Notes under the pieces: generated by a model
Databases searched by the model: none
Seen by the model: the letters and a program-made list of their open reading frames with translations, nothing else
What the model was told of the DNA's origin: nothing
Program-made: the position numbers and the translations under genes
DNA from: an uncultured virus (IMG/VR IMGVR_UViG_3300007542_004333)
Taxonomy: Duplodnaviria > Heunggongvirae > Uroviricota > Caudoviricetes
DNA length: 64,000 nucleotides
Virus record (IMG/VR): IMGVR_UViG_3300007542_004333
Strand: one strand, 5' to 3'
Shown here: positions 1 through 64,000 of the stretch, one piece after another
Layout of the letters: every line of letters begins with the position of its first letter
How positions within the stretch are numbered: position 1 is the first letter of the stretch

Positions 1-284
1 AGCAGGAGGTTGTTTGGGAGAATGTTTTGATCAAAGACTCTATTTGGGCTTATCCGCGTGAGCAGTCTGCAAAGCAACAAATGAGACTTTGTTATGAACA
101 AATGACTAACGAAGAGACTCGTGGTACACAAATGATTGCTTTGGAGCAAAATGTAAAGCGCCTACACGAGACTTTCTCTGCCGAAAAGATGTATGAGAGG
201 TTTATTATTTTATTTTATAATAATCAAGAAAATGTCAATGATTGGTTTAATGAAATATCGGATATTATAAAAGAATATGAATAG
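1..284 (+). CDS. C-terminal part of a probable glycosyltransferase (starts before the window)
   Basis: Frame is open from the window edge (QEVVWENVLIKDSIWAYP...FSAEKMYERF). The ending resembles a GT-B C-terminal helix, and it overlaps the next GT gene. Confidence 0.45.
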   Translation, partial: QEVVWENVLIKDSIWAYPREQSAKQQMRLCYEQMTNEETRGTQMIALEQNVKRLHETFSAEKMYERFIILFYNNQENVNDWFNEISDIIKEYE

Positions 285-1908
285 AAAAATAATTTATATA
301 GCTGATTTTTTCGTAAACCACATTGTTGGTGGTGGCGAATTAAACGACCATGAATTAATTAAACTTCTAAGACATAGTGGTAGGAAAGTTGAATGTTTTC
401 AATCTCATTTGGTTACTAAGAAAATAATTCAAAACAATCTGGATTGTTTTTATATAATATCTAATTTTTGTAATCTTTCATATGATGTTAGAGAAAAAAT
501 TACCTATGAGTGCGAATACATAATATACGAACATGATCATAAATATTTAAATACAAGAAATCCAATATTTTTTAAAGACTTCAAAGCTTCAAATGATAAT
601 TTTAGAAATTATTTCTTTTACAAAAATGCTAAAAAAGTCTTTTGCCAAACAAATTATCACAAAAATATAATCACAAAAAATCTTGAGTTAGACAATGTTT
701 TATCCGTAAATGGAAATTTGTGGTCTTTGGAAGTATTAACTAAATTGAAAGCTTTATCTCAAAACCAAAAAAAAGATAGAGTTTCTATTTTGAAAAGTCA
801 AATACCCCATAAAAACACAGTAGGTGCTATTGATTATTGTAATAAAAATAATTTAGAATATGATTTAATAGAAGACTCAAATTATATCAATTTTTTACAT
901 AAACTTAGTAATAACAAAAAATTGATTTTTTTCCCTAAATCACCGGAAACATTATCTAGAATTGTGTGTGAAGCTAGAATGATGGGAGTCGGTGTTATTT
1001 TAAATCAAATGGTTGGTGCTAGTCATGAACCGTGGTTTAAGCTAAAAGGCGAAAAATTAATAGATTATATGAACGATAGAAGAGATTATATATTAAATTT
1101 AGTATTAGAGGAAATAGATAAACCTAGAATCACAAAAACTGATAAAAAGATTAGCATTATAACAACATTTCATAAAGCAGAAGAATACATAGAAGATTAT
1201 TTAGATAACATAACCAAACAAACAATTTTCGATCAGTGTGAACTAATTCTAGTTGATTCTGCTTCACCCGGCAGAGAAAAAGAAATAGTTAAAAAATACA
1301 TGAAAAAATTTAATAATATACATTATTATCAATATAGTAAAAATTTTAAGCCCACAATTGGACACAATATAGCAATCATGAAGAGTAATTGCCCTTTTGT
1401 TGTTTGGGCTATGATAGATGATAGAAAAAGTATTGATGGTATAGAAATTCTATATAATAGATTAACATCCAGTGATAAAATAGAGTTGGTGTATGGGGAT
1501 TGCTTAGTTACGGACAAAAAAAACGAAACAGTAGAAAACACCAAATCAACAAAATTATCTGAACATTCCATTTTACCATTTTCAAAAGAAAATATGATAA
1601 AATGTTTACCGGGGCCAATGCCAATGTGGAGGAAAAGACTTCATGAAAAAGTTGGTTTTTTTGATGAAGTAAATCTAGATTTTTCAGATGATTGGGATTT
1701 ATGGCTTCGTGCTGTTAACGAGAACTGCATATTCTCTAAAGTTGAACAAGTTGTTGGTTTATATATGGAAGGCGGCAGATCGCAATCGCAAAATAATCTG
1801 GAGCAACGTAAAGAAGAAGCGCAGATATTTTTTAAAAATGGTCATATTTTTGGAAAAAACTATGAACTTTATAAAAACTATTTTTCACAATTTTTAAATA
1901 CAAAATAA
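277..1908 (+). CDS. Two-domain glycosyltransferase (GT-B-like N-terminus fused to GT2 C-terminus)
   Basis: N-terminal GGGE and ETLSRIVCEARMMG (GT4-like). C-terminal ISIITTFH...ELILVDSAS, IDD and GFFDE...SDDWDLWLR (GT2). Confidence 0.8.
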   Translation: MNRKIIYIADFFVNHIVGGGELNDHELIKLLRHSGRKVECFQSHLVTKKIIQNNLDCFYIISNFCNLSYDVREKITYECEYIIYEHDHKYLNTRNPIFFKDFKASNDNFRNYFFYKNAKKVFCQTNYHKNIITKNLELDNVLSVNGNLWSLEVLTKLKALSQNQKKDRVSILKSQIPHKNTVGAIDYCNKNNLEYDLIEDSNYINFLHKLSNNKKLIFFPKSPETLSRIVCEARMMGVGVILNQMVGASHEPWFKLKGEKLIDYMNDRRDYILNLVLEEIDKPRITKTDKKISIITTFHKAEEYIEDYLDNITKQTIFDQCELILVDSASPGREKEIVKKYMKKFNNIHYYQYSKNFKPTIGHNIAIMKSNCPFVVWAMIDDRKSIDGIEILYNRLTSSDKIELVYGDCLVTDKKNETVENTKSTKLSEHSILPFSKENMIKCLPGPMPMWRKRLHEKVGFFDEVNLDFSDDWDLWLRAVNENCIFSKVEQVVGLYMEGGRSQSQNNLEQRKEEAQIFFKNGHIFGKNYELYKNYFSQFLNTK

Positions 1909-1937
1909 ATGTGATAACAAGAATAATGATTATTATA

Positions 1938-1966
1938 TTGAAATGCAGTTTAATATGCGCTATAAT
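1938..1966 (+). promoter_or_regulatory. Sigma70-type promoter
   Basis: TTGAAA (1938-1943), 17-nt spacer, TATAAT (1961-1966), in the only sizeable gap of the island, upstream of 1998. Confidence 0.7.
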
Positions 1967-1997
1967 ATGTTTATTCTATTAAAAAAGGAACACCCAA

Positions 1998-2423
1998 ATG
2001 ACAAATAGGAAATATCTCCCAACACTGTCGGAACTAGTTGACAGACTTAGTATCGCACAGTTAAAAGAAGTCTTTATTTCAGAGCATAAAGATGAATACG
2101 CACAAGAAATTTCAGATATCTTGTATGATATCCAGATGATTTTAGAAGAAAAACAATCTTCAGAAGGACATATGGTAGTTGATGCCAAAACGATTAGAGC
2201 TATCGTAGTACTTTCACAAATGAATTTACACATTTGGCATAACGAGTCGAATTACCGTAAAGGTATTAAAGACGGCAACAATCTAGAGTTGACGCACGGA
2301 TTAAATGGAATTCGAAATACTGCTAAAAATAAAATTCAAGAAATTGTAGGTGGCAGGAAAGATTATAAAATCGATTGTCTGGCAGCAGAATTCAAAGATT
2401 GGGAGATTAGTTGGAATGAATAA
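1998..2423 (+). CDS. Hypothetical protein, DUF4254/DUF6165-like helical protein
   Basis: SELVDRLSIAQLK and NLHIWHNE...RNTAKNKI motifs; SD AGGA. Confidence 0.5.
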   Translation: MTNRKYLPTLSELVDRLSIAQLKEVFISEHKDEYAQEISDILYDIQMILEEKQSSEGHMVVDAKTIRAIVVLSQMNLHIWHNESNYRKGIKDGNNLELTHGLNGIRNTAKNKIQEIVGGRKDYKIDCLAAEFKDWEISWNE

Positions 2424-2718
2424 AGATATGAGTCTTAGTGAATATTATGAATATTATCTAACCTTACATCAAAATAGATGGACCAGAAGAACACACATAC
2501 TAGGACAGATTGCAACAATAATATTTATTGCTATGGTTGTATACCTTAAACTTTGGTTATTGTTGTTTTTAGCACCTTTTGTAGTATACCCTTTTGCTTG
2601 GTCTGGGCATTACTTTTTTGAAAAAAATAAACCAGCCGCGTTTAGTCACCCCATAAAAGCAAAATTGTGTGATTGGATTATGTTTAAAGACATTTTAATT
2701 GGAAGATTGGAGTTTTAA
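2416..2718 (+). CDS. DUF962 / Mpo1-like membrane protein
   Basis: YYLTLHQNRWTRRTH, hydrophobic segments and AWSGHYFFEKNKPAAF. Start moved to the ATG at 2416. Confidence 0.8.
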   Translation: MNKDMSLSEYYEYYLTLHQNRWTRRTHILGQIATIIFIAMVVYLKLWLLLFLAPFVVYPFAWSGHYFFEKNKPAAFSHPIKAKLCDWIMFKDILIGRLEF

Positions 2719-3653
2719 TGAGTAAAAAAATATTGATTACAGGTGGCGCTGGATATATCGGTAGCGAATTGACGGGACATTTACTAAGAGACGGTCATCA
2801 AGTTACTTGTATAGATAATCTTATGTATGATGCTACGTCTCTGTTAAGATATACAGTTGATTCAAATTTTAATTTTGAAAAAGGGGATGTAAGAAATATA
2901 AATTTTTTACGAAAGCATATGGCACAAGCAGATGTTATTATACCCTTGGCAGCTTTAGTCGGCTTCCCGTTGTGCGAAAAAGACAAACGAGGAGCAAGAG
3001 AAATAAATTATGAGGTAAATCAATGGATTGCCGATAACAAATCAAAAGATCAAATGGTGATTTATCCTTGCACTAATTCTGGTTATGGAACCTCCAAAGA
3101 TGGCTCCATGTGTACAGAAGAATCTCCTCTTAATCCAGTTTCTCTATATGGAACAACAAAAGTTCAGGCAGAAAAGGCTTATCGAGAAATAGAAAATCAT
3201 GTCACTTTTAGATTTGCAACTGTATTCGGACCCGGTTCTAGAATGAGAACAGATCTATTGGTAAATAATTTTGTTCTTAAGGCACTGAGAGAAGGCGTAT
3301 TAGTTTTATACGAATGTGAATTTATGAGAAATTATTTGCACTTACAAGATGCATGTAGATCTTTTAAATTTGTAATTGATAATTGGGATAATTGTAAAAA
3401 TGAGACATATAATGTGGGTCACGATGGAATAAATATGAATAAGCTACAGCTAGCTAAAAAAATTCAAGAGCACATACCTTTACAAATTATAAAAGCGGAA
3501 ATAAATACTGATCCAGATGTTCGTGATTATGAAGTTAGTAGTCAGAAGATTTATAATAAAGGATTTGACTGCAAATATGATTTGGATGATGGTATTATAC
3601 AATTGATAAAAGCTTATTCTATTATAGAATCACCGTGGTATGCGAATTATTAA
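2718..3653 (+). CDS. NAD-dependent sugar epimerase/dehydratase (extended SDR)
   Basis: ITGGAGYIG Rossmann motif and catalytic YGTTK (YxxxK). Confidence 0.9.
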   Translation: MSKKILITGGAGYIGSELTGHLLRDGHQVTCIDNLMYDATSLLRYTVDSNFNFEKGDVRNINFLRKHMAQADVIIPLAALVGFPLCEKDKRGAREINYEVNQWIADNKSKDQMVIYPCTNSGYGTSKDGSMCTEESPLNPVSLYGTTKVQAEKAYREIENHVTFRFATVFGPGSRMRTDLLVNNFVLKALREGVLVLYECEFMRNYLHLQDACRSFKFVIDNWDNCKNETYNVGHDGINMNKLQLAKKIQEHIPLQIIKAEINTDPDVRDYEVSSQKIYNKGFDCKYDLDDGIIQLIKAYSIIESPWYANY

Positions 3654-3664
3654 GGAATAAAAAA

Positions 3665-5179
3665 ATGAATAAATTGGACATTCTATTTGTGCATCCGAAT
3701 GCTTCAAAACAAATTTATCAGAGTCTGAGTAAAAAATACTCAGCTATAGAGCCACCAATATGGGCTGCTTTGTTGGCAAATCATGTCCGCTCGAAAGGAT
3801 ATGAAAATGTAGCCATATTAGATTGTGAGGCTGAGCAGCTAAGTCCAGTCGAAAGTTATTTAAAAATAGAAGATTTTGATCCAAAGTTAGTAGTGTTTGT
3901 TGTCTATGGACAGCAGCCATCAGCATCGGCTCAGAATATGCTAGGTGTCCACAATTGCTTAGAAATATTAAAACAAAACAATCCAGAAAGAAAAGTACTA
4001 ATAACAGGACTTTATCCGTCTGCTGTTTCTAGAAAAACAATGCAAGACGAAAAAACTGATTTTGTTTGTCAGGGAGAAGGACCCAGAACATTAACAGCAT
4101 TAATGGAAGTTGATAATTTATCGGATCCTTATCAGCTAAGTAAGGTTCCCGGTTTATGGTATAGGGATGGAGATAAAATTTGTTTTACTAAACCTGCCCC
4201 ATTAATAACACAAGAAGAGATGCAAACAGAACTTCCGGGTATGGCTTGGGATTTGTTGCCAATGGAAAAATATAGAACTTCAAATTGGCATGGGATGTCT
4301 AACAAAAATCAAACAATGCCTTTTGCCTCTCTTTATACTAGTTTGGGTTGTCCATTTAGATGTAGTTTTTGTTGCATTAACGCCCCGTTTGGAAATAATA
4401 ATGTTGAGAACTGGAATTATGAAAGAAACAAATTTAGATTTTGGAATCCAGAATATGCTATAAATGAATTTGATAAGATACATCAAATGGGGATTAGAAA
4501 TATCAAAATTGCTGACGAAATGTTTGTTTTAAATCAAGATCATTTTTTAAAATTGTGTAATCTAATAATAGACAGAAAATATGATTTTAATATTTGGGCA
4601 TATGCTAGAATTGATACAGTTAAAAAATCTTACCTAGACACTCTAAAGAAAGCTGGTATAGAATGGTTAGCTCTTGGTATCGAGTCTGGTAACGGTGTAG
4701 TTAGAAAAGATGTTGTTAAAGGAAAGTTTACAGATGTAAAGATTTCTGATTTAGTTAAAGAAATACAAGATTCTGGAATTAATGTAATAGGGAATTTTAT
4801 TTTTGGTCTACCGGAAGATGATCACAGCACAATGAGAGAAACTTTAGAACTAGCAAAAGACTTAAATTGTGAATTTGCCAATTTTTATTGTTCTATGGCA
4901 TACCCCGGTTCACGACTATATTTGGATGCTATCAAAAATAATTTACCCTTACCAGAAACTTATAGTGGATATTCACAGCATTCCTATGATATACTTCCTT
5001 TAAGTACAAAATATATTACTTCTTCAGAAGTAGTAAAATTTAGAGATAATGCTTTTAACGAGTATTATCAAAATCCAAAATACCTAAGTTACATTAAGCA
5101 AAAATTCGGTCAAGAAACCCACGATGGAATTGTGAAAATGTGCGAACATAAATTAAAGAGGAAAATATTAGGTGATTAA
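3665..5179 (+). CDS. Cobalamin-binding radical SAM protein (class B methyltransferase-like)
   Basis: N-terminal B12-binding-like region ending in QGEG, then SLGCPFRCSFC (CxxxCxxC), LGIESG and FIFGLPED. Start moved to the ATG at 3665. Confidence 0.85.
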   Translation: MNKLDILFVHPNASKQIYQSLSKKYSAIEPPIWAALLANHVRSKGYENVAILDCEAEQLSPVESYLKIEDFDPKLVVFVVYGQQPSASAQNMLGVHNCLEILKQNNPERKVLITGLYPSAVSRKTMQDEKTDFVCQGEGPRTLTALMEVDNLSDPYQLSKVPGLWYRDGDKICFTKPAPLITQEEMQTELPGMAWDLLPMEKYRTSNWHGMSNKNQTMPFASLYTSLGCPFRCSFCCINAPFGNNNVENWNYERNKFRFWNPEYAINEFDKIHQMGIRNIKIADEMFVLNQDHFLKLCNLIIDRKYDFNIWAYARIDTVKKSYLDTLKKAGIEWLALGIESGNGVVRKDVVKGKFTDVKISDLVKEIQDSGINVIGNFIFGLPEDDHSTMRETLELAKDLNCEFANFYCSMAYPGSRLYLDAIKNNLPLPETYSGYSQHSYDILPLSTKYITSSEVVKFRDNAFNEYYQNPKYLSYIKQKFGQETHDGIVKMCEHKLKRKILGD

Positions 5180-5791
5180 ATGTTAACAAAAGAAGAATTG
5201 ATAGAATTCGAAAATGATATAGCAGATTGTTTTAATTCAGCCATGATTAAAGCTCCTGTTCATTTATATAATGGTAATGAAGAACAAATAATTGATGTTT
5301 TTAAAAAACATAAAATAGGAAAAGAAGATTGGGTTTTATGTTCTTGGAGAAGCCATTATCAGTGTCTTTTAAAAGGTGTTCCACCAAAACAATTGAAGGA
5401 AGCGATCTTAGAAGGGAGATCGATATCTTTAAGTTTTAAAGAACACAAAATTCTTTGTTCTGGAATTGTAACTGGACAATTGTCTGTTTCATTAGGCATA
5501 GCCATTGATATTAAACGTCGAGGCGGAAAAAATAAAGTATATTGTTTTATGGGAGAAATGACTTCCGAGACTGGCGCTGCCCATGAGTGTATAAAATATG
5601 CTCGTAATCACAAATTGCCGATACACTTTATAATTGAAGATAATGGAAAATCAGTTTGCACCGACACAAGAGCAACATGGAATATGGAAAAGCTAACTTA
5701 TGAAGGTATTAATGACGATTATGTTACTTATTATAAATATAAATTAGACAAATATCCTCATGCTGGTGCTGGAATCAGAGTTCAATTTTAA
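5180..5791 (+). CDS. TPP-dependent enzyme, E1-alpha-like subunit (short)
   Basis: PVHLYNGNE, WRSHY and the TPP-binding motif variant FMGE...IIEDNG. Confidence 0.8.
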   Translation: MLTKEELIEFENDIADCFNSAMIKAPVHLYNGNEEQIIDVFKKHKIGKEDWVLCSWRSHYQCLLKGVPPKQLKEAILEGRSISLSFKEHKILCSGIVTGQLSVSLGIAIDIKRRGGKNKVYCFMGEMTSETGAAHECIKYARNHKLPIHFIIEDNGKSVCTDTRATWNMEKLTYEGINDDYVTYYKYKLDKYPHAGAGIRVQF

Positions 5792-5803
5792 GGAGAAAAC
5801 AAT

Positions 5804-6343
5804 ATGGGAAAATATTTTGATGAATTAAGCCGTGCTATGTCTTATTTGGGAGAACAAAATAATACTTTATTTTTGGGTCAAGCGGTTGAATATAAAGGAA
5901 CGGCAATGACAAATACTTTGAAAGAAGTTCCAAGAAATAAATTGTTGGAAATGCCTGTTAATGAAGAAATGCAAATGGGAATCACAAATGGCTTAAGCAT
6001 AGCTGGAACTGTTCCGATTAGTATATACCCGCGTTGGAATTTTCTTCTTTTAGCAGTAAATCAATTGGTTAATCATTTGGACAAATACTCAATTTATACA
6101 CACGGAGAATATGCTCCAAAAGCAATTATTCGGGTTGGCATTGGGTCTGAAAATCCTTTAAATCCGCAAATACAACACACTGGAGACTTTACCGATGCAT
6201 TTAGAAATATGTTGACAACAGTAGAAGTTATAAGACTAGATGAGCCAGAAGATATTTTTCCAGCATATCATAAAGCATATCACAGGACAGATGGAAAAAG
6301 TACCATTTTAGTTGAGTGGGGTGATTATTATAATGAAAAGTAA
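5804..6343 (+). CDS. TPP-dependent enzyme, E1-beta/transketolase pyrimidine-binding subunit (short)
   Basis: LFLGQAV, EMPVNEEMQMGITNGLS, NQLVNH and PQIQH. Confidence 0.8.
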   Translation: MGKYFDELSRAMSYLGEQNNTLFLGQAVEYKGTAMTNTLKEVPRNKLLEMPVNEEMQMGITNGLSIAGTVPISIYPRWNFLLLAVNQLVNHLDKYSIYTHGEYAPKAIIRVGIGSENPLNPQIQHTGDFTDAFRNMLTTVEVIRLDEPEDIFPAYHKAYHRTDGKSTILVEWGDYYNEK

Positions 6344-7103
6344 AAAAGATATTTCTTTTTTGATACCAACCAACAGGTCACACGAAAAATATTTAGATAA
6401 AACAATATTAACTATTAATCGTATGGACAGCTTGGGTTTTGATTATGAAATTTTAGTTTCTTCTACCAATTCTGGTATTGATAGTAAAAATATTAAATAT
6501 TTTAAAGATACTGACAACGAAGGATCAATACGCCCAATTAATTTTCTTGCTTCTCAGGCAAATGGAGATTATCTTTGTGTTTTGGTAGATGATTATTTGC
6601 CGTCAAAAAATTTGTTTTCTGTTATTAATTTCTTACAATCTCCTTTATATTATGATAGAATATATAAAGTTACTAGCTTATCAGTTACGGTTAAAAATAA
6701 CGGGCATTACTATAAATTACCAGCCGAATTAGTTCCGCCAAGTGTAATACACCCAATAACCAAAGCCGAAAGAAAACATAATAGAAATTATATTATGAAA
6801 TTCCCAACAATGGACAGAAAAACTTATGAGTTGTTTGGAGAAAAAATATTTCATCCTCATTTCCTACACCATGTAGCAGACAACTATATGTCAATTTATC
6901 TTGGTCACATGGGGGAACCAACAATAGAATGCAGAGAAATTACTTTGTGGGATTGGGCTGGGAGAAACGCTAAAACAACTTATGATGTTTACGATATGAT
7001 TGTTCTATACAATCTGGTTGGTAATTTGAATAACAACTACTATGACAAAAACAGTGTTTTTGATAATCTAGAAGATATGAAGAAATTTTATTTAGAAATT
7101 TGA
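6333..7103 (+). CDS. Glycosyltransferase, GT2/GT-A-like
   Basis: ISFLIPTNR and GDYLCVLVDD (DxD-like). Confidence 0.6.
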   Translation: MKSKKDISFLIPTNRSHEKYLDKTILTINRMDSLGFDYEILVSSTNSGIDSKNIKYFKDTDNEGSIRPINFLASQANGDYLCVLVDDYLPSKNLFSVINFLQSPLYYDRIYKVTSLSVTVKNNGHYYKLPAELVPPSVIHPITKAERKHNRNYIMKFPTMDRKTYELFGEKIFHPHFLHHVADNYMSIYLGHMGEPTIECREITLWDWAGRNAKTTYDVYDMIVLYNLVGNLNNNYYDKNSVFDNLEDMKKFYLEI

Positions 7104-7113
7104 GAGGTATTTT

Positions 7114-7902
7114 GTGTTAACATTGATATTGACTTCAAGAGTAAAAGGTAATAAAGATAGCAATATAGATCAACTACTGACAAGTTTACAGCAATGTGGA
7201 GGAAATGCGGAAAATTGTGAGGTTTTGATAAAATATGATTCTGATGATGATTTACGCCCTCCTCAAGAATATTTTAATAAATTTCCTTTTAGTGTTAAAA
7301 CTTTTGTTTGGTCAAGAGGCGAAGGTCGTCATGGTTTTCATTTAGATCATTTTTATTTGTTTTCACAAAGAAACCAAAAATCAACATTTGTTCTACTTTG
7401 TGCTGATGATTTCACATTTATAAAAAAAGGTTTTATTGATGATATCTTATCAATAAAAGATGAATATTGTTTTGTTGGTCCCCGCCGTCCAAGAGTAGAG
7501 CTTTATAAAGGTCGCTGGAGAGAACCGCAAATCATGGAAGTATGGAAACACAATGAAGGTGTTAGTTTGCCATGCTTTTCAGTAAGATGTATTGAAGTTT
7601 TACAAAATTACGGTTGGCAATGTAATGGAGATAATTGGAAAACATTATTGCATATCTTAATGTATGAGTCTTACGGGATAGATTTGTGGAGAACAGTCCC
7701 CGATTTTTTCAGTCGGAATCCCACCGATGGAGCATCAGGATTTGGGGGATCTTATAACAATATGGAAATGGATGGTATGAAAAACCCTGAAAATTTGTAC
7801 TATTATGATTTAGTCGCGCAACAAGCCAAAAATCTATATTTAAATATAGTTGCAGATCGAATGATAAAAGCATATAATAATATGCAAAATAATAACAAAT
7901 GA
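7114..7902 (+). CDS. Glycosyltransferase, GT-A-like
   Basis: LILTSR, EVLIKYDSDD and FVLLCADDF; GTG start with SD GAGG. Confidence 0.55.
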   Translation: MLTLILTSRVKGNKDSNIDQLLTSLQQCGGNAENCEVLIKYDSDDDLRPPQEYFNKFPFSVKTFVWSRGEGRHGFHLDHFYLFSQRNQKSTFVLLCADDFTFIKKGFIDDILSIKDEYCFVGPRRPRVELYKGRWREPQIMEVWKHNEGVSLPCFSVRCIEVLQNYGWQCNGDNWKTLLHILMYESYGIDLWRTVPDFFSRNPTDGASGFGGSYNNMEMDGMKNPENLYYYDLVAQQAKNLYLNIVADRMIKAYNNMQNNNK

Positions 7903-7927
7903 ACTGATTTGTGGAGTACAATATTGT

Positions 7928-8455
7928 ATGAAAATGTTGTTTGTAAAAGAAGAGCTTCCATTAAATGGAGTGTATAAAATATATTTAGAAAACTTCTCAG
8001 ACAATAGAGGAAATATCACAAATTTATTTGATGTAAACCAATTTCCAGATTTTAAAATTGATAAATTGACAAAATCAAAAAAAAATGTATTAAGGGGCTT
8101 GCACGGAGATTCAATAAATGATAAATTGATATACTGCCTTAAAGGAAAAATATATTTAGCTATTGTAAATTATGATAAACAAAGTGAACAATATTTACAA
8201 AAATTTGAGATAGAGATGGACGAAGATAGCAATTTTGCTGTTTTTATTCCTAAAAATTTCTTGAATGGACACTACTGTTTAACTGAAGATTGCTTGTTCT
8301 ATTATAAATGGTCAGAAAACTATGTTTCTCCAGAAAACCAATTTTCTCTAAGATGGGACGAACCAATATTAGACATTAAATGGCCTTTAATAAAGGCATT
8401 GCCGGTTTTATCAGAACGAGACAAAAAATCTAAATTTTTAAAGGAGATTAAATGA
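7928..8455 (+). CDS. rmlC: dTDP-4-dehydrorhamnose 3,5-epimerase family
   Basis: DNRG, SKKNVLRGLH, FLNGH, YKWSENY, LRWDEP and LSERD. Confidence 0.85.
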   Translation: MKMLFVKEELPLNGVYKIYLENFSDNRGNITNLFDVNQFPDFKIDKLTKSKKNVLRGLHGDSINDKLIYCLKGKIYLAIVNYDKQSEQYLQKFEIEMDEDSNFAVFIPKNFLNGHYCLTEDCLFYYKWSENYVSPENQFSLRWDEPILDIKWPLIKALPVLSERDKKSKFLKEIK

Positions 8456-9615
8456 AAATAAGATATCCGTTGGCTAAAGAAACAATTAATGATGAAGATG
8501 TCGATGCGCTGTGCAATTGGCTAAAAAGTTATCCTAGACTAACAAAAGGAGATTTGACTTTACAGGTAGAAAAAGATTGGGCTGAATATATCGGTACAAA
8601 ATATTCAGTATTCAATAATTCTGGGTCTTCGGCTAATCTTTTAATGATAGCCACAGCAGTTCAATGTGGTCTAATACCAAATAAGAAAATAGTTGTTCCA
8701 TCGGTTGGATGGGTTACAACGATTTCACCAGCTATTCAGCTAGGATTACACCCAATTATGTGTGGTGCGGACCCAAAAACTTTTGGTATTGATCTGGATC
8801 AGTTGGAGCAAATTTGTGAAACCGAAAGACCTGATGCTGTTATATTTGTACAAGTATTGGGTGTTCCTCATCATAAAGAAAGGTTGTTGAAACTGAAAGA
8901 AAAATATGGTTTTGTACTTCTAGAGGACGCTTGTGCAGCACTTGGGGCTAGATATAGTGATGGCACAATGGTTGGTACTATCGGTGATATGTCTTCTTTT
9001 TCATTTTATTTTGGACATCAGCTTTCCACAATTGAAGGTGGTATGGTAAACGTCAATGATAAGAAACTTTATGATATGCTTTTAATGTTGCGTAGTCACG
9101 GTTGGGCTAAAGATCTGGATGAGGAAACTTATAGTGACATGATGAAAGAAAGGAATATTGACGATTTTCATTCTCCTTTTACATTTTTTGTACCCGGATA
9201 CAATTTAAGGTCAACAGACTTGCAGGCTTTTTTGGGAATTAGACAAATCAAAAAAGCAGAGTGGGCATCTAAAAACAGAAATAGAAATCATTTACTGTAT
9301 GCTAAAAAGCTTCAAGGCTATGTTGAGTTTCAAGATTGGGGAGTTGAGTACCCGGTATCTATTTCTTTTGGTGCCTTAGCTAACAGTACGCAACATAGAA
9401 AAGAAATAGTAAGTCGTTTGGTTGAAAACGGTATCGAGACAAGAATTTTTAGTGCTGGAAATTTAGGAAGACATCCATTTTGGATTGATTTGTATAATGA
9501 ATTCGCTGATTTTCAAAGCGATGCAATTCATTCTAGAGGATTTTTTGTGCCTAATTACCCCGAATTGACCGAAGAAGAGATAGAATTTATTTGCAACGTT
9601 ATAAAGGATATATAA
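8452..9615 (+). CDS. DegT/DnrJ/EryC1/StrS-family PLP enzyme, ColD/E1-like 3-dehydratase type
   Basis: NSGSSANLL, EDACAALG, SFYFGHQLSTIEGG (His at the usual Lys position), RSHGW and PGYNLR. Confidence 0.85.
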   Translation: MKIRYPLAKETINDEDVDALCNWLKSYPRLTKGDLTLQVEKDWAEYIGTKYSVFNNSGSSANLLMIATAVQCGLIPNKKIVVPSVGWVTTISPAIQLGLHPIMCGADPKTFGIDLDQLEQICETERPDAVIFVQVLGVPHHKERLLKLKEKYGFVLLEDACAALGARYSDGTMVGTIGDMSSFSFYFGHQLSTIEGGMVNVNDKKLYDMLLMLRSHGWAKDLDEETYSDMMKERNIDDFHSPFTFFVPGYNLRSTDLQAFLGIRQIKKAEWASKNRNRNHLLYAKKLQGYVEFQDWGVEYPVSISFGALANSTQHRKEIVSRLVENGIETRIFSAGNLGRHPFWIDLYNEFADFQSDAIHSRGFFVPNYPELTEEEIEFICNVIKDI

Positions 9616-10346
9616 TGACAGTTCTTGTTATAGGAGAGAGTTGTTTAGATATATTTATGTACGGAGAATGTAAAAGGTTGTGTCCTGAAGCCCCCGTACC
9701 TGTTTTTAATCCTTTGTATAAAATTGAAAATGGAGGAATGGCTTATAATGTTTATCAAAATCTACAATCTCTAGAAGTTGAATGCACTCTACACACAAAC
9801 AATAATTTTAAAAATATTACAAAAACTAGATTTATTGATGAAAAGACAAATCATATGTTTATGAGACTTGATAAAAATGATAATTCTTATGATAAATGTG
9901 ATATTAAGAAAATAGATTTTTCTCAGTATGCGGTTATTCTAATTTCTGATTATAACAAAGGTTTTCTTACGGAAGAAGATATAAAGTTTATTGGAGAAAA
10001 TCATGATTGTGTATTTTTAGATACAAAAAAGATTTTAGGCTCGTGGTGTAAAAGCATAAATTATATTAAGATTAACCTTGATGAATATGAAAAAACAAAA
10101 CACATATTAGATGAAGAAATATTAAACACCCTAATAGTAACAATGGGATCAGATGGGGCAAAGTATAATAATATGATTTATCCAGTACCAAAAGTAGAAA
10201 TCAAAGACACATCGGGTGCTGGTGATACTTTTATTGCTGCTATGGTTGCCGAATATGTAAAATCTAAAAATATTCATAAATCTATAAAATTCGGTAATAC
10301 ATGTGCTACAATTGTGGTACAGAAAAAAGGCGTTACTATAGTATGA
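9615..10346 (+). CDS. Heptose 7-phosphate kinase-like (HldE/RfaE domain I, PfkB family)
   Basis: VIGESCLD, RLCPEAPVPV, ISDYNKG and DTSGAGDTF. Confidence 0.85.
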   Translation: MTVLVIGESCLDIFMYGECKRLCPEAPVPVFNPLYKIENGGMAYNVYQNLQSLEVECTLHTNNNFKNITKTRFIDEKTNHMFMRLDKNDNSYDKCDIKKIDFSQYAVILISDYNKGFLTEEDIKFIGENHDCVFLDTKKILGSWCKSINYIKINLDEYEKTKHILDEEILNTLIVTMGSDGAKYNNMIYPVPKVEIKDTSGAGDTFIAAMVAEYVKSKNIHKSIKFGNTCATIVVQKKGVTIV

Positions 10347-10735
10347 AAGTTATATGGACAAACGGTTGTTTTGACGTTTTACATCGAGGACATATAGAAT
10401 TATTTAAATATGCTAAGTCTCTTGGTGATTGGTTGGTGGTCGGAATTGATACTGACCAGAGAGTTAGAGCCGCTAAGGGAGAGTCGCGCCCTTTTAACAC
10501 TATAGAAGATAGGGTTATGTTACTTGAATCAATTAAGTACATTGACGAAATAAGAGTGTTTAACCACGATGATGAGCTTGATACACAGATTCTTTTAAGT
10601 CGTGCTGAAATAATGGTGGTAGGTTCCGATTACAAAGATAAAAGAGTGATCGGCTCCAGACATGTGCAGGAAGTAAAATTTTTTGATAGAATAGAAGGAT
10701 ACTCAACAACAAATATATTGGTAGGTTTACAATGA
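10343..10735 (+). CDS. Heptose 1-phosphate adenylyltransferase-like (HldE/RfaE domain II)
   Basis: WTNGCFDVLHRGH (HxGH), KGESRP and GYSTT. Confidence 0.85.
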   Translation: MKVIWTNGCFDVLHRGHIELFKYAKSLGDWLVVGIDTDQRVRAAKGESRPFNTIEDRVMLLESIKYIDEIRVFNHDDELDTQILLSRAEIMVVGSDYKDKRVIGSRHVQEVKFFDRIEGYSTTNILVGLQ

Positions 10736-11052
10736 CATATGTTTTTGATATAGATGGTACAATTTGCACCAATACTAATGGAAAATATTCAAGAGCAGAG
10801 CCTCTACAAGACAGAATAGACACTGTAAATAAGTTATATGACCAAGGACATACCATTTATTTTTTAACAGCAAGAGGTATGGGCAGAAGCGGAAATTCTA
10901 TTGCTTTTGCTTATGAGGCTTTTGAGGTTTTAACAAAATCACAACTAAAAGAATGGGGTGTTAAATATCATCGTTTGTTTTTAGGCAAACCATCTGGTGA
11001 TTTTTATATTGATGACAAAGGAATGAAAGATGAAGACTTCTTTGGAAATTAA
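10732..11052 (+). CDS. Small HAD-family phosphatase (capsule-biosynthesis type)
   Basis: FDIDGTIC, FLTARG and GKP..DFYIDDK. Confidence 0.8.
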   Translation: MTYVFDIDGTICTNTNGKYSRAEPLQDRIDTVNKLYDQGHTIYFLTARGMGRSGNSIAFAYEAFEVLTKSQLKEWGVKYHRLFLGKPSGDFYIDDKGMKDEDFFGN

Positions 11053-11389
11053 ATTTGTCCCCAAAGGCTGGGGATTTGAAAAATGGATCGTTAACTGCGA
11101 AGAGTATTGCGGAAAGCTTCTCTATTTTGTCAAAGACAAAAAATGCTCTTGGCATTATCATGAACTAAAAGATGAAGTTTTTTATATCCAATCTGGAAAA
11201 ATAAAAGTTCTTTTTTCAGACACAGATGATATTGAAAAAGCACAGGAAATAATACTTGGATCGGGCGACAATTTCCATGTATATCGTGGGCTTAGACACC
11301 AAATGATAGCGTTAGAAGACACTGAATTGTTTGAGTTTTCAACTCAACATTTTGATTCAGATAGTTATAGAATTCAAAAAGGAGATTAA
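11030..11389 (+). CDS. Cupin-domain protein (sugar isomerase-like)
   Basis: PKGWGFE, SWHYHELKDEVFY and LRHQM...LFEFST. Confidence 0.75.
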   Translation: MKTSLEIKFVPKGWGFEKWIVNCEEYCGKLLYFVKDKKCSWHYHELKDEVFYIQSGKIKVLFSDTDDIEKAQEIILGSGDNFHVYRGLRHQMIALEDTELFEFSTQHFDSDSYRIQKGD

Positions 11390-11390
11390 T

Positions 11391-11600
11391 ATGGAAAACA
11401 TGAGATTATCAAACCAAGCGCTTGGTGCTATTATGATGGCTTTGCAAGAGTCGCTACTACATCAGCTAGATATTGTGCCTATTTTAAAGGGCTTTGAGCT
11501 AAACCTTTCAGAAGAGGGGCTAGTTGTAATGAACCCTCCAACAGTTCGCATTACTGGTGAGCAGATTTCAGAAGATGATCTAAACAGCACAGTAAGCTAA
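11391..11600 (+). CDS. Hypothetical protein
   Basis: ATG at 11391 after SD GGAG; tightly packed with its neighbours. Confidence 0.6.
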   Translation: MENMRLSNQALGAIMMALQESLLHQLDIVPILKGFELNLSEEGLVVMNPPTVRITGEQISEDDLNSTVS

Positions 11601-11860
11601 TGCCGAGATATAAATACTCATGCCAAGATTGCGATTCAGAGAAAATGGTTTTTCATTTGTACTCTGAGTCGCCTATTGTTATTTGCGATGTTTGTGAGTC
11701 ACAACTTGTGCGTGGCTTGACTTCCCCTTCATTGAAAAAAGAAGTGATAGAATCAAATGCACAAGTTGGAAAACTAACAAAGCAATATATAGAAGATAAC
11801 AGAAAGCTTCTAAAAGAAGAGCAACAGAAAGCAAGGAAACAAACTTATGAGCCGACTTGA
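11600..11860 (+). CDS. FmdB-family zinc-ribbon protein
   Basis: MPRYKYSCQDC...CDVCES. Confidence 0.7.
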   Translation: MPRYKYSCQDCDSEKMVFHLYSESPIVICDVCESQLVRGLTSPSLKKEVIESNAQVGKLTKQYIEDNRKLLKEEQQKARKQTYEPT

Positions 11861-12191
11861 AATTATTTTATCAGCGATTTTGTTGGTTTCTCTTGTATTT
11901 AATGTTGGCATGCTTATTTATGCTCGTTCAGCGATTATAAGATTATTATCTATCTCTGAAGAGCTTGGCGATCTACAAAGCATGGTAGAATCGTTTGCGG
12001 CACACGTACAGTCAATTTACGAATTAGAAATGTATTATGGCGATAATACTTTGAAGTTTTTATTAGATCATGCCTCGTCTTTTAGCGAGCAGTTAACAAC
12101 TTTTGAATATATCTATTCTTTAACTGCCGAAGAAGAGCAAACGCAGTTAAAGGAAACAATAGATGAAGAACAGGCAACGCAGGTCGAGTAG
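11847..12191 (+). CDS. Hypothetical membrane-anchored protein
   Basis: N-terminal hydrophobic helix followed by a helical domain. Confidence 0.55.
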   Translation: MSRLEIILSAILLVSLVFNVGMLIYARSAIIRLLSISEELGDLQSMVESFAAHVQSIYELEMYYGDNTLKFLLDHASSFSEQLTTFEYIYSLTAEEEQTQLKETIDEEQATQVE

Positions 12192-12858
12192 AGAACCAAA
12201 TCATTATTTTACTCAAGTTCATGAAGATGCAATTATAGGGTATGTCAATAGTGATGATTTAAAAGAAAAGACATACCTTTATGAAAACTTTATACAACCT
12301 GCTTTTTCTGAAATGGTTGATAAAATAGTTTTTACTTACAAATTTACAACCTTACCAAACTGTGATGATTTGCGAGAAGAATGCAAAATATGGTTAGTTA
12401 CAGTTCTCGATAAATATAGTCCAGAAAAAGCAAAGGCATTTTCTTATTTTTCTGTTGTCTCAAAGAACTGGTTTATTCATAAGGTAAAACAACAGAAAAA
12501 GAAAAATACAAGAGAGATTGATTTAGACAACATCTCTAAAAAATATGAAGAACAATATTTATCAACCCAAAATGCTTATGAAGTAAATCGTTTACAGAAA
12601 GAGTTCTGGCAATCTTTTTACGAGGAAATAAAAGATTGGAATACAGAGTCCATGAAAGAAAACGATTTAAAAGTTTATAAAGCTATTTTGATTCTCTTTG
12701 AGTCCAAAGAAGACATTGAAATTTTTAACAAGAAAGCTATTTACTTATATCTTCGCGAGATTACTGATTTAAACACTAAACAAATAGTTAATTCTTTAAA
12801 GAAGTTTAGAAAGCAGTATTCATCATTTAAAGAAGATTGGGAAAATGGTTTAATATGA
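12163..12858 (+). CDS. Phage late sigma factor, T4 gp55-like
   Basis: Sigma region-2-like LDKYSPEKAKAFSYFSVVSKNWF and N-terminal HYFT; lies just before the structural module. Confidence 0.65.
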   Translation: MKNRQRRSSREPNHYFTQVHEDAIIGYVNSDDLKEKTYLYENFIQPAFSEMVDKIVFTYKFTTLPNCDDLREECKIWLVTVLDKYSPEKAKAFSYFSVVSKNWFIHKVKQQKKKNTREIDLDNISKKYEEQYLSTQNAYEVNRLQKEFWQSFYEEIKDWNTESMKENDLKVYKAILILFESKEDIEIFNKKAIYLYLREITDLNTKQIVNSLKKFRKQYSSFKEDWENGLI

Positions 12859-13151
12859 GCAAAGATATTGATTCATTAATTAGCGAAGCATTAGACAACA
12901 TACGAGATGATCGCAAGATAGCTCGTGAGTTTTTAAATGAGATCGCAAACCAAATCGCGGTTAATGCAGAAAATAATAAATATCTTTCACCTGTAGCTGC
13001 AAAACATATAGAAACCATGCAACGTTCAAACGAGCAGTTAGTTAAAATTATCGGTTTACGTCAAAAAGCAAAAATTCAATCTTTTGAGCTTACAGACGAC
13101 GATAAAAATGACATCTTTGATATGCTCCAAGATAGTAATCAGGAGTCATAA
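12855..13151 (+). CDS. Hypothetical helical protein (small-terminase-like size, function unproven)
   Basis: Coupled to the sigma gene; all-helical 98-aa sequence. Confidence 0.45.
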   Translation: MSKDIDSLISEALDNIRDDRKIAREFLNEIANQIAVNAENNKYLSPVAAKHIETMQRSNEQLVKIIGLRQKAKIQSFELTDDDKNDIFDMLQDSNQES

Positions 13152-13153
13152 TC

Positions 13154-14278
13154 ATGTCTCTTTCATTAAGGGAGCTAGCAGAGATTCTTTTTGTTAAAAC
13201 ACTTGACGATGGAACAAATGCGTTTAAAAACGAAAACTCCTTTAAGATTAGGGTGATTAGTAAGCCAACAAGATTTTCTGGACCTCAAACTTCAAGTGGT
13301 GATACCGAGGAGAAGGAGACAGAAGATGGAAGAGCCGAAACTAAGTTTATTTTTATGGGAAGAATATTACAAAACAATATGGCTCATGAAAGTTACTTGC
13401 CTGACATTTGTGATCTTTCTGTCGCTTCTGATCCTTACAAACAAAATGTTCTTGGTAGTTTGCATACAAGAATAATAGCTAGTACAAAAATCAGCCCTGA
13501 CGTTGGCAATCTACAAATTGGTGATGAGATCGTGGGTGAATGTCGCGCATCTGATGTTGGAGATTTTGACTTACAAACAATAGAATTATCCAGAATATCA
13601 GAAATATTCCAAAAATCACCAGAGGGCGGCGCACCTTGTGAAAGTTTAAAAGATGCTTTTGACACATCTCCAGTTTTTTCTTTAGCAGAACTTAGGAATG
13701 GTGAAAATCCAGGTAATATAGAAAATACACAAAAGCTTTATGACTACTGGACAAGCCAGTACCCTAACGCAGCAAAATTGTTTCCTCCAGAGGGACATTG
13801 TGGCGGCATAGGCGGCTATGACATAGTGCTTTGTAAGACAGGCAAGATAGGAACAAAGAATGTAACTTTACACCCCGTTTTTTGGGATAAAGTAAAAGAA
13901 GTTTACGAGAACGTTAAAGCACAAGGGTTTGGTGAAAAATTCGACGCTGGAGGTGGACTTAGAAGCGTGGAGACGCAAATGTCACTAAGAATAACTAATT
14001 CTATAAAAGCAGGAAACGATTTTACCTATGAACAACTTTTGACAATAAGTTCTGGCGATGGCAATTTTGAACCTCCTGCTGCTCCTATCCCAACTAAATC
14101 GCCAGAAGATGGTTCTCGACATTTATTTGGTCTTGCGATAGACTTTTCTGGCATTCTAGGTACTGATTCAGCTAAAAATTCAAAAACTTACAACTACATG
14201 CTGGATTTAGAGAAAAAGACAGATGGTTTTAAAAATTATAGGGAAGAACCCTGGCACTGGAGCATAGACGGTAGATAA
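13154..14278 (+). CDS. Probable baseplate-associated protein with C-terminal M15 (VanY-like) Zn peptidase
   Basis: GLRS, SRHLFGLAIDF (SxHxxGxAxD) and EPWHW (ExxH) motifs. Confidence 0.75.
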   Translation: MSLSLRELAEILFVKTLDDGTNAFKNENSFKIRVISKPTRFSGPQTSSGDTEEKETEDGRAETKFIFMGRILQNNMAHESYLPDICDLSVASDPYKQNVLGSLHTRIIASTKISPDVGNLQIGDEIVGECRASDVGDFDLQTIELSRISEIFQKSPEGGAPCESLKDAFDTSPVFSLAELRNGENPGNIENTQKLYDYWTSQYPNAAKLFPPEGHCGGIGGYDIVLCKTGKIGTKNVTLHPVFWDKVKEVYENVKAQGFGEKFDAGGGLRSVETQMSLRITNSIKAGNDFTYEQLLTISSGDGNFEPPAAPIPTKSPEDGSRHLFGLAIDFSGILGTDSAKNSKTYNYMLDLEKKTDGFKNYREEPWHWSIDGR

Positions 14279-14281
14279 AAA

Positions 14282-15256
14282 ATGGCAAAAAAGAAATTAT
14301 CAGATTTAGTCAAAGGCAATTCAGAAGATCCAACTCTAACCGCACAAGAGATTATTGATTCTGGAGCACAAATAAACTCAGTACCTACTGGAACTGGATT
14401 ATTTAACACGCCTTTATACGGCACTCCTTTTACTTACGATACTCCCGCTGGCGCTTCCCAACTTGAAAATAAAGGTGCTTATATTGTATTTGGTCAAGTT
14501 CCTCCTTCCGGTAAAACAAGCGGATATGGTGCCAAAGGTATTCCAGCTTCTTCAATCGATTTGGTTGTAGGTCGCCATTCTTCGACTTATGGTGGAAAAG
14601 GACCGAAAGAAGGTTCTGTTATTGATAATAACTTTTCAGCAGATGCAGCAAGAATTTATATTTCAAGGCTCTGCGACATTGATCAGATCTTTGGATTAGA
14701 ATCTTCGCCAACAAAAAAAGAAGGACGAGGATTAATAGCGCGTTCTGGTATTGGCATTAAAGCAGATGGTGTGCGTATTATCGGGCGCGAAGGAGTCAAG
14801 ATTACTACTGGCAAAATGCGTGGTGGCAAACTTGGACCTAAAGGTGAAACAAATTCTCTTGGTGGTGTTTTAGAATCAAAAGCTCCAAAAATTGAATTGG
14901 TCGCAGGCAATAACTATAGCTTAAAATTCAATAGCAAAGATGCATTTGACCAAGTTCAAGGCGTGGCTTTAGGAAAAAGAACAGAGCTTTGTATTTCAGA
15001 GTTAAACGACATTATAGGCGAACTTTGGAGTGCAGTATTTAATATGACATTAATACAAATAGGTGTTAATATTCCTCTTGGTGTTAGTCCTTTGCCGTGG
15101 CAGGCTCCTGCTGTTGCTTATGGAAACAGCCAGTATGCATCTAAAGTTTTAACTTCTTTGTACCAAACAAGAGTCAATTCAACACTTTGGAAAAATAGAT
15201 ATATTGGAGCTACCGCTGATCGCTACATCGTATCTAAAAACGTTAAAACAAACTAA
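14282..15256 (+). CDS. Probable baseplate hub/spike (gp5 C-terminal-like) protein
   Basis: Beta-rich RSGIGIKADGVRIIGREGVKITTG; lies between the peptidase gene and the wedge genes. Confidence 0.45.
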   Translation: MAKKKLSDLVKGNSEDPTLTAQEIIDSGAQINSVPTGTGLFNTPLYGTPFTYDTPAGASQLENKGAYIVFGQVPPSGKTSGYGAKGIPASSIDLVVGRHSSTYGGKGPKEGSVIDNNFSADAARIYISRLCDIDQIFGLESSPTKKEGRGLIARSGIGIKADGVRIIGREGVKITTGKMRGGKLGPKGETNSLGGVLESKAPKIELVAGNNYSLKFNSKDAFDQVQGVALGKRTELCISELNDIIGELWSAVFNMTLIQIGVNIPLGVSPLPWQAPAVAYGNSQYASKVLTSLYQTRVNSTLWKNRYIGATADRYIVSKNVKTN

Positions 15257-15280
15257 CTACTGTACACAAAGGTAAATTAT

Positions 15281-18200
15281 ATGGCTGAATCAAAGTTTTT
15301 ACCATTCCAAGATGTTGATGGTGATGGGTTTAACGATTCTTGTAAAGAAGAAGTAAGAATAGAAGACGTTAAAGAATGTCCCACTTGCACTCCAGATCCA
15401 AATGCGATAATTCCTATTTGGTACAACTTGACGGAATACGAGCCGTATTTTAATGGTCGAGAATGCCAATACCAAATTACTATTACTACAACAGAATCAA
15501 ATACTGGCTATACAGATGGAATGTCAGATAGTGAAGCTCAAAGCGCTTTAAATAATATTTATGATGCTTATTCTGATCAAGCAATTGAGTTTCTTTTGTT
15601 GTCTTACAATAAAAACGACACAGAAGGAACTCGCTCTTTTATAAAAGAAAATCTTGAGTATACTGATTATTATCTTGATCCACGACAATTCTCTAAATTA
15701 AAATTACTTTACTCTGTCCCAATTGAAGTTCTGGACGCTATTGGAGAATCAGATTCAGAAGAAGAATCAGAAACAGAAGCTGGAGATATTGAATTTACCT
15801 ATTCTGGTGATGAGATCGCCATTTTAGCACTTAAAATTCGTAAAGGTCTTAGTCTTTATAACCGCTATTATAAAGCATATCAGTTCACTCAAGAAGAAAG
15901 TCTTCGATTTTTAGACGATGATCGTGTTTTCAACTTAGGCAACTATGGTGATTTTGGGTTTGGCAACTCAAGCATGAAGTCTTTAATAGACGACCTTGGA
16001 GCTTTCTTTTCAAAATACAATTATTCAATCCCAGGCACAGATGGACTATTCTTAAAAGGCAGAAATGTAGTTACAGAAGCTACATTTACTATTACTTTTA
16101 ATCAAAATCTTAGTCGGTATGTTGTCAAGAAAATAGAGTTTTTTTATGAAGCGTGTGGTTCTAAGCCTATTGTTTGGGGACAGAAAAGGTGTAACGATTT
16201 AAACAGCAAGCAAGCGTGGAAAGATCAAACAGCAGTTTATTATTTCTCTCGCATGAAAGAGATGGAAACTGACTTAACAGCAAGAGAGCCCTTACCTTGG
16301 CTTGATTTTGTTATTAAACATACATTTCCAGAAGTCTATTCCGCTGGTGGCGATAACTTAACAGCTAATTTGTCTGCCGGAAGTTGTATTGCAAGTGCGC
16401 TTGCAGAAGAAGGAAAGCAACTCGGTCAAGATATTTTAGATGATGTATTTGGTATTGGTGATGCTATTGCTTATAAGTTCCACGAATCGCTGTGTAAGTC
16501 TGTAAGCGAAGCAAAAAGAGAAAACAGGTTTACAGCCGACCTAGATTTTTCGTTAGAAGTTAGAACCCTTGTGGCTGTTGGAAATCTTGACGAAGCTGAA
16601 CAAAATATGAAAGCGATGGCTTTAGAGCAAGCTTACGCCGAGCTTGAACAAGGCAAACAACCATTTTTAAATTTATGTGACACGATTCTTATTGGAGGAT
16701 CTAGTTCGTTAGACAAAATTAATTTTATTTCTTGTTTTGCTGGCGGTTCAACTGGCAGTAGTACCGATTTTGACATTAATCAATTGTGGGAGCTTGGGTT
16801 AGACGATATTAAATTATGTGGTCTTTATGATGCGCTAATTGATGTTATTAATTGTTTGATGAGCGGTCTGACACTTGAAGAATCACTTTCTAAAATTACT
16901 GAATCTGCTCTACGTGGAATGTCAATAACCAATTTTGGAGATTTATTTGTAGGCTTGCCCCCAGACAAACAAGCAGAACTAGACGCCCTTGTAAAGCAAA
17001 AGCTAGAAAGTGGCGATATTTTTAAAGAAGGCTCAACAAATCAAGAAATTTCTGATGCAATAGCTGCTGGAAATATTTCTGCTTTACCTCCGTGGGAAGA
17101 TAATGATGCTGGTTCAGAAAGCTTAAATGACACGACGGGAGCAAATTCCAGTAACCAACAAACGCAACAAGAAAAAAGAACACTTGCTAGTCAGCTAGAT
17201 CCGGCATCTGCGGCAAATAAATTGAGTTCTAGTATCGTATTGGAAGCTTATATCCAAGCAATGCTTGAGGTCTATGGAAACAACTTATTAGAATTAGTAG
17301 ATGAATTAAATCGATTCCCAGGCGCACGTTTAATTTCAAATATTATTGCTTTGGTGGATTGTCCAGTGCCACCTCTTTTCGAGCCAAGCATAATTGATTT
17401 TATTAAAGAAATTGATTTACCTTTTTGTGAGAACATAGATGATCTAACATTTCCAAATTTTCAAAATCCATTTGTTTGGTTGCCTCTTAGATTTGATTTG
17501 ACCGCATCCCTTTTCGCAGCTATTCGATGCACAATTCAAGTTACAATAATGAAGATCTTAATTAAATTAATTGTTAAGATTTGCCAAACACTTGGAAACG
17601 CAACTTGTAATAGACTAGAATTAGCAGGGGATATTTTGTCGAACAGCCCCCAGCTTTCAACTGGAAGACAAAATTTAGTAAACTTAATTAGAGAGTCTAT
17701 TTGCGGAGAGAATGCAGCAAGCGAAGACGTTGATAATACAATTATAGATATGGTTGCTTCTCTCGGAGTTGGTTCTGCTGCTCTTGCAAATACAGAACAA
17801 ACTTTGCAATTTGCTGAAGATGTTAGTTCATCACTAACACAAGCAGAGTTAACGCAGTTAATCCTCGGGCAAGCAACAGACGAAACTCTTTCAATAATTG
17901 ATTCTCTTATTGAATATGAGTATCCAGATTATAGATCTACGATTCCAAACAGACAAGCAATTGGAAGTTTTTTTGGCAATATGGGCAAGCTTATGCCAGC
18001 CGATTTTAGAGATTCTTTAGGTCAATCTTTGGGCAACATTTTAGATGATAGTCCAGCAAACCCAAGCATCTGTTTGGATCCAGCTTTAGTGGAAAACTTT
18101 TGTGAAACAAGATTCTCAATATTAGAAGGCAGAGCATCACCAGAACAAATCTCTCAAATGTGCGATAACTCAAGAGGTCTTGAGGATTTAGGTGATTTTG

Positions 18201-21200
18201 CAAATGTTTTGGATTGTATTTCAAAGCCTGATGGTATTGCTTGTTATTTACAGCAGCAAATGCCGCCGTTAGTTTCAGATCCTGGTTGTAATAACGGCAT
18301 TATTCCTTACGAGTCCGAAGTTGCATCACAATCAACAACGTTCGCGATTGGTGGAGATTTTGAACAGTTACAAGTTGATTATTCAAAAGACATGATTGGC
18401 AACGGTCCTGGTGAAGATAATTGGGGTTTAATCAACATGATGTTGTCTGACACTATGGGCATTCCCCTTACCGCGCATACAAGAAGAGCAATTTTAAGAC
18501 CAAATTACGTTGATGGGTACGGAACATTTTCACCTACTGATGCTCAAATGGCTGCAATCTTTTTAACAAATCCGCTCCTTGGTCTTGCACTTACTCCGTT
18601 TATTGCTGATTTCCAAAGAGGAGCTTTCCCAACAAAAGTTGCTGCGTATCTTCAAGAAGAAATGAATAACATAGGGAGTTCAATCACAACAAATATAAAC
18701 AACGAAGTTTCAGAAGAAGAGCAATGGTCTTTATCACTGAAGGAACTTGGCATGGATGGTATATTTGGAAGTGTCGATCTTCTTGGTATACCTGACCTTG
18801 GATATAATGTAGATGTTCAGCCAATAGAATCTGATGGTAAAATAGAAGAAGTTCAGTTTACTTATTTACCAAGAAAAGCTGAACCTGATTTATCTTTTAC
18901 TTATTATGATAATGCAAAAGGATTAAAAGCTACTGATGAATCAGATTTTAGTTGGGGCTTCGAGCTTCAAAGCTTCTTTGGGGATTTAGCTTTAAATGAA
19001 TCTGGATCTGTAGAAAACATCTTTAGCGATAATGTACGCATTAGAATTTACGACTACAACAACCAAAATGCAAAAGTAAACGAAATTAATAGTGATTTTA
19101 TTCCTCCAGTATTTGAAGGAGAAGGCGACGAAATAAGCTCAGATGCAGCAACTTCAACAGCCGAGAAGAAAGATCCTTCAATTATCACAGATTTAAAATA
19201 CGAATTTATTGGCGTTGATAATACTTTAACGAGAATTGCTCCTAATGGCGATAGTATGGAGTTATATTTAAATGATAACTACCCAAGTTTTATAGGTCAG
19301 TTCGGCGGCGACAAGCCAGCAAGCCCGCCTCAATCAACTTTATTCAAAGAAATGCTGGAAATGAAAAACGATGATTCTATTACAATTTCAGATGTCAATA
19401 AACTACGTGCGCAAGTAATAAAACAATTCTCAAAAACTGTTTTTACTACAATCTCGGATTATGAAAGCGACCAAAGTGCTTGGAATTATGGTGCGCAGTT
19501 TGAGAACTTAACAGAAGAAGATACGGCATATGGTATCAACCAAGACGGTGAATGGGTTCCGTATGCTGATACTGGATATTCAAATAGAGACATGATCTTG
19601 GGTATCAGCTATGATCAATACAAAAATGATATTGCTGAAACGCCAGATAAAACTAGAATCTTTTATCTTGATCCTGCAAAGTACGGTGGAAATTATGTTA
19701 GTCCACCACTATACATCAAGCCACAAACGCCTGAAGGTTGGATGGGTGTGGTGGATGTATTCTTTCCTGAGTTAAGTGCGTGCAAGCCACAAATTGCAGA
19801 TGTTGTTAATTTTGAATCTATTCAAGATATGATAGACGAAATTTATCCCAACATCCCAGAAGATGAGCGATTAAAATACGACGAAGATTGCATAGTTGAG
19901 CTTCCGTATAACAGAGTTATGACTCGTGCTGCCAAAGCCAGTATGCAAGGGCTTATTATGGCAGCAACACGCATCTTTATTAGCGCGAGCATGATTAAGA
20001 CTCTCCCAACATTTTCTCGTTTTGCTCCAAAGTTCCCGCAGATATTTAGCTCTGTTTATGCTTCTTTTATTGTTGAGAACATGGAAAAGTCATTTAGAGA
20101 TGTTAAAAACCCTCCGTGGGAGATCTTCAACCTTTTCAGCGACGATGAATTCTGGTATTCTTTCTTAGAGCAGTCAGTTCAGACTTATGCTTATCTTGTA
20201 GATATTGGAAAAATCGAAGCTCCACCTGAAGTTTTAGATGCGCTCTTTAGGTTAAACGACCTCCAAGAAGAGTACGAGTATCCCTACAAAGAAGAAAGAA
20301 AAGAAGCAGTTGAGATTGGTGAAATTAACCGCTTAACTAACCTTAAAAATTACAGACAAAAGAAAAATCTTGAAGCTGTTAGGGACACAGAAGAAGATGC
20401 AAAACTAATATTAACAGATTTCGTTGTCCAGCAATTAAATGAGATGGGCAAGAACTTTATGGTTAATTTAAAACGTATTAATCTTGAGCCAGACATCCTT
20501 GATTTAGATTATTATATTTTTGAAAAAATGTGTCAAGGTTCGACACTAACACTTAACGAATCATTAAATGTTGATGGGACTTACTCCGCGACTAATGGAG
20601 ACTTGCCAACGATTCCTTACGAAGAAAACGAGGAAGTTGAGGAGCCTTATTACACAAACGGAGCACAACTAACTGTTTCAGAATCAAATGAAGGAACTAG
20701 AACAGTTGGACAAGAATATATTGGCTATTATCATGTTCACATCGATTCAACGACTGGTCTTCCAATTTACATGGCTGGGGAATATCATGACGAAGAAGCA
20801 TCACAAGATATATTAACTCCATTTGCGAATATTGTAGAAGTTAAAGTTGGTGACGTTCCAGAGTACGGTAGCGGATTTAGTTACGATCAGGCACAGCCTT
20901 TCGCATTACAAAAATATATTTCAATCAATGGAGAGAGGTATAGCCCAACAGAAGCTTCATCAGAAATAACTTCAAATGAAAATCTTGATTTATTAATCTC
21001 CGAAGTTTATCCTGGCGACATGAGGTTAATAGAGGACGAAAGTGGAAATGCTGTTGGTATCAAAGGTAAGCTTGGAGTTAGATACGGTTTAGCTTTTGGG
21101 ACGTATTATAATGGTATTTACAGAGAAATAACTTCTGTTGAAATTGATGCACTTGATCTTCCGTTATCTGATTTCAAAAATCTAACTGGCGATAGTTTAA

Positions 21201-21829
21201 ATTTACTTTGTTTAATAAACCATTTAAAGAAAGATAAAGATTATATTCTTGCTAGTCAGTATGTTTTTGGTTTCAATAAGCTTGTGGCAATAGCTGCCAT
21301 TTACAACGATGTGGCAATGCTGCCTTCTATTGGCGAGGTAACCGTTGAAAAAGGTCAAACATTTAAACGATCATTAGACTTTGATTTTGGTGGAAAGCCG
21401 GGGGTTCAAATAACAACGACAGAAGTTAATGGAATTGAAATTGAAAAATTTGGAGAGCCAACACAAACTCAAGATATATTTGGAAATATAACGGAATACG
21501 AAGCAACTGCTCCCGATGGTGCATGGGCGTCTTATAAAGATCGAGCCCCTGGGTTGTTTGGCGGGGTAGGGGTTCTTGAGTGGGATAATTGGGATCAAGA
21601 ATTGCTTAAGAATTCAACTTATAGAATCAAAAAGCTGTTCAAAAATTATTACAATTCTCGCGACTTTGATAACGCAGAGTTTGGAAACCAAAGCTCGCCA
21701 GCACAAATAGAGTTTAAAAAACTAAGAGAAGCTTTACGCCCTGCTCCTGGCAAAAGACTGTTGCCGTGGTGGAAGCGTCGTAAATTAAGAACTAATCCAT
21801 TTGATGCTAATGGAAATCTTTGCGACTAA
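15281..21829 (+). CDS. Giant (2182 aa) acidic, Cys-containing probable virion protein
   Basis: Uninterrupted ORF directly upstream of gp25; N-terminal DVDGDGFND Ca-loop-like motif and CPTC. Confidence 0.6.
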   Translation: MAESKFLPFQDVDGDGFNDSCKEEVRIEDVKECPTCTPDPNAIIPIWYNLTEYEPYFNGRECQYQITITTTESNTGYTDGMSDSEAQSALNNIYDAYSDQAIEFLLLSYNKNDTEGTRSFIKENLEYTDYYLDPRQFSKLKLLYSVPIEVLDAIGESDSEEESETEAGDIEFTYSGDEIAILALKIRKGLSLYNRYYKAYQFTQEESLRFLDDDRVFNLGNYGDFGFGNSSMKSLIDDLGAFFSKYNYSIPGTDGLFLKGRNVVTEATFTITFNQNLSRYVVKKIEFFYEACGSKPIVWGQKRCNDLNSKQAWKDQTAVYYFSRMKEMETDLTAREPLPWLDFVIKHTFPEVYSAGGDNLTANLSAGSCIASALAEEGKQLGQDILDDVFGIGDAIAYKFHESLCKSVSEAKRENRFTADLDFSLEVRTLVAVGNLDEAEQNMKAMALEQAYAELEQGKQPFLNLCDTILIGGSSSLDKINFISCFAGGSTGSSTDFDINQLWELGLDDIKLCGLYDALIDVINCLMSGLTLEESLSKITESALRGMSITNFGDLFVGLPPDKQAELDALVKQKLESGDIFKEGSTNQEISDAIAAGNISALPPWEDNDAGSESLNDTTGANSSNQQTQQEKRTLASQLDPASAANKLSSSIVLEAYIQAMLEVYGNNLLELVDELNRFPGARLISNIIALVDCPVPPLFEPSIIDFIKEIDLPFCENIDDLTFPNFQNPFVWLPLRFDLTASLFAAIRCTIQVTIMKILIKLIVKICQTLGNATCNRLELAGDILSNSPQLSTGRQNLVNLIRESICGENAASEDVDNTIIDMVASLGVGSAALANTEQTLQFAEDVSSSLTQAELTQLILGQATDETLSIIDSLIEYEYPDYRSTIPNRQAIGSFFGNMGKLMPADFRDSLGQSLGNILDDSPANPSICLDPALVENFCETRFSILEGRASPEQISQMCDNSRGLEDLGDFANVLDCISKPDGIACYLQQQMPPLVSDPGCNNGIIPYESEVASQSTTFAIGGDFEQLQVDYSKDMIGNGPGEDNWGLINMMLSDTMGIPLTAHTRRAILRPNYVDGYGTFSPTDAQMAAIFLTNPLLGLALTPFIADFQRGAFPTKVAAYLQEEMNNIGSSITTNINNEVSEEEQWSLSLKELGMDGIFGSVDLLGIPDLGYNVDVQPIESDGKIEEVQFTYLPRKAEPDLSFTYYDNAKGLKATDESDFSWGFELQSFFGDLALNESGSVENIFSDNVRIRIYDYNNQNAKVNEINSDFIPPVFEGEGDEISSDAATSTAEKKDPSIITDLKYEFIGVDNTLTRIAPNGDSMELYLNDNYPSFIGQFGGDKPASPPQSTLFKEMLEMKNDDSITISDVNKLRAQVIKQFSKTVFTTISDYESDQSAWNYGAQFENLTEEDTAYGINQDGEWVPYADTGYSNRDMILGISYDQYKNDIAETPDKTRIFYLDPAKYGGNYVSPPLYIKPQTPEGWMGVVDVFFPELSACKPQIADVVNFESIQDMIDEIYPNIPEDERLKYDEDCIVELPYNRVMTRAAKASMQGLIMAATRIFISASMIKTLPTFSRFAPKFPQIFSSVYASFIVENMEKSFRDVKNPPWEIFNLFSDDEFWYSFLEQSVQTYAYLVDIGKIEAPPEVLDALFRLNDLQEEYEYPYKEERKEAVEIGEINRLTNLKNYRQKKNLEAVRDTEEDAKLILTDFVVQQLNEMGKNFMVNLKRINLEPDILDLDYYIFEKMCQGSTLTLNESLNVDGTYSATNGDLPTIPYEENEEVEEPYYTNGAQLTVSESNEGTRTVGQEYIGYYHVHIDSTTGLPIYMAGEYHDEEASQDILTPFANIVEVKVGDVPEYGSGFSYDQAQPFALQKYISINGERYSPTEASSEITSNENLDLLISEVYPGDMRLIEDESGNAVGIKGKLGVRYGLAFGTYYNGIYREITSVEIDALDLPLSDFKNLTGDSLNLLCLINHLKKDKDYILASQYVFGFNKLVAIAAIYNDVAMLPSIGEVTVEKGQTFKRSLDFDFGGKPGVQITTTEVNGIEIEKFGEPTQTQDIFGNITEYEATAPDGAWASYKDRAPGLFGGVGVLEWDNWDQELLKNSTYRIKKLFKNYYNSRDFDNAEFGNQSSPAQIEFKKLREALRPAPGKRLLPWWKRRKLRTNPFDANGNLCD

Positions 21830-21845
21830 AAAGCAAACGAGGTTG

Positions 21846-21853
21846 TATTTATA
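21846..21853 (+). promoter_or_regulatory. Candidate late-promoter motif TATTTATA
   Basis: Lies in the intergenic gap 20 nt before gp25; related motifs precede other late genes. Confidence 0.4.
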
Positions 21854-21873
21854 GTTGATGAGGGAAACATTAT

Positions 21874-22251
21874 ATGTCTGGATTAGCTCCTAGTTTGCCA
21901 CTTATTAGAAATTCTGCTGATGGCTTTGCCAACATTAAGAACTTCAATCAACTTATAAAACAAAATTTAAAAATGTTGCTTCTTACAAACCCAGGTGAAA
22001 GAGTAATGGATCCTAATTATGGCGTGGGAATGAGACAGTTTTTATTTGAAAACTTCGATCAAACTGTTTATGCAAGAATCGATAGTAAAATAAGAGAACA
22101 AGCTTCCGTTTACATGAGAGGTTTGACCATAAATGATATTGGTTTTAATACAGTTAATATCGATCAAGGTCAACTTGGAATTAGAATTAGTTATAGTTAT
22201 ACTGGCTTGAACATACGTAATATTTTAGAATTTACGATTTCTGGTTTATAG
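21874..22251 (+). CDS. Baseplate wedge protein, gp25/GPW-like
   Basis: IKQNLKMLLLTNPGERVMDPNYGVGMRQFLFE signature. Confidence 0.9.
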   Translation: MSGLAPSLPLIRNSADGFANIKNFNQLIKQNLKMLLLTNPGERVMDPNYGVGMRQFLFENFDQTVYARIDSKIREQASVYMRGLTINDIGFNTVNIDQGQLGIRISYSYTGLNIRNILEFTISGL

Positions 22252-22263
22252 AGAGGACTTTAA

Positions 22264-24060
22264 ATGTCAGATGAACAAAAAAAGATAGTGCCTATCAATT
22301 ATACGAATAGAGAATTTGAAGGCATCAGAAGAGACTTGTTAGGTATTGCAGAACGTCTTTATCCTGATAGCTTTCAAGATTTCAGTCAAGGTTCTTTCGG
22401 TGCGATGATGGTGGACGCTGTTGCTTACATCGGTGACCAGATGTCTTTTTATCTTGATTATAACGTTAACGAGGCATTTTTAGATACCGCTTACCAATAC
22501 GATAATGTTATCCGTCATGGTCGCACTCTTGGCTATAAATATACTGGAAGACCATCAACATATGGTAAGGTGGCAATTTATGTGCTTGTGCCAGCTAGCT
22601 CAACAGGTATCGGACCAGATTCAAGTTACATTCCAACAATAAAACGAGGCTCGCGCTTTACTTCAGATACTGGTATTAACTTTGTGCTCACAGAGAACGT
22701 AGATTTTGGATCTCCAGAAAACCCAATCGTTGTTGCGAGAACGGATACAACAACTGGTGCTCCGACTTATTATGCAATTAAAGCTTATGGTAATGTTGTT
22801 TCTGGATTTTTTAGTCGCACACAAGTTGAAGTCGGCGCGTATGAGAGATTTAAAGCAGTTAGTATTGGCGATAACAACATAGCAGAAATTATCTCTGTAA
22901 GAGATTCGCAAGGTAATGAATACTATGAAGTTGATTATTTGTCTCAAGACATGATTTTCAAAGAAGCAACAAACAATAATTTCAGAAATGATAATGTTCC
23001 TTCTATTCTTAAGCCTTTCCTTGTTTCTCGCAAGTTCGTGGTTGAAAGATTGCGCAACAGAACAATTTTACAGTTTGGTAGCGGCAAAGAAGGGCAGACT
23101 GATGTTATTGCTGATCCATCAAATGTTGCTATGAGTTTGTTTGGAAAAGAATATATATCAAGTACAACGTTCGATCCTTCAAGATTATCTGAAAATGATA
23201 GCTTTGGTGTAGTGCCAACCAATACAACGCTAAATGTGTCTTATAGAGTCATTCAACCCGTTAACTCAAACATAGCTGTTGGATCTTTGAATGCCGTTAG
23301 TTCTGCAAACTTGGAGTTTGCAAATCCACAAAACCTAGATTCTTCAGTTTTAACAACAATTAGAAACTCTATTGAAGTTAGTAATGAAGAGCCAATCGTT
23401 GGTAATGTCACCAATGCAACTACATCAGAGATTAAAAGAAGAATTTACGATACTTTCCCAACACAGAACCGTGCGGTAACTCAAGCAGACTACGAGAATC
23501 TTGCTTATAGAATGCCAGCAAAGTTTGGATCCATCAAACGCTGCTCTGTTCAAAGAGATCCAAGTGCGAGAAAAAGAAACTTAAACATGTACGTTATTTC
23601 GGAAGACCGCTTTGGAAAACTAACGACATCAAATATAACAATTAAAAATAATTTAAAAACTTGGTTAAACCAGTATAGAATGCTTTCAGATACAATCGAC
23701 ATTTTAGATACTTACATTATTAACTTTGGTATTGATTTTATTGTTAAACCAAAGGCTAATGTTGATAAGTTTGATTTACTGGAAGCTTGTGTGACACAGT
23801 TAAGAAATAAATTTAAAACACAGTATTATATTGGAGAACCTGTTAACATAGCTGATATTTATAATGAGCTAAATAAGGTATCAGGAGTGCTTGATGTTTC
23901 TTCTGTTAAACTAATTAATAAGAAAGGCGGAAATTACTCAAATGTCGATTTTAACATCAACAAAAACCTATCGCCTGACGGCACACAGCTAATAATTCCA
24001 AAGAATGCTGTTGCAGAAATTAAATTTTCAGAAGTTGATATCAAAGGAAAAGTTAGATAA
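22264..24060 (+). CDS. Baseplate wedge protein, T4 gp6-like
   Basis: INYTNREF, NEAFLDTA, LQFGSG and TQNRAVTQADY. Confidence 0.88.
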   Translation: MSDEQKKIVPINYTNREFEGIRRDLLGIAERLYPDSFQDFSQGSFGAMMVDAVAYIGDQMSFYLDYNVNEAFLDTAYQYDNVIRHGRTLGYKYTGRPSTYGKVAIYVLVPASSTGIGPDSSYIPTIKRGSRFTSDTGINFVLTENVDFGSPENPIVVARTDTTTGAPTYYAIKAYGNVVSGFFSRTQVEVGAYERFKAVSIGDNNIAEIISVRDSQGNEYYEVDYLSQDMIFKEATNNNFRNDNVPSILKPFLVSRKFVVERLRNRTILQFGSGKEGQTDVIADPSNVAMSLFGKEYISSTTFDPSRLSENDSFGVVPTNTTLNVSYRVIQPVNSNIAVGSLNAVSSANLEFANPQNLDSSVLTTIRNSIEVSNEEPIVGNVTNATTSEIKRRIYDTFPTQNRAVTQADYENLAYRMPAKFGSIKRCSVQRDPSARKRNLNMYVISEDRFGKLTTSNITIKNNLKTWLNQYRMLSDTIDILDTYIINFGIDFIVKPKANVDKFDLLEACVTQLRNKFKTQYYIGEPVNIADIYNELNKVSGVLDVSSVKLINKKGGNYSNVDFNINKNLSPDGTQLIIPKNAVAEIKFSEVDIKGKVR

Positions 24061-25577
24061 TGGCTTTTAAAAGATATAAAGCAGATGCCGATAACACGAT
24101 AGTAAATACTTTTAAACCAGGATTTAAGTTAAGAGCTACTGGCTCTAACGCTGGCTATGCTGACGTAATGGAAGTTTATTCAATTTACGGTAGGGAAGCA
24201 AGCGGTTCGCAAGAACTTTCTAGAATCTTAGTTAAGTTTCCTGTTTCCAGTATTTCAACTGATAGGACAGCAGGAACGATTCCGGCATCTGGTTCTGTGT
24301 CTTTTTATCTTAAGCTTTATAACGCGCAGCACTCCAAAACAGTTCCAGAAAGTTTTACGCTTTTAGTTTCGGCTGTTTCTCAATCTTGGCAAGAAGGCGT
24401 CGGATTAGATTTGGAAACTTACCAAGATGATACCAAAGGAAACGAGGGCTCCAATTGGATGTCTGCTTCCAATACTGCTGCTTGGACTAACGTGGGTGGA
24501 GATTACCTAACAGGTTCAGGTTATTTATTTTCTCAAAGTTTTGAAACTGGATTAGAAGATCTTGAAGTTGATATTACATCACTAGTTGAAAACTGGATCG
24601 ATGGAACGCAAGAAAACTATGGCGTTGGTGTTCATTTAACTTCTTCTCAAGAAGCTTATTACTCAAGTTCAACAGGATTAGACGATGGTGGTATTATTCA
24701 TAATACTGGTGGTGCTACTACATCTTATTATACGAAACGTTTTTTTGCTCGCGGCTCTCAATATTTCTTTAAAAGACCGATTATTGAGGCTCGTTGGGAT
24801 TCTTCTACTCGTGATGATAGGGGTAACTTTTATTACAGTTCTTCTCTCGCACCAGCAGAGGACAACTTAAACACATTATATTTATACAATTATGTTCGCG
24901 GTAGGCTACGCAATATTCCAGATATTGGCACGGGTGCTATTTACGTTGATCTTTATTCTGGTTCTGCTAACAATAGCGGACCTTCTGGTTCCGCCTTGAA
25001 TCAATCAGTTAGCACTCCTGCTACTGGCGGGTATGTTTCGACTGGTATTTACTCTTGTTCTGTCAGCATTACTGCTGCTTCAACACCAATAACAACTTTA
25101 TTTGATGTTTGGTATTCAGGCTCAACACAATATTTTACAGGCACAATCAAGCCAGTAGTTCAGTATGCTTCCCAGACAGCAACAAAACTTTCTTATTACA
25201 TAAATATCACAAACTTGAAGAGCAAATACAATACTTCAGAAGCTCCACGTTTCAACCTTTATGTTCGCAATAAAAACTGGAGTCCAAGTATTTATACTGT
25301 GTCAAGAACAGACCCTCCTTCCACGATTATTCAAAGCGCTTCGTACAGAGTTTATCGACTTTTGGACGCATATGAGGCTATTGAATACGGAACTGGTTCT
25401 GACGCGCATACTGTTTTATCTTATGATATTTCAGGTTCTTATTTCGACTTTGATATGTCAGTTCTTGAGCCTGGGTATGGTTATGCGTTTAAGTTCTCTT
25501 TCTATGATCCAGAATTATCATCTTGGATTGAACAACCACAGACATTTAAATTTAGAGTAGAAGACTATGAGTATTAA
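24060..25577 (+). CDS. Virion structural protein (beta-sandwich, DNRLRE-like N-terminal domain)
   Basis: ADADNTI, SRILVKF, SQSWQEG, VDITSLVENW and RPIIEARWD; within the baseplate operon. Confidence 0.55.
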   Translation: MAFKRYKADADNTIVNTFKPGFKLRATGSNAGYADVMEVYSIYGREASGSQELSRILVKFPVSSISTDRTAGTIPASGSVSFYLKLYNAQHSKTVPESFTLLVSAVSQSWQEGVGLDLETYQDDTKGNEGSNWMSASNTAAWTNVGGDYLTGSGYLFSQSFETGLEDLEVDITSLVENWIDGTQENYGVGVHLTSSQEAYYSSSTGLDDGGIIHNTGGATTSYYTKRFFARGSQYFFKRPIIEARWDSSTRDDRGNFYYSSSLAPAEDNLNTLYLYNYVRGRLRNIPDIGTGAIYVDLYSGSANNSGPSGSALNQSVSTPATGGYVSTGIYSCSVSITAASTPITTLFDVWYSGSTQYFTGTIKPVVQYASQTATKLSYYINITNLKSKYNTSEAPRFNLYVRNKNWSPSIYTVSRTDPPSTIIQSASYRVYRLLDAYEAIEYGTGSDAHTVLSYDISGSYFDFDMSVLEPGYGYAFKFSFYDPELSSWIEQPQTFKFRVEDYEY

Positions 25578-28500
25578 AAAACTTTTTGATTCGTCAAACA
25601 AGACAAGAAACTATCTTTCTAAAACAGATCAAAAAGAAGCTTTTGAGTCAGTTGAATCAGATCGAAATCTTCGTGCTTTATCTACAAAGCAACAAGAGTT
25701 TATTCCACAGATTGATTACTCTGAGCCAGAAAACTTTTCTCGCTATGGTTCTGCTTACTTGTATTATGATTCCGCAATCAAACAAGTTCATGATTATTAT
25801 CCATACGATGGATCTGATGCGGAAATAACAGAATACTACAACAAATTACTAGATATTGAAAAATACATTTTCAATAACCTATACCCAAGAACAAACGGTT
25901 TAGCTAACTTTTCCGCTGATGGTTGGGGTTCTTTGTCTTCTACTGCTGATGGTTATGGTCTACCAGCGACGTTAGAATATATTTCTTTTGACGGTGGACC
26001 TAACAAAACTAGTTTTACCAAACTATCAGAAGCTTTTCCAACAGACAAAAACAGCAAGTTCCAGTTTTCAAACATCTACGACGATGATTTATACACAACT
26101 GCTGGATTGCCTTCTGATTATGGTGTAGGCACGAGAGAATCAAATTTAAAATCTAATTTTGATAATGGTGTTACTGTTGAGTTCTGGCTAAAGAAAGACG
26201 CTTTCTCAACAAGTTTGACAGAAAAAGAAGTTGTTCTTGACATCTGGAACAATAACTTATCTTCCAGCGCTGATTACGGTCGCTTAACAATTGAACTAAC
26301 TGGCTCTTCTAGTGGTAGTCCGTTTCTTATTACAGCGCAAGCTGGAACATCTGGCATTTACCAACAATCAATTGGTGCTTCTTTAACAACTGCATCTCTT
26401 GGGAGCTACGCTCACTATGCTTTTGTGTTCTATAACTCTGGAACAAACTTGATCACAAAGCTTTATGTAGATGGGGTTTTAAATGACGAGAATACGACTG
26501 CTGGGGCGCTTAGCGAACTAAACTCAAAAAACATGCAAGGTCGCATCGGTGCCCTAATCACAAGTCCGTCTGGCTCAACTGCATCTGCTGGCGCTGGTAA
26601 ATTAAGTGGTTCGTTAGACGAATTTAGATTTTGGAATGCTACCCGATCTGCAAGAGATATTGCAAGATATTGGAAATCTCAAGTTAGAGGTGGCGCGAAT
26701 ACAGATGTTAGCAACACAACTCTTGGCTTGTATTATAAGTTTAACGAAGGTATTGTTGGGAATACAACAACAGATAGTAGTGTCCTTGACTATTCTGGGC
26801 GAATCGGTAACGGAACATGGACAGGCTATGGCTCCAATTCTCGCTCAACAAGCTCCGCGATGGTGCTTTCTACAAACGCAACAAGCGAATATTTAGATCC
26901 AATAATTTATTCTGATCACCCAGATGTTGCTTCTTTGAAGACTGATCTATTAAATAAAGGTTCTTTCCACGATAGAAACAATAACTCCATGTTTGTAAAC
27001 ATGATGCCTTCCTGGGTTATCGAAGAAGCAGAAGAGGATACATCAGATCTTCGTATGGTTTCGCATATTGTTGGTGCTTATCTTGATAAACTAACTTTAC
27101 AAATTCAATCTATTCCATCGTTAAAGTTTCTACAACACACATCGGCATCTGCAAAGCCAGTGCCATTTGCACAACATTTACCTCAATCTCTTGGTCTTTA
27201 TATGCCAGAGATCTTTGTAGATTCCACGGTTATGGAGAAGTTTTTAAATCGTTCTGATGATCAATTCATGGAATCTGATTTAAACGATGCAAAAAATTTA
27301 ATTTATCTTAACCTTTACAACAGTCTTGCGGGAATCTACAAAGCGAAAGGAACAGAAAAAGCAATCAGAAATGCTTTTAGATGTTTCAATTTTGACGATA
27401 GAGTTATTAAGTTCAAAACATATTCAGATCGTGAGATTTATGATTTAGAATCTAATTTACAAATTAATCTAGAGCCAAACTCTCAAGTTAATTTTAACGA
27501 CAACAATAATCTTGCTGGTGTTGTTTATCAGAAAGCAGATCCAACTAACGCTGAATCTCTTGATTATATTTCTGGTTCCTACTCGACCGACAAAGAAGCA
27601 AGATACGGCTTTACGCTGGAAGTAAAAACAACCTTCCCGGCATTTGAACGTATTGACGAAACAGTCAACAGAAACTATACTGATGTGTCACTATTCGGTA
27701 TGGCTTTGGCGAATACTGCTTCTGCATCTGATACCACTTGGGCGTCTACTGATCCTGTAAACTTCCAAGTTTATGCGATTAGAGACAAGCAATGGTCAAA
27801 GGGAGTTTATTTTAAGTTAACTTCCTCAATTTCTCCAAATCCATTCCCAGAGTTAACCAGTAGTTTCTTCCTCGGAACTTACGATAATGATGATTGGTCT
27901 TTTGCTGTTCGTCTAAAACCGTCAAACTATCCGTATGCAGATTTGGTTTCTGGCTCCAGTGGATACACCTACGATCTTGAATTTAGCGGAATCAATTCAG
28001 TCAATGGAACTATTGAAAATACTTTCACGCTAACTGGCTCGCTCTCTAAAACAACAGGTCAAGATTTCTTAAAAAGCGCAAAAAGAATTTACGCTGGCGC
28101 TCGTCGTACTAACATAACTGGAGCGATAGATACAAGATCTGATGTTCTTATCTCAAACGTTAAATACTGGACAAAGTATCTTGAAGATTCTGACTTACAA
28201 CATCACGCATTTGATTTAAATAACGGCGGCATCTCTGGGTCTTATAAAAATTTATCTGCCCTTGATTCTAATTTAAAACAAGTAGATGTAAAAAACGCAA
28301 ACTCGCTAGCGCTACATTGGACATTCTCCAACATAACAGGTTCAGATTCAAGCGGTAACTTTTATTATGTAACTGATAATAGCTCTGGTTCATCAGAAAT
28401 AAGAGATAACTACGGATGGATCGGCGCGATTGGCGGTTATCAGCATACTGGTTATGGATATGGTTTTGCTACATCTTCAACTGATGTTGTCAAAAATAAC

Positions 28501-31500
28501 CTTGTTAATGCAATGAGGCTTCTTGAGCCAGAAACAGCTATTTCTTCTAATATGATCAAAGTTCTTTCTGATTCACAAAATTTATTTGGTGTCAGCGAGG
28601 TTAGACCAAAGTATTTCCACACGATTGAAAAAAGCATGTACTCTGCGGTATCTCAAGAAATGCTTGATTTCTTTGCTGGTGTTGTTGATTTTCATAATGT
28701 TATTGGCGAGCCAGTTCAGCGTTATCGCGGTCGCTACAAGAAACTTGAGAAACTAAGAGAAAACTTCTTTAGAAAAGTCTCAACTGTTTCTAACGTTGAA
28801 AAGTTTATTGAGTATTATAAATGGATAGACGATGCGTTGGCTTCTGTTGTCGCACAATTGTTACCGGCATCTTCGCCAGTTGTTGAAGATGCTTACAATA
28901 TCATTGAAAGCCACGTTTTAGAAAGAAACAAATATAAAACTCCGCTACCAATTATCAAAGAAACTGTTCCAGAACCAAAGTTCCCTATTCTTGGTATCAA
29001 TAAGTTACTTTATAACTGGAAAATTAATCATGCTCCTATCGGTGGTTCGCAAGATCAAAATACTCTTTGGTGGAAAGAAAGAGCACAACGCGATGTTAAT
29101 ACCACAATAACATCTGGCGATACAACCGTAAATGCTCAAAGAGAAACAATTCGTGAAACAATAGATATTGCAAACGATCAATCTGCTCCAACTTTAAGTA
29201 CAAATGGGGCGGTTGAGTATCAAGGTTCTGTTGATGTTTTACGAACTCGCGCAAAGCCTTACAAACTAACAATGGCAACTCGTCATGTTGTGAAGGGCGG
29301 AACAAACTTTAATAACAATAAAGATCTTGGCTTAACCTACGCCGCTCTTTATCCAGCAGGACCAGTCAATACAGATGGTGGGGTTTTTGTTCCAACAAAC
29401 GTTCTTCTTGCAAAAGCAGAGGACATTGGCGCGCTACCAGAAAACAGCGAAACTGGATCTGCTCCAAGTGTCAAAATCAAAAGAAACTTTAAAGTTCAAT
29501 ATGGTAGACAATGGGAAGATGGTCTTGGTTATTACAACTTAAAGTCTTCTAGAATATTCCCATTCAATGTTGTTAAATCTGATGTTACTACTGGATACAA
29601 CAAACAAGTTGTCGAGAAAGTTACTGGAAACGTTGAGATTGTTAACTTGCACAACGACGTTTACGGCTCTGACATGGAACGACCAATGCAAGGTCCGTTC
29701 ACAGATTATGCAGTTGGTGGTCACCAGTCCCGACACGTTAAAATAAATCAAGGCTCTGACGATTATACTAATCGCCCAGAAGCTTGGAAATTATTACTTG
29801 GCACTCTAAACGATCCTTCTTGCCGCTCAACTGCTGATTTTACTGGCGCGATTGGTATGGTTGGTGCAGATTATCCATATCCAGAAGCAAATGAAGTTGG
29901 TGAAACTCCTTACCCAATGACAGCTTCTCAAAAAGCAGTTTATTACAGAGATTTTACGGCAAAGCGTCCTGTTAATATTCGCAATATTAATACAACAACA
30001 GGCTCCACTATTCTTGGAAACTACTATAAAAACTATGAAGTTGTTAGTAGCGTTGGTGGATATGCCAATCCAAGAGCATTTGTTGATAATCCTCCAACTT
30101 TACCAGTTGAAATAACTCAAACACCTTCGGCTTCGCAGGCTCGATCTATCCTTGATATTCGCAGAACAGATGAGTCTCATACTGAATTTGTTCCTGATTA
30201 TGCTGTGAACTATTTGCACAGCAACGCTAATAATAAAAGCATTATTCGCAGTAGATTCTCTTCTCCTGGTGGTATTGAATCAATCGGTCAAGGCTATGGC
30301 GACATAAGAGCAAATGAATATTCTGCTTACAATGCTATCAACTACCGCAATTTAACTGTTCGTAGACCGTTCCAAAATATATCTGGAACTGTTTCCGAAA
30401 CTGTTGGTGCAGGTACAACAGGCATCAGAGTTTCCGACATTAATAGTCAAGACTTTGGTTTAATCAAAAATCTTGCTACTCATGCTGGTAGATTCGGTAG
30501 GCACCCAGATTTAGTCACCAACCCTGGTGCGTCTTATTCCCAAGCACCAACATTAAATAAAATGAACCGCAATACTTTGCGTGTTATCAAACAAGATTCT
30601 TCTGGTGCTTTTATTTCTTCATCTCAGTTTGATAATTTCTTTGTTCAACATCAGATTCCAAGAGCAGATAGACAATACGCTTGGATTACTGCTTCGCTCG
30701 CCTCTCAGGCGCATAACGGAGACATTAGATACTATGGCTATGCTCCAACATCTGGACCTCAAACTGGCTACTATCAATACAGTAGCAGCAGCGGTTTACG
30801 TTATGAAGCTTATTTCCCGTTTGTATCTGCTTCAGATGTTCTTGGTGCGTCAGGCACAGCCTCACTTTACCAGCCAACATTAGATCTCAACATTTACATT
30901 GCTGAACCAGTTGATTCTGCAAGCAACAATGTTATGGGCTATGGCACTGGCACGCCTTCACAAAATTATTATAATACAGATTTAATCGATACAATTCCTG
31001 GCTTGTTGTCAGACTTAAATGGCAATGCAGACTTTGTTAACTTAACTTTCTCAAAGCGTAAATACAACTTTGGTTATCGACGCACGCCTTATACTGGTCC
31101 TGCTTCCCACCCTGTTTTAAGAAAGCATGCCAGAGAAAATACTTTAACGATTTATGATGGTGCTTCTATTTCTAGATACTCAACCAAGCCATTCAGTAGC
31201 CGTAACGCACCAGTTTATATTAACATGGATGCTAATGGAAGCAATATAACACTAAAAACAACTTATAATAATGAAAATCTATATTTCAGCGATAAAGATT
31301 TAAATCAAAAAGTCTTCGCTGGAAAGATTCAAAATAAAACGTTGTTGTTCGATCAGTTGCTTCAACTTCCACAAAATAACCCAAATGCTTATACTTTAAA
31401 TTGGGTTATGTATTCTGAAGCGCTTTTCCCGACTAGAAAGTTAGAACTAACCACAGCTTCTTCAACAAGAGTTGGGTACGACAACCTATACTGGCGAGCG

Positions 31501-34500
31501 ACACAGCAAGAAAGAATAGACTTACATACTTCTTCAGTTCAAACAAATTCGTATGGCGTTTTGGTGACTCAATCTGCTTGGGTACTTGACGCTCCTTCTG
31601 ACTTTTTGACGAGAACATTAAGCGGAATATCGTCTATTCCAACTGATGGAATATTTGATGCTTTAATTTCTTCTAACTCTGCCGGTGAGTTGCAAAATGA
31701 GTATCTACACGCCCACTACACAACAGCGTCTTTAAACACACAAACAAAGATCAGAAACAGGGCAATAAGCGCCCTTTATTCAAGAAAGCATCTTCTTGGT
31801 GCCCCAGGTTCTGTTGTTTCACCTTCTGGCATTCCAATCCCAGAAACAGGATCTATTGTCAAGGGTAGCGTTTCTGCTCAGTTTAATAACTATGATCGTT
31901 TTGCTGGTGAAGCTTTCTGGGATGCTCCAGCAAATGCGGGCATTATACAAAAGAGCGGTTCAACAAATGAGTTTGTTTCTTATCCTTCTGAACCGTGGTT
32001 TGATGATTATGATTCTTATAAAGAAGAACTTTCTTTGGTCAGCAAAGGTTACGCTGTTGTTCCAGAGTTTAGATTAAGCGAACACATTTCTGATTATAGA
32101 AAATTTGGACTTGGCAGAACAAAAGATACTTTTGAGGTCGTTGGAACTGGCATTGATAGTTCTCAAACAAACTTTTATAATGATTATTCAAATGCCGAGT
32201 TTATGGAAGGATTTGCTAACATTTCTAACAAGACAGGCTTGGCACCAAAAGAAATTAGATTAGCTTGTAGCGCGTCGATTAGACTAATGCCTTACAAGGG
32301 TTTTTATCCTGCACAAAGAAGCGCTGATCTTGTTGAGCAGTTTAAAAATTCTTATGGAAAATCAATCCAAGCTTTCAACAATAGTGCAAATATTGCCAAT
32401 GGCACAGACGGCGGTGTTAGACCATTGGTCCAGCCTTTGTTCGCCCCAGGCATTCTTTACAACACCATTAAATCTGGTATGGCTGTTGATTACCCTATCG
32501 GCTCAACTTTAACCAAACTTTCCAAAAATCATTTTGGAACTGTTAGTAGCACAGACGATACTGCACAGTGGATGTTAACAACTATTACTGGCTCTGGACC
32601 AACAGATTATCAAGGTGGCTCTGTTTGGCAGAAACGAATCCCATTTGAAGCTATTATTCGACCAGAAAAACATATTGCTGGTTTGACTTTCCTTGATATG
32701 GAACCTCACCCATCTGCATCGCTAGATGCAACGGCTTCGTTTACTGTAAACGAGATTGATGATCTTTACACCAGAATGGCTTCTAACTACTTTGGTGAAA
32801 TGGCTAACTTTTTCTTGAAGGATTCTCAATACACAAGATTGCAATCTGATGTTGTTTCAAATGATTTAAGATTTGAATCTGGGAGCATTTACGGTGCAAG
32901 ACTAAAACTAAGAAGGTCTGTTAGCGGTAGTAGAATTTATACGAGCGAATCTGGCGCGGCAGGCAACAACTCTGCGTACAGCACTTACGGTGCGAGATTC
33001 TATGACTCAGGTGCCAACACATTTGTTAATAGAAGAACATATCCACTACCACAGGATCCAAGACAGCTTTCTGCCGATGAATTCCAAGAGTCGTTCACTC
33101 TTTACAGTCGTCCAAGCGCTTTCGGTCCTCCGATAGCAGGTAGACCAGATTTAGGAGAAGCTTCTGGATCTTATATTACAGCATCTCACCCAATAGATTC
33201 GCTAAACGGATTTAACTGGTCCTATACGCCCCCTTATTACAACGGTGAAGCTTGGCTTGATATTGTTTTCGAGCCAAATGCTGGCGAATCTTACGATCTT
33301 GAAAAGATTCTTTCAGAAGCAAAAACAAAGTATTGGAGATGTGATCCAGGTCCATCAGCTTCTTCTGTCCCAAGTGGACCAAACATCACTAACTGGACAG
33401 GTACGCAGTTGATTGGAACCCTTAGCGGAAACATAGCTTTCTCTGGTAGCTCTGCAACATACGGTGATTTAATTTACGACGGCAAAAACGTTAATGCTAA
33501 CGCGATGCAATTAAGCGCAAGTATTGCATCATTTGGCGTTGAAAGAATCCAGAAAGTTAGAACCGATAACTTTGGCAACGAAGTACTATCTGAAGACGAG
33601 TATGTTGGCTCGCGTTGGGTTATCCAGCCAAAAATGGAAACTCCAATGCCTAACTTCAACAACAAAGGTGTTAGACCAATTACAGATGCAAATTCAACTT
33701 TCTCGGTTCCAACTTATGCATCTCATTCGGCTCCACGAGGCATTTGGCATCAGTTTGGTGTGGTGGAACCAGATGAGACAAAAGGAATCTTCTTAGAAAT
33801 TGGCGATATTCCTTCTGATTGGCTACGCGGGCATTATGACGTTATTGACAACAACAGTATCTACAATAAAAATGATGCTGCTGGAAACGGAAACAATATG
33901 TTCCAGACAATGAAGCCGCTTACTGACGTTATAAACTTTACAGAAGAAAATGTTTCAGTTAAGCTTGGTCAGTTAGCTGAAAGCAAAACAATTAAAGAAG
34001 CTATTGTTGCAGTTCCTTACCAAGAAGAATCTAGTGGCGCAACAAAAACATTCTTTGAGATTGATCAAGCAAGAATCGAAGCTAGCTTGCAAAGCGCAAT
34101 AGGATCGTCAGAGGGAGACTCCCTTGATTACGCGGGCGAGTCCATCAGAAGACAAGTTGAAGCAATGCAACAATACATTCTACCACCTCAATTTGATTTC
34201 TTAAATAATCCAGATGCAGATCCAATGGTAATGTATTACTTTGAGTTTGAATACAAGTTTGATAAAGATGATTTAAATTACATTTGGCAGAACTTGGCAC
34301 CAAGAAACTATAAGAAGATAACAAAAACAGTTTCTTCTACTGCTCATACTCTTGGTGACAATGAATTACTAACTGCTGACGATATAAATAATTCAAACAC
34401 TCGATGGATGGTTTTTAAAGTAAAACAAAGAAGCCAAGCAAAATATGCAGATTTAATACCATCTCAGGCTGGCTCCTCTACTCCGTCTTCTCAGACAAAC

Positions 34501-34650
34501 GCAGCTAAAAATGAAACTCAGAAAAACAAAGATGATTTGTCAAAAGACACTTACAAGTTAGAGTACAATTGGCCTTATGACTATGTATCTTTTGTAGAGA
34601 CAATTAAAATCAGCGCTGATGTACTGTATAAAGAAGATGATCAAGGATAG
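25567..34650 (+). CDS. Giant (3027 aa) baseplate/tail protein with LamG-like domain
   Basis: TVEFWLK...HYAFV...LYVDG...GSLDEFRFW (LamG/ConA-like) and IYKAKGTEKAIR (wedge/tail-protein-like). Confidence 0.7.
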   Translation: MSIKKLFDSSNKTRNYLSKTDQKEAFESVESDRNLRALSTKQQEFIPQIDYSEPENFSRYGSAYLYYDSAIKQVHDYYPYDGSDAEITEYYNKLLDIEKYIFNNLYPRTNGLANFSADGWGSLSSTADGYGLPATLEYISFDGGPNKTSFTKLSEAFPTDKNSKFQFSNIYDDDLYTTAGLPSDYGVGTRESNLKSNFDNGVTVEFWLKKDAFSTSLTEKEVVLDIWNNNLSSSADYGRLTIELTGSSSGSPFLITAQAGTSGIYQQSIGASLTTASLGSYAHYAFVFYNSGTNLITKLYVDGVLNDENTTAGALSELNSKNMQGRIGALITSPSGSTASAGAGKLSGSLDEFRFWNATRSARDIARYWKSQVRGGANTDVSNTTLGLYYKFNEGIVGNTTTDSSVLDYSGRIGNGTWTGYGSNSRSTSSAMVLSTNATSEYLDPIIYSDHPDVASLKTDLLNKGSFHDRNNNSMFVNMMPSWVIEEAEEDTSDLRMVSHIVGAYLDKLTLQIQSIPSLKFLQHTSASAKPVPFAQHLPQSLGLYMPEIFVDSTVMEKFLNRSDDQFMESDLNDAKNLIYLNLYNSLAGIYKAKGTEKAIRNAFRCFNFDDRVIKFKTYSDREIYDLESNLQINLEPNSQVNFNDNNNLAGVVYQKADPTNAESLDYISGSYSTDKEARYGFTLEVKTTFPAFERIDETVNRNYTDVSLFGMALANTASASDTTWASTDPVNFQVYAIRDKQWSKGVYFKLTSSISPNPFPELTSSFFLGTYDNDDWSFAVRLKPSNYPYADLVSGSSGYTYDLEFSGINSVNGTIENTFTLTGSLSKTTGQDFLKSAKRIYAGARRTNITGAIDTRSDVLISNVKYWTKYLEDSDLQHHAFDLNNGGISGSYKNLSALDSNLKQVDVKNANSLALHWTFSNITGSDSSGNFYYVTDNSSGSSEIRDNYGWIGAIGGYQHTGYGYGFATSSTDVVKNNLVNAMRLLEPETAISSNMIKVLSDSQNLFGVSEVRPKYFHTIEKSMYSAVSQEMLDFFAGVVDFHNVIGEPVQRYRGRYKKLEKLRENFFRKVSTVSNVEKFIEYYKWIDDALASVVAQLLPASSPVVEDAYNIIESHVLERNKYKTPLPIIKETVPEPKFPILGINKLLYNWKINHAPIGGSQDQNTLWWKERAQRDVNTTITSGDTTVNAQRETIRETIDIANDQSAPTLSTNGAVEYQGSVDVLRTRAKPYKLTMATRHVVKGGTNFNNNKDLGLTYAALYPAGPVNTDGGVFVPTNVLLAKAEDIGALPENSETGSAPSVKIKRNFKVQYGRQWEDGLGYYNLKSSRIFPFNVVKSDVTTGYNKQVVEKVTGNVEIVNLHNDVYGSDMERPMQGPFTDYAVGGHQSRHVKINQGSDDYTNRPEAWKLLLGTLNDPSCRSTADFTGAIGMVGADYPYPEANEVGETPYPMTASQKAVYYRDFTAKRPVNIRNINTTTGSTILGNYYKNYEVVSSVGGYANPRAFVDNPPTLPVEITQTPSASQARSILDIRRTDESHTEFVPDYAVNYLHSNANNKSIIRSRFSSPGGIESIGQGYGDIRANEYSAYNAINYRNLTVRRPFQNISGTVSETVGAGTTGIRVSDINSQDFGLIKNLATHAGRFGRHPDLVTNPGASYSQAPTLNKMNRNTLRVIKQDSSGAFISSSQFDNFFVQHQIPRADRQYAWITASLASQAHNGDIRYYGYAPTSGPQTGYYQYSSSSGLRYEAYFPFVSASDVLGASGTASLYQPTLDLNIYIAEPVDSASNNVMGYGTGTPSQNYYNTDLIDTIPGLLSDLNGNADFVNLTFSKRKYNFGYRRTPYTGPASHPVLRKHARENTLTIYDGASISRYSTKPFSSRNAPVYINMDANGSNITLKTTYNNENLYFSDKDLNQKVFAGKIQNKTLLFDQLLQLPQNNPNAYTLNWVMYSEALFPTRKLELTTASSTRVGYDNLYWRATQQERIDLHTSSVQTNSYGVLVTQSAWVLDAPSDFLTRTLSGISSIPTDGIFDALISSNSAGELQNEYLHAHYTTASLNTQTKIRNRAISALYSRKHLLGAPGSVVSPSGIPIPETGSIVKGSVSAQFNNYDRFAGEAFWDAPANAGIIQKSGSTNEFVSYPSEPWFDDYDSYKEELSLVSKGYAVVPEFRLSEHISDYRKFGLGRTKDTFEVVGTGIDSSQTNFYNDYSNAEFMEGFANISNKTGLAPKEIRLACSASIRLMPYKGFYPAQRSADLVEQFKNSYGKSIQAFNNSANIANGTDGGVRPLVQPLFAPGILYNTIKSGMAVDYPIGSTLTKLSKNHFGTVSSTDDTAQWMLTTITGSGPTDYQGGSVWQKRIPFEAIIRPEKHIAGLTFLDMEPHPSASLDATASFTVNEIDDLYTRMASNYFGEMANFFLKDSQYTRLQSDVVSNDLRFESGSIYGARLKLRRSVSGSRIYTSESGAAGNNSAYSTYGARFYDSGANTFVNRRTYPLPQDPRQLSADEFQESFTLYSRPSAFGPPIAGRPDLGEASGSYITASHPIDSLNGFNWSYTPPYYNGEAWLDIVFEPNAGESYDLEKILSEAKTKYWRCDPGPSASSVPSGPNITNWTGTQLIGTLSGNIAFSGSSATYGDLIYDGKNVNANAMQLSASIASFGVERIQKVRTDNFGNEVLSEDEYVGSRWVIQPKMETPMPNFNNKGVRPITDANSTFSVPTYASHSAPRGIWHQFGVVEPDETKGIFLEIGDIPSDWLRGHYDVIDNNSIYNKNDAAGNGNNMFQTMKPLTDVINFTEENVSVKLGQLAESKTIKEAIVAVPYQEESSGATKTFFEIDQARIEASLQSAIGSSEGDSLDYAGESIRRQVEAMQQYILPPQFDFLNNPDADPMVMYYFEFEYKFDKDDLNYIWQNLAPRNYKKITKTVSSTAHTLGDNELLTADDINNSNTRWMVFKVKQRSQAKYADLIPSQAGSSTPSSQTNAAKNETQKNKDDLSKDTYKLEYNWPYDYVSFVETIKISADVLYKEDDQG

Positions 34651-34653
34651 TAA

Positions 34654-35658
34654 ATGGCGAAGTTTGTAAACAAAAAAGAACAGGTTTTTGATTTAAAACT
34701 TACCTCCTATGGGCACTATCTTCTATCAGTTGGCAAGTTTAAGCCAACTCATTATGCTTTCTATGACGATAATGTGCTTTATGACCGTCGCTATGCCTAT
34801 TCTAGCGCGTCAGAAAAACAAAATGATGTACATGCTCGTATAAAAAATGAAACGCAGTATATTGAATCTCTTGTGCTCTTTAGAGACGTTGAAGAAACAT
34901 TAAAAACGTCAGTTGGCGAGGAGCCAAATCCAAACGACAAACTAACTCCGTCTTCAAGATCTAAAGTTCCAGCGTCTGATATTTTTAAGTTTGATTCTCA
35001 GATTGGTGACGCCTTTTTAGATGGAGAAACAAACTATACTCCTGCTTGGAAGATCGTTGCTTTACAAAATCAGATTTCTTCTTCAACGCAGAGTGATACT
35101 GTAAACGACACAAAGATTCCGCAATTAAACATAGATGCAAATTATTCAATACAAGTATCGGAACCTATCTTTAATTTACGCGCACGAGAACTACGAGAAT
35201 TGAACTCTTATTCAAATCAATTTATAGATCAAAAAGTTTTAAAACTTGTATCTGATGATCCTTTGTTTTATATTGAAGAGCTAAACACAGAAAACCTTAC
35301 ACAAAATTTTGATATTGAAGTATTTTTAATATTATCATCTTCGGCTGCTGGCTCAAGAGAACAACTGGAGCGTAAGTTTTTCAGAAAAGAAATACCACAA
35401 ATACAAAACGGCTTTCTAATGTCAGAAGTTGCCCAAGTTTTACCAGTTGATGAAATAACAACTGATAGCGTTGAGTATTATTTTGACACTCTCTTAGATA
35501 GTGAAGTTGAACAAAGACTTGCTTGCAAAGGAGCAGAAATCTTTAATAAAGAAAGCTATTATATTGATTTAGATTTTGACTGCGACCAGCAAGCTCAAGA
35601 AGAAGCATTTTACGATATTTACGGATCGAGAACGGAGCCTGAGATATGTCAGACTTAA
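34654..35658 (+). CDS. Probable baseplate/tail structural protein
   Basis: N-terminus DLKLTSYG...YAFYDDNVLY is paralogous to the ORF at 42209. Confidence 0.55.
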   Translation: MAKFVNKKEQVFDLKLTSYGHYLLSVGKFKPTHYAFYDDNVLYDRRYAYSSASEKQNDVHARIKNETQYIESLVLFRDVEETLKTSVGEEPNPNDKLTPSSRSKVPASDIFKFDSQIGDAFLDGETNYTPAWKIVALQNQISSSTQSDTVNDTKIPQLNIDANYSIQVSEPIFNLRARELRELNSYSNQFIDQKVLKLVSDDPLFYIEELNTENLTQNFDIEVFLILSSSAAGSREQLERKFFRKEIPQIQNGFLMSEVAQVLPVDEITTDSVEYYFDTLLDSEVEQRLACKGAEIFNKESYYIDLDFDCDQQAQEEAFYDIYGSRTEPEICQT

Positions 35659-37976
35659 CGCTAACGGGCGACATCATTAATAATACTGGAAAATACCTTC
35701 CAGCACCTTATATTGAAAAAATGGAACTACAAGACGATCTTTCGCTTACGATAAACGGTTCTATTTTTATTAGCAATTATGACGATGCGTATTTTTATGA
35801 TGATGGCGAAATTAAGCAAGATAAAGATTCGATTGCCAGTATTCTGAATGATTCTTTGTACTATTATGTTGCGGTTTTTATGTCGTCAGTCGATGGAAGA
35901 ATTAGCCAAACTGGCTCAAACGGCGATAGTTTATATCAATCAGTAATAAGCAAAGAAATAAATCCTTTTATGGTTTATTACTCTTCTGGATCTGCCGACG
36001 CACCAACTCCTATTTTTCTAACACAAATTGAAATTTCAAGTGATTCTAATATCGCGTATGACGAATCGGGGAATGAAATCAGAAAATATGATTTTTCTCA
36101 ATCAATTAATCTTGACAAACAAATGTATATAAAATTAGACGGTTGGAGCAATGTCGCTTCTTTACAGATTATTGCTTTTAGCAGTGTGTATGAATATAGC
36201 GAAGACACATTTCCAGAACAAATGGATAATTTACAGCTTCTTGATTTTCAAACAAGTGAAGTATCGTATGAGTCCATTTTTAATGATAGTGGGTTGTCCA
36301 GCGGAGCCAAAGCGGAATACTTGGATGCAGAAGGTAATCTTTACAGCGAAACACCTTTGATTTCTTTAAACGGCTCTGCTTATAAAACTGAAACTATTAC
36401 ACACCAACAAGTTGTTGATAAATTTCAAAATCTACTTGATGAATATCAATCTTTTTACGAACAAGGCGAGCGCTATTCAAAACTAAAAGATATTATGGAT
36501 AATGTTTCGTCTGTTCTCGCAACATACGGTGAGAGTGCGGATTTATTAATTCAGCTAAATCAAATCGCAAGAGTTTATCCAGATAAGTCCCCCGCAAAGC
36601 CAATCGGCAAGTTTTATAAAAACTATAGAAAAAGACTGGTATTATCAAACAATTCAGTTCAACAGAATGCTAAATTAATAAAACAAGTTCTTTATGATTC
36701 TAAAATAAGTGACTTAAGAGAAATAGGTGATACATCGGAAGCAGAACCTAATAATATTCACGACACAGACTTAACAGACACTTACATTTATACCGATTCT
36801 CAGTTGTCAATGTATGAATGTGCTGATACATCTTACGACGTTCCCTCGCACGTTATTTTTGGAAGAATATATTTTGACTATGAAAAAGCGCTGCAAAGAA
36901 CTTCAAATATCTCAAAAATTTTAAATGTAAATAAACTAAAAAACTATGGCATTGAAATAGATTTCAATACATTTTTTGTTGAGTCTTGTTGGGTTTATCG
37001 ATACGAAACTAACGATTCGGATTCTTCTTTAAAAGCAATTTACGGTTCTTCTTTCGCAACTGGCTCAGCTTATCCTATATCAGAAAAGATTTATGCTAGA
37101 GATCAGTTAAATCAAGACGACTCCACACAGCAAGCAATATCGTATTATCTAAAGCAGTTTACGAGCGATACAAATTATTCTGGAACTCCTTATTATTATT
37201 CGGATGAAGAATTACAAGGAACAGTTGAAATAGTTAATTCTGATGGAACAACAACAATTTCTGATTATCCTGGTACGTATGGATATCTTTTTGGGTACGC
37301 AAGTAGCGTTATATACCGTCAGTATTTAGATCCAAGTTTAAACGGAGTAGATGATTTAGCGATTAAAAACTATCGTCTAATGTCGTTTGAGATTCTTGAT
37401 TACGCAAAAAACATAAATGATACTCCTATTCTATCTTTCCAAGTTGTTATAAAAGATCGCACAGCAACAATTGCAAACACAATACTACAAAAACTCCAAG
37501 ATACATCAGAGGAATTACAACAATATTATGATTATGCAAGCGATAATGGTGCATTTAACGAAAATCTTGGAAAATTTAACAGATTTTTTAGAGAATCAGC
37601 TTCGGCACAATATCAAGATAAGCCAAGTTCTGCTCCGTGGTACACCGCCCCATTTATGTATTGTATGATTCTTGATTTATACTACAACTTATTTGATAAT
37701 GATATAGAGAAAGTTACTGAAAAAGCACTTCAAATTTCACAAACAATAAATCCAATCAACGGAAATCTTGAAGCGATTGAATCATTTCAAGATAAATTTT
37801 CAACTGTAGTAAATAATTTTGAATTTGTAGTGGCGCTTTTCAACGCGGCAATCACTGAAGATAAAACAATTTTAAGGAATGGGTTCCAACTTACTACCAC
37901 TTTTGTTCCGCCAGAGTCAGAGTCAGAGTCAGAATTAACATCAACGGAGAAAACAGCAGAAAGGACAACTGAATAA
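35646..37976 (+). CDS. Hypothetical, probable virion protein
   Basis: 776-aa ORF coupled within the structural operon. Confidence 0.5.
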   Translation: MSDLTLTGDIINNTGKYLPAPYIEKMELQDDLSLTINGSIFISNYDDAYFYDDGEIKQDKDSIASILNDSLYYYVAVFMSSVDGRISQTGSNGDSLYQSVISKEINPFMVYYSSGSADAPTPIFLTQIEISSDSNIAYDESGNEIRKYDFSQSINLDKQMYIKLDGWSNVASLQIIAFSSVYEYSEDTFPEQMDNLQLLDFQTSEVSYESIFNDSGLSSGAKAEYLDAEGNLYSETPLISLNGSAYKTETITHQQVVDKFQNLLDEYQSFYEQGERYSKLKDIMDNVSSVLATYGESADLLIQLNQIARVYPDKSPAKPIGKFYKNYRKRLVLSNNSVQQNAKLIKQVLYDSKISDLREIGDTSEAEPNNIHDTDLTDTYIYTDSQLSMYECADTSYDVPSHVIFGRIYFDYEKALQRTSNISKILNVNKLKNYGIEIDFNTFFVESCWVYRYETNDSDSSLKAIYGSSFATGSAYPISEKIYARDQLNQDDSTQQAISYYLKQFTSDTNYSGTPYYYSDEELQGTVEIVNSDGTTTISDYPGTYGYLFGYASSVIYRQYLDPSLNGVDDLAIKNYRLMSFEILDYAKNINDTPILSFQVVIKDRTATIANTILQKLQDTSEELQQYYDYASDNGAFNENLGKFNRFFRESASAQYQDKPSSAPWYTAPFMYCMILDLYYNLFDNDIEKVTEKALQISQTINPINGNLEAIESFQDKFSTVVNNFEFVVALFNAAITEDKTILRNGFQLTTTFVPPESESESELTSTEKTAERTTE

Positions 37977-37977
37977 A

Positions 37978-38640
37978 ATGCCAATAACCGCTAATTTATC
38001 AAATGTATTAAATCCTGAATCTATAGATCAGACAGTATCTTTAGAAAGCACTGCTTTCCGCCAAAAGACAATAACAGTAAACGGTGTAGAATATGAAAGA
38101 GGAAGTAGTGAGGCGAAAATAGCAAAAACATCTCAAAAATTATTTGCAGATGGCTCACAATCGGATAATTCTTCTTTGCAGTCTATTTTGTTTTTTGAAG
38201 CTCTCGGTGCTGTTGTTTCGAAAGACCAAGGAAAAGATTATTCTTTAGTTTCTGATCAAACGAATAACACAAAAATAAACAATCCAAATATTGATAGTAG
38301 TTCTGCATTATCTGTTAGAATAGGAGGCAATGCTGGGCTATCTGTTTCAAAATCTTTTACTTTCTCAGATGATCCCATTTTTGAAACATCAGCTGACACA
38401 ACAGAGTCAAAAGATAAACTAACCGAAAGATTAAACCAAAGTAAGTTAGAGACAGGAACCAAACTGTTATCAACAGCTTCTGATATTGCAACTTTAAACT
38501 CAAGCAGTAGCTCTAGTTTAAAACAATTTACAGATATTGGAACTACGAGCGCGATAGCTGGCACCACTAGTGCGACTACGACTCAAACAGTTACAAGCCA
38601 AATGGCTATTGCTACCCAAACAGTTGTGAGGAGTTATTAA
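37978..38640 (+). CDS. Ser/Thr-rich hypothetical protein
   Basis: Low-complexity S/T tail (TTSATTTQTVTS). Confidence 0.5.
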   Translation: MPITANLSNVLNPESIDQTVSLESTAFRQKTITVNGVEYERGSSEAKIAKTSQKLFADGSQSDNSSLQSILFFEALGAVVSKDQGKDYSLVSDQTNNTKINNPNIDSSSALSVRIGGNAGLSVSKSFTFSDDPIFETSADTTESKDKLTERLNQSKLETGTKLLSTASDIATLNSSSSSSLKQFTDIGTTSAIAGTTSATTTQTVTSQMAIATQTVVRSY

Positions 38641-38641
38641 A

Positions 38642-39583
38642 ATGCCGATAGTTCCATCTACCGCAGCCACTGAAGCTTTGAAAGAACAATCTACAAGCAC
38701 CACTCAAACTGCCACCAGAAGCACCACTCAAACTGCCACCAGAAGCACCACTCAAACTGCCACCAGAAGCACCACTCAAACTGCCACCAGAAGCACCACT
38801 CAAACTGCCACCAGTGAAATAGAATCAGGCAATTCGAAAATAAAAATTGGCAATTTAGCAACGTCAGATACGGCTGACATAGTTAATAGCTTTTATCAAG
38901 TTTGGAAAGTTGCCTATATTAACGGCTCTATAGCAGATTCTAATTTGATAGATGGAAATAATTTTAGCTTTGCATATAATTCGTTAATTGCATATGGTAC
39001 ATATGATAGTGCCGACGAAGCAAAAACATCATCATCTGGGACTGTAGTTTTACAAATGAATTCCAATAATACAAATATTGATTATAATTTAGTATCTGGA
39101 AACACATCAGATGTTGGCTCTTATTTAGTTAAAGTCACTTTTCAACAAGGAATATTTGGAATAACAAGCATAGTTGAAGACGGTTATTATTATCTGTCAG
39201 CAGAAAACGGTGGTACTGCTAGACCAACATTCGCAAACGAAAATACAGAGCCAAACGTAAGTGACCCAAATGATATCTTTGACATGCTTGTTGGTTTCGA
39301 CGTGCAATACTCTGAAGCAGAAACTACAGCCATACAAAATAAGTGGGCAAATGAAACTTTTGAAGAAAACTTTACTAACTTTATAGATACTTATACTAAC
39401 GAGATGTACAATTTTTCTCCAACTTCAGAAGAAGTAACTTTTAGATTTAACAAAACAACGCCAATGAAAGAAAAAACGCAGTCTGCTTTAGCTGGACAAG
39501 CCGCTACAACGACCACAACTGTTTCAACATCAACTTCGGTTAGTGTATCACCTACGACCAGCACCTCAACAGGAACTTATTAA
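38642..39583 (+). CDS. Thr/Ser-rich hypothetical protein with tandem repeat
   Basis: About 5 copies of STTQTATR near the N-terminus and a TTTTTVSTSTSVSVSPTTSTSTG tail. Confidence 0.55.
   Translation: MPIVPSTAATEALKEQSTSTTQTATRSTTQTATRSTTQTATRSTTQTATRSTTQTATSEIESGNSKIKIGNLATSDTADIVNSFYQVWKVAYINGSIADSNLIDGNNFSFAYNSLIAYGTYDSADEAKTSSSGTVVLQMNSNNTNIDYNLVSGNTSDVGSYLVKVTFQQGIFGITSIVEDGYYYLSAENGGTARPTFANENTEPNVSDPNDIFDMLVGFDVQYSEAETTAIQNKWANETFEENFTNFIDTYTNEMYNFSPTSEEVTFRFNKTTPMKEKTQSALAGQAATTTTTVSTSTSVSVSPTTSTSTGTY
38696..38814 (+). repeat. Perfect 24-bp coding tandem repeat, about 5 copies
   Basis: Unit AGCACCACTCAAACTGCCACCAGA; four exact copies plus 23/24 of a fifth, with no spacers. Confidence 0.95.
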
Positions 39584-42168
39584 TGAATTCTATTGAAACT
39601 AAAATCATCAGTAGCGACTTACTTTCTGGCTCTTCTGACGCTTTTAGAACACTCAATGGTGGTAACTGGACATCTGTTGCATCCGATGAGGGCACTGTTT
39701 TAAAATTTGATTCGCTAAGTTCAGAAAATTTAAGATACCCTCCATTTAATAAAGTATTTTCTGATGTTGTGTCGGGTTCTGTAACTTTAAATGAATCTGT
39801 ATTGAACCCAAATAAAGTTTTTGCTGTTCGTGTAACTGGTGACGATGAAAGAGTTCGTAATGATGATGATTGGAAAGCTATCTGGCTTGGCGGGACATAC
39901 GGTAAAAAAACTTATACACCAGTTTATAATGAAGTTATTTTAAGAAATATGAATCTTAGTATATCGATGCCTTATTCTAAAATAGAAGAAACCAAGCTAA
40001 CAAGCGACTATGCTACAGACGTAATAGAAATAGGATACAGCTATCAACAATACTCTCCATTTTATCAAGATACTGTTGGTCAATACACATCTGAACTTCA
40101 GATGCCAAGTTATACAATAATGAAAGATCTTTCAAGGTGGGAAAAACAAGAAGACATTTCTGCAATATATCCTGAAGAATTGATCAATTACATTTCAAGA
40201 GAAAATACATATCCCGCTATAAATGAGCTATTTGTTTTTAATGCCAAGAACTTACCAGAAGATATTCCGAAAGCAGAGCAAGAAACAAATCAAACATTAA
40301 TCAGCAAGAACACCAATTTATCTGTTGATTATTTGCAATCTGCTGTTTTTAGTGCTCCTTTGTCTAGTTCAACAATTTCTTGGACAGAAGACAAATTAAG
40401 AAATGTATTGTTTGATCATAATGCAAACACAAATCTAAACAATCTTGGAGTACAAGAAAGCAAGCTACCTTATTATGTTAAGATCTCATTTCCTGGTAAA
40501 CCAAAGGGCGAAATAGGTCAAGAAATAGAAAATAATAAGTTTTCTTCTAAATTAATAAAATTGCTTTATAAATCTTTTTCTGGCGAAATAGAAGGCTTGA
40601 CTCCACAGCAATCTTCGTTTGTCCTCAATAAAGAATATTATACTGGCTCGCTTAGTGATGGTATCAGCAAGGCAAGCGAAGCGGTAACAACAACTTTAAG
40701 AGAAATAGACTACATTTCGATGCTAACTTACGCTTACAGAAATTTTGAAAGTAATGATATTGGATGTTTATTTGTTGGTGGTAGTGACCCATACAGAGCT
40801 TCCGCAAATGAATCTGGCGGAATTTACCGACACATTAACACGATTGTATCGTCAAAAACTCTTAAAGGTGGATTAGATTTTCTTAAAAATCCAGCAAACA
40901 TCGACATAAATGATTTTAGTGATTTGTATTCCGATACCGAAAGACATACAGAAGTCATAGCCTATAGAGTAGAGAAAATAGGTGGTGCCGGTTCTGGCGA
41001 TGCTAATACTCAAAACACTTTACAAAATTATTGGTTTATAAATTCTGATTTAAAAGAAACATTTGAATTTATTGATAACCAAATTAAATACAACACTGAT
41101 TACACATACAACGTATATTATTATGTATTATCATTTGGAATCGAATACCAATATTCAAACTTACTATTAAGTCGAGATTTGGGATTTACTAATTCTTCTG
41201 ATCAGTATGCCTTAGAAATGTACACTCCAAGCACCGATGAAGCAACAGACGAACTTTATGATAGTGACAATAATGATTCATTTGATAAACAAGCGGGGGG
41301 AGGCTATGGCACCAATGCTCAAATATACTCAGATTTTAAATACGTCGCAGATTTTAATTTATCTTACCAGCCAGTAATGAAGATTATTGAGATTCCAGTT
41401 TATTCTAAAACACTACGAGTATTAGAACACCCAGGTAATGAGTTGGATGTTGTCCCATTCCAAAATATCAATCAATCTCAAAAACTTGGATTTGATTTTA
41501 CTTATGGTGTATTTAATAATCGTCATTTTCCATCTACGATTAGCAACGATGATAATACTTATAAACAAAATTATCTAAATGCAAATGATATACTAGAAAC
41601 GTCTATTATCAGAAAACAAAGTATTTCAAAACCAAGATACATAGAAATTTATCGTCTTGAAGACAGACCAATGGCGATAACAGATTTTGATCAAAATTTA
41701 ATTGCAACTTTAGACTTAAAAATCGAAAATCAAGATGCAACTTACACAAAAGATTTTTTTGAGGATACAGTTAAAACAAATAAAAAATACTATTATTTGT
41801 TTAGAGTTTTAAACGAACAAAGAGTGCTTTCTCATACAACAGATATTTACGAAGCAGAACTAATTAATGATGGTGGTTATTACTTTGCTGTATATAATAT
41901 TATTTTTGAATCAGAGTTAGATCAAAAAATATTTAATAACCCATCAAAAGAATTCAAAAAAGTATTCCAACTACAACCAAACTTAAGCCAAGTTGCTTTA
42001 GACACAACAAACATAGACTTTAGCGATGAAGCACAAAATCAAAAAGCAAATTTGATTATTGGAACTGCTGATGATTTAATCTGGGATAAAACATTTAAAA
42101 TTCGTTTAACATCTAAAAAGACTGGACGAAAAATCGATTTAAACATTACTTATAGATTGAACAGTTAA
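39583..42168 (+). CDS. Hypothetical, probable virion protein
   Basis: 861-aa ORF with Fn3-like segments (FIDNQIKYNTDYTY, VKTNKKYYYLFR). Confidence 0.5.
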   Translation: MNSIETKIISSDLLSGSSDAFRTLNGGNWTSVASDEGTVLKFDSLSSENLRYPPFNKVFSDVVSGSVTLNESVLNPNKVFAVRVTGDDERVRNDDDWKAIWLGGTYGKKTYTPVYNEVILRNMNLSISMPYSKIEETKLTSDYATDVIEIGYSYQQYSPFYQDTVGQYTSELQMPSYTIMKDLSRWEKQEDISAIYPEELINYISRENTYPAINELFVFNAKNLPEDIPKAEQETNQTLISKNTNLSVDYLQSAVFSAPLSSSTISWTEDKLRNVLFDHNANTNLNNLGVQESKLPYYVKISFPGKPKGEIGQEIENNKFSSKLIKLLYKSFSGEIEGLTPQQSSFVLNKEYYTGSLSDGISKASEAVTTTLREIDYISMLTYAYRNFESNDIGCLFVGGSDPYRASANESGGIYRHINTIVSSKTLKGGLDFLKNPANIDINDFSDLYSDTERHTEVIAYRVEKIGGAGSGDANTQNTLQNYWFINSDLKETFEFIDNQIKYNTDYTYNVYYYVLSFGIEYQYSNLLLSRDLGFTNSSDQYALEMYTPSTDEATDELYDSDNNDSFDKQAGGGYGTNAQIYSDFKYVADFNLSYQPVMKIIEIPVYSKTLRVLEHPGNELDVVPFQNINQSQKLGFDFTYGVFNNRHFPSTISNDDNTYKQNYLNANDILETSIIRKQSISKPRYIEIYRLEDRPMAITDFDQNLIATLDLKIENQDATYTKDFFEDTVKTNKKYYYLFRVLNEQRVLSHTTDIYEAELINDGGYYFAVYNIIFESELDQKIFNNPSKEFKKVFQLQPNLSQVALDTTNIDFSDEAQNQKANLIIGTADDLIWDKTFKIRLTSKKTGRKIDLNITYRLNS

Positions 42169-42182
42169 TAAAGAAAAGCAAA

Positions 42183-42192
42183 ACTATTTAAT
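42183..42192 (+). promoter_or_regulatory. Candidate late-promoter motif ACTATTTAAT
   Basis: In the intergenic gap before the SD GAGG and ATG at 42209. Confidence 0.45.
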
Positions 42193-42208
42193 AAAAAGAG
42201 GAACACTT

Positions 42209-43216
42209 ATGGCTTTTTTAGATAATTCTGGCGACATTATTTTAGATGCTGTCTTAACTGAGACAGGTCGCCGTCGTATGGCGCAGGGTGACTTTAGAGT
42301 TACCAAGTTCGCACTAGGCGACGATGAGATTGATTATTCACTATACGATAAAACTCATCCTTCTGGCTCTGCATATTATGACCTTACGATTTTGCAGACG
42401 CCAATTTTTGAAGCGTTTACGCAAGTTAACGCTGGAATTAACTACGGACTACTACCAAATACAGCTACAGACTTACTTTACCTTCCAACAATGAAGACCA
42501 ATGAATTAGCTGGTATTGGTACTGGTATTGCTAGAAAGGGTTCTTCCCCTGCTTCAAGCTTATTTTATCTAACAGACACAAGTAAAGATACAACAAGTTT
42601 AAATATCGGCTCTGTATTGAGAGCTAGCGGATCGACTGATAACCTTAATGGAACTTCTACTGGTAGATATGTTCTTCTGGAGACTGGATTAGATACTGGA
42701 TTCGGCAATGTACCTGTTGGCTCATCTACGAATAGAACAAGTTATTTAACAAACAATAATTTAATTGATAGATTTTTCTACGTATTTTATGATAGTCGTT
42801 TTATAGGTTCTGTACTTGGCTCTTCTGGCGTGGATAATGTTTTTAACAATACTGCCGATAACAATGGTTTAAATATTTCTTTTACTCTTGATTCCGCTCC
42901 AGCTACTTCTATTTCTATCGGTTTAGAAAACTATGCGGCAGCTAGAGTTAACGTTATTCCAAATGGTGTCGTCTACACTTCAGATTCCAACAATACAGAA
43001 GAAACATATTCTGCAATTGGGGGACCACGAGGAGTTGCTGGTGCTGTTGCTTTTACGGTCAAAGCCGGATTAGACCCAGAATATACTCTTTACGGTTCAG
43101 TAAACCAAAGTTTTGGAAGCAATACGATTGATTATATTGATACAACAGTGTATGTGCAGGGCGGAACCACTGGAGCACAAATTCAGATCCCCGTTAGAAT
43201 AGCCAGAATATCATAA
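42209..43216 (+). CDS. Probable baseplate/tail structural protein
   Basis: MAFLDNSGDIILDAVLTETGR...FALGDDEIDYSLY, a tail-collar-like N-terminus typical of large myoviruses. Confidence 0.6.
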   Translation: MAFLDNSGDIILDAVLTETGRRRMAQGDFRVTKFALGDDEIDYSLYDKTHPSGSAYYDLTILQTPIFEAFTQVNAGINYGLLPNTATDLLYLPTMKTNELAGIGTGIARKGSSPASSLFYLTDTSKDTTSLNIGSVLRASGSTDNLNGTSTGRYVLLETGLDTGFGNVPVGSSTNRTSYLTNNNLIDRFFYVFYDSRFIGSVLGSSGVDNVFNNTADNNGLNISFTLDSAPATSISIGLENYAAARVNVIPNGVVYTSDSNNTEETYSAIGGPRGVAGAVAFTVKAGLDPEYTLYGSVNQSFGSNTIDYIDTTVYVQGGTTGAQIQIPVRIARIS

Positions 43217-43234
43217 AGGAATTGGAGAATATAA

Positions 43235-44275
43235 ATGGCAGTTACAAACTATGAGATCTTAGATCTCACTCAAGACGTTACGACAACAAGAACGCTACTT
43301 CACGAGTCGATCCCACTAACAGGAACGATTATTAGCGGTACTTATGGAACATTCCCAAGTGAAGATAACATTAAAAACTATACTCATGGGCAGTTCCAAT
43401 CTGTTTATGACTATCCTTATTTATCTTCTTCTGCAAACCACATTTTTGATATTTCTATTGGATACGATGAAGCTTCTCCTCTTTCTGGATCTCCTGGTGT
43501 TACTTTGGAAGCCAAAAAGATTAACATGTATAACCAGTTCTCTCAGGTTCTTTTAGGTTATACTGGCTCGACCAACACTGTCCGTAAATTTGAGCTTGAT
43601 TTAGCACTTGATGAAGTTGGAGCGATGCAGGAATCTTTCTTCCTCAACTTCTCTCGCTTAATTACCAAAGATCAAATTAAGAAAGGTTCCGTTAGCATTA
43701 CATTGGGCACTGGTTCTTGGGCAACTCCTTTTGCTGGCACTAAAGTCCTTACCGATGTTTCTGCTTCCGATACTGGTGGAACTACTAATACGTTTGGTGG
43801 AGATTATGGTCTTCTTTATTCTTCTGATAACGTTGTTCGTGGACTAGTCTTTTATCAGGCAGGTATTGCGGTTCTTTCTACATCTTCGTTTGATGTTATG
43901 ACAGATTTCTTATCAGAGTCCGCAGGAACCAAATCAGTTGCTCAGGTTTTTGTTTCGTCTTCAATTACGGGTGCTTGCGATGCCCTTCGCCACAGAGTTC
44001 AAAACATTAGCTTTAACAACACAACAGAAATCAACTCAACTATTTATTTCTGCCGCGTTCCGCATAATAAATATAACCACTCGTCAAACCCAACTTATTT
44101 ATCGGCTAGCACAATCAGAGTTAAAAACGTTGCTACTGATACTCCAGTTGCTTATATTACAACAATCGGTCTTTATAGCTCTCAAAACGAATTACTAGCA
44201 GTTGCTAAACTTTCAGAACCGCTACGCAAAGACCCAACAAACGAGATAACACTACGAGTTAGATTGGACTACTAA
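43235..44275 (+). CDS. Probable baseplate/tail structural protein
   Basis: C-terminal SSNPTY...YITTIGLY...LLAVAKLSEPLRK...VRLDY. Confidence 0.6.
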   Translation: MAVTNYEILDLTQDVTTTRTLLHESIPLTGTIISGTYGTFPSEDNIKNYTHGQFQSVYDYPYLSSSANHIFDISIGYDEASPLSGSPGVTLEAKKINMYNQFSQVLLGYTGSTNTVRKFELDLALDEVGAMQESFFLNFSRLITKDQIKKGSVSITLGTGSWATPFAGTKVLTDVSASDTGGTTNTFGGDYGLLYSSDNVVRGLVFYQAGIAVLSTSSFDVMTDFLSESAGTKSVAQVFVSSSITGACDALRHRVQNISFNNTTEINSTIYFCRVPHNKYNHSSNPTYLSASTIRVKNVATDTPVAYITTIGLYSSQNELLAVAKLSEPLRKDPTNEITLRVRLDY

Positions 44276-44276
44276 A

Positions 44277-45491
44277 ATGTCCCTTAAAAAGTTTGGTGAA
44301 AATGACATCATACTAAACACAATGAGAACTTACCCAAAAAGTGAGTTCTTCATTTTTGATAGCAATATCTACTACAACGATAAGCCTTCGCAGTCTGGCG
44401 CGTTTAGTGCCCAAGCGGATAATGTTCCATCTGGTCACATTAGTTTGCATGAAATTAATACTGATCGCGCCGATGGGACAAATCCATTTATTTATCCTTT
44501 TACTTATAAACAAAGTTCTGGATTTGCTTTAAGCGGTTCAAAAGCAACAGATGCTTACGGCACTGTGATTTCTGGCAGCTATCCTTTATCTGCGTCTATT
44601 ACTCGCGAGTTCATGGCAACAGCAGGGCAAAGAAATACTGCTACTAATCCAGACACAGGATTGACTTTTCAAACTACCCCTGTTTATCCGCATTTTTATG
44701 CTCTGAAGAATAGATTAAATTTTTATGGCGCTATCAGCGAGCATTATAAAGTTTCTTCTTCTTATGGAGATAAAGCAAACCAAACTATAAATTTAACATC
44801 GATTCCTTCTATTTTCTACGGACAGAAAATAAATCCAGGGTCTGTTAGGTTAGACTGGTATTTTACTGGCTCGCTAATTGGAACATTAGAAGATACAAAA
44901 CAAAATGGAGAGTTAATACAAACTGGTCCTGTTGGTTCTACTGGCTCTGGTTCAGTAGCTGGTGTTGTTTTATATAACGAAGGATTTATATTGCTAACTG
45001 GCTCTTGGGCATTAAGTTCGCAGACAATCTCTTTGGAAGCTGGCGCGGGACCAAAAAATCCATCTTGGATTTATTGGGGAGCAGGAGCGCATGATAATGT
45101 TAGCACATCTACTGCTGGTGCTTCTTATTTAACTGCTTCTTCTCGCTTATCTTTCGAAGGCACTAACGACATTCAAGTTATGACGATGTTCGCGCATGCT
45201 AGACGCGGAGAAGTCAATTATTCCAATAACCCAACTTACATCGAGTATAATCAAAGTTTAGTCGAACAAACTTCTTCTCAGATTTATTTAGAAAACAATT
45301 CAAGAAGAATATACAATTTTGCGTCTTCAAGTTATACTGATTACAGCGCTTCTTTTGAGCGACAAGTTTATGTTTCTCGCGTAGCTATCTACGACGACAA
45401 ACAAAATCTTATTGGCGTAGCAACTTTGTCTAATCCTGTTCGCAAAAAAGAAGACGAAGACTTGACATTTAAATTAAAGTTAGATATATGA
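44277..45491 (+). CDS. Probable baseplate/tail structural protein, paralog of 43235
   Basis: C-terminal SNNPTY...YVSRVAIYD...LIGVATLSNPVRK...LKLDI. Confidence 0.6.
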   Translation: MSLKKFGENDIILNTMRTYPKSEFFIFDSNIYYNDKPSQSGAFSAQADNVPSGHISLHEINTDRADGTNPFIYPFTYKQSSGFALSGSKATDAYGTVISGSYPLSASITREFMATAGQRNTATNPDTGLTFQTTPVYPHFYALKNRLNFYGAISEHYKVSSSYGDKANQTINLTSIPSIFYGQKINPGSVRLDWYFTGSLIGTLEDTKQNGELIQTGPVGSTGSGSVAGVVLYNEGFILLTGSWALSSQTISLEAGAGPKNPSWIYWGAGAHDNVSTSTAGASYLTASSRLSFEGTNDIQVMTMFAHARRGEVNYSNNPTYIEYNQSLVEQTSSQIYLENNSRRIYNFASSSYTDYSASFERQVYVSRVAIYDDKQNLIGVATLSNPVRKKEDEDLTFKLKLDI

Positions 45492-46003
45492 TTTTGGGTA
45501 TAGATATAAGCACAAGCATAACTGGTTTTGCGATTGTAAATAACGGTAAGCTAATCAGTTATGACTCAATAGATCTGCGTAAATACAAAGATGTTTTTGC
45601 TAAGTCAATTCATATAAAAAGTAAAATTCTTGACATTTACGAACAATATGATAAATTTGATAGAATCTACATCGAGCAACCTTTTACATTTTTTAATTCT
45701 GGAGGCTCATCTGCAAAAACAATGGCATCATTACAAAGATTCAACGGTATCGTATCTTGGATGGTGTATGAGATTTTTGAAATGCAGCCTGAATATATAG
45801 GTGCGAGTCAAGCACGGAAACTTTGCGACATTAAAGTTCCAAAAGGCGAAAAAGCAAAATTAGTTGTTTTAGAGCATCTTTTAGAAACAGAAGAGTCTTT
45901 TAGTGTTGAATACACTAAATCTGGTAATCCAAAACCAGAATCATTTGACAGAGCAGATGCAATCGTAATTGCTAAGGCAGGGTACGAGCTAACCAAACAA
46001 TAG
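45488..46003 (+). CDS. RuvC-like Holliday junction resolvase
   Basis: ILGIDISTSITG, IYIEQ and DRADA acidic catalytic motifs. Confidence 0.8.
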   Translation: MILGIDISTSITGFAIVNNGKLISYDSIDLRKYKDVFAKSIHIKSKILDIYEQYDKFDRIYIEQPFTFFNSGGSSAKTMASLQRFNGIVSWMVYEIFEMQPEYIGASQARKLCDIKVPKGEKAKLVVLEHLLETEESFSVEYTKSGNPKPESFDRADAIVIAKAGYELTKQ

Positions 46004-46013
46004 GAGATAAATA

Positions 46014-46451
46014 ATGGAAATAGTTCTTTTTGCTCTTGGCATCTTGTATGCTAACACATTTGAGTATGCAGTTCATCGTTATTTATTTCACGAATTTGGC
46101 AAAAAGAAAGATTCATTATTTTCATTTCACTTGCGAGAGCACCACTTGACTGCAAGACATAACGATTTTTTTGATTCTAAAATATCAAAAGTCGAAATGA
46201 TTGGTATACCATTTATTTTGCTTGCTCATCTGCCAATTGCTTTTTTCAGTCCTTTCTTTTATTCTGCTCTTGTTACTTACGGTGTTTTATTTATTTTAAT
46301 TCACAACTTTGTCCATAGATATCCAGCAGTAGCTAAAAAAGTTTTTTGGTGGCACTGGAATCACCACATGAGAAACCAAAATAAAAGTTGGGGGGTTGTC
46401 TTACCAATAATGGATTTACTGTCTGGAACTTTGCAAAAGAGGGTTGATTAA
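46014..46451 (+). CDS. Fatty acid hydroxylase / sterol desaturase superfamily membrane protein
   Basis: His boxes EYAVHRYLFH, HLREHH, HNFVH and HWNHH, then SWGV...MDLLSGT. Confidence 0.75.
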   Translation: MEIVLFALGILYANTFEYAVHRYLFHEFGKKKDSLFSFHLREHHLTARHNDFFDSKISKVEMIGIPFILLAHLPIAFFSPFFYSALVTYGVLFILIHNFVHRYPAVAKKVFWWHWNHHMRNQNKSWGVVLPIMDLLSGTLQKRVD

Positions 46452-46472
46452 TAGCTTACGTCATGTTATCTT
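46444..46472 (+). promoter_or_regulatory. Possible sigma70 promoter (extended -10) for primase
   Basis: TTGATT, 17-nt spacer, TATCTT preceded by TG. Confidence 0.4.
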
Positions 46473-46478
46473 GTATTT

Positions 46479-47414
46479 GTGAATAAAACAGAAGCTATCA
46501 GCATACTGCACCAAACATTAGGATATTATCAGCAGAACGGAGCGGAATATCTTTTTGGATGCCCGGTGTGCAACCACCATAAAAATAAACTGTCTATCAA
46601 TATAGACAAAAACTTTTTTAAATGCTGGATTTGCGATTACCGTGGTCGTAACATCCGTCGTATTATACGTAGATTTGGCTCATTTACTTTACTACAGAAA
46701 TGGGATCAAATTACTAATCGTATAGATCTTGATCGCTTTTCGGATTTGTTTAGCGAGCCAGAGCCGGAAGTAAAACAAAAGCTAATGTTACCACCAGAGT
46801 TCGACACATTAGCTAGTAAAAAACTGCCTACAGTTGCTTATCCGGCGTACAATTATCTTCGCAAGCGTGGTGTATCGGATGCAGATATTTTGCGCTGGAA
46901 GATTGGCTATTGCAATACTGGAGAATACTACAAAAGAATTATTATTCCGTCATTTGATAATGATGGGGATATTAACTATTTTGTTGGTAGAACTTACAAT
47001 AACTCTTCTTATCGATATAAAAACCCAAGAGCATCTAAAAACATTATTTTTAATGAACTATATGTAAACTGGAACAAAGACCTAACAATAACCGAAGGAG
47101 TATTTGATGCTATTATCGCAGGAAACGCTATACCTTTATTGGGTTCAACAATCCAAGCAAACTCCAAACTTGTACGAAAGATCGTTCTTAACGACACGCC
47201 CGTCTATCTGGCGCTCGATGCTGATGCAAGCAAAAAAGAGCAAAAGATTATTAAGACGCTTCTTCAATATGATATTGAACTATATAAAATAGATACTACA
47301 GGCTATGAAGACGTTGGTGAGATGCCAAGAGAGGTTTTTAACCAACGTAAAAAACAAGCTACTTTTATTGATAATGACGACTATTTATTGAGAAACTTGT
47401 TATTAGCAATATAA
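46479..47414 (+). CDS. DNA primase (Zn finger plus TOPRIM)
   Basis: CPVC..HHK..CWIC, RIIIPSFD, ITEGVFDA and LALDADA. Confidence 0.88.
   Translation: MNKTEAISILHQTLGYYQQNGAEYLFGCPVCNHHKNKLSINIDKNFFKCWICDYRGRNIRRIIRRFGSFTLLQKWDQITNRIDLDRFSDLFSEPEPEVKQKLMLPPEFDTLASKKLPTVAYPAYNYLRKRGVSDADILRWKIGYCNTGEYYKRIIIPSFDNDGDINYFVGRTYNNSSYRYKNPRASKNIIFNELYVNWNKDLTITEGVFDAIIAGNAIPLLGSTIQANSKLVRKIVLNDTPVYLALDADASKKEQKIIKTLLQYDIELYKIDTTGYEDVGEMPREVFNQRKKQATFIDNDDYLLRNLLLAI
47380..47389 (+). promoter_or_regulatory. Candidate late-promoter motif ACTATTTATT
   Basis: 36 nt upstream of the first leader-bearing ORF (47426). Confidence 0.4.
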
Positions 47415-47425
47415 AGGGACTATAA

Positions 47426-47956
47426 ATGAAATTACTATTTGAAAATTGGCGCAAGTTTTTAAAAGAAGCTGCCGATCCATACGCACAACAAGTTTATAAA
47501 CTAATAACAAATGATGATCCAGATACTGTAGAGCAAGGATACGAACTTGCGCCTTTAGCCATTGAAGACATTTACGCCGAAGCAGAAAATCTTGCCGTTA
47601 AAGACTTAAAGCGATCTTTTTTTGAATTGTTGACCACAGATGAAGACCCTGATTGGGGAAATGTATTTCGTGATGAAACGCCTGAAAAAATAAAACAAAT
47701 AAAAGAACTTCGCAAAAAAGCATCAGAAATACAAACAAAAGAAGATATAGAAAGTTTTATTCCTGCATATTTATCGCTTATTGAATCGCTCTCGGCGCCC
47801 ATGAACGGTTCTTTTGTTCACCCAGATGGTACAAACGAGGATGACACATATCCTCTAAAAGATTTTTTTGATCCAACTATCAACACTTTTGAAAATGTAT
47901 GGGTTCGGTATTACTTAAAAAAACTTATAGAAGATAAATATTTGCAAGGAGCATGA
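47426..47956 (+). CDS. Hypothetical protein with MKLLFENWRKFLKE leader (candidate internal head protein)
   Basis: Leader resembles those of the ORFs at 61579 and 63378. Confidence 0.6.
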   Translation: MKLLFENWRKFLKEAADPYAQQVYKLITNDDPDTVEQGYELAPLAIEDIYAEAENLAVKDLKRSFFELLTTDEDPDWGNVFRDETPEKIKQIKELRKKASEIQTKEDIESFIPAYLSLIESLSAPMNGSFVHPDGTNEDDTYPLKDFFDPTINTFENVWVRYYLKKLIEDKYLQGA

Positions 47957-49176
47957 AAATGTTAATAACAAAAACAAGATTAAAACAAATTATTAAAGAA
48001 GAAGTGAATGCTTTTTTGAAAGAACAAAACGGCTCTTTTTCTTCGGAAATCAACACATTATCTCCCAAAGAAACTGCTGAATTTTTAAGATTAGCTTCTC
48101 CACCGAAAGTTCTTCAAGTTCCAGATAAAGAACAAGTAGTTGAAGTGCATGGAATGGGTGATCCATCAGGTGGTCCATCATCCGATCCATCATCTAAAAT
48201 TGCAGATGAACTTGTGGACTTTTTAAATACACTTTCCGAATCAGAGCAACCAGATGTTAACATGGTCAAAAGATTTTTTTCCAAACTCGCTGATCGTATC
48301 GACTCTGAAGAAACTGGTGAGTCAAAAGAAAATCTTGCGAGAGCAACGATACAAAAAATCAAAGACAGAATCGGAAGAGAAACAAGAGGTACAAAAGCAA
48401 TTATAGCTGGGTTGCTGGCGTCAGCATTATCTCAAGGTACTGATATTTTTAATCACATAAACGTTATTGCCGATGATCCAGAAAGTGCAATAGAAATGAT
48501 GGCAACTGATTCGAAGCCGCGTATGACGTTTGCAGTTTCTGATGGACCACCTGACCTTTCACAAGTCCAAGCCTACGATTTCTATGGAAATATAAATGCT
48601 GAAGCTTTTGACGACTTAACAAATGATGAAACTGTAGAAGTTCTATGGAATCATATTGATCAATTAGTTGACTCTGGTCGGTTAAATTACAGAAGAGCGC
48701 ATGTCACTACACAAGCTCCAGGCGGCATTGCATATATAGATTACGATCAAATACCAGATAACCTTGTTATGCCAAATTCTTTTGACACTAAAGAGCAGTA
48801 TAAGGAGTGGGTTATTGAAAATATTTTGAAAAATGATGTCAAAAATATTTCAGATCTAAGAGATTTTGTATTCGGAGATACTGGAAAATGGCCATCTAAT
48901 AGCGGCGATATTGAAATGCGCTATGCTGACCTTCCTGGGGGCGATGAAGATCTTCAAGCACAAGTAATTGCTCTAGAATGGTCAGTTGCATACAATTTAT
49001 ATCAAGAAATTGTTGAAGATGGTATAAATAAAGTTGTGTCCGATTATCAAAGACAGCCAGAAGCAACACTAATAGCTAATGGTGTTGAAAGCGAAGAACA
49101 GCTGCTTAAAATTTTGAATAAAATCCTTTACGGAGCAGGAATTCAAAAGATAGACTCCTTGACATCGCCTCAATAA
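47953..49176 (+). CDS. Hypothetical acidic protein with ITKTRLKQIIKEE leader (candidate internal head protein)
   Basis: Leader shared with the ORFs at 53084, 53923 and 62359. Confidence 0.6.
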   Translation: MKMLITKTRLKQIIKEEVNAFLKEQNGSFSSEINTLSPKETAEFLRLASPPKVLQVPDKEQVVEVHGMGDPSGGPSSDPSSKIADELVDFLNTLSESEQPDVNMVKRFFSKLADRIDSEETGESKENLARATIQKIKDRIGRETRGTKAIIAGLLASALSQGTDIFNHINVIADDPESAIEMMATDSKPRMTFAVSDGPPDLSQVQAYDFYGNINAEAFDDLTNDETVEVLWNHIDQLVDSGRLNYRRAHVTTQAPGGIAYIDYDQIPDNLVMPNSFDTKEQYKEWVIENILKNDVKNISDLRDFVFGDTGKWPSNSGDIEMRYADLPGGDEDLQAQVIALEWSVAYNLYQEIVEDGINKVVSDYQRQPEATLIANGVESEEQLLKILNKILYGAGIQKIDSLTSPQ

Positions 49177-49187
49177 TAAGTTATATT
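49159..49187 (+). promoter_or_regulatory. Sigma70-type promoter
   Basis: TTGACA (49159-49164), 17-nt spacer, TATATT (49182-49187), followed by SD GGAGG and ATG 49205. Confidence 0.7.
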
Positions 49188-49204
49188 ATTTATGGAGGTA
49201 AGAG

Positions 49205-49468
49205 ATGAAAAGTCTTCTTTTTGATAGAGTGTTTTATTTTGCTGTTGTTGTTATCTCTTTTTTCATGGGACATGCGGCTGCTGGATTAGTTTTTGATATT
49301 GTATACGAGCGTTCGCGTATTGAAAGCGTTAAGCCAAATGTTATTTCGGTCCCTCTACAGGATATAGAAGAAGAAACATATGATGCTTATGTAGAGATGC
49401 TGGTTGAAAACAATGCTGACTATTTAAACCAGAAGCTTATCGGAGATAATGTCCAGGGTGCTGAATGA
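49205..49468 (+). CDS. Hypothetical membrane protein
   Basis: One hydrophobic helix; strong SD. Confidence 0.55.
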   Translation: MKSLLFDRVFYFAVVVISFFMGHAAAGLVFDIVYERSRIESVKPNVISVPLQDIEEETYDAYVEMLVENNADYLNQKLIGDNVQGAE

Positions 49469-52400
49469 AGATCGCTCATATTGCTGATACTCATATTAAA
49501 AATTTAAAATACCATCAAGAATACAAAGAAATATTTGAACAAATTTACGATTCTCTTAGAGAAAATAAAGTAGATTATATTGTTCACTGTGGAGATATCG
49601 CACATACTAAAACTCAAATTTCTCCTGAGTTTGTTGATATGTGCTCTGATTTTTTTCGCAATCTTTCTTTAATTGCGCCAACTTATATTATTCTTGGTAA
49701 CCACGATGGCAATCTTAAGAACAGTAACCGCCAAGATGCGATTACTCCAATCGTTGAGGCATTAAATCTTCCTCATCTTCATTTGCTTAAAAACTCCGGT
49801 GAAGTACATTTAAATAATGATTTATGTTTAAATGTACTTTCTGTTTTTGATAGAGATAATTGGACGCAACCAACAGATTCATCAAAAATCAACATAGCGC
49901 TTTATCATGGCTCTATCAGCGGTTGTAAAACCGATGCTGATTGGGAAATGGTAAACGGCGAAGACGATATATCTATTTTTAACGATTTTGATTTTGCTAT
50001 GCTTGGCGACATTCATCGTTGTCAGGCGCTGGATAAAACAAAACGAGTTTGGTATGCTGGCTCTACCGTTCAGCAAAATCACGGAGAGAGCAACGATAAA
50101 GGCTTGTTGCTTTGGAACATAAAATCTAAAAATGATTGGAATGTTGATCATATTGTTTTTAATAATCCAAAGCCATTTTTTACTATTACGCTAACTCCAA
50201 CTGGCAAGATACCAAGAAAAACAAGCGTCCCAAGTGGCGCTCGTTTGCGTTTGGTAAGTGAAAATAATTTGCCTCTCGACGTTATGCGTAAAGCGCTTGA
50301 TGTTGCAAAACATAAATACAAGCCTGAAAGTGTTACTTTTCTCAACCGTGCTGCTGGTTCTCGTGGTTCCGTTGAAGAAATTGCTGGAGATTTGTATTGC
50401 GAGAACCTACGCGACATAAACGTACAAGAAGAACTTATTTCAGAGTACCTTAAGGATTATCAGATCGATGAAGATACTCTTGAGTCTATTTACGAACTAA
50501 ATCGTAAGTATAATAAAATTGTAGAAGACAACGAAGAGGTTTCAAGAAATGTCAACTGGAAAATCAACAACTTTAAATGGGACAATCTTTTTAATTATGG
50601 AGAAGATAACAACATTAATTTTGACAGTCTCTCTGGGATTATCGGAATTTTTGGCAAGAACTTTAGTGGCAAAAGTTCTGTTATTGACGCAGCGCTTTAT
50701 ACACTTTTCAACACGACTTCGAAAAATGAGCGCAAGAATTTAAATGTTATTAATCAAAATAGAGACTATGGGCGCGGAGAACTAGAGATTGAGATCGGAG
50801 ATAAAGTTTATTATATTACCAGACAATCTGTTAAGTACACTCGTCGCGTTAAGAAAGAAGAAATAACAGAAGCAAAGACTGAGCTAAACTTTGAAGAGCA
50901 CGACAAGACCACAGGAGAAACTACCTCTCTCAACGGCACCACGCGGGCTCAAACCGACGCAAATATTCGCAAGCACTTTGGCACCATAGAAGATTTTTCT
51001 ATGTCTTCTCTTGCCTCTCAGCACGGCGCATTTTCTTTTGTCGATGAAGGTTCAACAAAGCGCAAAGAGATTATTGCAAAGTTTTTGGATCTTGAGTTTT
51101 TTGATCAAAAGTTCAAATTAGCAAAAGAAGATTCGCGTGATACAAAAGTTCTTCTTAACAAATGCTCTGATAGAGATTTTGATGTTGAGATTTCTGAAAC
51201 AGAAGAAAGGTTAGCTAAGGCAAAGCAAGACTCTGAGGTAAATCAATCAAAGTGCGAAGAGTTGAAAATTAAAATTTCTGTTCTTAACGAAAAGTTGAAC
51301 AATTTAAAAAATCAAATAGCATCTGCTCCAACAGATTTTATCGATGTTGCCCAACTTGTCAATAAGCAAAATGAAACAAAATACCTTTTGTCTTGCGTAA
51401 ATGAAAAGATTACAGAAGCGTCAAGTGCTATTGGACTTAAAGAAGAAAAGCTAGCCAAAGCAAATGCTTTAGTTTCGATGATCGACATTAGCTCGATCCA
51501 CGTCGAAAAAGAAGAAGCAAATAAATTAAAAGATAAAATAAATTCTTTAATGAGTGATTTGCAAGATATCGATAAAAAGAAAAAACTATTAAACAGCATA
51601 CCTTGTGGTAATTCTTTTCCTACTTGTAGATTTATTAAAGATGCTCACGTTGCTGTTGCGTCTTCTGGTTCTGTTGAATCTGAATTACAACAAACAAACT
51701 TAAGATTTGCAAACTACGATCTTGGTACAATTAACAAACGAATTGAACAATACGAAAATATTGTAAATCTTACTCGTAGTTTGCAGGCTGAGATTTCTAC
51801 AGCCAAGTTAGAAAGAGAGCGCAACAAAACAAGTGTAGCTAGATTTGAAAGTGAGTTGATAGAAATCGAAAAGCGAATTTCTTATTATGAAGAAAACAAA
51901 GAAGTAATCGAAAATCTTCAGCGACTAATCCAAGACAAATCAAAAATTGAAAAAGATTTATCAAATGAAAAAAACAAGCTTTCAAGATGCGAGCGAGATA
52001 CTTTGCAACTTTATAAACAAGTTGGTTCTTGTGAAGAAGCGCTTAAAAACATTATAAAAGACAAAGAATCTTATTTGCGCTTGCAACGTGAGTTCACGGC
52101 TTACGATTTGTTTATGCGCTGTATGCATACTAACGGAATCTCGTATGACATTATTAAAAATAAAATTCCTGTTATTAATGAAGAGATCGCAAAGATTCTA
52201 GCAAATATTGTGGACTTTGAAATTTTCTTTGATAGTTCTGGAAATAAATTTGATATTTTCATTAAACACCCCGCTTACGACGAAAGACCTATTGAAATGG
52301 CTTCTGGTGCAGAAAAAACAATGGCAGCGATAGCAATAAGATTATCGCTACTTAGTGTGTCTTCTTTGCCTAAAGCAGATCTGTTTATACTTGATGAACC

Positions 52401-52572
52401 AGGAACAGCGCTAGATGCTGAAAATATGGATGGGTTTATTCGGATTTTAGAACTAATTAAAGTGTATTTTAAAAACGTTTTGTTGATCTCGCATCTTGAT
52501 TCTTTGAAGGATTGTGTTGATATGCAGATCGTTATTGACAAAGAAGCCGACTTTGCAAAAATAAAACAATAG
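49465..52572 (+). CDS. Fused Mre11/SbcD nuclease - Rad50/SbcC ATPase (gp47-gp46-like)
   Basis: HIADTH, GD, GNHD, GDIH metallophosphoesterase motifs, then Walker A GKNFSGKS, coiled coils, ASGAE signature, FILDEP Walker B and ISH switch. Confidence 0.92.
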   Translation: MKIAHIADTHIKNLKYHQEYKEIFEQIYDSLRENKVDYIVHCGDIAHTKTQISPEFVDMCSDFFRNLSLIAPTYIILGNHDGNLKNSNRQDAITPIVEALNLPHLHLLKNSGEVHLNNDLCLNVLSVFDRDNWTQPTDSSKINIALYHGSISGCKTDADWEMVNGEDDISIFNDFDFAMLGDIHRCQALDKTKRVWYAGSTVQQNHGESNDKGLLLWNIKSKNDWNVDHIVFNNPKPFFTITLTPTGKIPRKTSVPSGARLRLVSENNLPLDVMRKALDVAKHKYKPESVTFLNRAAGSRGSVEEIAGDLYCENLRDINVQEELISEYLKDYQIDEDTLESIYELNRKYNKIVEDNEEVSRNVNWKINNFKWDNLFNYGEDNNINFDSLSGIIGIFGKNFSGKSSVIDAALYTLFNTTSKNERKNLNVINQNRDYGRGELEIEIGDKVYYITRQSVKYTRRVKKEEITEAKTELNFEEHDKTTGETTSLNGTTRAQTDANIRKHFGTIEDFSMSSLASQHGAFSFVDEGSTKRKEIIAKFLDLEFFDQKFKLAKEDSRDTKVLLNKCSDRDFDVEISETEERLAKAKQDSEVNQSKCEELKIKISVLNEKLNNLKNQIASAPTDFIDVAQLVNKQNETKYLLSCVNEKITEASSAIGLKEEKLAKANALVSMIDISSIHVEKEEANKLKDKINSLMSDLQDIDKKKKLLNSIPCGNSFPTCRFIKDAHVAVASSGSVESELQQTNLRFANYDLGTINKRIEQYENIVNLTRSLQAEISTAKLERERNKTSVARFESELIEIEKRISYYEENKEVIENLQRLIQDKSKIEKDLSNEKNKLSRCERDTLQLYKQVGSCEEALKNIIKDKESYLRLQREFTAYDLFMRCMHTNGISYDIIKNKIPVINEEIAKILANIVDFEIFFDSSGNKFDIFIKHPAYDERPIEMASGAEKTMAAIAIRLSLLSVSSLPKADLFILDEPGTALDAENMDGFIRILELIKVYFKNVLLISHLDSLKDCVDMQIVIDKEADFAKIKQ

Positions 52573-52583
52573 GAGCAATTTTT

Positions 52584-52856
52584 ATGGCTACAGTTACAAA
52601 AGATGATATATGGAAAGTTTTTTCATTAATCATGTCTATTTTGGTAGTTCCGTTAGCGGGATGGGTTTGGACGATGAATGTAAAGGTGGCTGAACTTCAT
52701 AACGATCTTGGGGACGCAGAAAGAACAATAGAATCTTTGGAAACCAAAATACGCGAATCTGAAGATAACGCCAAACAAATTATCTCAATAGAAAAAGATA
52801 TTGAGTATATGAAAGGTGCTCTTAACCGAATTGAAAATCTAATATCGGGTAGCTAA
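52584..52856 (+). CDS. Small membrane-anchored coiled-coil protein
   Basis: One transmembrane helix then a heptad pattern; SD GGAG. Confidence 0.55.
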   Translation: MATVTKDDIWKVFSLIMSILVVPLAGWVWTMNVKVAELHNDLGDAERTIESLETKIRESEDNAKQIISIEKDIEYMKGALNRIENLISGS

Positions 52857-52860
52857 TGTT

Positions 52861-53103
52861 ATGTTGTATTTTTTACTTTGTTTGACTTCATACACCGAAG
52901 ATAATATGCAACAAGTTATGGATTCTGTCTCTGCATTAGAGCAGTTTTTGTTAGATCAAAAAAACCATGAAAAATACTGCCCACAGATCATTTGGGAACA
53001 ACCAGACATTGAAGATTATAAGCAAGATTTAAAATCACATTTACCGCAAGAATGTCCTGCTCCAGAAGAGGAAAAAACACCAAATGAAAATAACCAAAAC
53101 TAA
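52861..53103 (+). CDS. Hypothetical protein
   Basis: 80-aa ORF filling the gap; short hydrophobic N-terminus. Confidence 0.45.
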   Translation: MLYFLLCLTSYTEDNMQQVMDSVSALEQFLLDQKNHEKYCPQIIWEQPDIEDYKQDLKSHLPQECPAPEEEKTPNENNQN

Positions 53104-53926
53104 GTTAAAGCAAGTAATCAAAGAAGAAGTTGTTAAGTTTTTAACAGAAAATGAAGATCAACAATATGCTAGAAAGATTTTAGAGTTTTTAGATCATGAA
53201 GATCCTTGGCAGTTTGCACAAGGAGTAGTGCTTTATTCTACGCTCAAAGACGATATTGAAACTAACGCTCCAACAGAAAATGATCAGATCTTAGCAAAGC
53301 TAAAAGTGATTGATCGGTTTGCAAGGTCAAAAATACAAGACGTTGATTTCTTGTCTGGCTTAAGTGAACTAAATATTACAGAACAAATAGACCTCCGCTT
53401 TTGCAAGAAGCTGCAGAACGTAAACGGATTAGAGGGACTCACGAACCTGACGACCCTCGACCTCGAAAGGTGCACGTCGCTGGAGAACGTAGACGTGCTG
53501 AAGTCCCTACCGAACCTGACGACCCTCGACGCTTACTGGTGTAAGTCGCTGCAGAATGTAGACGGGCTCCAGGGTCTTACAAACCTGACGACCCTCAACC
53601 TCGAAATGTGCTCGTCGCTGCAGAACGTAGACGGGCTAAAGGAATGCACGAACCTGACGACCCTCTACCTCTACAGTTGCCGGTCGCTGCAGAACGTAGA
53701 CGGGTTGGAGGGGCTTACGAGCCTGACGAAACTCTATCTCAGCGATTGCAGGTCGCTGGAGAACGTAGACGTGCTGGAGGGCTGCACGAACCTGACGACC
53801 CTCGACCTCGAATTTTGCTGGTTGCTGCCACCAGAATTACGACGACTGTTTCAATCTAATAGCAGCGGTACAGCACACGAGAAGTTTATGGAAGCTTTAA
53901 ACGAATCCAAAGGAATCCGACCATGA
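53084..53926 (+). CDS. Leucine-rich-repeat protein with MKITKTKLKQVIKEE leader
   Basis: Six full 23-aa repeats plus one partial, consensus xLxxCxSLxNVDxLxxLTNLTTL. Confidence 0.9.
   Translation: MKITKTKLKQVIKEEVVKFLTENEDQQYARKILEFLDHEDPWQFAQGVVLYSTLKDDIETNAPTENDQILAKLKVIDRFARSKIQDVDFLSGLSELNITEQIDLRFCKKLQNVNGLEGLTNLTTLDLERCTSLENVDVLKSLPNLTTLDAYWCKSLQNVDGLQGLTNLTTLNLEMCSSLQNVDGLKECTNLTTLYLYSCRSLQNVDGLEGLTSLTKLYLSDCRSLENVDVLEGCTNLTTLDLEFCWLLPPELRRLFQSNSSGTAHEKFMEALNESKGIRP
53390..53827 (+). repeat. GC-rich 69-bp degenerate tandem repeat (about 6.3 copies) encoding LRRs
   Basis: Units start at 53390, 53459, 53528, 53597, 53666, 53735 and 53804. AACCTGACGACCCTC is exact in 5 of the 6 full units. 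Confidence 0.92.
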
Positions 53927-54156
53927 AAATTAATAAATCAACTTTAAAACAAATAATCGCAGAAGAGCTTGATAGGCTTATGGCAGAAAAAGAAAAAAAG
54001 AAAGATTGCTTTGAGAAAGGTCTTTATAAAACATTTGCAGGTAAATCAAAGTGTATTCAAACAACTAAAGGTTTAAGCAAGGAAAGAGCAGATGCTTATG
54101 TTGCAAGTGTTTTACGCGACATGGGTGAAATAAAAGAGGTGAAAGATGATGAGTGA
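53923..54156 (+). CDS. Small protein with MKINKSTLKQIIAEE leader
   Basis: Shared leader followed by a basic region with two Cys. Confidence 0.6.
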   Translation: MKINKSTLKQIIAEELDRLMAEKEKKKDCFEKGLYKTFAGKSKCIQTTKGLSKERADAYVASVLRDMGEIKEVKDDE

Positions 54157-54349
54157 AGAAAGAAAAGAAGCTTTATTAGACAGGGGATTAGAAAAACTAA
54201 CATCACGTAAACTGTTGGTTTGGGTCGCTGCCACTGCACTTATGGCTTTTGGTAGTTTAGAATCAGCAGATTGGGTTGTTATCTCCGGTCTTTATCTCGG
54301 TGGTCAATCTGTAATTGATGCTATTGTTAAATTAAAAGGATTAGAGTAG
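54146..54349 (+). CDS. Small two-TM protein, holin-like
   Basis: KLTSRKLLVW..., two hydrophobic helices, YLGGQSVID. Confidence 0.5.
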   Translation: MMSEERKEALLDRGLEKLTSRKLLVWVAATALMAFGSLESADWVVISGLYLGGQSVIDAIVKLKGLE

Positions 54350-54350
54350 C

Positions 54351-54737
54351 TTGCTGGTGCAACAAAAAATATTATCATTCTGCCTAAAGCACTGGAAGGA
54401 GATTGGACTTGTCCTTCTCCTTCTTGTTGTGTTTGGTAAATCGCGGTATGATATGCATAACATAACTAAAACTCATGACGTTATAGAACAGTCGCTACAA
54501 AATCAAATAACAACTCTTCAAGATTTGCATACTGAAGAGTTGCGACTGCGCGATGAAGCTCTTGAACGTTATCGTATTGAAGTAGAGGAGTTGGTTTTAA
54601 AGTACGAAGCACGTCAAGCTGAGATAAAAGATTTCACAAAAACAGAAAAAGAAACTATAATAAAAGAGTTCAAGCAAGACAAAGAGTTAATCATAAAACG
54701 CTTTGAGCAAACATACGGATTAGAATATGTTGAATAG
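54351..54737 (+). CDS. Membrane-anchored coiled-coil protein (i-spanin-like topology)
   Basis: N-terminal TM (IGLVLLLLVVFG) then a long coiled coil; start codon uncertain. Confidence 0.45.
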   Translation: MLVQQKILSFCLKHWKEIGLVLLLLVVFGKSRYDMHNITKTHDVIEQSLQNQITTLQDLHTEELRLRDEALERYRIEVEELVLKYEARQAEIKDFTKTEKETIIKEFKQDKELIIKRFEQTYGLEYVE

Positions 54738-55140
54738 TTTAATGTTTTTTGTTTTGCTCTCGACTGCTAACGCCGAAGAGTTTACAATTCTTGCAGAAGA
54801 TCAGCCCGCCCCATTTGAGGGCGTTTTACTTAGTGTTCCAGCATCGGCAGAGGTACTGTCTCAATACGAGCAAATACAAATGGAATGCGATCTTGAGTTG
54901 GAGTTTCAGCTTGACAAAGCAGGTACTCAGTACCAACTTGAGAAAGATTTACTACAAGCAAGGATTACAACGCTTGATCAAGAATATACCGAGATTGTAG
55001 CGCAGAAAGATCTTGTAATTGAAGAACAAAAGAAGGTCATTAAAAAACAATCTCCTCAGTATAAATGGCTTTGGTTTGCTGGCGGTGTTTTGGCTAGCGG
55101 TGCTACTTACTATGGAATCAATAAATTAATAGAACAATAA
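54727..55140 (+). CDS. Exported coiled-coil protein with C-terminal membrane anchor
   Basis: Signal peptide ending ANA, coiled coil, and WLWFAGGVLASGATYYGI. Confidence 0.5.
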   Translation: MLNSLMFFVLLSTANAEEFTILAEDQPAPFEGVLLSVPASAEVLSQYEQIQMECDLELEFQLDKAGTQYQLEKDLLQARITTLDQEYTEIVAQKDLVIEEQKKVIKKQSPQYKWLWFAGGVLASGATYYGINKLIEQ

Positions 55141-55692
55141 ATGAAACATGCGAATCTTCCATATCATATTTACATTTGGGTAAATAATAAATATCTTGGT
55201 CCAAGTATGCCACCAGGATACACTTATGGATTATGGCACGGTATACATTCACGCAACGGACAAATTCCAATGGCTCATGTATTATTGGAAACAGGAGCAC
55301 ATTGGTCAGGATTACCGCTTCAAGCTATTTCAGATTTTGCAAACGGACCAAAGCAATGGGAAGAAAAAGATCACAATAAACTTATTCCCTGGACAGCGAT
55401 GGGTGAACACATTGAAGCTTGGCATGCTGATTACCTTGAAGGATTAGAAGTAGAATATTATAAAGAAAAATGGAAAGGTCGCCATACTGGAGTCATTGTT
55501 GACTGGTGTGGCGGATTTGATCGACACCCACAAGAGCATAAGCCACTAAACTTGATTGCTTTGTTTGACGGGCAGTATGCTTTGATTCCCAACAACTATT
55601 GCAAGTTTAAAGATGATCATTTTATAAAAGAAGAATTATTTAGTCAAGCAAAAAACTATCGTAGAAATGAAAAGATTTGGTGGGGACAATGA
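55141..55692 (+). CDS. Hypothetical phage protein
   Basis: Globular Trp/His-rich ORF (HVLLETGAHWSGLPL, GQYALIPNN). Confidence 0.6.
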   Translation: MKHANLPYHIYIWVNNKYLGPSMPPGYTYGLWHGIHSRNGQIPMAHVLLETGAHWSGLPLQAISDFANGPKQWEEKDHNKLIPWTAMGEHIEAWHADYLEGLEVEYYKEKWKGRHTGVIVDWCGGFDRHPQEHKPLNLIALFDGQYALIPNNYCKFKDDHFIKEELFSQAKNYRRNEKIWWGQ

Positions 55693-56063
55693 GTAACTTA
55701 AATCGTTTAGCAGCAATTGAAAAAGCAATACAAAATAAATACGGTAAAGAAGCAATACAAGATCCACGAGCGGACTGGACCGAAGAAAACGAAAAAGACT
55801 TTCTTCAACAAACAAAAGAATACTACTCAAAAATAAAACATGTTGAGAGCAATCAAGAAAAAATAGATAGAAATGGAATAAAGATATCTAAAAAACTACT
55901 TAATAGAGAATCTTTAAACAGTTGTTGTATTTGCAGTAGTTTTTCATCAAAATCTATGGACGATGTTTGTCTTGTTAAGTTTGGAACTTGTTACAAGTGT
56001 TACATTCAATATATAGATGGAAGAGAAGAGCGATGGCTAACAGGCTGGCGACCAGATAAATAA
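55689..56063 (+). CDS. Hypothetical protein with C-terminal Cys cluster
   Basis: CCICS...DDVC...CYKCY; ATG 55689 overlaps the previous stop. Confidence 0.6.
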   Translation: MSNLNRLAAIEKAIQNKYGKEAIQDPRADWTEENEKDFLQQTKEYYSKIKHVESNQEKIDRNGIKISKKLLNRESLNSCCICSSFSSKSMDDVCLVKFGTCYKCYIQYIDGREERWLTGWRPDK

Positions 56064-56075
56064 GGAAATAATCTA

Positions 56076-56627
56076 ATGGCAACAGTATATGAAATAATTC
56101 AAGGTCTTTCTCAGGCAGCAGCCAACGCTTATGATGGTGCGCTTGATGAAAGTGGAGAGCCAATCCAAGCAGGATTACAAAGAGAAGAAGGTTCTCCACT
56201 TCTTGATAGTCGCGTTATGGACGGCTTTAAAGTTCGTTTTGCTGGCGACATGATGTGCCTTTCTTACCATTCAGAAGTTAAGTTAAAAGAAGTTTATACT
56301 GCTGGTTTTGAATCTGATGTTGAAGATAGAATGATGGAAGTTGTTGGTTGGCTTAAAAAAGAATACCGTCGCATCACAGGCAACTCTGTTAACTTAACCA
56401 AAGAAGGCGAAGTTGACATGAGAGTTGAAAACTCTTCTCGCGTTCGTTCTTGGGTAATCGCCCAATTAAGCTTCCGCGTTGGTGGGCTAACCGAAGAAAT
56501 GAATAACGAAACTGGCTCCAAAGCTCCAGATGAATACTGGAGATCTTTTGTTGAGCAAGGCGGCTGGGACGGTAAAGGTGGAAAGCGCCCATCAAATGAT
56601 TCTAGAAAGAAAGAACAGAATAGTTAA
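56076..56627 (+). CDS. Hypothetical protein upstream of terminase
   Basis: SD AAGGA; well-formed ORF in the head module. Confidence 0.6.
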   Translation: MATVYEIIQGLSQAAANAYDGALDESGEPIQAGLQREEGSPLLDSRVMDGFKVRFAGDMMCLSYHSEVKLKEVYTAGFESDVEDRMMEVVGWLKKEYRRITGNSVNLTKEGEVDMRVENSSRVRSWVIAQLSFRVGGLTEEMNNETGSKAPDEYWRSFVEQGGWDGKGGKRPSNDSRKKEQNS

Positions 56628-56635
56628 GGCAAAGT

Positions 56636-58219
56636 ATGTCTTTTCAGCTAGATAAAAAACAGCGTGTAAAAGAAATACTTAAATGCGGTAAAGACCCAGC
56701 ATACTTTCTGAAAACTTATGCACGTATTTCCCATCCTATGCATGGGTTAATACTTTTTAATACTTATCCTTTTCAGGATAAATTGTTATCTGACTTTAAC
56801 GATCATCGATTTAACGTTATTCTTAAAGCAAGACAGTTAGGTATTTCTACAGTTACAGCAGGCTATATCGCTTGGATGATGTTGTTTCATCGCGATAAAG
56901 CTGTTCTTGTTATGGCAACCAAGTTTGCTACAGCAACTAACTTGGTTAAGAAAGTCAAGAAAATAATGAAGAACCTACCAGAGTGGATTTTGATTGCAAA
57001 AATCAAAACTGATAACTCTACTTCTTTTGAATTATCAAATGGTTCTTCAATTAAAGCTGCTTCAACTTCTGGCGATGCTGGTCGTTCTGAAGCTCTTTCT
57101 TTATTAGTTCTTGATGAGGCAGCGCACATTGAAGGCTTAGAAGAGCTATGGACTGGTCTATATCCAACGTTGTCTACTGGTGGTCGCTGTATCGCGCTAT
57201 CAACTCCAAACGGTGTTGGTAACTGGTTTCATAAAACGTGCGCCGATGCAGAATCAAAATCAAATAACTTTCACTTAACAACGCTTCCGTGGCATGTCCA
57301 CCCCGAGCGAGATGAAGTTTGGTTTAAAAAAGAAACACGCAACATGTCTAGACGCCAGATCGCGCAGGAGTTAGAGTGCAACTTTAATACATCTGGTGAA
57401 ACTGTTATTGACGCAGAAGACATGGAATGGTTATTGGCAAATGTTTGCGAGCCAAAGCATCGCACCGGCTTTGATCGTAACTTTTGGATTTGGAAAGAAT
57501 TTGATCCTACATCTAACTATCTTCTTGTCGCTGATGTTGCAAGAGGCGATGGAGAAGACTTTTCTACGTTTCATATACTTGAATTAGAAACATTAGAGAT
57601 TGTAGGCGAATATCAAGGTAAACCATCGCCAGATTTGTTTGCCAACATGTTAAATCAAGTTGGTAGAGAATACGGTAATTGCATGATGGTGGTTGAAAAC
57701 AATAACATTGGCTACACAGTTTTGGATAAACTGATAGAATATGGTTATCCAAATATTTATTATTCTATTAAGTCTACACACGAGTATGTTGAGCAATATC
57801 AAGCAGAAGTTAGAAATACTGCTGTTGCAGGCTTTTCGACAAGTGTGAAGACACGACCTTTGATTATTGCGAAATTTGAAGAGTTTATCAGAAATAAACT
57901 AATTAAAATAAATTCATCTCGTGTTGTTAGTGAAATGAAAACTTTTGTTTGGAAAAATGGCAAGCCACAAGCAATGAAAGGATACCATGATGATTTAATT
58001 ATGGCTCTTGCAATTGCGTGCTGGGTCAGAGATACTGCGATTCAAGCGAACTCTAGAGATCTAAACTACTCAAAAGCTTTTGTTAATGCAATCTACACAA
58101 CTAAAACAACAATGAATACTCGCATCAAAGGACAGATAGGACATAAAGAAGATAATATAATGGATAAAATGACAGAAGCAAGATTAATGTATGATCAATA
58201 CAAATGGATTATAAAGTGA
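56636..58219 (+). CDS. terL: Terminase large subunit (T4 gp17-like)
   Basis: YPFQ, LKARQLGIST (Walker A), LLVLDEAAH (Walker B), STPNG, ADVARG, VENN and HDDLIMALAI. Confidence 0.95.
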   Translation: MSFQLDKKQRVKEILKCGKDPAYFLKTYARISHPMHGLILFNTYPFQDKLLSDFNDHRFNVILKARQLGISTVTAGYIAWMMLFHRDKAVLVMATKFATATNLVKKVKKIMKNLPEWILIAKIKTDNSTSFELSNGSSIKAASTSGDAGRSEALSLLVLDEAAHIEGLEELWTGLYPTLSTGGRCIALSTPNGVGNWFHKTCADAESKSNNFHLTTLPWHVHPERDEVWFKKETRNMSRRQIAQELECNFNTSGETVIDAEDMEWLLANVCEPKHRTGFDRNFWIWKEFDPTSNYLLVADVARGDGEDFSTFHILELETLEIVGEYQGKPSPDLFANMLNQVGREYGNCMMVVENNNIGYTVLDKLIEYGYPNIYYSIKSTHEYVEQYQAEVRNTAVAGFSTSVKTRPLIIAKFEEFIRNKLIKINSSRVVSEMKTFVWKNGKPQAMKGYHDDLIMALAIACWVRDTAIQANSRDLNYSKAFVNAIYTTKTTMNTRIKGQIGHKEDNIMDKMTEARLMYDQYKWIIK

Positions 58220-58227
58220 GAAAATAA

Positions 58228-60234
58228 ATGGCACCACCAAGAAGATCGGGAAGAAATCCAGCTAATGCAGAGTCGCAGTTATTTAAAGCGTTAACAAGGC
58301 TTTTTTCTGGACCTATTATTAGTTATCGCTCACAGTCAGGGCGAAGAATAAGAAGACAGCATCTTGACAAATATAGTTCAAGATTTAAATCTGCTTCAGG
58401 GCAACAATTTAAAAAATCTCTCTATAACCCATTAGATGTTGTTGCAACAGATGCAATCGCAAACCAACGTAGGACGGAAAGATACGTTGATTTTGATCAA
58501 ATGGAATACACTCCAGAAATTGCTTCTACTCTTGATATTTACGCAGACGAAATGACAACATATACTGAACTTCGTCCAATGCTAAACATTAAATGTTCTA
58601 ACGAAGAAATCAAAGCAGTATTGCACATTCTTTTTGATCAGGTGCTAAACATCCAATACAACTTGTTTGGTTGGTCTAGAACAATGTGCAAGTATGGCGA
58701 TTTCTTTCTTTATCTTGATCTTGACGATAATTATGGAGTTAAATCTGTAATCGCTTTGCCCCCACAAGAGATTGAGAGATTAGAAGGGCAAGACTCTACA
58801 AACCCAAATTACGTGCAGTACCAGTGGAACTCTGCGGGCATGACGTTTGAAAATTGGCAGATTTGTCATTTTAGAATTTTAGGAAATGATAAATACATTC
58901 CTTATGGTTCTTCTATTTTAGAGCCAGCGCGTCGTATCTGGCGTCAGCTTACATTAATGGAAGATTCTATGATGGCTTATCGTGTTGTTCGTTCTTCTGA
59001 ACGTCGCGTGTTTAAAATTGATGTTGGCGCGATTCCTCCACAAGATGTCGAACAATACATGGAGAAAATCGTAACACAGTTAAAGCGACATTCTGTTGTT
59101 AACCCAGACACAGGCAGAATAGATCTTCGCTACAACCCAATGTCTATTGAAGAAGATTATTTTATTCCTGTTCGTGCTGGTTCAGTTACAGACATTCAGT
59201 CTCTTGCTGGTGCCCAAAACATTACTGCTATTGATGATGTAAAGTATCTTCGCGACAAACTATTCTCTGCTCTTAAGATTCCGCAGTCTTATCTTACTAT
59301 GGGCGAAGGCGCGTCAGAAGATCAGTCAACTTTGGCTATGAAAGACATTCGCTTTGCTAGAACAATTCAAAGACTACAAAGAGTTATTATTTCCGAGCTA
59401 ACCAAAATTGGCATTATTCATCTTTACACTCTTGGATTTAGAGGCGACGATCTTTTAGGCTTTGAGTTATCGCTAAACAACCCTTCCAAGATTGCAGAAC
59501 TACAAGAGCTAGAGCACTGGAAGCAAAAGTTTGATATTGCCGCTGGTGCTACCGAAGGATATTTTTCTCGTCGTTGGGTTATGGAAAATATTTTTGGTAT
59601 GTCAAACGAAGAATTTATCCGTAACCAACGCGAAATGTTTTATGATCGTAAGCAAGATGCTGCACTACAAGCAGTCGCAGAAGAAGCAGCCGCTGGTGAC
59701 CTCGGTGGAGGTGGTGGACTAGACCTCGGTGGAGGTGGTGGCGAACTAGACCTCGGTGGAGGCGGCGGCGAACTAGACCTCGGTGGACCAGAAGAAACAC
59801 CAGCCGCACCAGAACCAGAGGCAGAGCCAGCAGGCGGCGGCGAAGAGTCACCATTACTCGCGGTCCCTCCAGGCTCGCGTAATACGCCTTATCTAACTCC
59901 AGGCGCAAAAGGTAAGTTATATTACCCTACCAAAGTTGATCGCAGATCTGGTGGTGGTCCTCGCAGTAGATCGCTGGCTGCTGTTGGTGGGGGACAAAAA
60001 GCAAGCTCAGGTGTTCGTAATGTATTCCCAGGAGCACCAGCAATAAACAACCTTGCTAAACCTATTCGTGCAAATGTTGGTATTTACGAGGAAGAGCAAT
60101 CTACTTATACTTTGAGAGAGCAAGTAGAGGAAGAACAACTTTTTGAAGTTAATCAATCTGTGCGCTCTTTGCTGGACAGTTTAAAAACAAAAGAAATCTT
60201 AACGGAGCAAAACAACAATGAAGACAAGGCATAA
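58228..60234 (+). CDS. Portal protein (T4 gp20-like) with Gly/Pro-rich C-terminal extension
   Basis: PEIASTLDIYADE, PYGSSILE, LMEDSMMAYR..R..ERRVFKIDVG, EDYFIPVR and DVKYLRDKLFSALKIP. Confidence 0.95.
   Translation: MAPPRRSGRNPANAESQLFKALTRLFSGPIISYRSQSGRRIRRQHLDKYSSRFKSASGQQFKKSLYNPLDVVATDAIANQRRTERYVDFDQMEYTPEIASTLDIYADEMTTYTELRPMLNIKCSNEEIKAVLHILFDQVLNIQYNLFGWSRTMCKYGDFFLYLDLDDNYGVKSVIALPPQEIERLEGQDSTNPNYVQYQWNSAGMTFENWQICHFRILGNDKYIPYGSSILEPARRIWRQLTLMEDSMMAYRVVRSSERRVFKIDVGAIPPQDVEQYMEKIVTQLKRHSVVNPDTGRIDLRYNPMSIEEDYFIPVRAGSVTDIQSLAGAQNITAIDDVKYLRDKLFSALKIPQSYLTMGEGASEDQSTLAMKDIRFARTIQRLQRVIISELTKIGIIHLYTLGFRGDDLLGFELSLNNPSKIAELQELEHWKQKFDIAAGATEGYFSRRWVMENIFGMSNEEFIRNQREMFYDRKQDAALQAVAEEAAAGDLGGGGGLDLGGGGGELDLGGGGGELDLGGPEETPAAPEPEAEPAGGGEESPLLAVPPGSRNTPYLTPGAKGKLYYPTKVDRRSGGGPRSRSLAAVGGGQKASSGVRNVFPGAPAINNLAKPIRANVGIYEEEQSTYTLREQVEEEQLFEVNQSVRSLLDSLKTKEILTEQNNNEDKA
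59698..59787 (+). repeat. 24/27-bp coding tandem repeat (DLGGGGG[E]L)
   Basis: GACCTCGGTGGA recurs at 59698, 59722, 59749 and 59776. Confidence 0.9.
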
Positions 60235-61045
60235 CAAAAAAAGAAATACCGCGTTTGTCTATGAAGCGTTAATTCGTGAAGCAACTGTTGCTATCATGAA
60301 GGGCGACACAGAACGAAGAGATAAAACAATTTCAGTTATTAAAAAGCATTTTAACTCTGATAGCCTTTTATCAGAAGATTTAGAGTGTTATCGTTCTTTG
60401 TATAGCAATCAGGGTATTGAGCAAGAAATGGGCGAAAGACTGATTAAAGAAGTTCGTTTAGCTAAAAGACTAATAGACACACAAGGTTTGTTTAACCAAC
60501 AAACAGAATTAATCAACGACATTAACAAAGAACTATCCTCAGATATTTTCAATAACTTTGTGCCCAATTATAAAAGTCTTGCCACCATTGATCAGATTTT
60601 CTCGTTAAAAACAACTCCAAAAACACGAGTAATGTTAGAGCAGAACATTATTCAGCAAATGTCTAAAAGCACTCCAAACGCTGAGCAAGCGCAGATCGAT
60701 GCTTTAACTTATAAAAGTTTCGTTAAGAAATTTAATGAGAAATACGACGATGCTCTTTTGTCAGAACAAAAAGAACTATTAAATCATTACATTTCTTCTT
60801 TTGCTGATAATGCATTAGAACTTAAGATTTTCTTGAATAAAGAAATCAAAAGATTAAAAACAAAACTAACAGAAGCTTGCAAAAACTCTGAGATAAAAGA
60901 CGACAATGATATGGTTCAAAAAACAGAACAAATCATTAGCAGATTAGATAGCTTCTCAAGACAAACCATTAACGAAAATGTTTTAATGACAGTTTTAGCA
61001 ACACAAGCATTAGTTGGGGAGATTGATAATGGCGATAACGATTAG
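60218..61045 (+). CDS. Hypothetical helical protein following portal (head assembly candidate)
   Basis: HNKKRNT...FVPNYKSLATI...KFNEKY; located in the head module. Confidence 0.55.
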   Translation: MKTRHNKKRNTAFVYEALIREATVAIMKGDTERRDKTISVIKKHFNSDSLLSEDLECYRSLYSNQGIEQEMGERLIKEVRLAKRLIDTQGLFNQQTELINDINKELSSDIFNNFVPNYKSLATIDQIFSLKTTPKTRVMLEQNIIQQMSKSTPNAEQAQIDALTYKSFVKKFNEKYDDALLSEQKELLNHYISSFADNALELKIFLNKEIKRLKTKLTEACKNSEIKDDNDMVQKTEQIISRLDSFSRQTINENVLMTVLATQALVGEIDNGDND

Positions 61046-61568
61046 AGTTGGAGATAAAGCCAACAGAAAACTAGTCACCCTTGAAATGAATGTTCGTAAA
61101 TCGTTAGACGGAAGTTTGATGATTTTAGATCACGGTGACATTGATATTATTCTTTCGTTAAACGAAAGCAAGATTATTGCGTTTCCAAAAGAAATTGCTT
61201 CTGATTATGTGTATGGCGCACAAAACAGATTGTTTACTTTTCTTCGCAAAAGAGGAATTGTTATTCCAGAGTCAATTAAAGCTGGATCTTTTTACGGCTC
61301 TTTTGAAGCAAAAATGCAAACTCCAAAAGATGAAAAAACATCTGCTGCCAAACTAGCACTTGTAAACATTTCTAATTTCATCACAGAAGAGCGTCCTTAT
61401 TTTGAAGCAATGGAAGCTTATGTTGCTATTACTGATGATGAGCTAACCAATCCAGATAAAGAAGATTCTACTGAGCTTGGCGAAGTCCCACAAGCAGTCA
61501 AGCAAGGATCTATCCGAAAAGGTTTTGTTAGAGATCCTTATGCAATGAACTATCTATATACATTATAG
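61029..61568 (+). CDS. Hypothetical protein
   Basis: ATG 61029 after GGAG; coupled to the upstream gene. Confidence 0.55.
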   Translation: MAITIRVGDKANRKLVTLEMNVRKSLDGSLMILDHGDIDIILSLNESKIIAFPKEIASDYVYGAQNRLFTFLRKRGIVIPESIKAGSFYGSFEAKMQTPKDEKTSAAKLALVNISNFITEERPYFEAMEAYVAITDDELTNPDKEDSTELGEVPQAVKQGSIRKGFVRDPYAMNYLYTL

Positions 61569-61578
61569 GAGCAAATAA

Positions 61579-62037
61579 ATGTCTAAGCACATGAAACTTA
61601 TAATGGAAAATTGGGATAAGTTTCTTATACAAGAAGCACCTCTAGAAACGGTTGGAGATTTAAGAAAACTAATCAAAACTCACCGCGCTATGGAAGCAGG
61701 GCAAGAGTTGGGTAAGAAGGCAGCAGAGGCAGCAATAGAACAGATACCAGTTGTTAGTAATATCTTCTCTCTTTGGAAGGGTGCGAAAGATGCTAAAGAA
61801 ATTGTTGGAAAGCTATATGGTGCCGAAGACTCATTCAAATCAGCAACAGGGTTAGATAAGTTAAACGTTGATGATGATGTTTCCAAAATTGTTGATGATC
61901 CCATCGAAGTTGCTTTTATTAATGATCTTATGAAAACCATAGAAGACATGGATGATCTTGCCCCAATTCCAGATGTAAATGCTGAGCTTCAGAAATTCTT
62001 GGCTAGTAAATTTAATTCAAATCAGGTAAAGAAATGA
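61579..62037 (+). CDS. Hypothetical protein with MKLIMENWDKFLIQE leader
   Basis: Leader matches that of 47426. Confidence 0.6.
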   Translation: MSKHMKLIMENWDKFLIQEAPLETVGDLRKLIKTHRAMEAGQELGKKAAEAAIEQIPVVSNIFSLWKGAKDAKEIVGKLYGAEDSFKSATGLDKLNVDDDVSKIVDDPIEVAFINDLMKTIEDMDDLAPIPDVNAELQKFLASKFNSNQVKK

Positions 62038-62378
62038 TAGAACTAATATTATTCGCCTTAATCGCCTACGGACTAACGCAGATTTTAGTTTATAGCGACA
62101 TGCCTTTGTTAAAAAGATTGCGACCAGAAAAGCAATCATATAAAGGTTATGGAAAAGTATTTCATTGTCCTATGTGCATGGGTTTTCACGTTGGATGGAT
62201 TTTAATGTTGCTTTCTCCAATGACGCAACTATTTAATTTTGAAGTTAGTTTAGTAAACGCACTTTTACTTGGCTCACTTTCCTCTGGAACATCTTATGCT
62301 CTTAGCATGGTATTTGGTGATCAAGGAATTCAAATAGCGCAAAACATGAGGATTGGAAATGAAGATCACGAAGAGTAG
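62034..62378 (+). CDS. DUF1360-like membrane protein
   Basis: Hydrophobic helices flanking CPMCMGFHVG. Confidence 0.55.
   Translation: MIELILFALIAYGLTQILVYSDMPLLKRLRPEKQSYKGYGKVFHCPMCMGFHVGWILMLLSPMTQLFNFEVSLVNALLLGSLSSGTSYALSMVFGDQGIQIAQNMRIGNEDHEE
62228..62237 (+). promoter_or_regulatory. Candidate late-promoter motif ACTATTTAAT
   Basis: Identical to the 42183 motif; about 120 nt upstream of leader-bearing ORF 62359. Confidence 0.35.
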
Positions 62379-62664
62379 ATTAAAAGAAATTATTCTTGAA
62401 GAGTTGGCAAACGATCAAACTGCTGATCCTACAAAGCTAGCTACTCAAACCGCCAGTGCTTCTCAAAGAAGAAAAGATGCTTTATCTAGAATTTCTGACA
62501 CTGAAAAAGAATTAACTGGTCAAGAGACTGGACTTATTAATCAAATTGAAAAATATATCTCCGATTTAGCATCAAGGCCAGGGATTGATTTGTCCCAGCA
62601 CAAAACTATGCTAGAAAGAATTCTTAAAATGTTAGAGCAAAATATTGGTTCTAAAGCCAAATAA
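62359..62664 (+). CDS. Hypothetical protein with MKITKSRLKEIILEE leader
   Basis: Shared leader; ATG 62359 after GAGG. Confidence 0.6.
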   Translation: MKITKSRLKEIILEELANDQTADPTKLATQTASASQRRKDALSRISDTEKELTGQETGLINQIEKYISDLASRPGIDLSQHKTMLERILKMLEQNIGSKAK

Positions 62665-62675
62665 GGAGATGAACA

Positions 62676-62777
62676 ATGAACGACATGATAATCAATAGAT
62701 GGAAGCTACAACCTGTTCGTCGCTGCAAAAGCGGCTGTATATTCGTGCAGGGTGAGCCTGCTATTTTTAGGATTTAA
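62676..62777 (+). CDS. 33-aa Cys-containing peptide (not in the ORF track)
   Basis: SD TAAGGAG, then MNDMIINRWKLQPVRRCKSGCIFVQGEPAIFRI*; stop lies 2 nt before the protease ATG. Confidence 0.5.
   Translation: MNDMIINRWKLQPVRRCKSGCIFVQGEPAIFRI
62747..62768 (+). terminator. Short hairpin plus T-tract (possible intrinsic terminator/attenuator)
   Basis: GCAGG-GTGAG-CCTGC followed by TATTTTT. Confidence 0.4.
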
Positions 62778-62779
62778 TT

Positions 62780-63385
62780 ATGAGTCAGAAATTATTAAGA
62801 GAATTTTATGCTCTTTGCGAGAGCGGAATATGCAAAGACCTTCTTACTGAAGAAGAAAAGCGATTTGTTGCTAATGGTGGTATGATCCTTAGTGGCAAAC
62901 TACAAGAAGCAGATGTCCGCAATGGTAACGGTCGAGTTTACCCTTATCGTGTTCTCCAAAGAGAAATGAAGAACTACCAAAAACTTGTAAAAGAAAATAG
63001 AGCTTTAGGTGAATTAGACCACCCAGAAGATTCAGTTATTAATTTAAAGAACGCTTCTCACATGATTACAGAAGTCTGGTGGGATGGCAAAGCTGTTATG
63101 GGTAAAGCAAAAATTTTAGAAACTCCTTCTGGTAAAATTCTACGTTCTCTTGTGGAGTCTGGCGTTACTCTTGGTATTTCTTCAAGAGGCATGGGTTCAG
63201 TTAGAGAATCAAATGGTCAAACTATGGTTGAAGACGACTTCCAACTTATTTGTTTTGACTTTGTTTCTGAGCCTTCTACCCCTGGCGCTTTTATGATGAA
63301 AGAAGCCAAAGAACATAACATCAACGTATTTACAAAAGCAGATAAAATCAATCGCTTAATTAATCAGGTATTAGAAGATGAGTAG
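62780..63385 (+). CDS. Prohead core protease (T4 gp21-like)
   Basis: NGNGRVYP, ALGELDHP, ETPSG, LGISSRGMGS and FDFVSEPSTPGA. Confidence 0.93.
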   Translation: MSQKLLREFYALCESGICKDLLTEEEKRFVANGGMILSGKLQEADVRNGNGRVYPYRVLQREMKNYQKLVKENRALGELDHPEDSVINLKNASHMITEVWWDGKAVMGKAKILETPSGKILRSLVESGVTLGISSRGMGSVRESNGQTMVEDDFQLICFDFVSEPSTPGAFMMKEAKEHNINVFTKADKINRLINQVLEDE

Positions 63386-64000
63386 TTGGTCAAGCTTTAA
63401 AAACGATAAAGTTATAGTGGATAAATGGCGTAGCTTTTTACAAGAGCGACAATATTCTCAAAAAGAGATAGATGATCTCAGTAATGTATTAGTTCCAGCT
63501 TTGCAAAATTACGCCGCCGCGCCACGAAAACAAAGAGAAAAAATGTTAAATCAAATCGATCAATACATCGAAATGCTTAAAAACAAAGGTGTCCCAGAGG
63601 AAGCTGTCGCAGCGGCTATTGAGGACGCCGAAGAAGAAGTGGAAGATCAACAAAAAGATGTATACATTTTCCGTGGGAAAAGAGGCAAAGGAATCCAATC
63701 ACAATTAGCCAAAGCTGGTATCGATAGCAAAACTTTAAATACAATCTTAAAAGCGTTGGCTACGGACTTGAAGAATGCTGGCTTCAATGTTTTGGAAGAA
63801 AAGAAATCTAGAAGAATTATTGATGCTCCAGAAACCATTAAAGCTTTATCTAATATACCAAAGGGACCAGATAGAGACAAGATTATAAGAGTTATTGTAA
63901 AACTCCTAAGAAACAATAAAATCAAATTAAATCCAGAATCTAGCAAAGCTTTGGGTGCGTCTTCTGCACAACAAGCACAAATAGCGTCAACAGCAGGAAC
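63378..64000 (+). CDS. Hypothetical protein, truncated by the window end, with DKWRSFLQE leader variant
   Basis: ATG 63378 overlaps the protease stop; MSSWSSFKNDKVIVDKWRSFLQERQY... stays open to the window end. Confidence 0.6.
   Translation, partial: MSSWSSFKNDKVIVDKWRSFLQERQYSQKEIDDLSNVLVPALQNYAAAPRKQREKMLNQIDQYIEMLKNKGVPEEAVAAAIEDAEEEVEDQQKDVYIFRGKRGKGIQSQLAKAGIDSKTLNTILKALATDLKNAGFNVLEEKKSRRIIDAPETIKALSNIPKGPDRDKIIRVIVKLLRNNKIKLNPESSKALGASSAQQAQIASTAG

Follow-up and report, generated by a model that had tools for sequence, protein, structure and literature searches.

The DNA analysed here, termed the window, is a stretch of 64,000 nucleotides recorded as an uncultured virus (IMG/VR record IMGVR_UViG_3300007542_004333). 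The phage is large, T4-like and uncultured, and its genes for leucine-rich repeat (LRR) proteins are at least eleven sisters, one of which lies in the window (outlined in table 1). This gene encodes seven units of 23 residues, set between a helical cap and a conserved tail, and is one of four window open reading frames (ORFs) headed by a short leader peptide. Within the final codons of its tail lies an AAGGAA, similar to a ribosome-binding site, that belongs to the leader gene downstream, and the junction between the two is conserved at the DNA level. A preliminary description of this DNA had reported the repeats and their xLxxCx strings (DLRFCK, DLERCT, DAYWCK, NLEMCS, YLYSCR, YLSDCR and DLEFCW), as well as a codon NNG after each cysteine and a first codon NAY, and all of these are present as reported.

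Table 1. Features of the LRR locus, the other leader genes and the prohead protease gene in the window.
Feature	Position	Strand	Evidence or remark
Leader and LRR gene, 280 aa	53084..53926	+	ORF list; Pfam LRR_4, E 7.5e-20; AF2 model
15-codon leader MKITKTKLKQVIKEE, ending I-K-E-E; candidate capsid-targeting sequence and prohead-protease propeptide	53084..53128	+	
AT-rich linker plus N-terminal cap domain of helices (residues 16-95)	53129..53368	+	AF2 model, composition
LRR unit 1, the cap unit (residues 96-118)	53369..53437	+	Strand 101-103; GC-rich block starts inside, at about 53390
LRR units 2-6, 69 bp each (residues 119-233)	53438..53782	+	Found in register
LRR unit 7 and C-terminal cap (residues 234-256)	53783..53851	+	Strand 239-241; SLP..L motif kept in relatives
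AT-rich conserved C-terminal tail helix	53852..53923	+	Helix 264-277; conserved in 17 aligned relatives
GC-rich repeat block	53390..53827	+	Composition
Probable gene-conversion tract	53622..53704	+	Strain contig L004 matches a unit of paralog 'e' (G002 12161-12243) exactly over 83 nt
Second polymorphic patch, unit 6 positions 10, 11 and 13	53742..53751	+	L004: S>N, D>G, R>E
407-aa protein, leader after MKML	47953..49176	+	No Pfam or PHROG family match
77-aa leader gene overlapping the LRR stop (ATGA)	53923..54156	+	
Small leader ORF (leader starts with Met at 62359) that precedes the prohead protease gene by 116 bp	62353..62664	+	
T4 gp21-type prohead (head maturation) protease	62780..63385	+	phrog_207, E 1.7e-56

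Tandem Repeats Finder detects a period of 69 nt over 53410-53812 (5.8 copies, 73% matches) and also a period of 138 nt (79% matches). In the encoded protein, the Pfam profile LRR_4 matches in five stretches with 70.9 bits against a cut-off of 27, while LRR_EndoS, LRR_5 and other LRR profiles also lie above their cut-offs. An AF2 model (mean pLDDT 89.8, pTM 0.84) places a low-confidence leader helix at residues 5-16, followed by a disordered linker and by cap helices at 24-36, 41-61, 63-74 and 88-95. The remainder is predicted to form a solenoid of tandem LxxLxLxx(N/C)xL units, each with one short strand at unit positions 6-8 (7/7 units; residues 124-126, 147-149, 170-172, 193-195 and 216-218 in units 2-6). 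Foldseek returned 352 PDB chains at E <= 0.001, the best of which are internalin A and B, a Roco LRR and SDS22 (best 2omw_A, E 5.5e-10; TM-scores by query 0.4-0.55). By profile, unit pattern and fold alike, the window protein is a leucine-rich repeat protein.

Composition and variation of the repeat units

The repeat block had been described as more GC-rich than its flanks, and this is borne out by measurement: the G+C fraction is 0.55-0.575 in 200-nt intervals between 53400 and 53799 and 0.295-0.38 in intervals wholly in the flanks. Units 1-7 contain 37, 41, 38, 38, 40, 41 and 32 G+C per 69 nt, so that an earlier hand count of 41/69 for unit 2 is exact. Across the 11 LRR genes of the phage, G+C is 0.585 in the units, 0.369 in the non-unit parts and 0.358 in the rest of the phage. 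Codon usage was compared between the 60 units of the 11 paralogs and 23,834 background codons of the same phage, giving a GC3 of 0.83 in the units versus 0.27 in the background. The four codons said to be rare elsewhere are indeed so: CTG makes up 44% of leucine codons in the units versus 3% in the background, with corresponding figures of 41% versus 3% for CTC, 77% versus 9% for ACG and 50% versus 7% for TCG. No tRNA gene for the foreign codons is present in the window, and the phage record G002 carries tRNA-Ala(TGC) and tRNA-Pro(TGG) only. In composition the units form a GC-rich module that is foreign to the phage, joined to AT-rich ends that are native to it, and it is an evolutionary puzzle that a GC3 of 0.83 is kept inside genes whose other parts, like the genome, sit near 0.27.

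Within this module, a fixed framework alternates with a few variable sites. Among 47 units, the framework codons are near-fixed even at silent sites, as had been noted (CTG 45/47, CTC 45/47, AAC 46/47 and GTA 43/47), and the only unit positions with an amino-acid entropy above 2 bits are 6, 8, 10, 11 and 13, which correspond to canonical LRR positions 3, 5, 7, 8 and 10. Together, entropy and the AF2 model put the variable sites on the concave face, in the strand of each unit and the loop just after it, where the preliminary description had expected them. In the same 47 units, pN is 0.54 and pS 0.27 for the variable codons, the high pN being partly circular because the sites were picked by amino-acid entropy; for the framework codons pN is 0.065 and pS 0.25. 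Within the variable codons, agreement is higher at the third base (0.655) than at the first two (0.435), and the combination of residues at the five variable positions is unique in 59 of the 60 units. The earlier reading of a diversifying binder that exchanges sequence by recombination is supported. Its further claim of homogenisation among units is suggested rather than proven, as the units diverge at silent sites (pS 0.25) only modestly less than the N-domains of the paralogs do (0.34-0.44); these values suggest that the units may evolve in concert.

The paralog family and exchange between its members

Ten further paralogs with leader and repeats lie 68-89 kb upstream of the window gene on the same phage, making at least 11 in total. 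Together with five other leader ORFs they form a set of 16, all on one strand and within about 99 kb, a region composed of metagenome locus L018, record G002 and the window (G002 29570-50848 equals window 1-21279 at 99.97% identity). The window is also 100% identical over 6840 bp to metagenome locus L015, which sits with L018 and L020 on one contig of 161,402 bp. Each of the 11 paralogs is a complete ORF that runs from leader to tail and encodes a helical cap, 3-9 units (23 residues each) and a cap at the C-terminus. The same architecture extends to relatives: in all 40 distinct LRR ORFs from metagenome loci, units with a G+C of 0.54-0.60 are joined to an AT-rich N-domain, and the leader is present in 34 of the 40. 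The proposal that the window gene had recently acquired its GC-rich cassette therefore fails, and since the cassette is shared by the 11 paralogs and all 40 metagenome ORFs, its capture predates the expansion of the family.

The search for donor cassettes within the phage's own genome, as had been suggested, found one, a unit of paralog 'e'. Beyond the phage, the framework pattern of the unit has no match in 185,579 species genomes, which yielded no nucleotide-level donor, and in a viral contig collection its sole match is the G002 contig. A donor search with peptide patterns of the leader and N-domain gave 262 candidate stretches, of which none was confirmed, and a protein atlas returned generic LRR clusters only. 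GenBank phages gave no match by blastn with 52500-54500, by tblastn with the protein or by tblastn with the 22-aa leader, although the low-complexity filter of BLAST may hide repeats. Among named cellular LRR proteins, the nearest relatives come from Chthoniobacter (Verrucomicrobiota) metagenome-assembled genomes, at about 50% identity over the repeats; nothing in the evidence says that the donor was the host. No account of such a phage family appears in the available portions of the literature on phage LRR families, internal head proteins and anti-defence.

Differences between strains are concentrated at the variable sites. In six near-identical contigs (>=99.4% identity), the variable codons (1,523 nt) hold 23 differences and the other 32,687 nt hold 41 (odds ratio 12.2, Fisher p 2e-15), the 23 representing about seven independent events because contigs share variants (L020/L021/L035; L032/L034). 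The changed codons are nonsynonymous in 15/15 cases at variable sites and synonymous in 11/12 cases in the framework. Over 20 alignments at >=96% identity there are 23.3 differences per kb in variable codons, 5.9 in framework codons and 4.8 in other genes; in this wider set the LRR genes also vary between strains outside their units, at 19.2 per kb. The changes at the variable sites alter amino acids and come as short multi-nucleotide tracts, and the array is not identical across related strains, whose contigs differ in their units.

The clearest case is strain contig L004, in which 19 of the 20 differences from the window over 2489 bp fall within 53638-53751. Those at 53638-53685 lie inside a tract that copies, exactly and over 83 nt, a unit of a paralog about 76 kb upstream, whereas the longest exact match across 55 paralog pairs is 46 nt (median 29); short-tract gene conversion between sister genes is therefore indicated, for a variant seen in a single contig and in a set of short-read metagenome assemblies where paralog chimeras are possible. 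In the second patch, five nucleotides are changed in three codons, and the best paralog match to that unit is 90%. Breaks in Logan contigs at about 53635 and 53780 were considered as population polymorphism and dropped, because exact repeats shared with paralogs (46 nt at 53614-53659 and 37 nt at 53773-53809) are enough to break short-word assemblies; added depth and 'other letters' over the array were likewise not usable, as paralogs are mixed there.

Exchange also involves whole genes. Strain L006 has an additional gene, with a leader joined to a GNAT protein, near the 77-aa leader gene; the syntenic locus L022/L023 has a different LRR gene of 355 aa; and L006 and L022 carry other leader-tagged genes beside or instead of the 77-aa gene. 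This arrangement of loci shows swaps of whole leader-tagged genes between strains at a conserved junction of about 100 nt, made up of C-terminal tail and leader. Taken as a whole, the existence of the family, its hypervariable face and conversion between its members can be held with high confidence.

The leader and the possible fate of the LRR proteins

The leader heads proteins of several unrelated kinds, including the GNAT gene of strains L006 and L022, and is conserved in its DNA as well as its peptide. That its cargo includes the 407-aa protein and others with no assigned role counts against packaging. In the 15 leaders that start MKI, residues 12-14 are I-K-E, I-A-E or I-L-E, and the motif is shifted by two residues in the gene at 47953. 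Similar leaders occur in the cultured Flavobacterium phage immuto on at least four of 27 ORFs inspected, one of them between portal and protease. For comparison, the available portions of two papers on T4 describe a gp21 cleavage motif L/I-X-E (PMC9026906), a capsid-targeting sequence (CTS) of 10 residues and, in the T-even phages, polymorphic internal proteins that are diverse anti-restriction proteins with only the CTS in common (PMC3012670, PMC9026906). Packaging and injection of the LRR proteins are plausible because the leader ends in I-x-E, the motif of the T4 prohead protease, and a gp21-type protease is encoded by the phage; the motif is very short, and the match is one of sequence only. 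No leader protein matches an internal-protein family in Pfam or PHROG, the leader itself matches no curated family, and the sole match among the other leader proteins in these collections is the GNAT domain of the L006 insert. At best, then, the leader would work like a CTS, and by these searches it is not a homologous member of the T4 CTS and internal-protein families.

Several other analyses bear on expression and packaging. A complex prediction of the protease with residues 1-45 scored 0.00 and carries no weight either way; a T4 late-promoter-like octamer is not enriched (9 matches versus 7.46 expected); none of the sequencing runs on record as RNA contains the LRR gene stretch; and no description of phage immuto virion proteomics was found in the available portions of the literature. 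We judge the chances that the LRR proteins are packaged in the head and injected to be evenly balanced, and a role against host defence, suggested by analogy, to be a tentative and somewhat doubtful assignment.

Our overall explanation, which could equally well prove right or wrong, is a paralog family of shuffled LRR binders that bear a capsid-targeting leader and block host proteins. The leader would act as a T4-like CTS and dock the protein to the prohead core, the gp21-type protease would cut the leader off, and the mature binder would leave with the DNA at ejection. Unit tracts are copied between sister LRR genes by short-tract gene conversion, and the repertoire of concave faces would bind and block variable host proteins, most plausibly defence factors, in the manner of T4 IPI.

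Two alternatives concern where the proteins act. They may be intracellular, made after infection and unpackaged, with the leader and the upstream tail serving mainly as a gene-junction element (ribosome-binding site, start and patch of recombination homology) that persists because cassettes can be duplicated and swapped by way of it. This is possible, if on the unlikely side: junction DNA is conserved, including AAGGAA before each leader ATG and the ATGA overlaps, cassette swaps fall exactly at leader junctions, and the case for packaging depends on the leader being T4-like. The peptide is nevertheless kept on the genes at 47953 and 62359, which have no LRR tail ahead of them and different upstream DNA, and a related peptide stands in another DNA context in phage immuto. 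Moreover, the leader has a pN of 0.068 versus a pS of 0.438, a sign that selection acts on the peptide and not on the DNA, and it ends in the motif of a protease encoded by the same phage. An improbable reading makes the LRR proteins outer-virion modules for host recognition or adhesion that track variable receptors, for which a hypervariable binding face would be apt and to which the closest solved folds, LRR adhesins such as internalins, lend some colour. Yet a signal peptide is absent, family searches gave no tail-fibre or baseplate attachment domain, the baseplate genes (21874-25577) are at a distance from the LRR genes, and the leader is also found on a GNAT acetyltransferase and other non-adhesin proteins.

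Two others concern the origin of the variation and of the block itself. Diversity-generating retroelements resemble the present system in focusing variation on the ligand-binding residues of a phage protein, and their usual targets are lectin-like. That such an element, or another templated hypermutation, wrote the variable codons is very improbable, even though many of these codons fit NNC or NNG, several nucleotides are changed within single codons and the sequence examined is part of the genome. The search for a reverse transcriptase or template repeat, proposed in the preliminary description, found neither in the window, G001 or G002: RVT_1 (PF00078) gave no hit in either record at E <= 1, in a search positive in 4/14 control genomes, and no reverse-transcriptase family is present among 54 window ORFs scanned against PHROGs. 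Framework adenines do not vary (AAC and GTA, as above), strain changes involve all four bases rather than adenine only, one variant tract has an exact donor in a paralogous unit, and the target fold is an LRR. The possibility that the GC-rich block is an assembly chimera of phage and other DNA is negligible. A sharp compositional step and several public contigs that break inside the array would fit it, but contigs with zero differences cross the 5' boundary in runs X4, X5 and X13 (52900/52972 to about 53635) and X10 (53177-53464), and the 3' boundary in X10 and X5 (from 53780), the four runs coming from four studies. L004 and L015 also cross the boundaries, the frame is open through both, and the joining of GC-rich and AT-rich parts recurs in 40/40 related ORFs, so that a chimeric assembly is ruled out by independent contigs.

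Comparison with known systems and meaning

The T4 internal proteins IPI, IPII, IPIII and Alt resemble the window phage system in having a short N-terminal peptide, ending L/I-x-E, on unrelated proteins, and, in the portions of the T4 papers available, in a gp21-type protease and a polymorphic, strain-variable set of tagged genes (PMC3012670, PMC9026906). The leader differs from the T4 CTS in its length, 15 residues, and in its sequence; the cargo, a family of 11 LRR paralogs with shuffling at the level of units, is absent from those portions (PMC3012670, PMC9026906). In contrast to T4, packaging, cleavage and injection are here predictions from gene sequence.

A bacterial parallel is the LRR locus of Flavobacterium psychrophilum (Altae-Tran et al. 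2020, PMC10392669), which, in the part of that paper available, consists of tandem genes with 2-14 repeats of about 22 residues, and shares the few hypervariable positions on one face, the strain differences and the signs of recombination. Its products are described there as surface-secreted, with a signal peptide and a type 9 secretion signal, and the locus is strewn with fragments of broken genes (PMC10392669), whereas the window genes are phage-borne and intact, with a charged leader and compositionally foreign units. Listeria internalins InlA and InlB, with Roco and SDS22 proteins, are the best structural matches and have in common a helical cap followed by short repeats. These matches show 21-29% identity and have 22-residue repeats with an Asn ladder, compared with 23 residues and Cys in the window protein, and their biological setting differs.

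The variable lymphocyte receptors (VLRs) of lampreys and hagfish likewise combine an LRR solenoid with diversified concave-face residues and with LRR cassettes copied from elsewhere in the genome. In the germline of those animals the VLR genes are partial, and somatic assembly completes them from silent cassettes. Every paralog of the window phage, by contrast, is complete (11/11, with no incomplete recipient gene), exchange is seen only as differences between strains, and copying of a unit between loci was found in one strain contig. The boldest reading, which we put forward as rather unlikely, would be a capsid-delivered repertoire of antibody-like binders, encoded by at least 11 LRR genes that continually re-assort their concave-face units by conversion, whose products are injected with the DNA and neutralise host defence proteins that change fast; this would be the VLR principle turned by a virus to counter-defence. 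If this were true, the foreign, GC-rich codons that the genes retain would be the sign of a conversion process that is dedicated or biased.

Phages usually counter defence with single proteins that act as dedicated inhibitors, and the LRR scaffold is used for immune recognition by vertebrates and plants. The phage of the window appears to carry generic binders on that scaffold as a library that shuffles itself. Should the leader prove to be a true address tag for the capsid, the system would show programmable protein cargo in phage heads as it occurs in nature, would offer compact scaffolds of 23-residue LRR units with five specificity positions per unit for binder design, and would give a handle on the host proteins that uncultured estuarine and freshwater phages must disarm.

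Variable positions in a conserved repeat framework

The LRR gene of the window encodes 280 residues and matches Pfam LRR_4 (E 7.5e-20), with a repeat period of 69 bp in 5.8 copies (Tandem Repeats Finder). The xLxxCx strings, framework codons, NNG codon after Cys and NAY first codon listed in the preliminary description all agree with the sequence, as does its count of 41/69 GC for unit 2. In a set of 47 units, only unit positions 6, 8, 10, 11 and 13, equivalent to positions 3, 5, 7, 8 and 10 of LxxLxLxxCxxL, have an amino-acid entropy above 2 bits. Variable codons in these units have a pN of 0.54 and a pS of 0.27 and framework codons a pN of 0.065 and a pS of 0.25, a contrast that is partly circular because the sites were picked by entropy. 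Two checks are independent of that choice: conservation in variable codons is 0.655 at third bases versus 0.435 at first and second bases, and among codons that differ between strains, all 15 variable ones change the residue but 11 of the 12 framework ones do not. At these sites S, D, T, E, Y, N, G, R, K and W predominate, and the five-residue combination is unique in 59 of 60 units.

The strands of successive units form the concave face of an LRR solenoid. An AlphaFold model of the window gene (pLDDT 89.8, pTM 0.84) places a strand at positions 6–8 of each of the 7 units; by this established geometry, the strands line the concave face, and positions 10, 11 and 13 follow in the adjoining loop.

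Origin and exchange of the GC-rich units

GC content across 53400–53799 is 0.55–0.575, versus ~0.33 before, and drops again after. CTG and CTC account for 85% of Leu codons in the 60 units of the phage versus 6% in the background (23,834 codons), and GC3 is 0.83 versus 0.27. Long open frames also occur over these units in other frames and antisense, in every paralog (one encodes an 83-aa 'HEPDDPRP' repeat), and probably arise as a side effect of GC-rich repeats having few stop codons.

A protein search returned 388 matches, of which the top ~50 are full-length relatives (40–66% identity) sharing the N-terminal leader peptide, one of two N-domain types, one to nine units and the same tail. G002, a public record of the same phage, adds 29.6 kb on the upstream side of the window, and locus L018 joins still further upstream. 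The combined ~99 kb contains 16 leader ORFs, 11 with LRRs and 5 without. The 11 LRR paralogs (239–389 aa) lie mostly in one tandem array with ATGA overlaps, and the window gene is a solitary copy 68–89 kb downstream of the array genes. All 11 have GC-rich units (0.585 overall), with their leader, N-domain and tail at 0.369 versus 0.358 for the phage; in metagenome loci, 40 of 40 distinct LRR ORFs have a unit GC of 0.54–0.60, the N-domain median being 0.33. Capture of the module therefore preceded expansion of the family and was not a recent event in this gene, contrary to the preliminary description. The unit framework has zero nucleotide matches in a 185,579-species genome collection. Among named cellular proteins, the closest are LRR proteins from Chthoniobacter MAGs (Verrucomicrobiota), ~50% identical over the repeats and bearing a hydrophobic N-terminal stretch; other relatives share only the LRRs and join them to BRCT or WGR-type domains.

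A chimeric assembly at the GC boundaries, the artefact considered in the preliminary description, is contradicted by recovery of the gene in contigs from four public runs of four studies and in L015, a locus from a 161,402-bp metagenome contig, identical to the window (100%) over 6840 bp. At least half of the stretch's sampled words are present in 15 runs, and any part of it in 19 runs; the latter belong to 13 studies with freshwater, aquatic, marine and oyster labels. In one metagenome contig, L044, the N-domain of the window gene gives way at around residue 90 to AT-rich DNA of unrelated sequence, with an opposite-strand 451-aa P-loop helicase-like ORF; this contig is either chimeric or the product of a real rearrangement that removes the LRRs. 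The LRR genes were also considered as targets of a diversity-generating retroelement (DGR), and fail the DGR tests run here.

Metagenome locus L004 is 99.3% identical to the window from 53512 onward. Of 20 differences between the two over 2489 bp, 19 fall within 53638–53751. At 53622–53704, L004 reproduces exactly, over 83 nt, a unit belonging to paralog 'e'. The 55 pairs of paralogs in the reference genome share exact matches of at most 46 nt (median 29), and the copy has the hallmark of a short conversion tract donated by a sister gene ~76 kb away. The preliminary interpretation is supported in part: the diversifying, recombining binder holds, recent acquisition does not, and a packaged anti-defence effector would be a candidate role. 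Among six contigs of near-identical sequence, the variable codons differ at 23 of 1,523 nt, compared with 41 of 32,687 nt in the remaining sequence (odds ratio 12.2); the differences cluster in ~7 tracts, and certain contigs carry the same tract. In a broader set of 20 alignments (96% identity or more), variable codons have 23.3 differences per kb, intermediate positions 12.0, framework codons 5.9, non-unit parts of LRR genes 19.2 and other genes 4.8, the main caveat being that the strain data are short-read metagenome assemblies of a repeat family. Given the rate in non-unit parts, N-domains are exchanged among paralogs too. The junction of C-tail and leader is conserved at the DNA level, providing the homology needed for whole-gene swaps. 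The syntenic L022/L023 locus, with flanking genes 93–95% identical, carries another LRR gene (355 aa, 8 units) followed by other leader genes. In strain L006, a leader–GNAT gene inserted between the LRR tail and the 77-aa gene, and absent from the window, looks like a strain-variable cargo cassette; L022 likewise has one immediately following its LRR gene.

Coordinates of features in the window and related records
Feature	Window	Other record	Remarks
Sugar-nucleotide/glycan genes	277-10735		GtrB-like, nucleotide-sugar epimerase, dTDP-4-dehydrorhamnose epimerase-like, aminotransferase, heptose adenylyltransferase-like; may act jointly in DNA or surface-glycan modification
Overlap with G002	1-21279	G002 29570-50848	99.97% identity
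Giant ORFs	15281-21829; 25567-34650		2182 and 3027 aa, either side of baseplate-wedge genes; without PHROG match; probably fibre or baseplate giants
Fatty acid hydroxylase family protein	46014-46451		PF04116, E 3.9e-10
Fused SbcD-like and SbcC-like halves	49465-52572		One 1035-aa ORF; phrog_100 and phrog_77; public record G001 stops within it, at 51908
LRR gene	53084-53926 (+)		
Other-frame open frames	53401-53544; 53608-53859 (+2 frame)		
Zero-difference pieces of public-run contigs	52900-53635; 52972-53630; 53177-53464; 53636-53802; from 53780		X4, X5; X13; X10; X4; X10, X5
83-nt tract in L004	53622-53704	G002 12161-12243	
N-domain without LRR block		L044 840-2291	
Leader protein within LRR array		L018 3975-4715	246 aa; HELHH string resembles metalloprotease motif; no Pfam family; only marginal PHROG match, function unknown (E 0.0056)
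Leader–GNAT gene		L006 76-630	Acetyltransf_1 (Pfam), E 7e-6
Related leader-tagged GNAT acetyltransferase		L022 3057-3548	
Leader ORFs of phage immuto		L055 3272, 3858, 14166, 24333	MKKSxL..II.E-like; one, 73 aa, lies between portal and prohead protease

The leader and a candidate packaging route

Nearly all genes of the phage window are on the + strand, and they include baseplate wedge genes, a fused SbcD–SbcC nuclease, large terminase, portal and a T4 gp21-type prohead protease; the nearest cultured terminase, that of Flavobacterium phage immuto, is 48.7% identical. A Pfam search gave no tubulin-like match for ORF 47953–49176 or its neighbours. The leader, with consensus MKITKxKLKQIIKEE, ends in I-x-E and is under peptide-level constraint (pN 0.068 versus pS 0.438). 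In the model it forms a low-confidence helix, followed by a disordered linker that is often very acidic. According to PMC9026906, T4 gp21 cleaves after L/I-X-E, and a 10-residue capsid-targeting sequence (CTS) is sufficient for protein loading into the T4 head; PMC3012670 describes the T-even internal proteins as a diverse anti-restriction set with only the CTS in common. In the present phage, one leader ORF lies 116 bp upstream of the protease gene, and cultured immuto (MW353177.1) has related leaders on at least 4 of the 27 ORFs inspected. Because of the I-x-E end, the gp21-type protease, the nearby leader ORF and the immuto leaders, the best reading of the leader proteins is a T4-like route in which the leader would load the protein into the prohead, the protease would cut the leader and the protein would be injected into the host; judged from sequence, this has an even chance of being correct.

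The phage system works like two known systems together, the T4 CTS and internal proteins and an LRR locus that diversifies through its paralogs, for example the LRR array of F. psychrophilum (PMC10392669); variable lymphocyte receptors (VLRs) offer a looser likeness. By sequence, the phage LRR proteins belong to no internal-protein family. Searches of a paper library, at the level of listings, found no account of a multigene LRR family in phages, and 0 of 50,697 GenBank phage records matched. That an AT-rich genome retains foreign GC-rich codons is a puzzle. Immuto could act as an experimental model for the leader tag, and the family is of interest to phage–host biologists and protein engineers.
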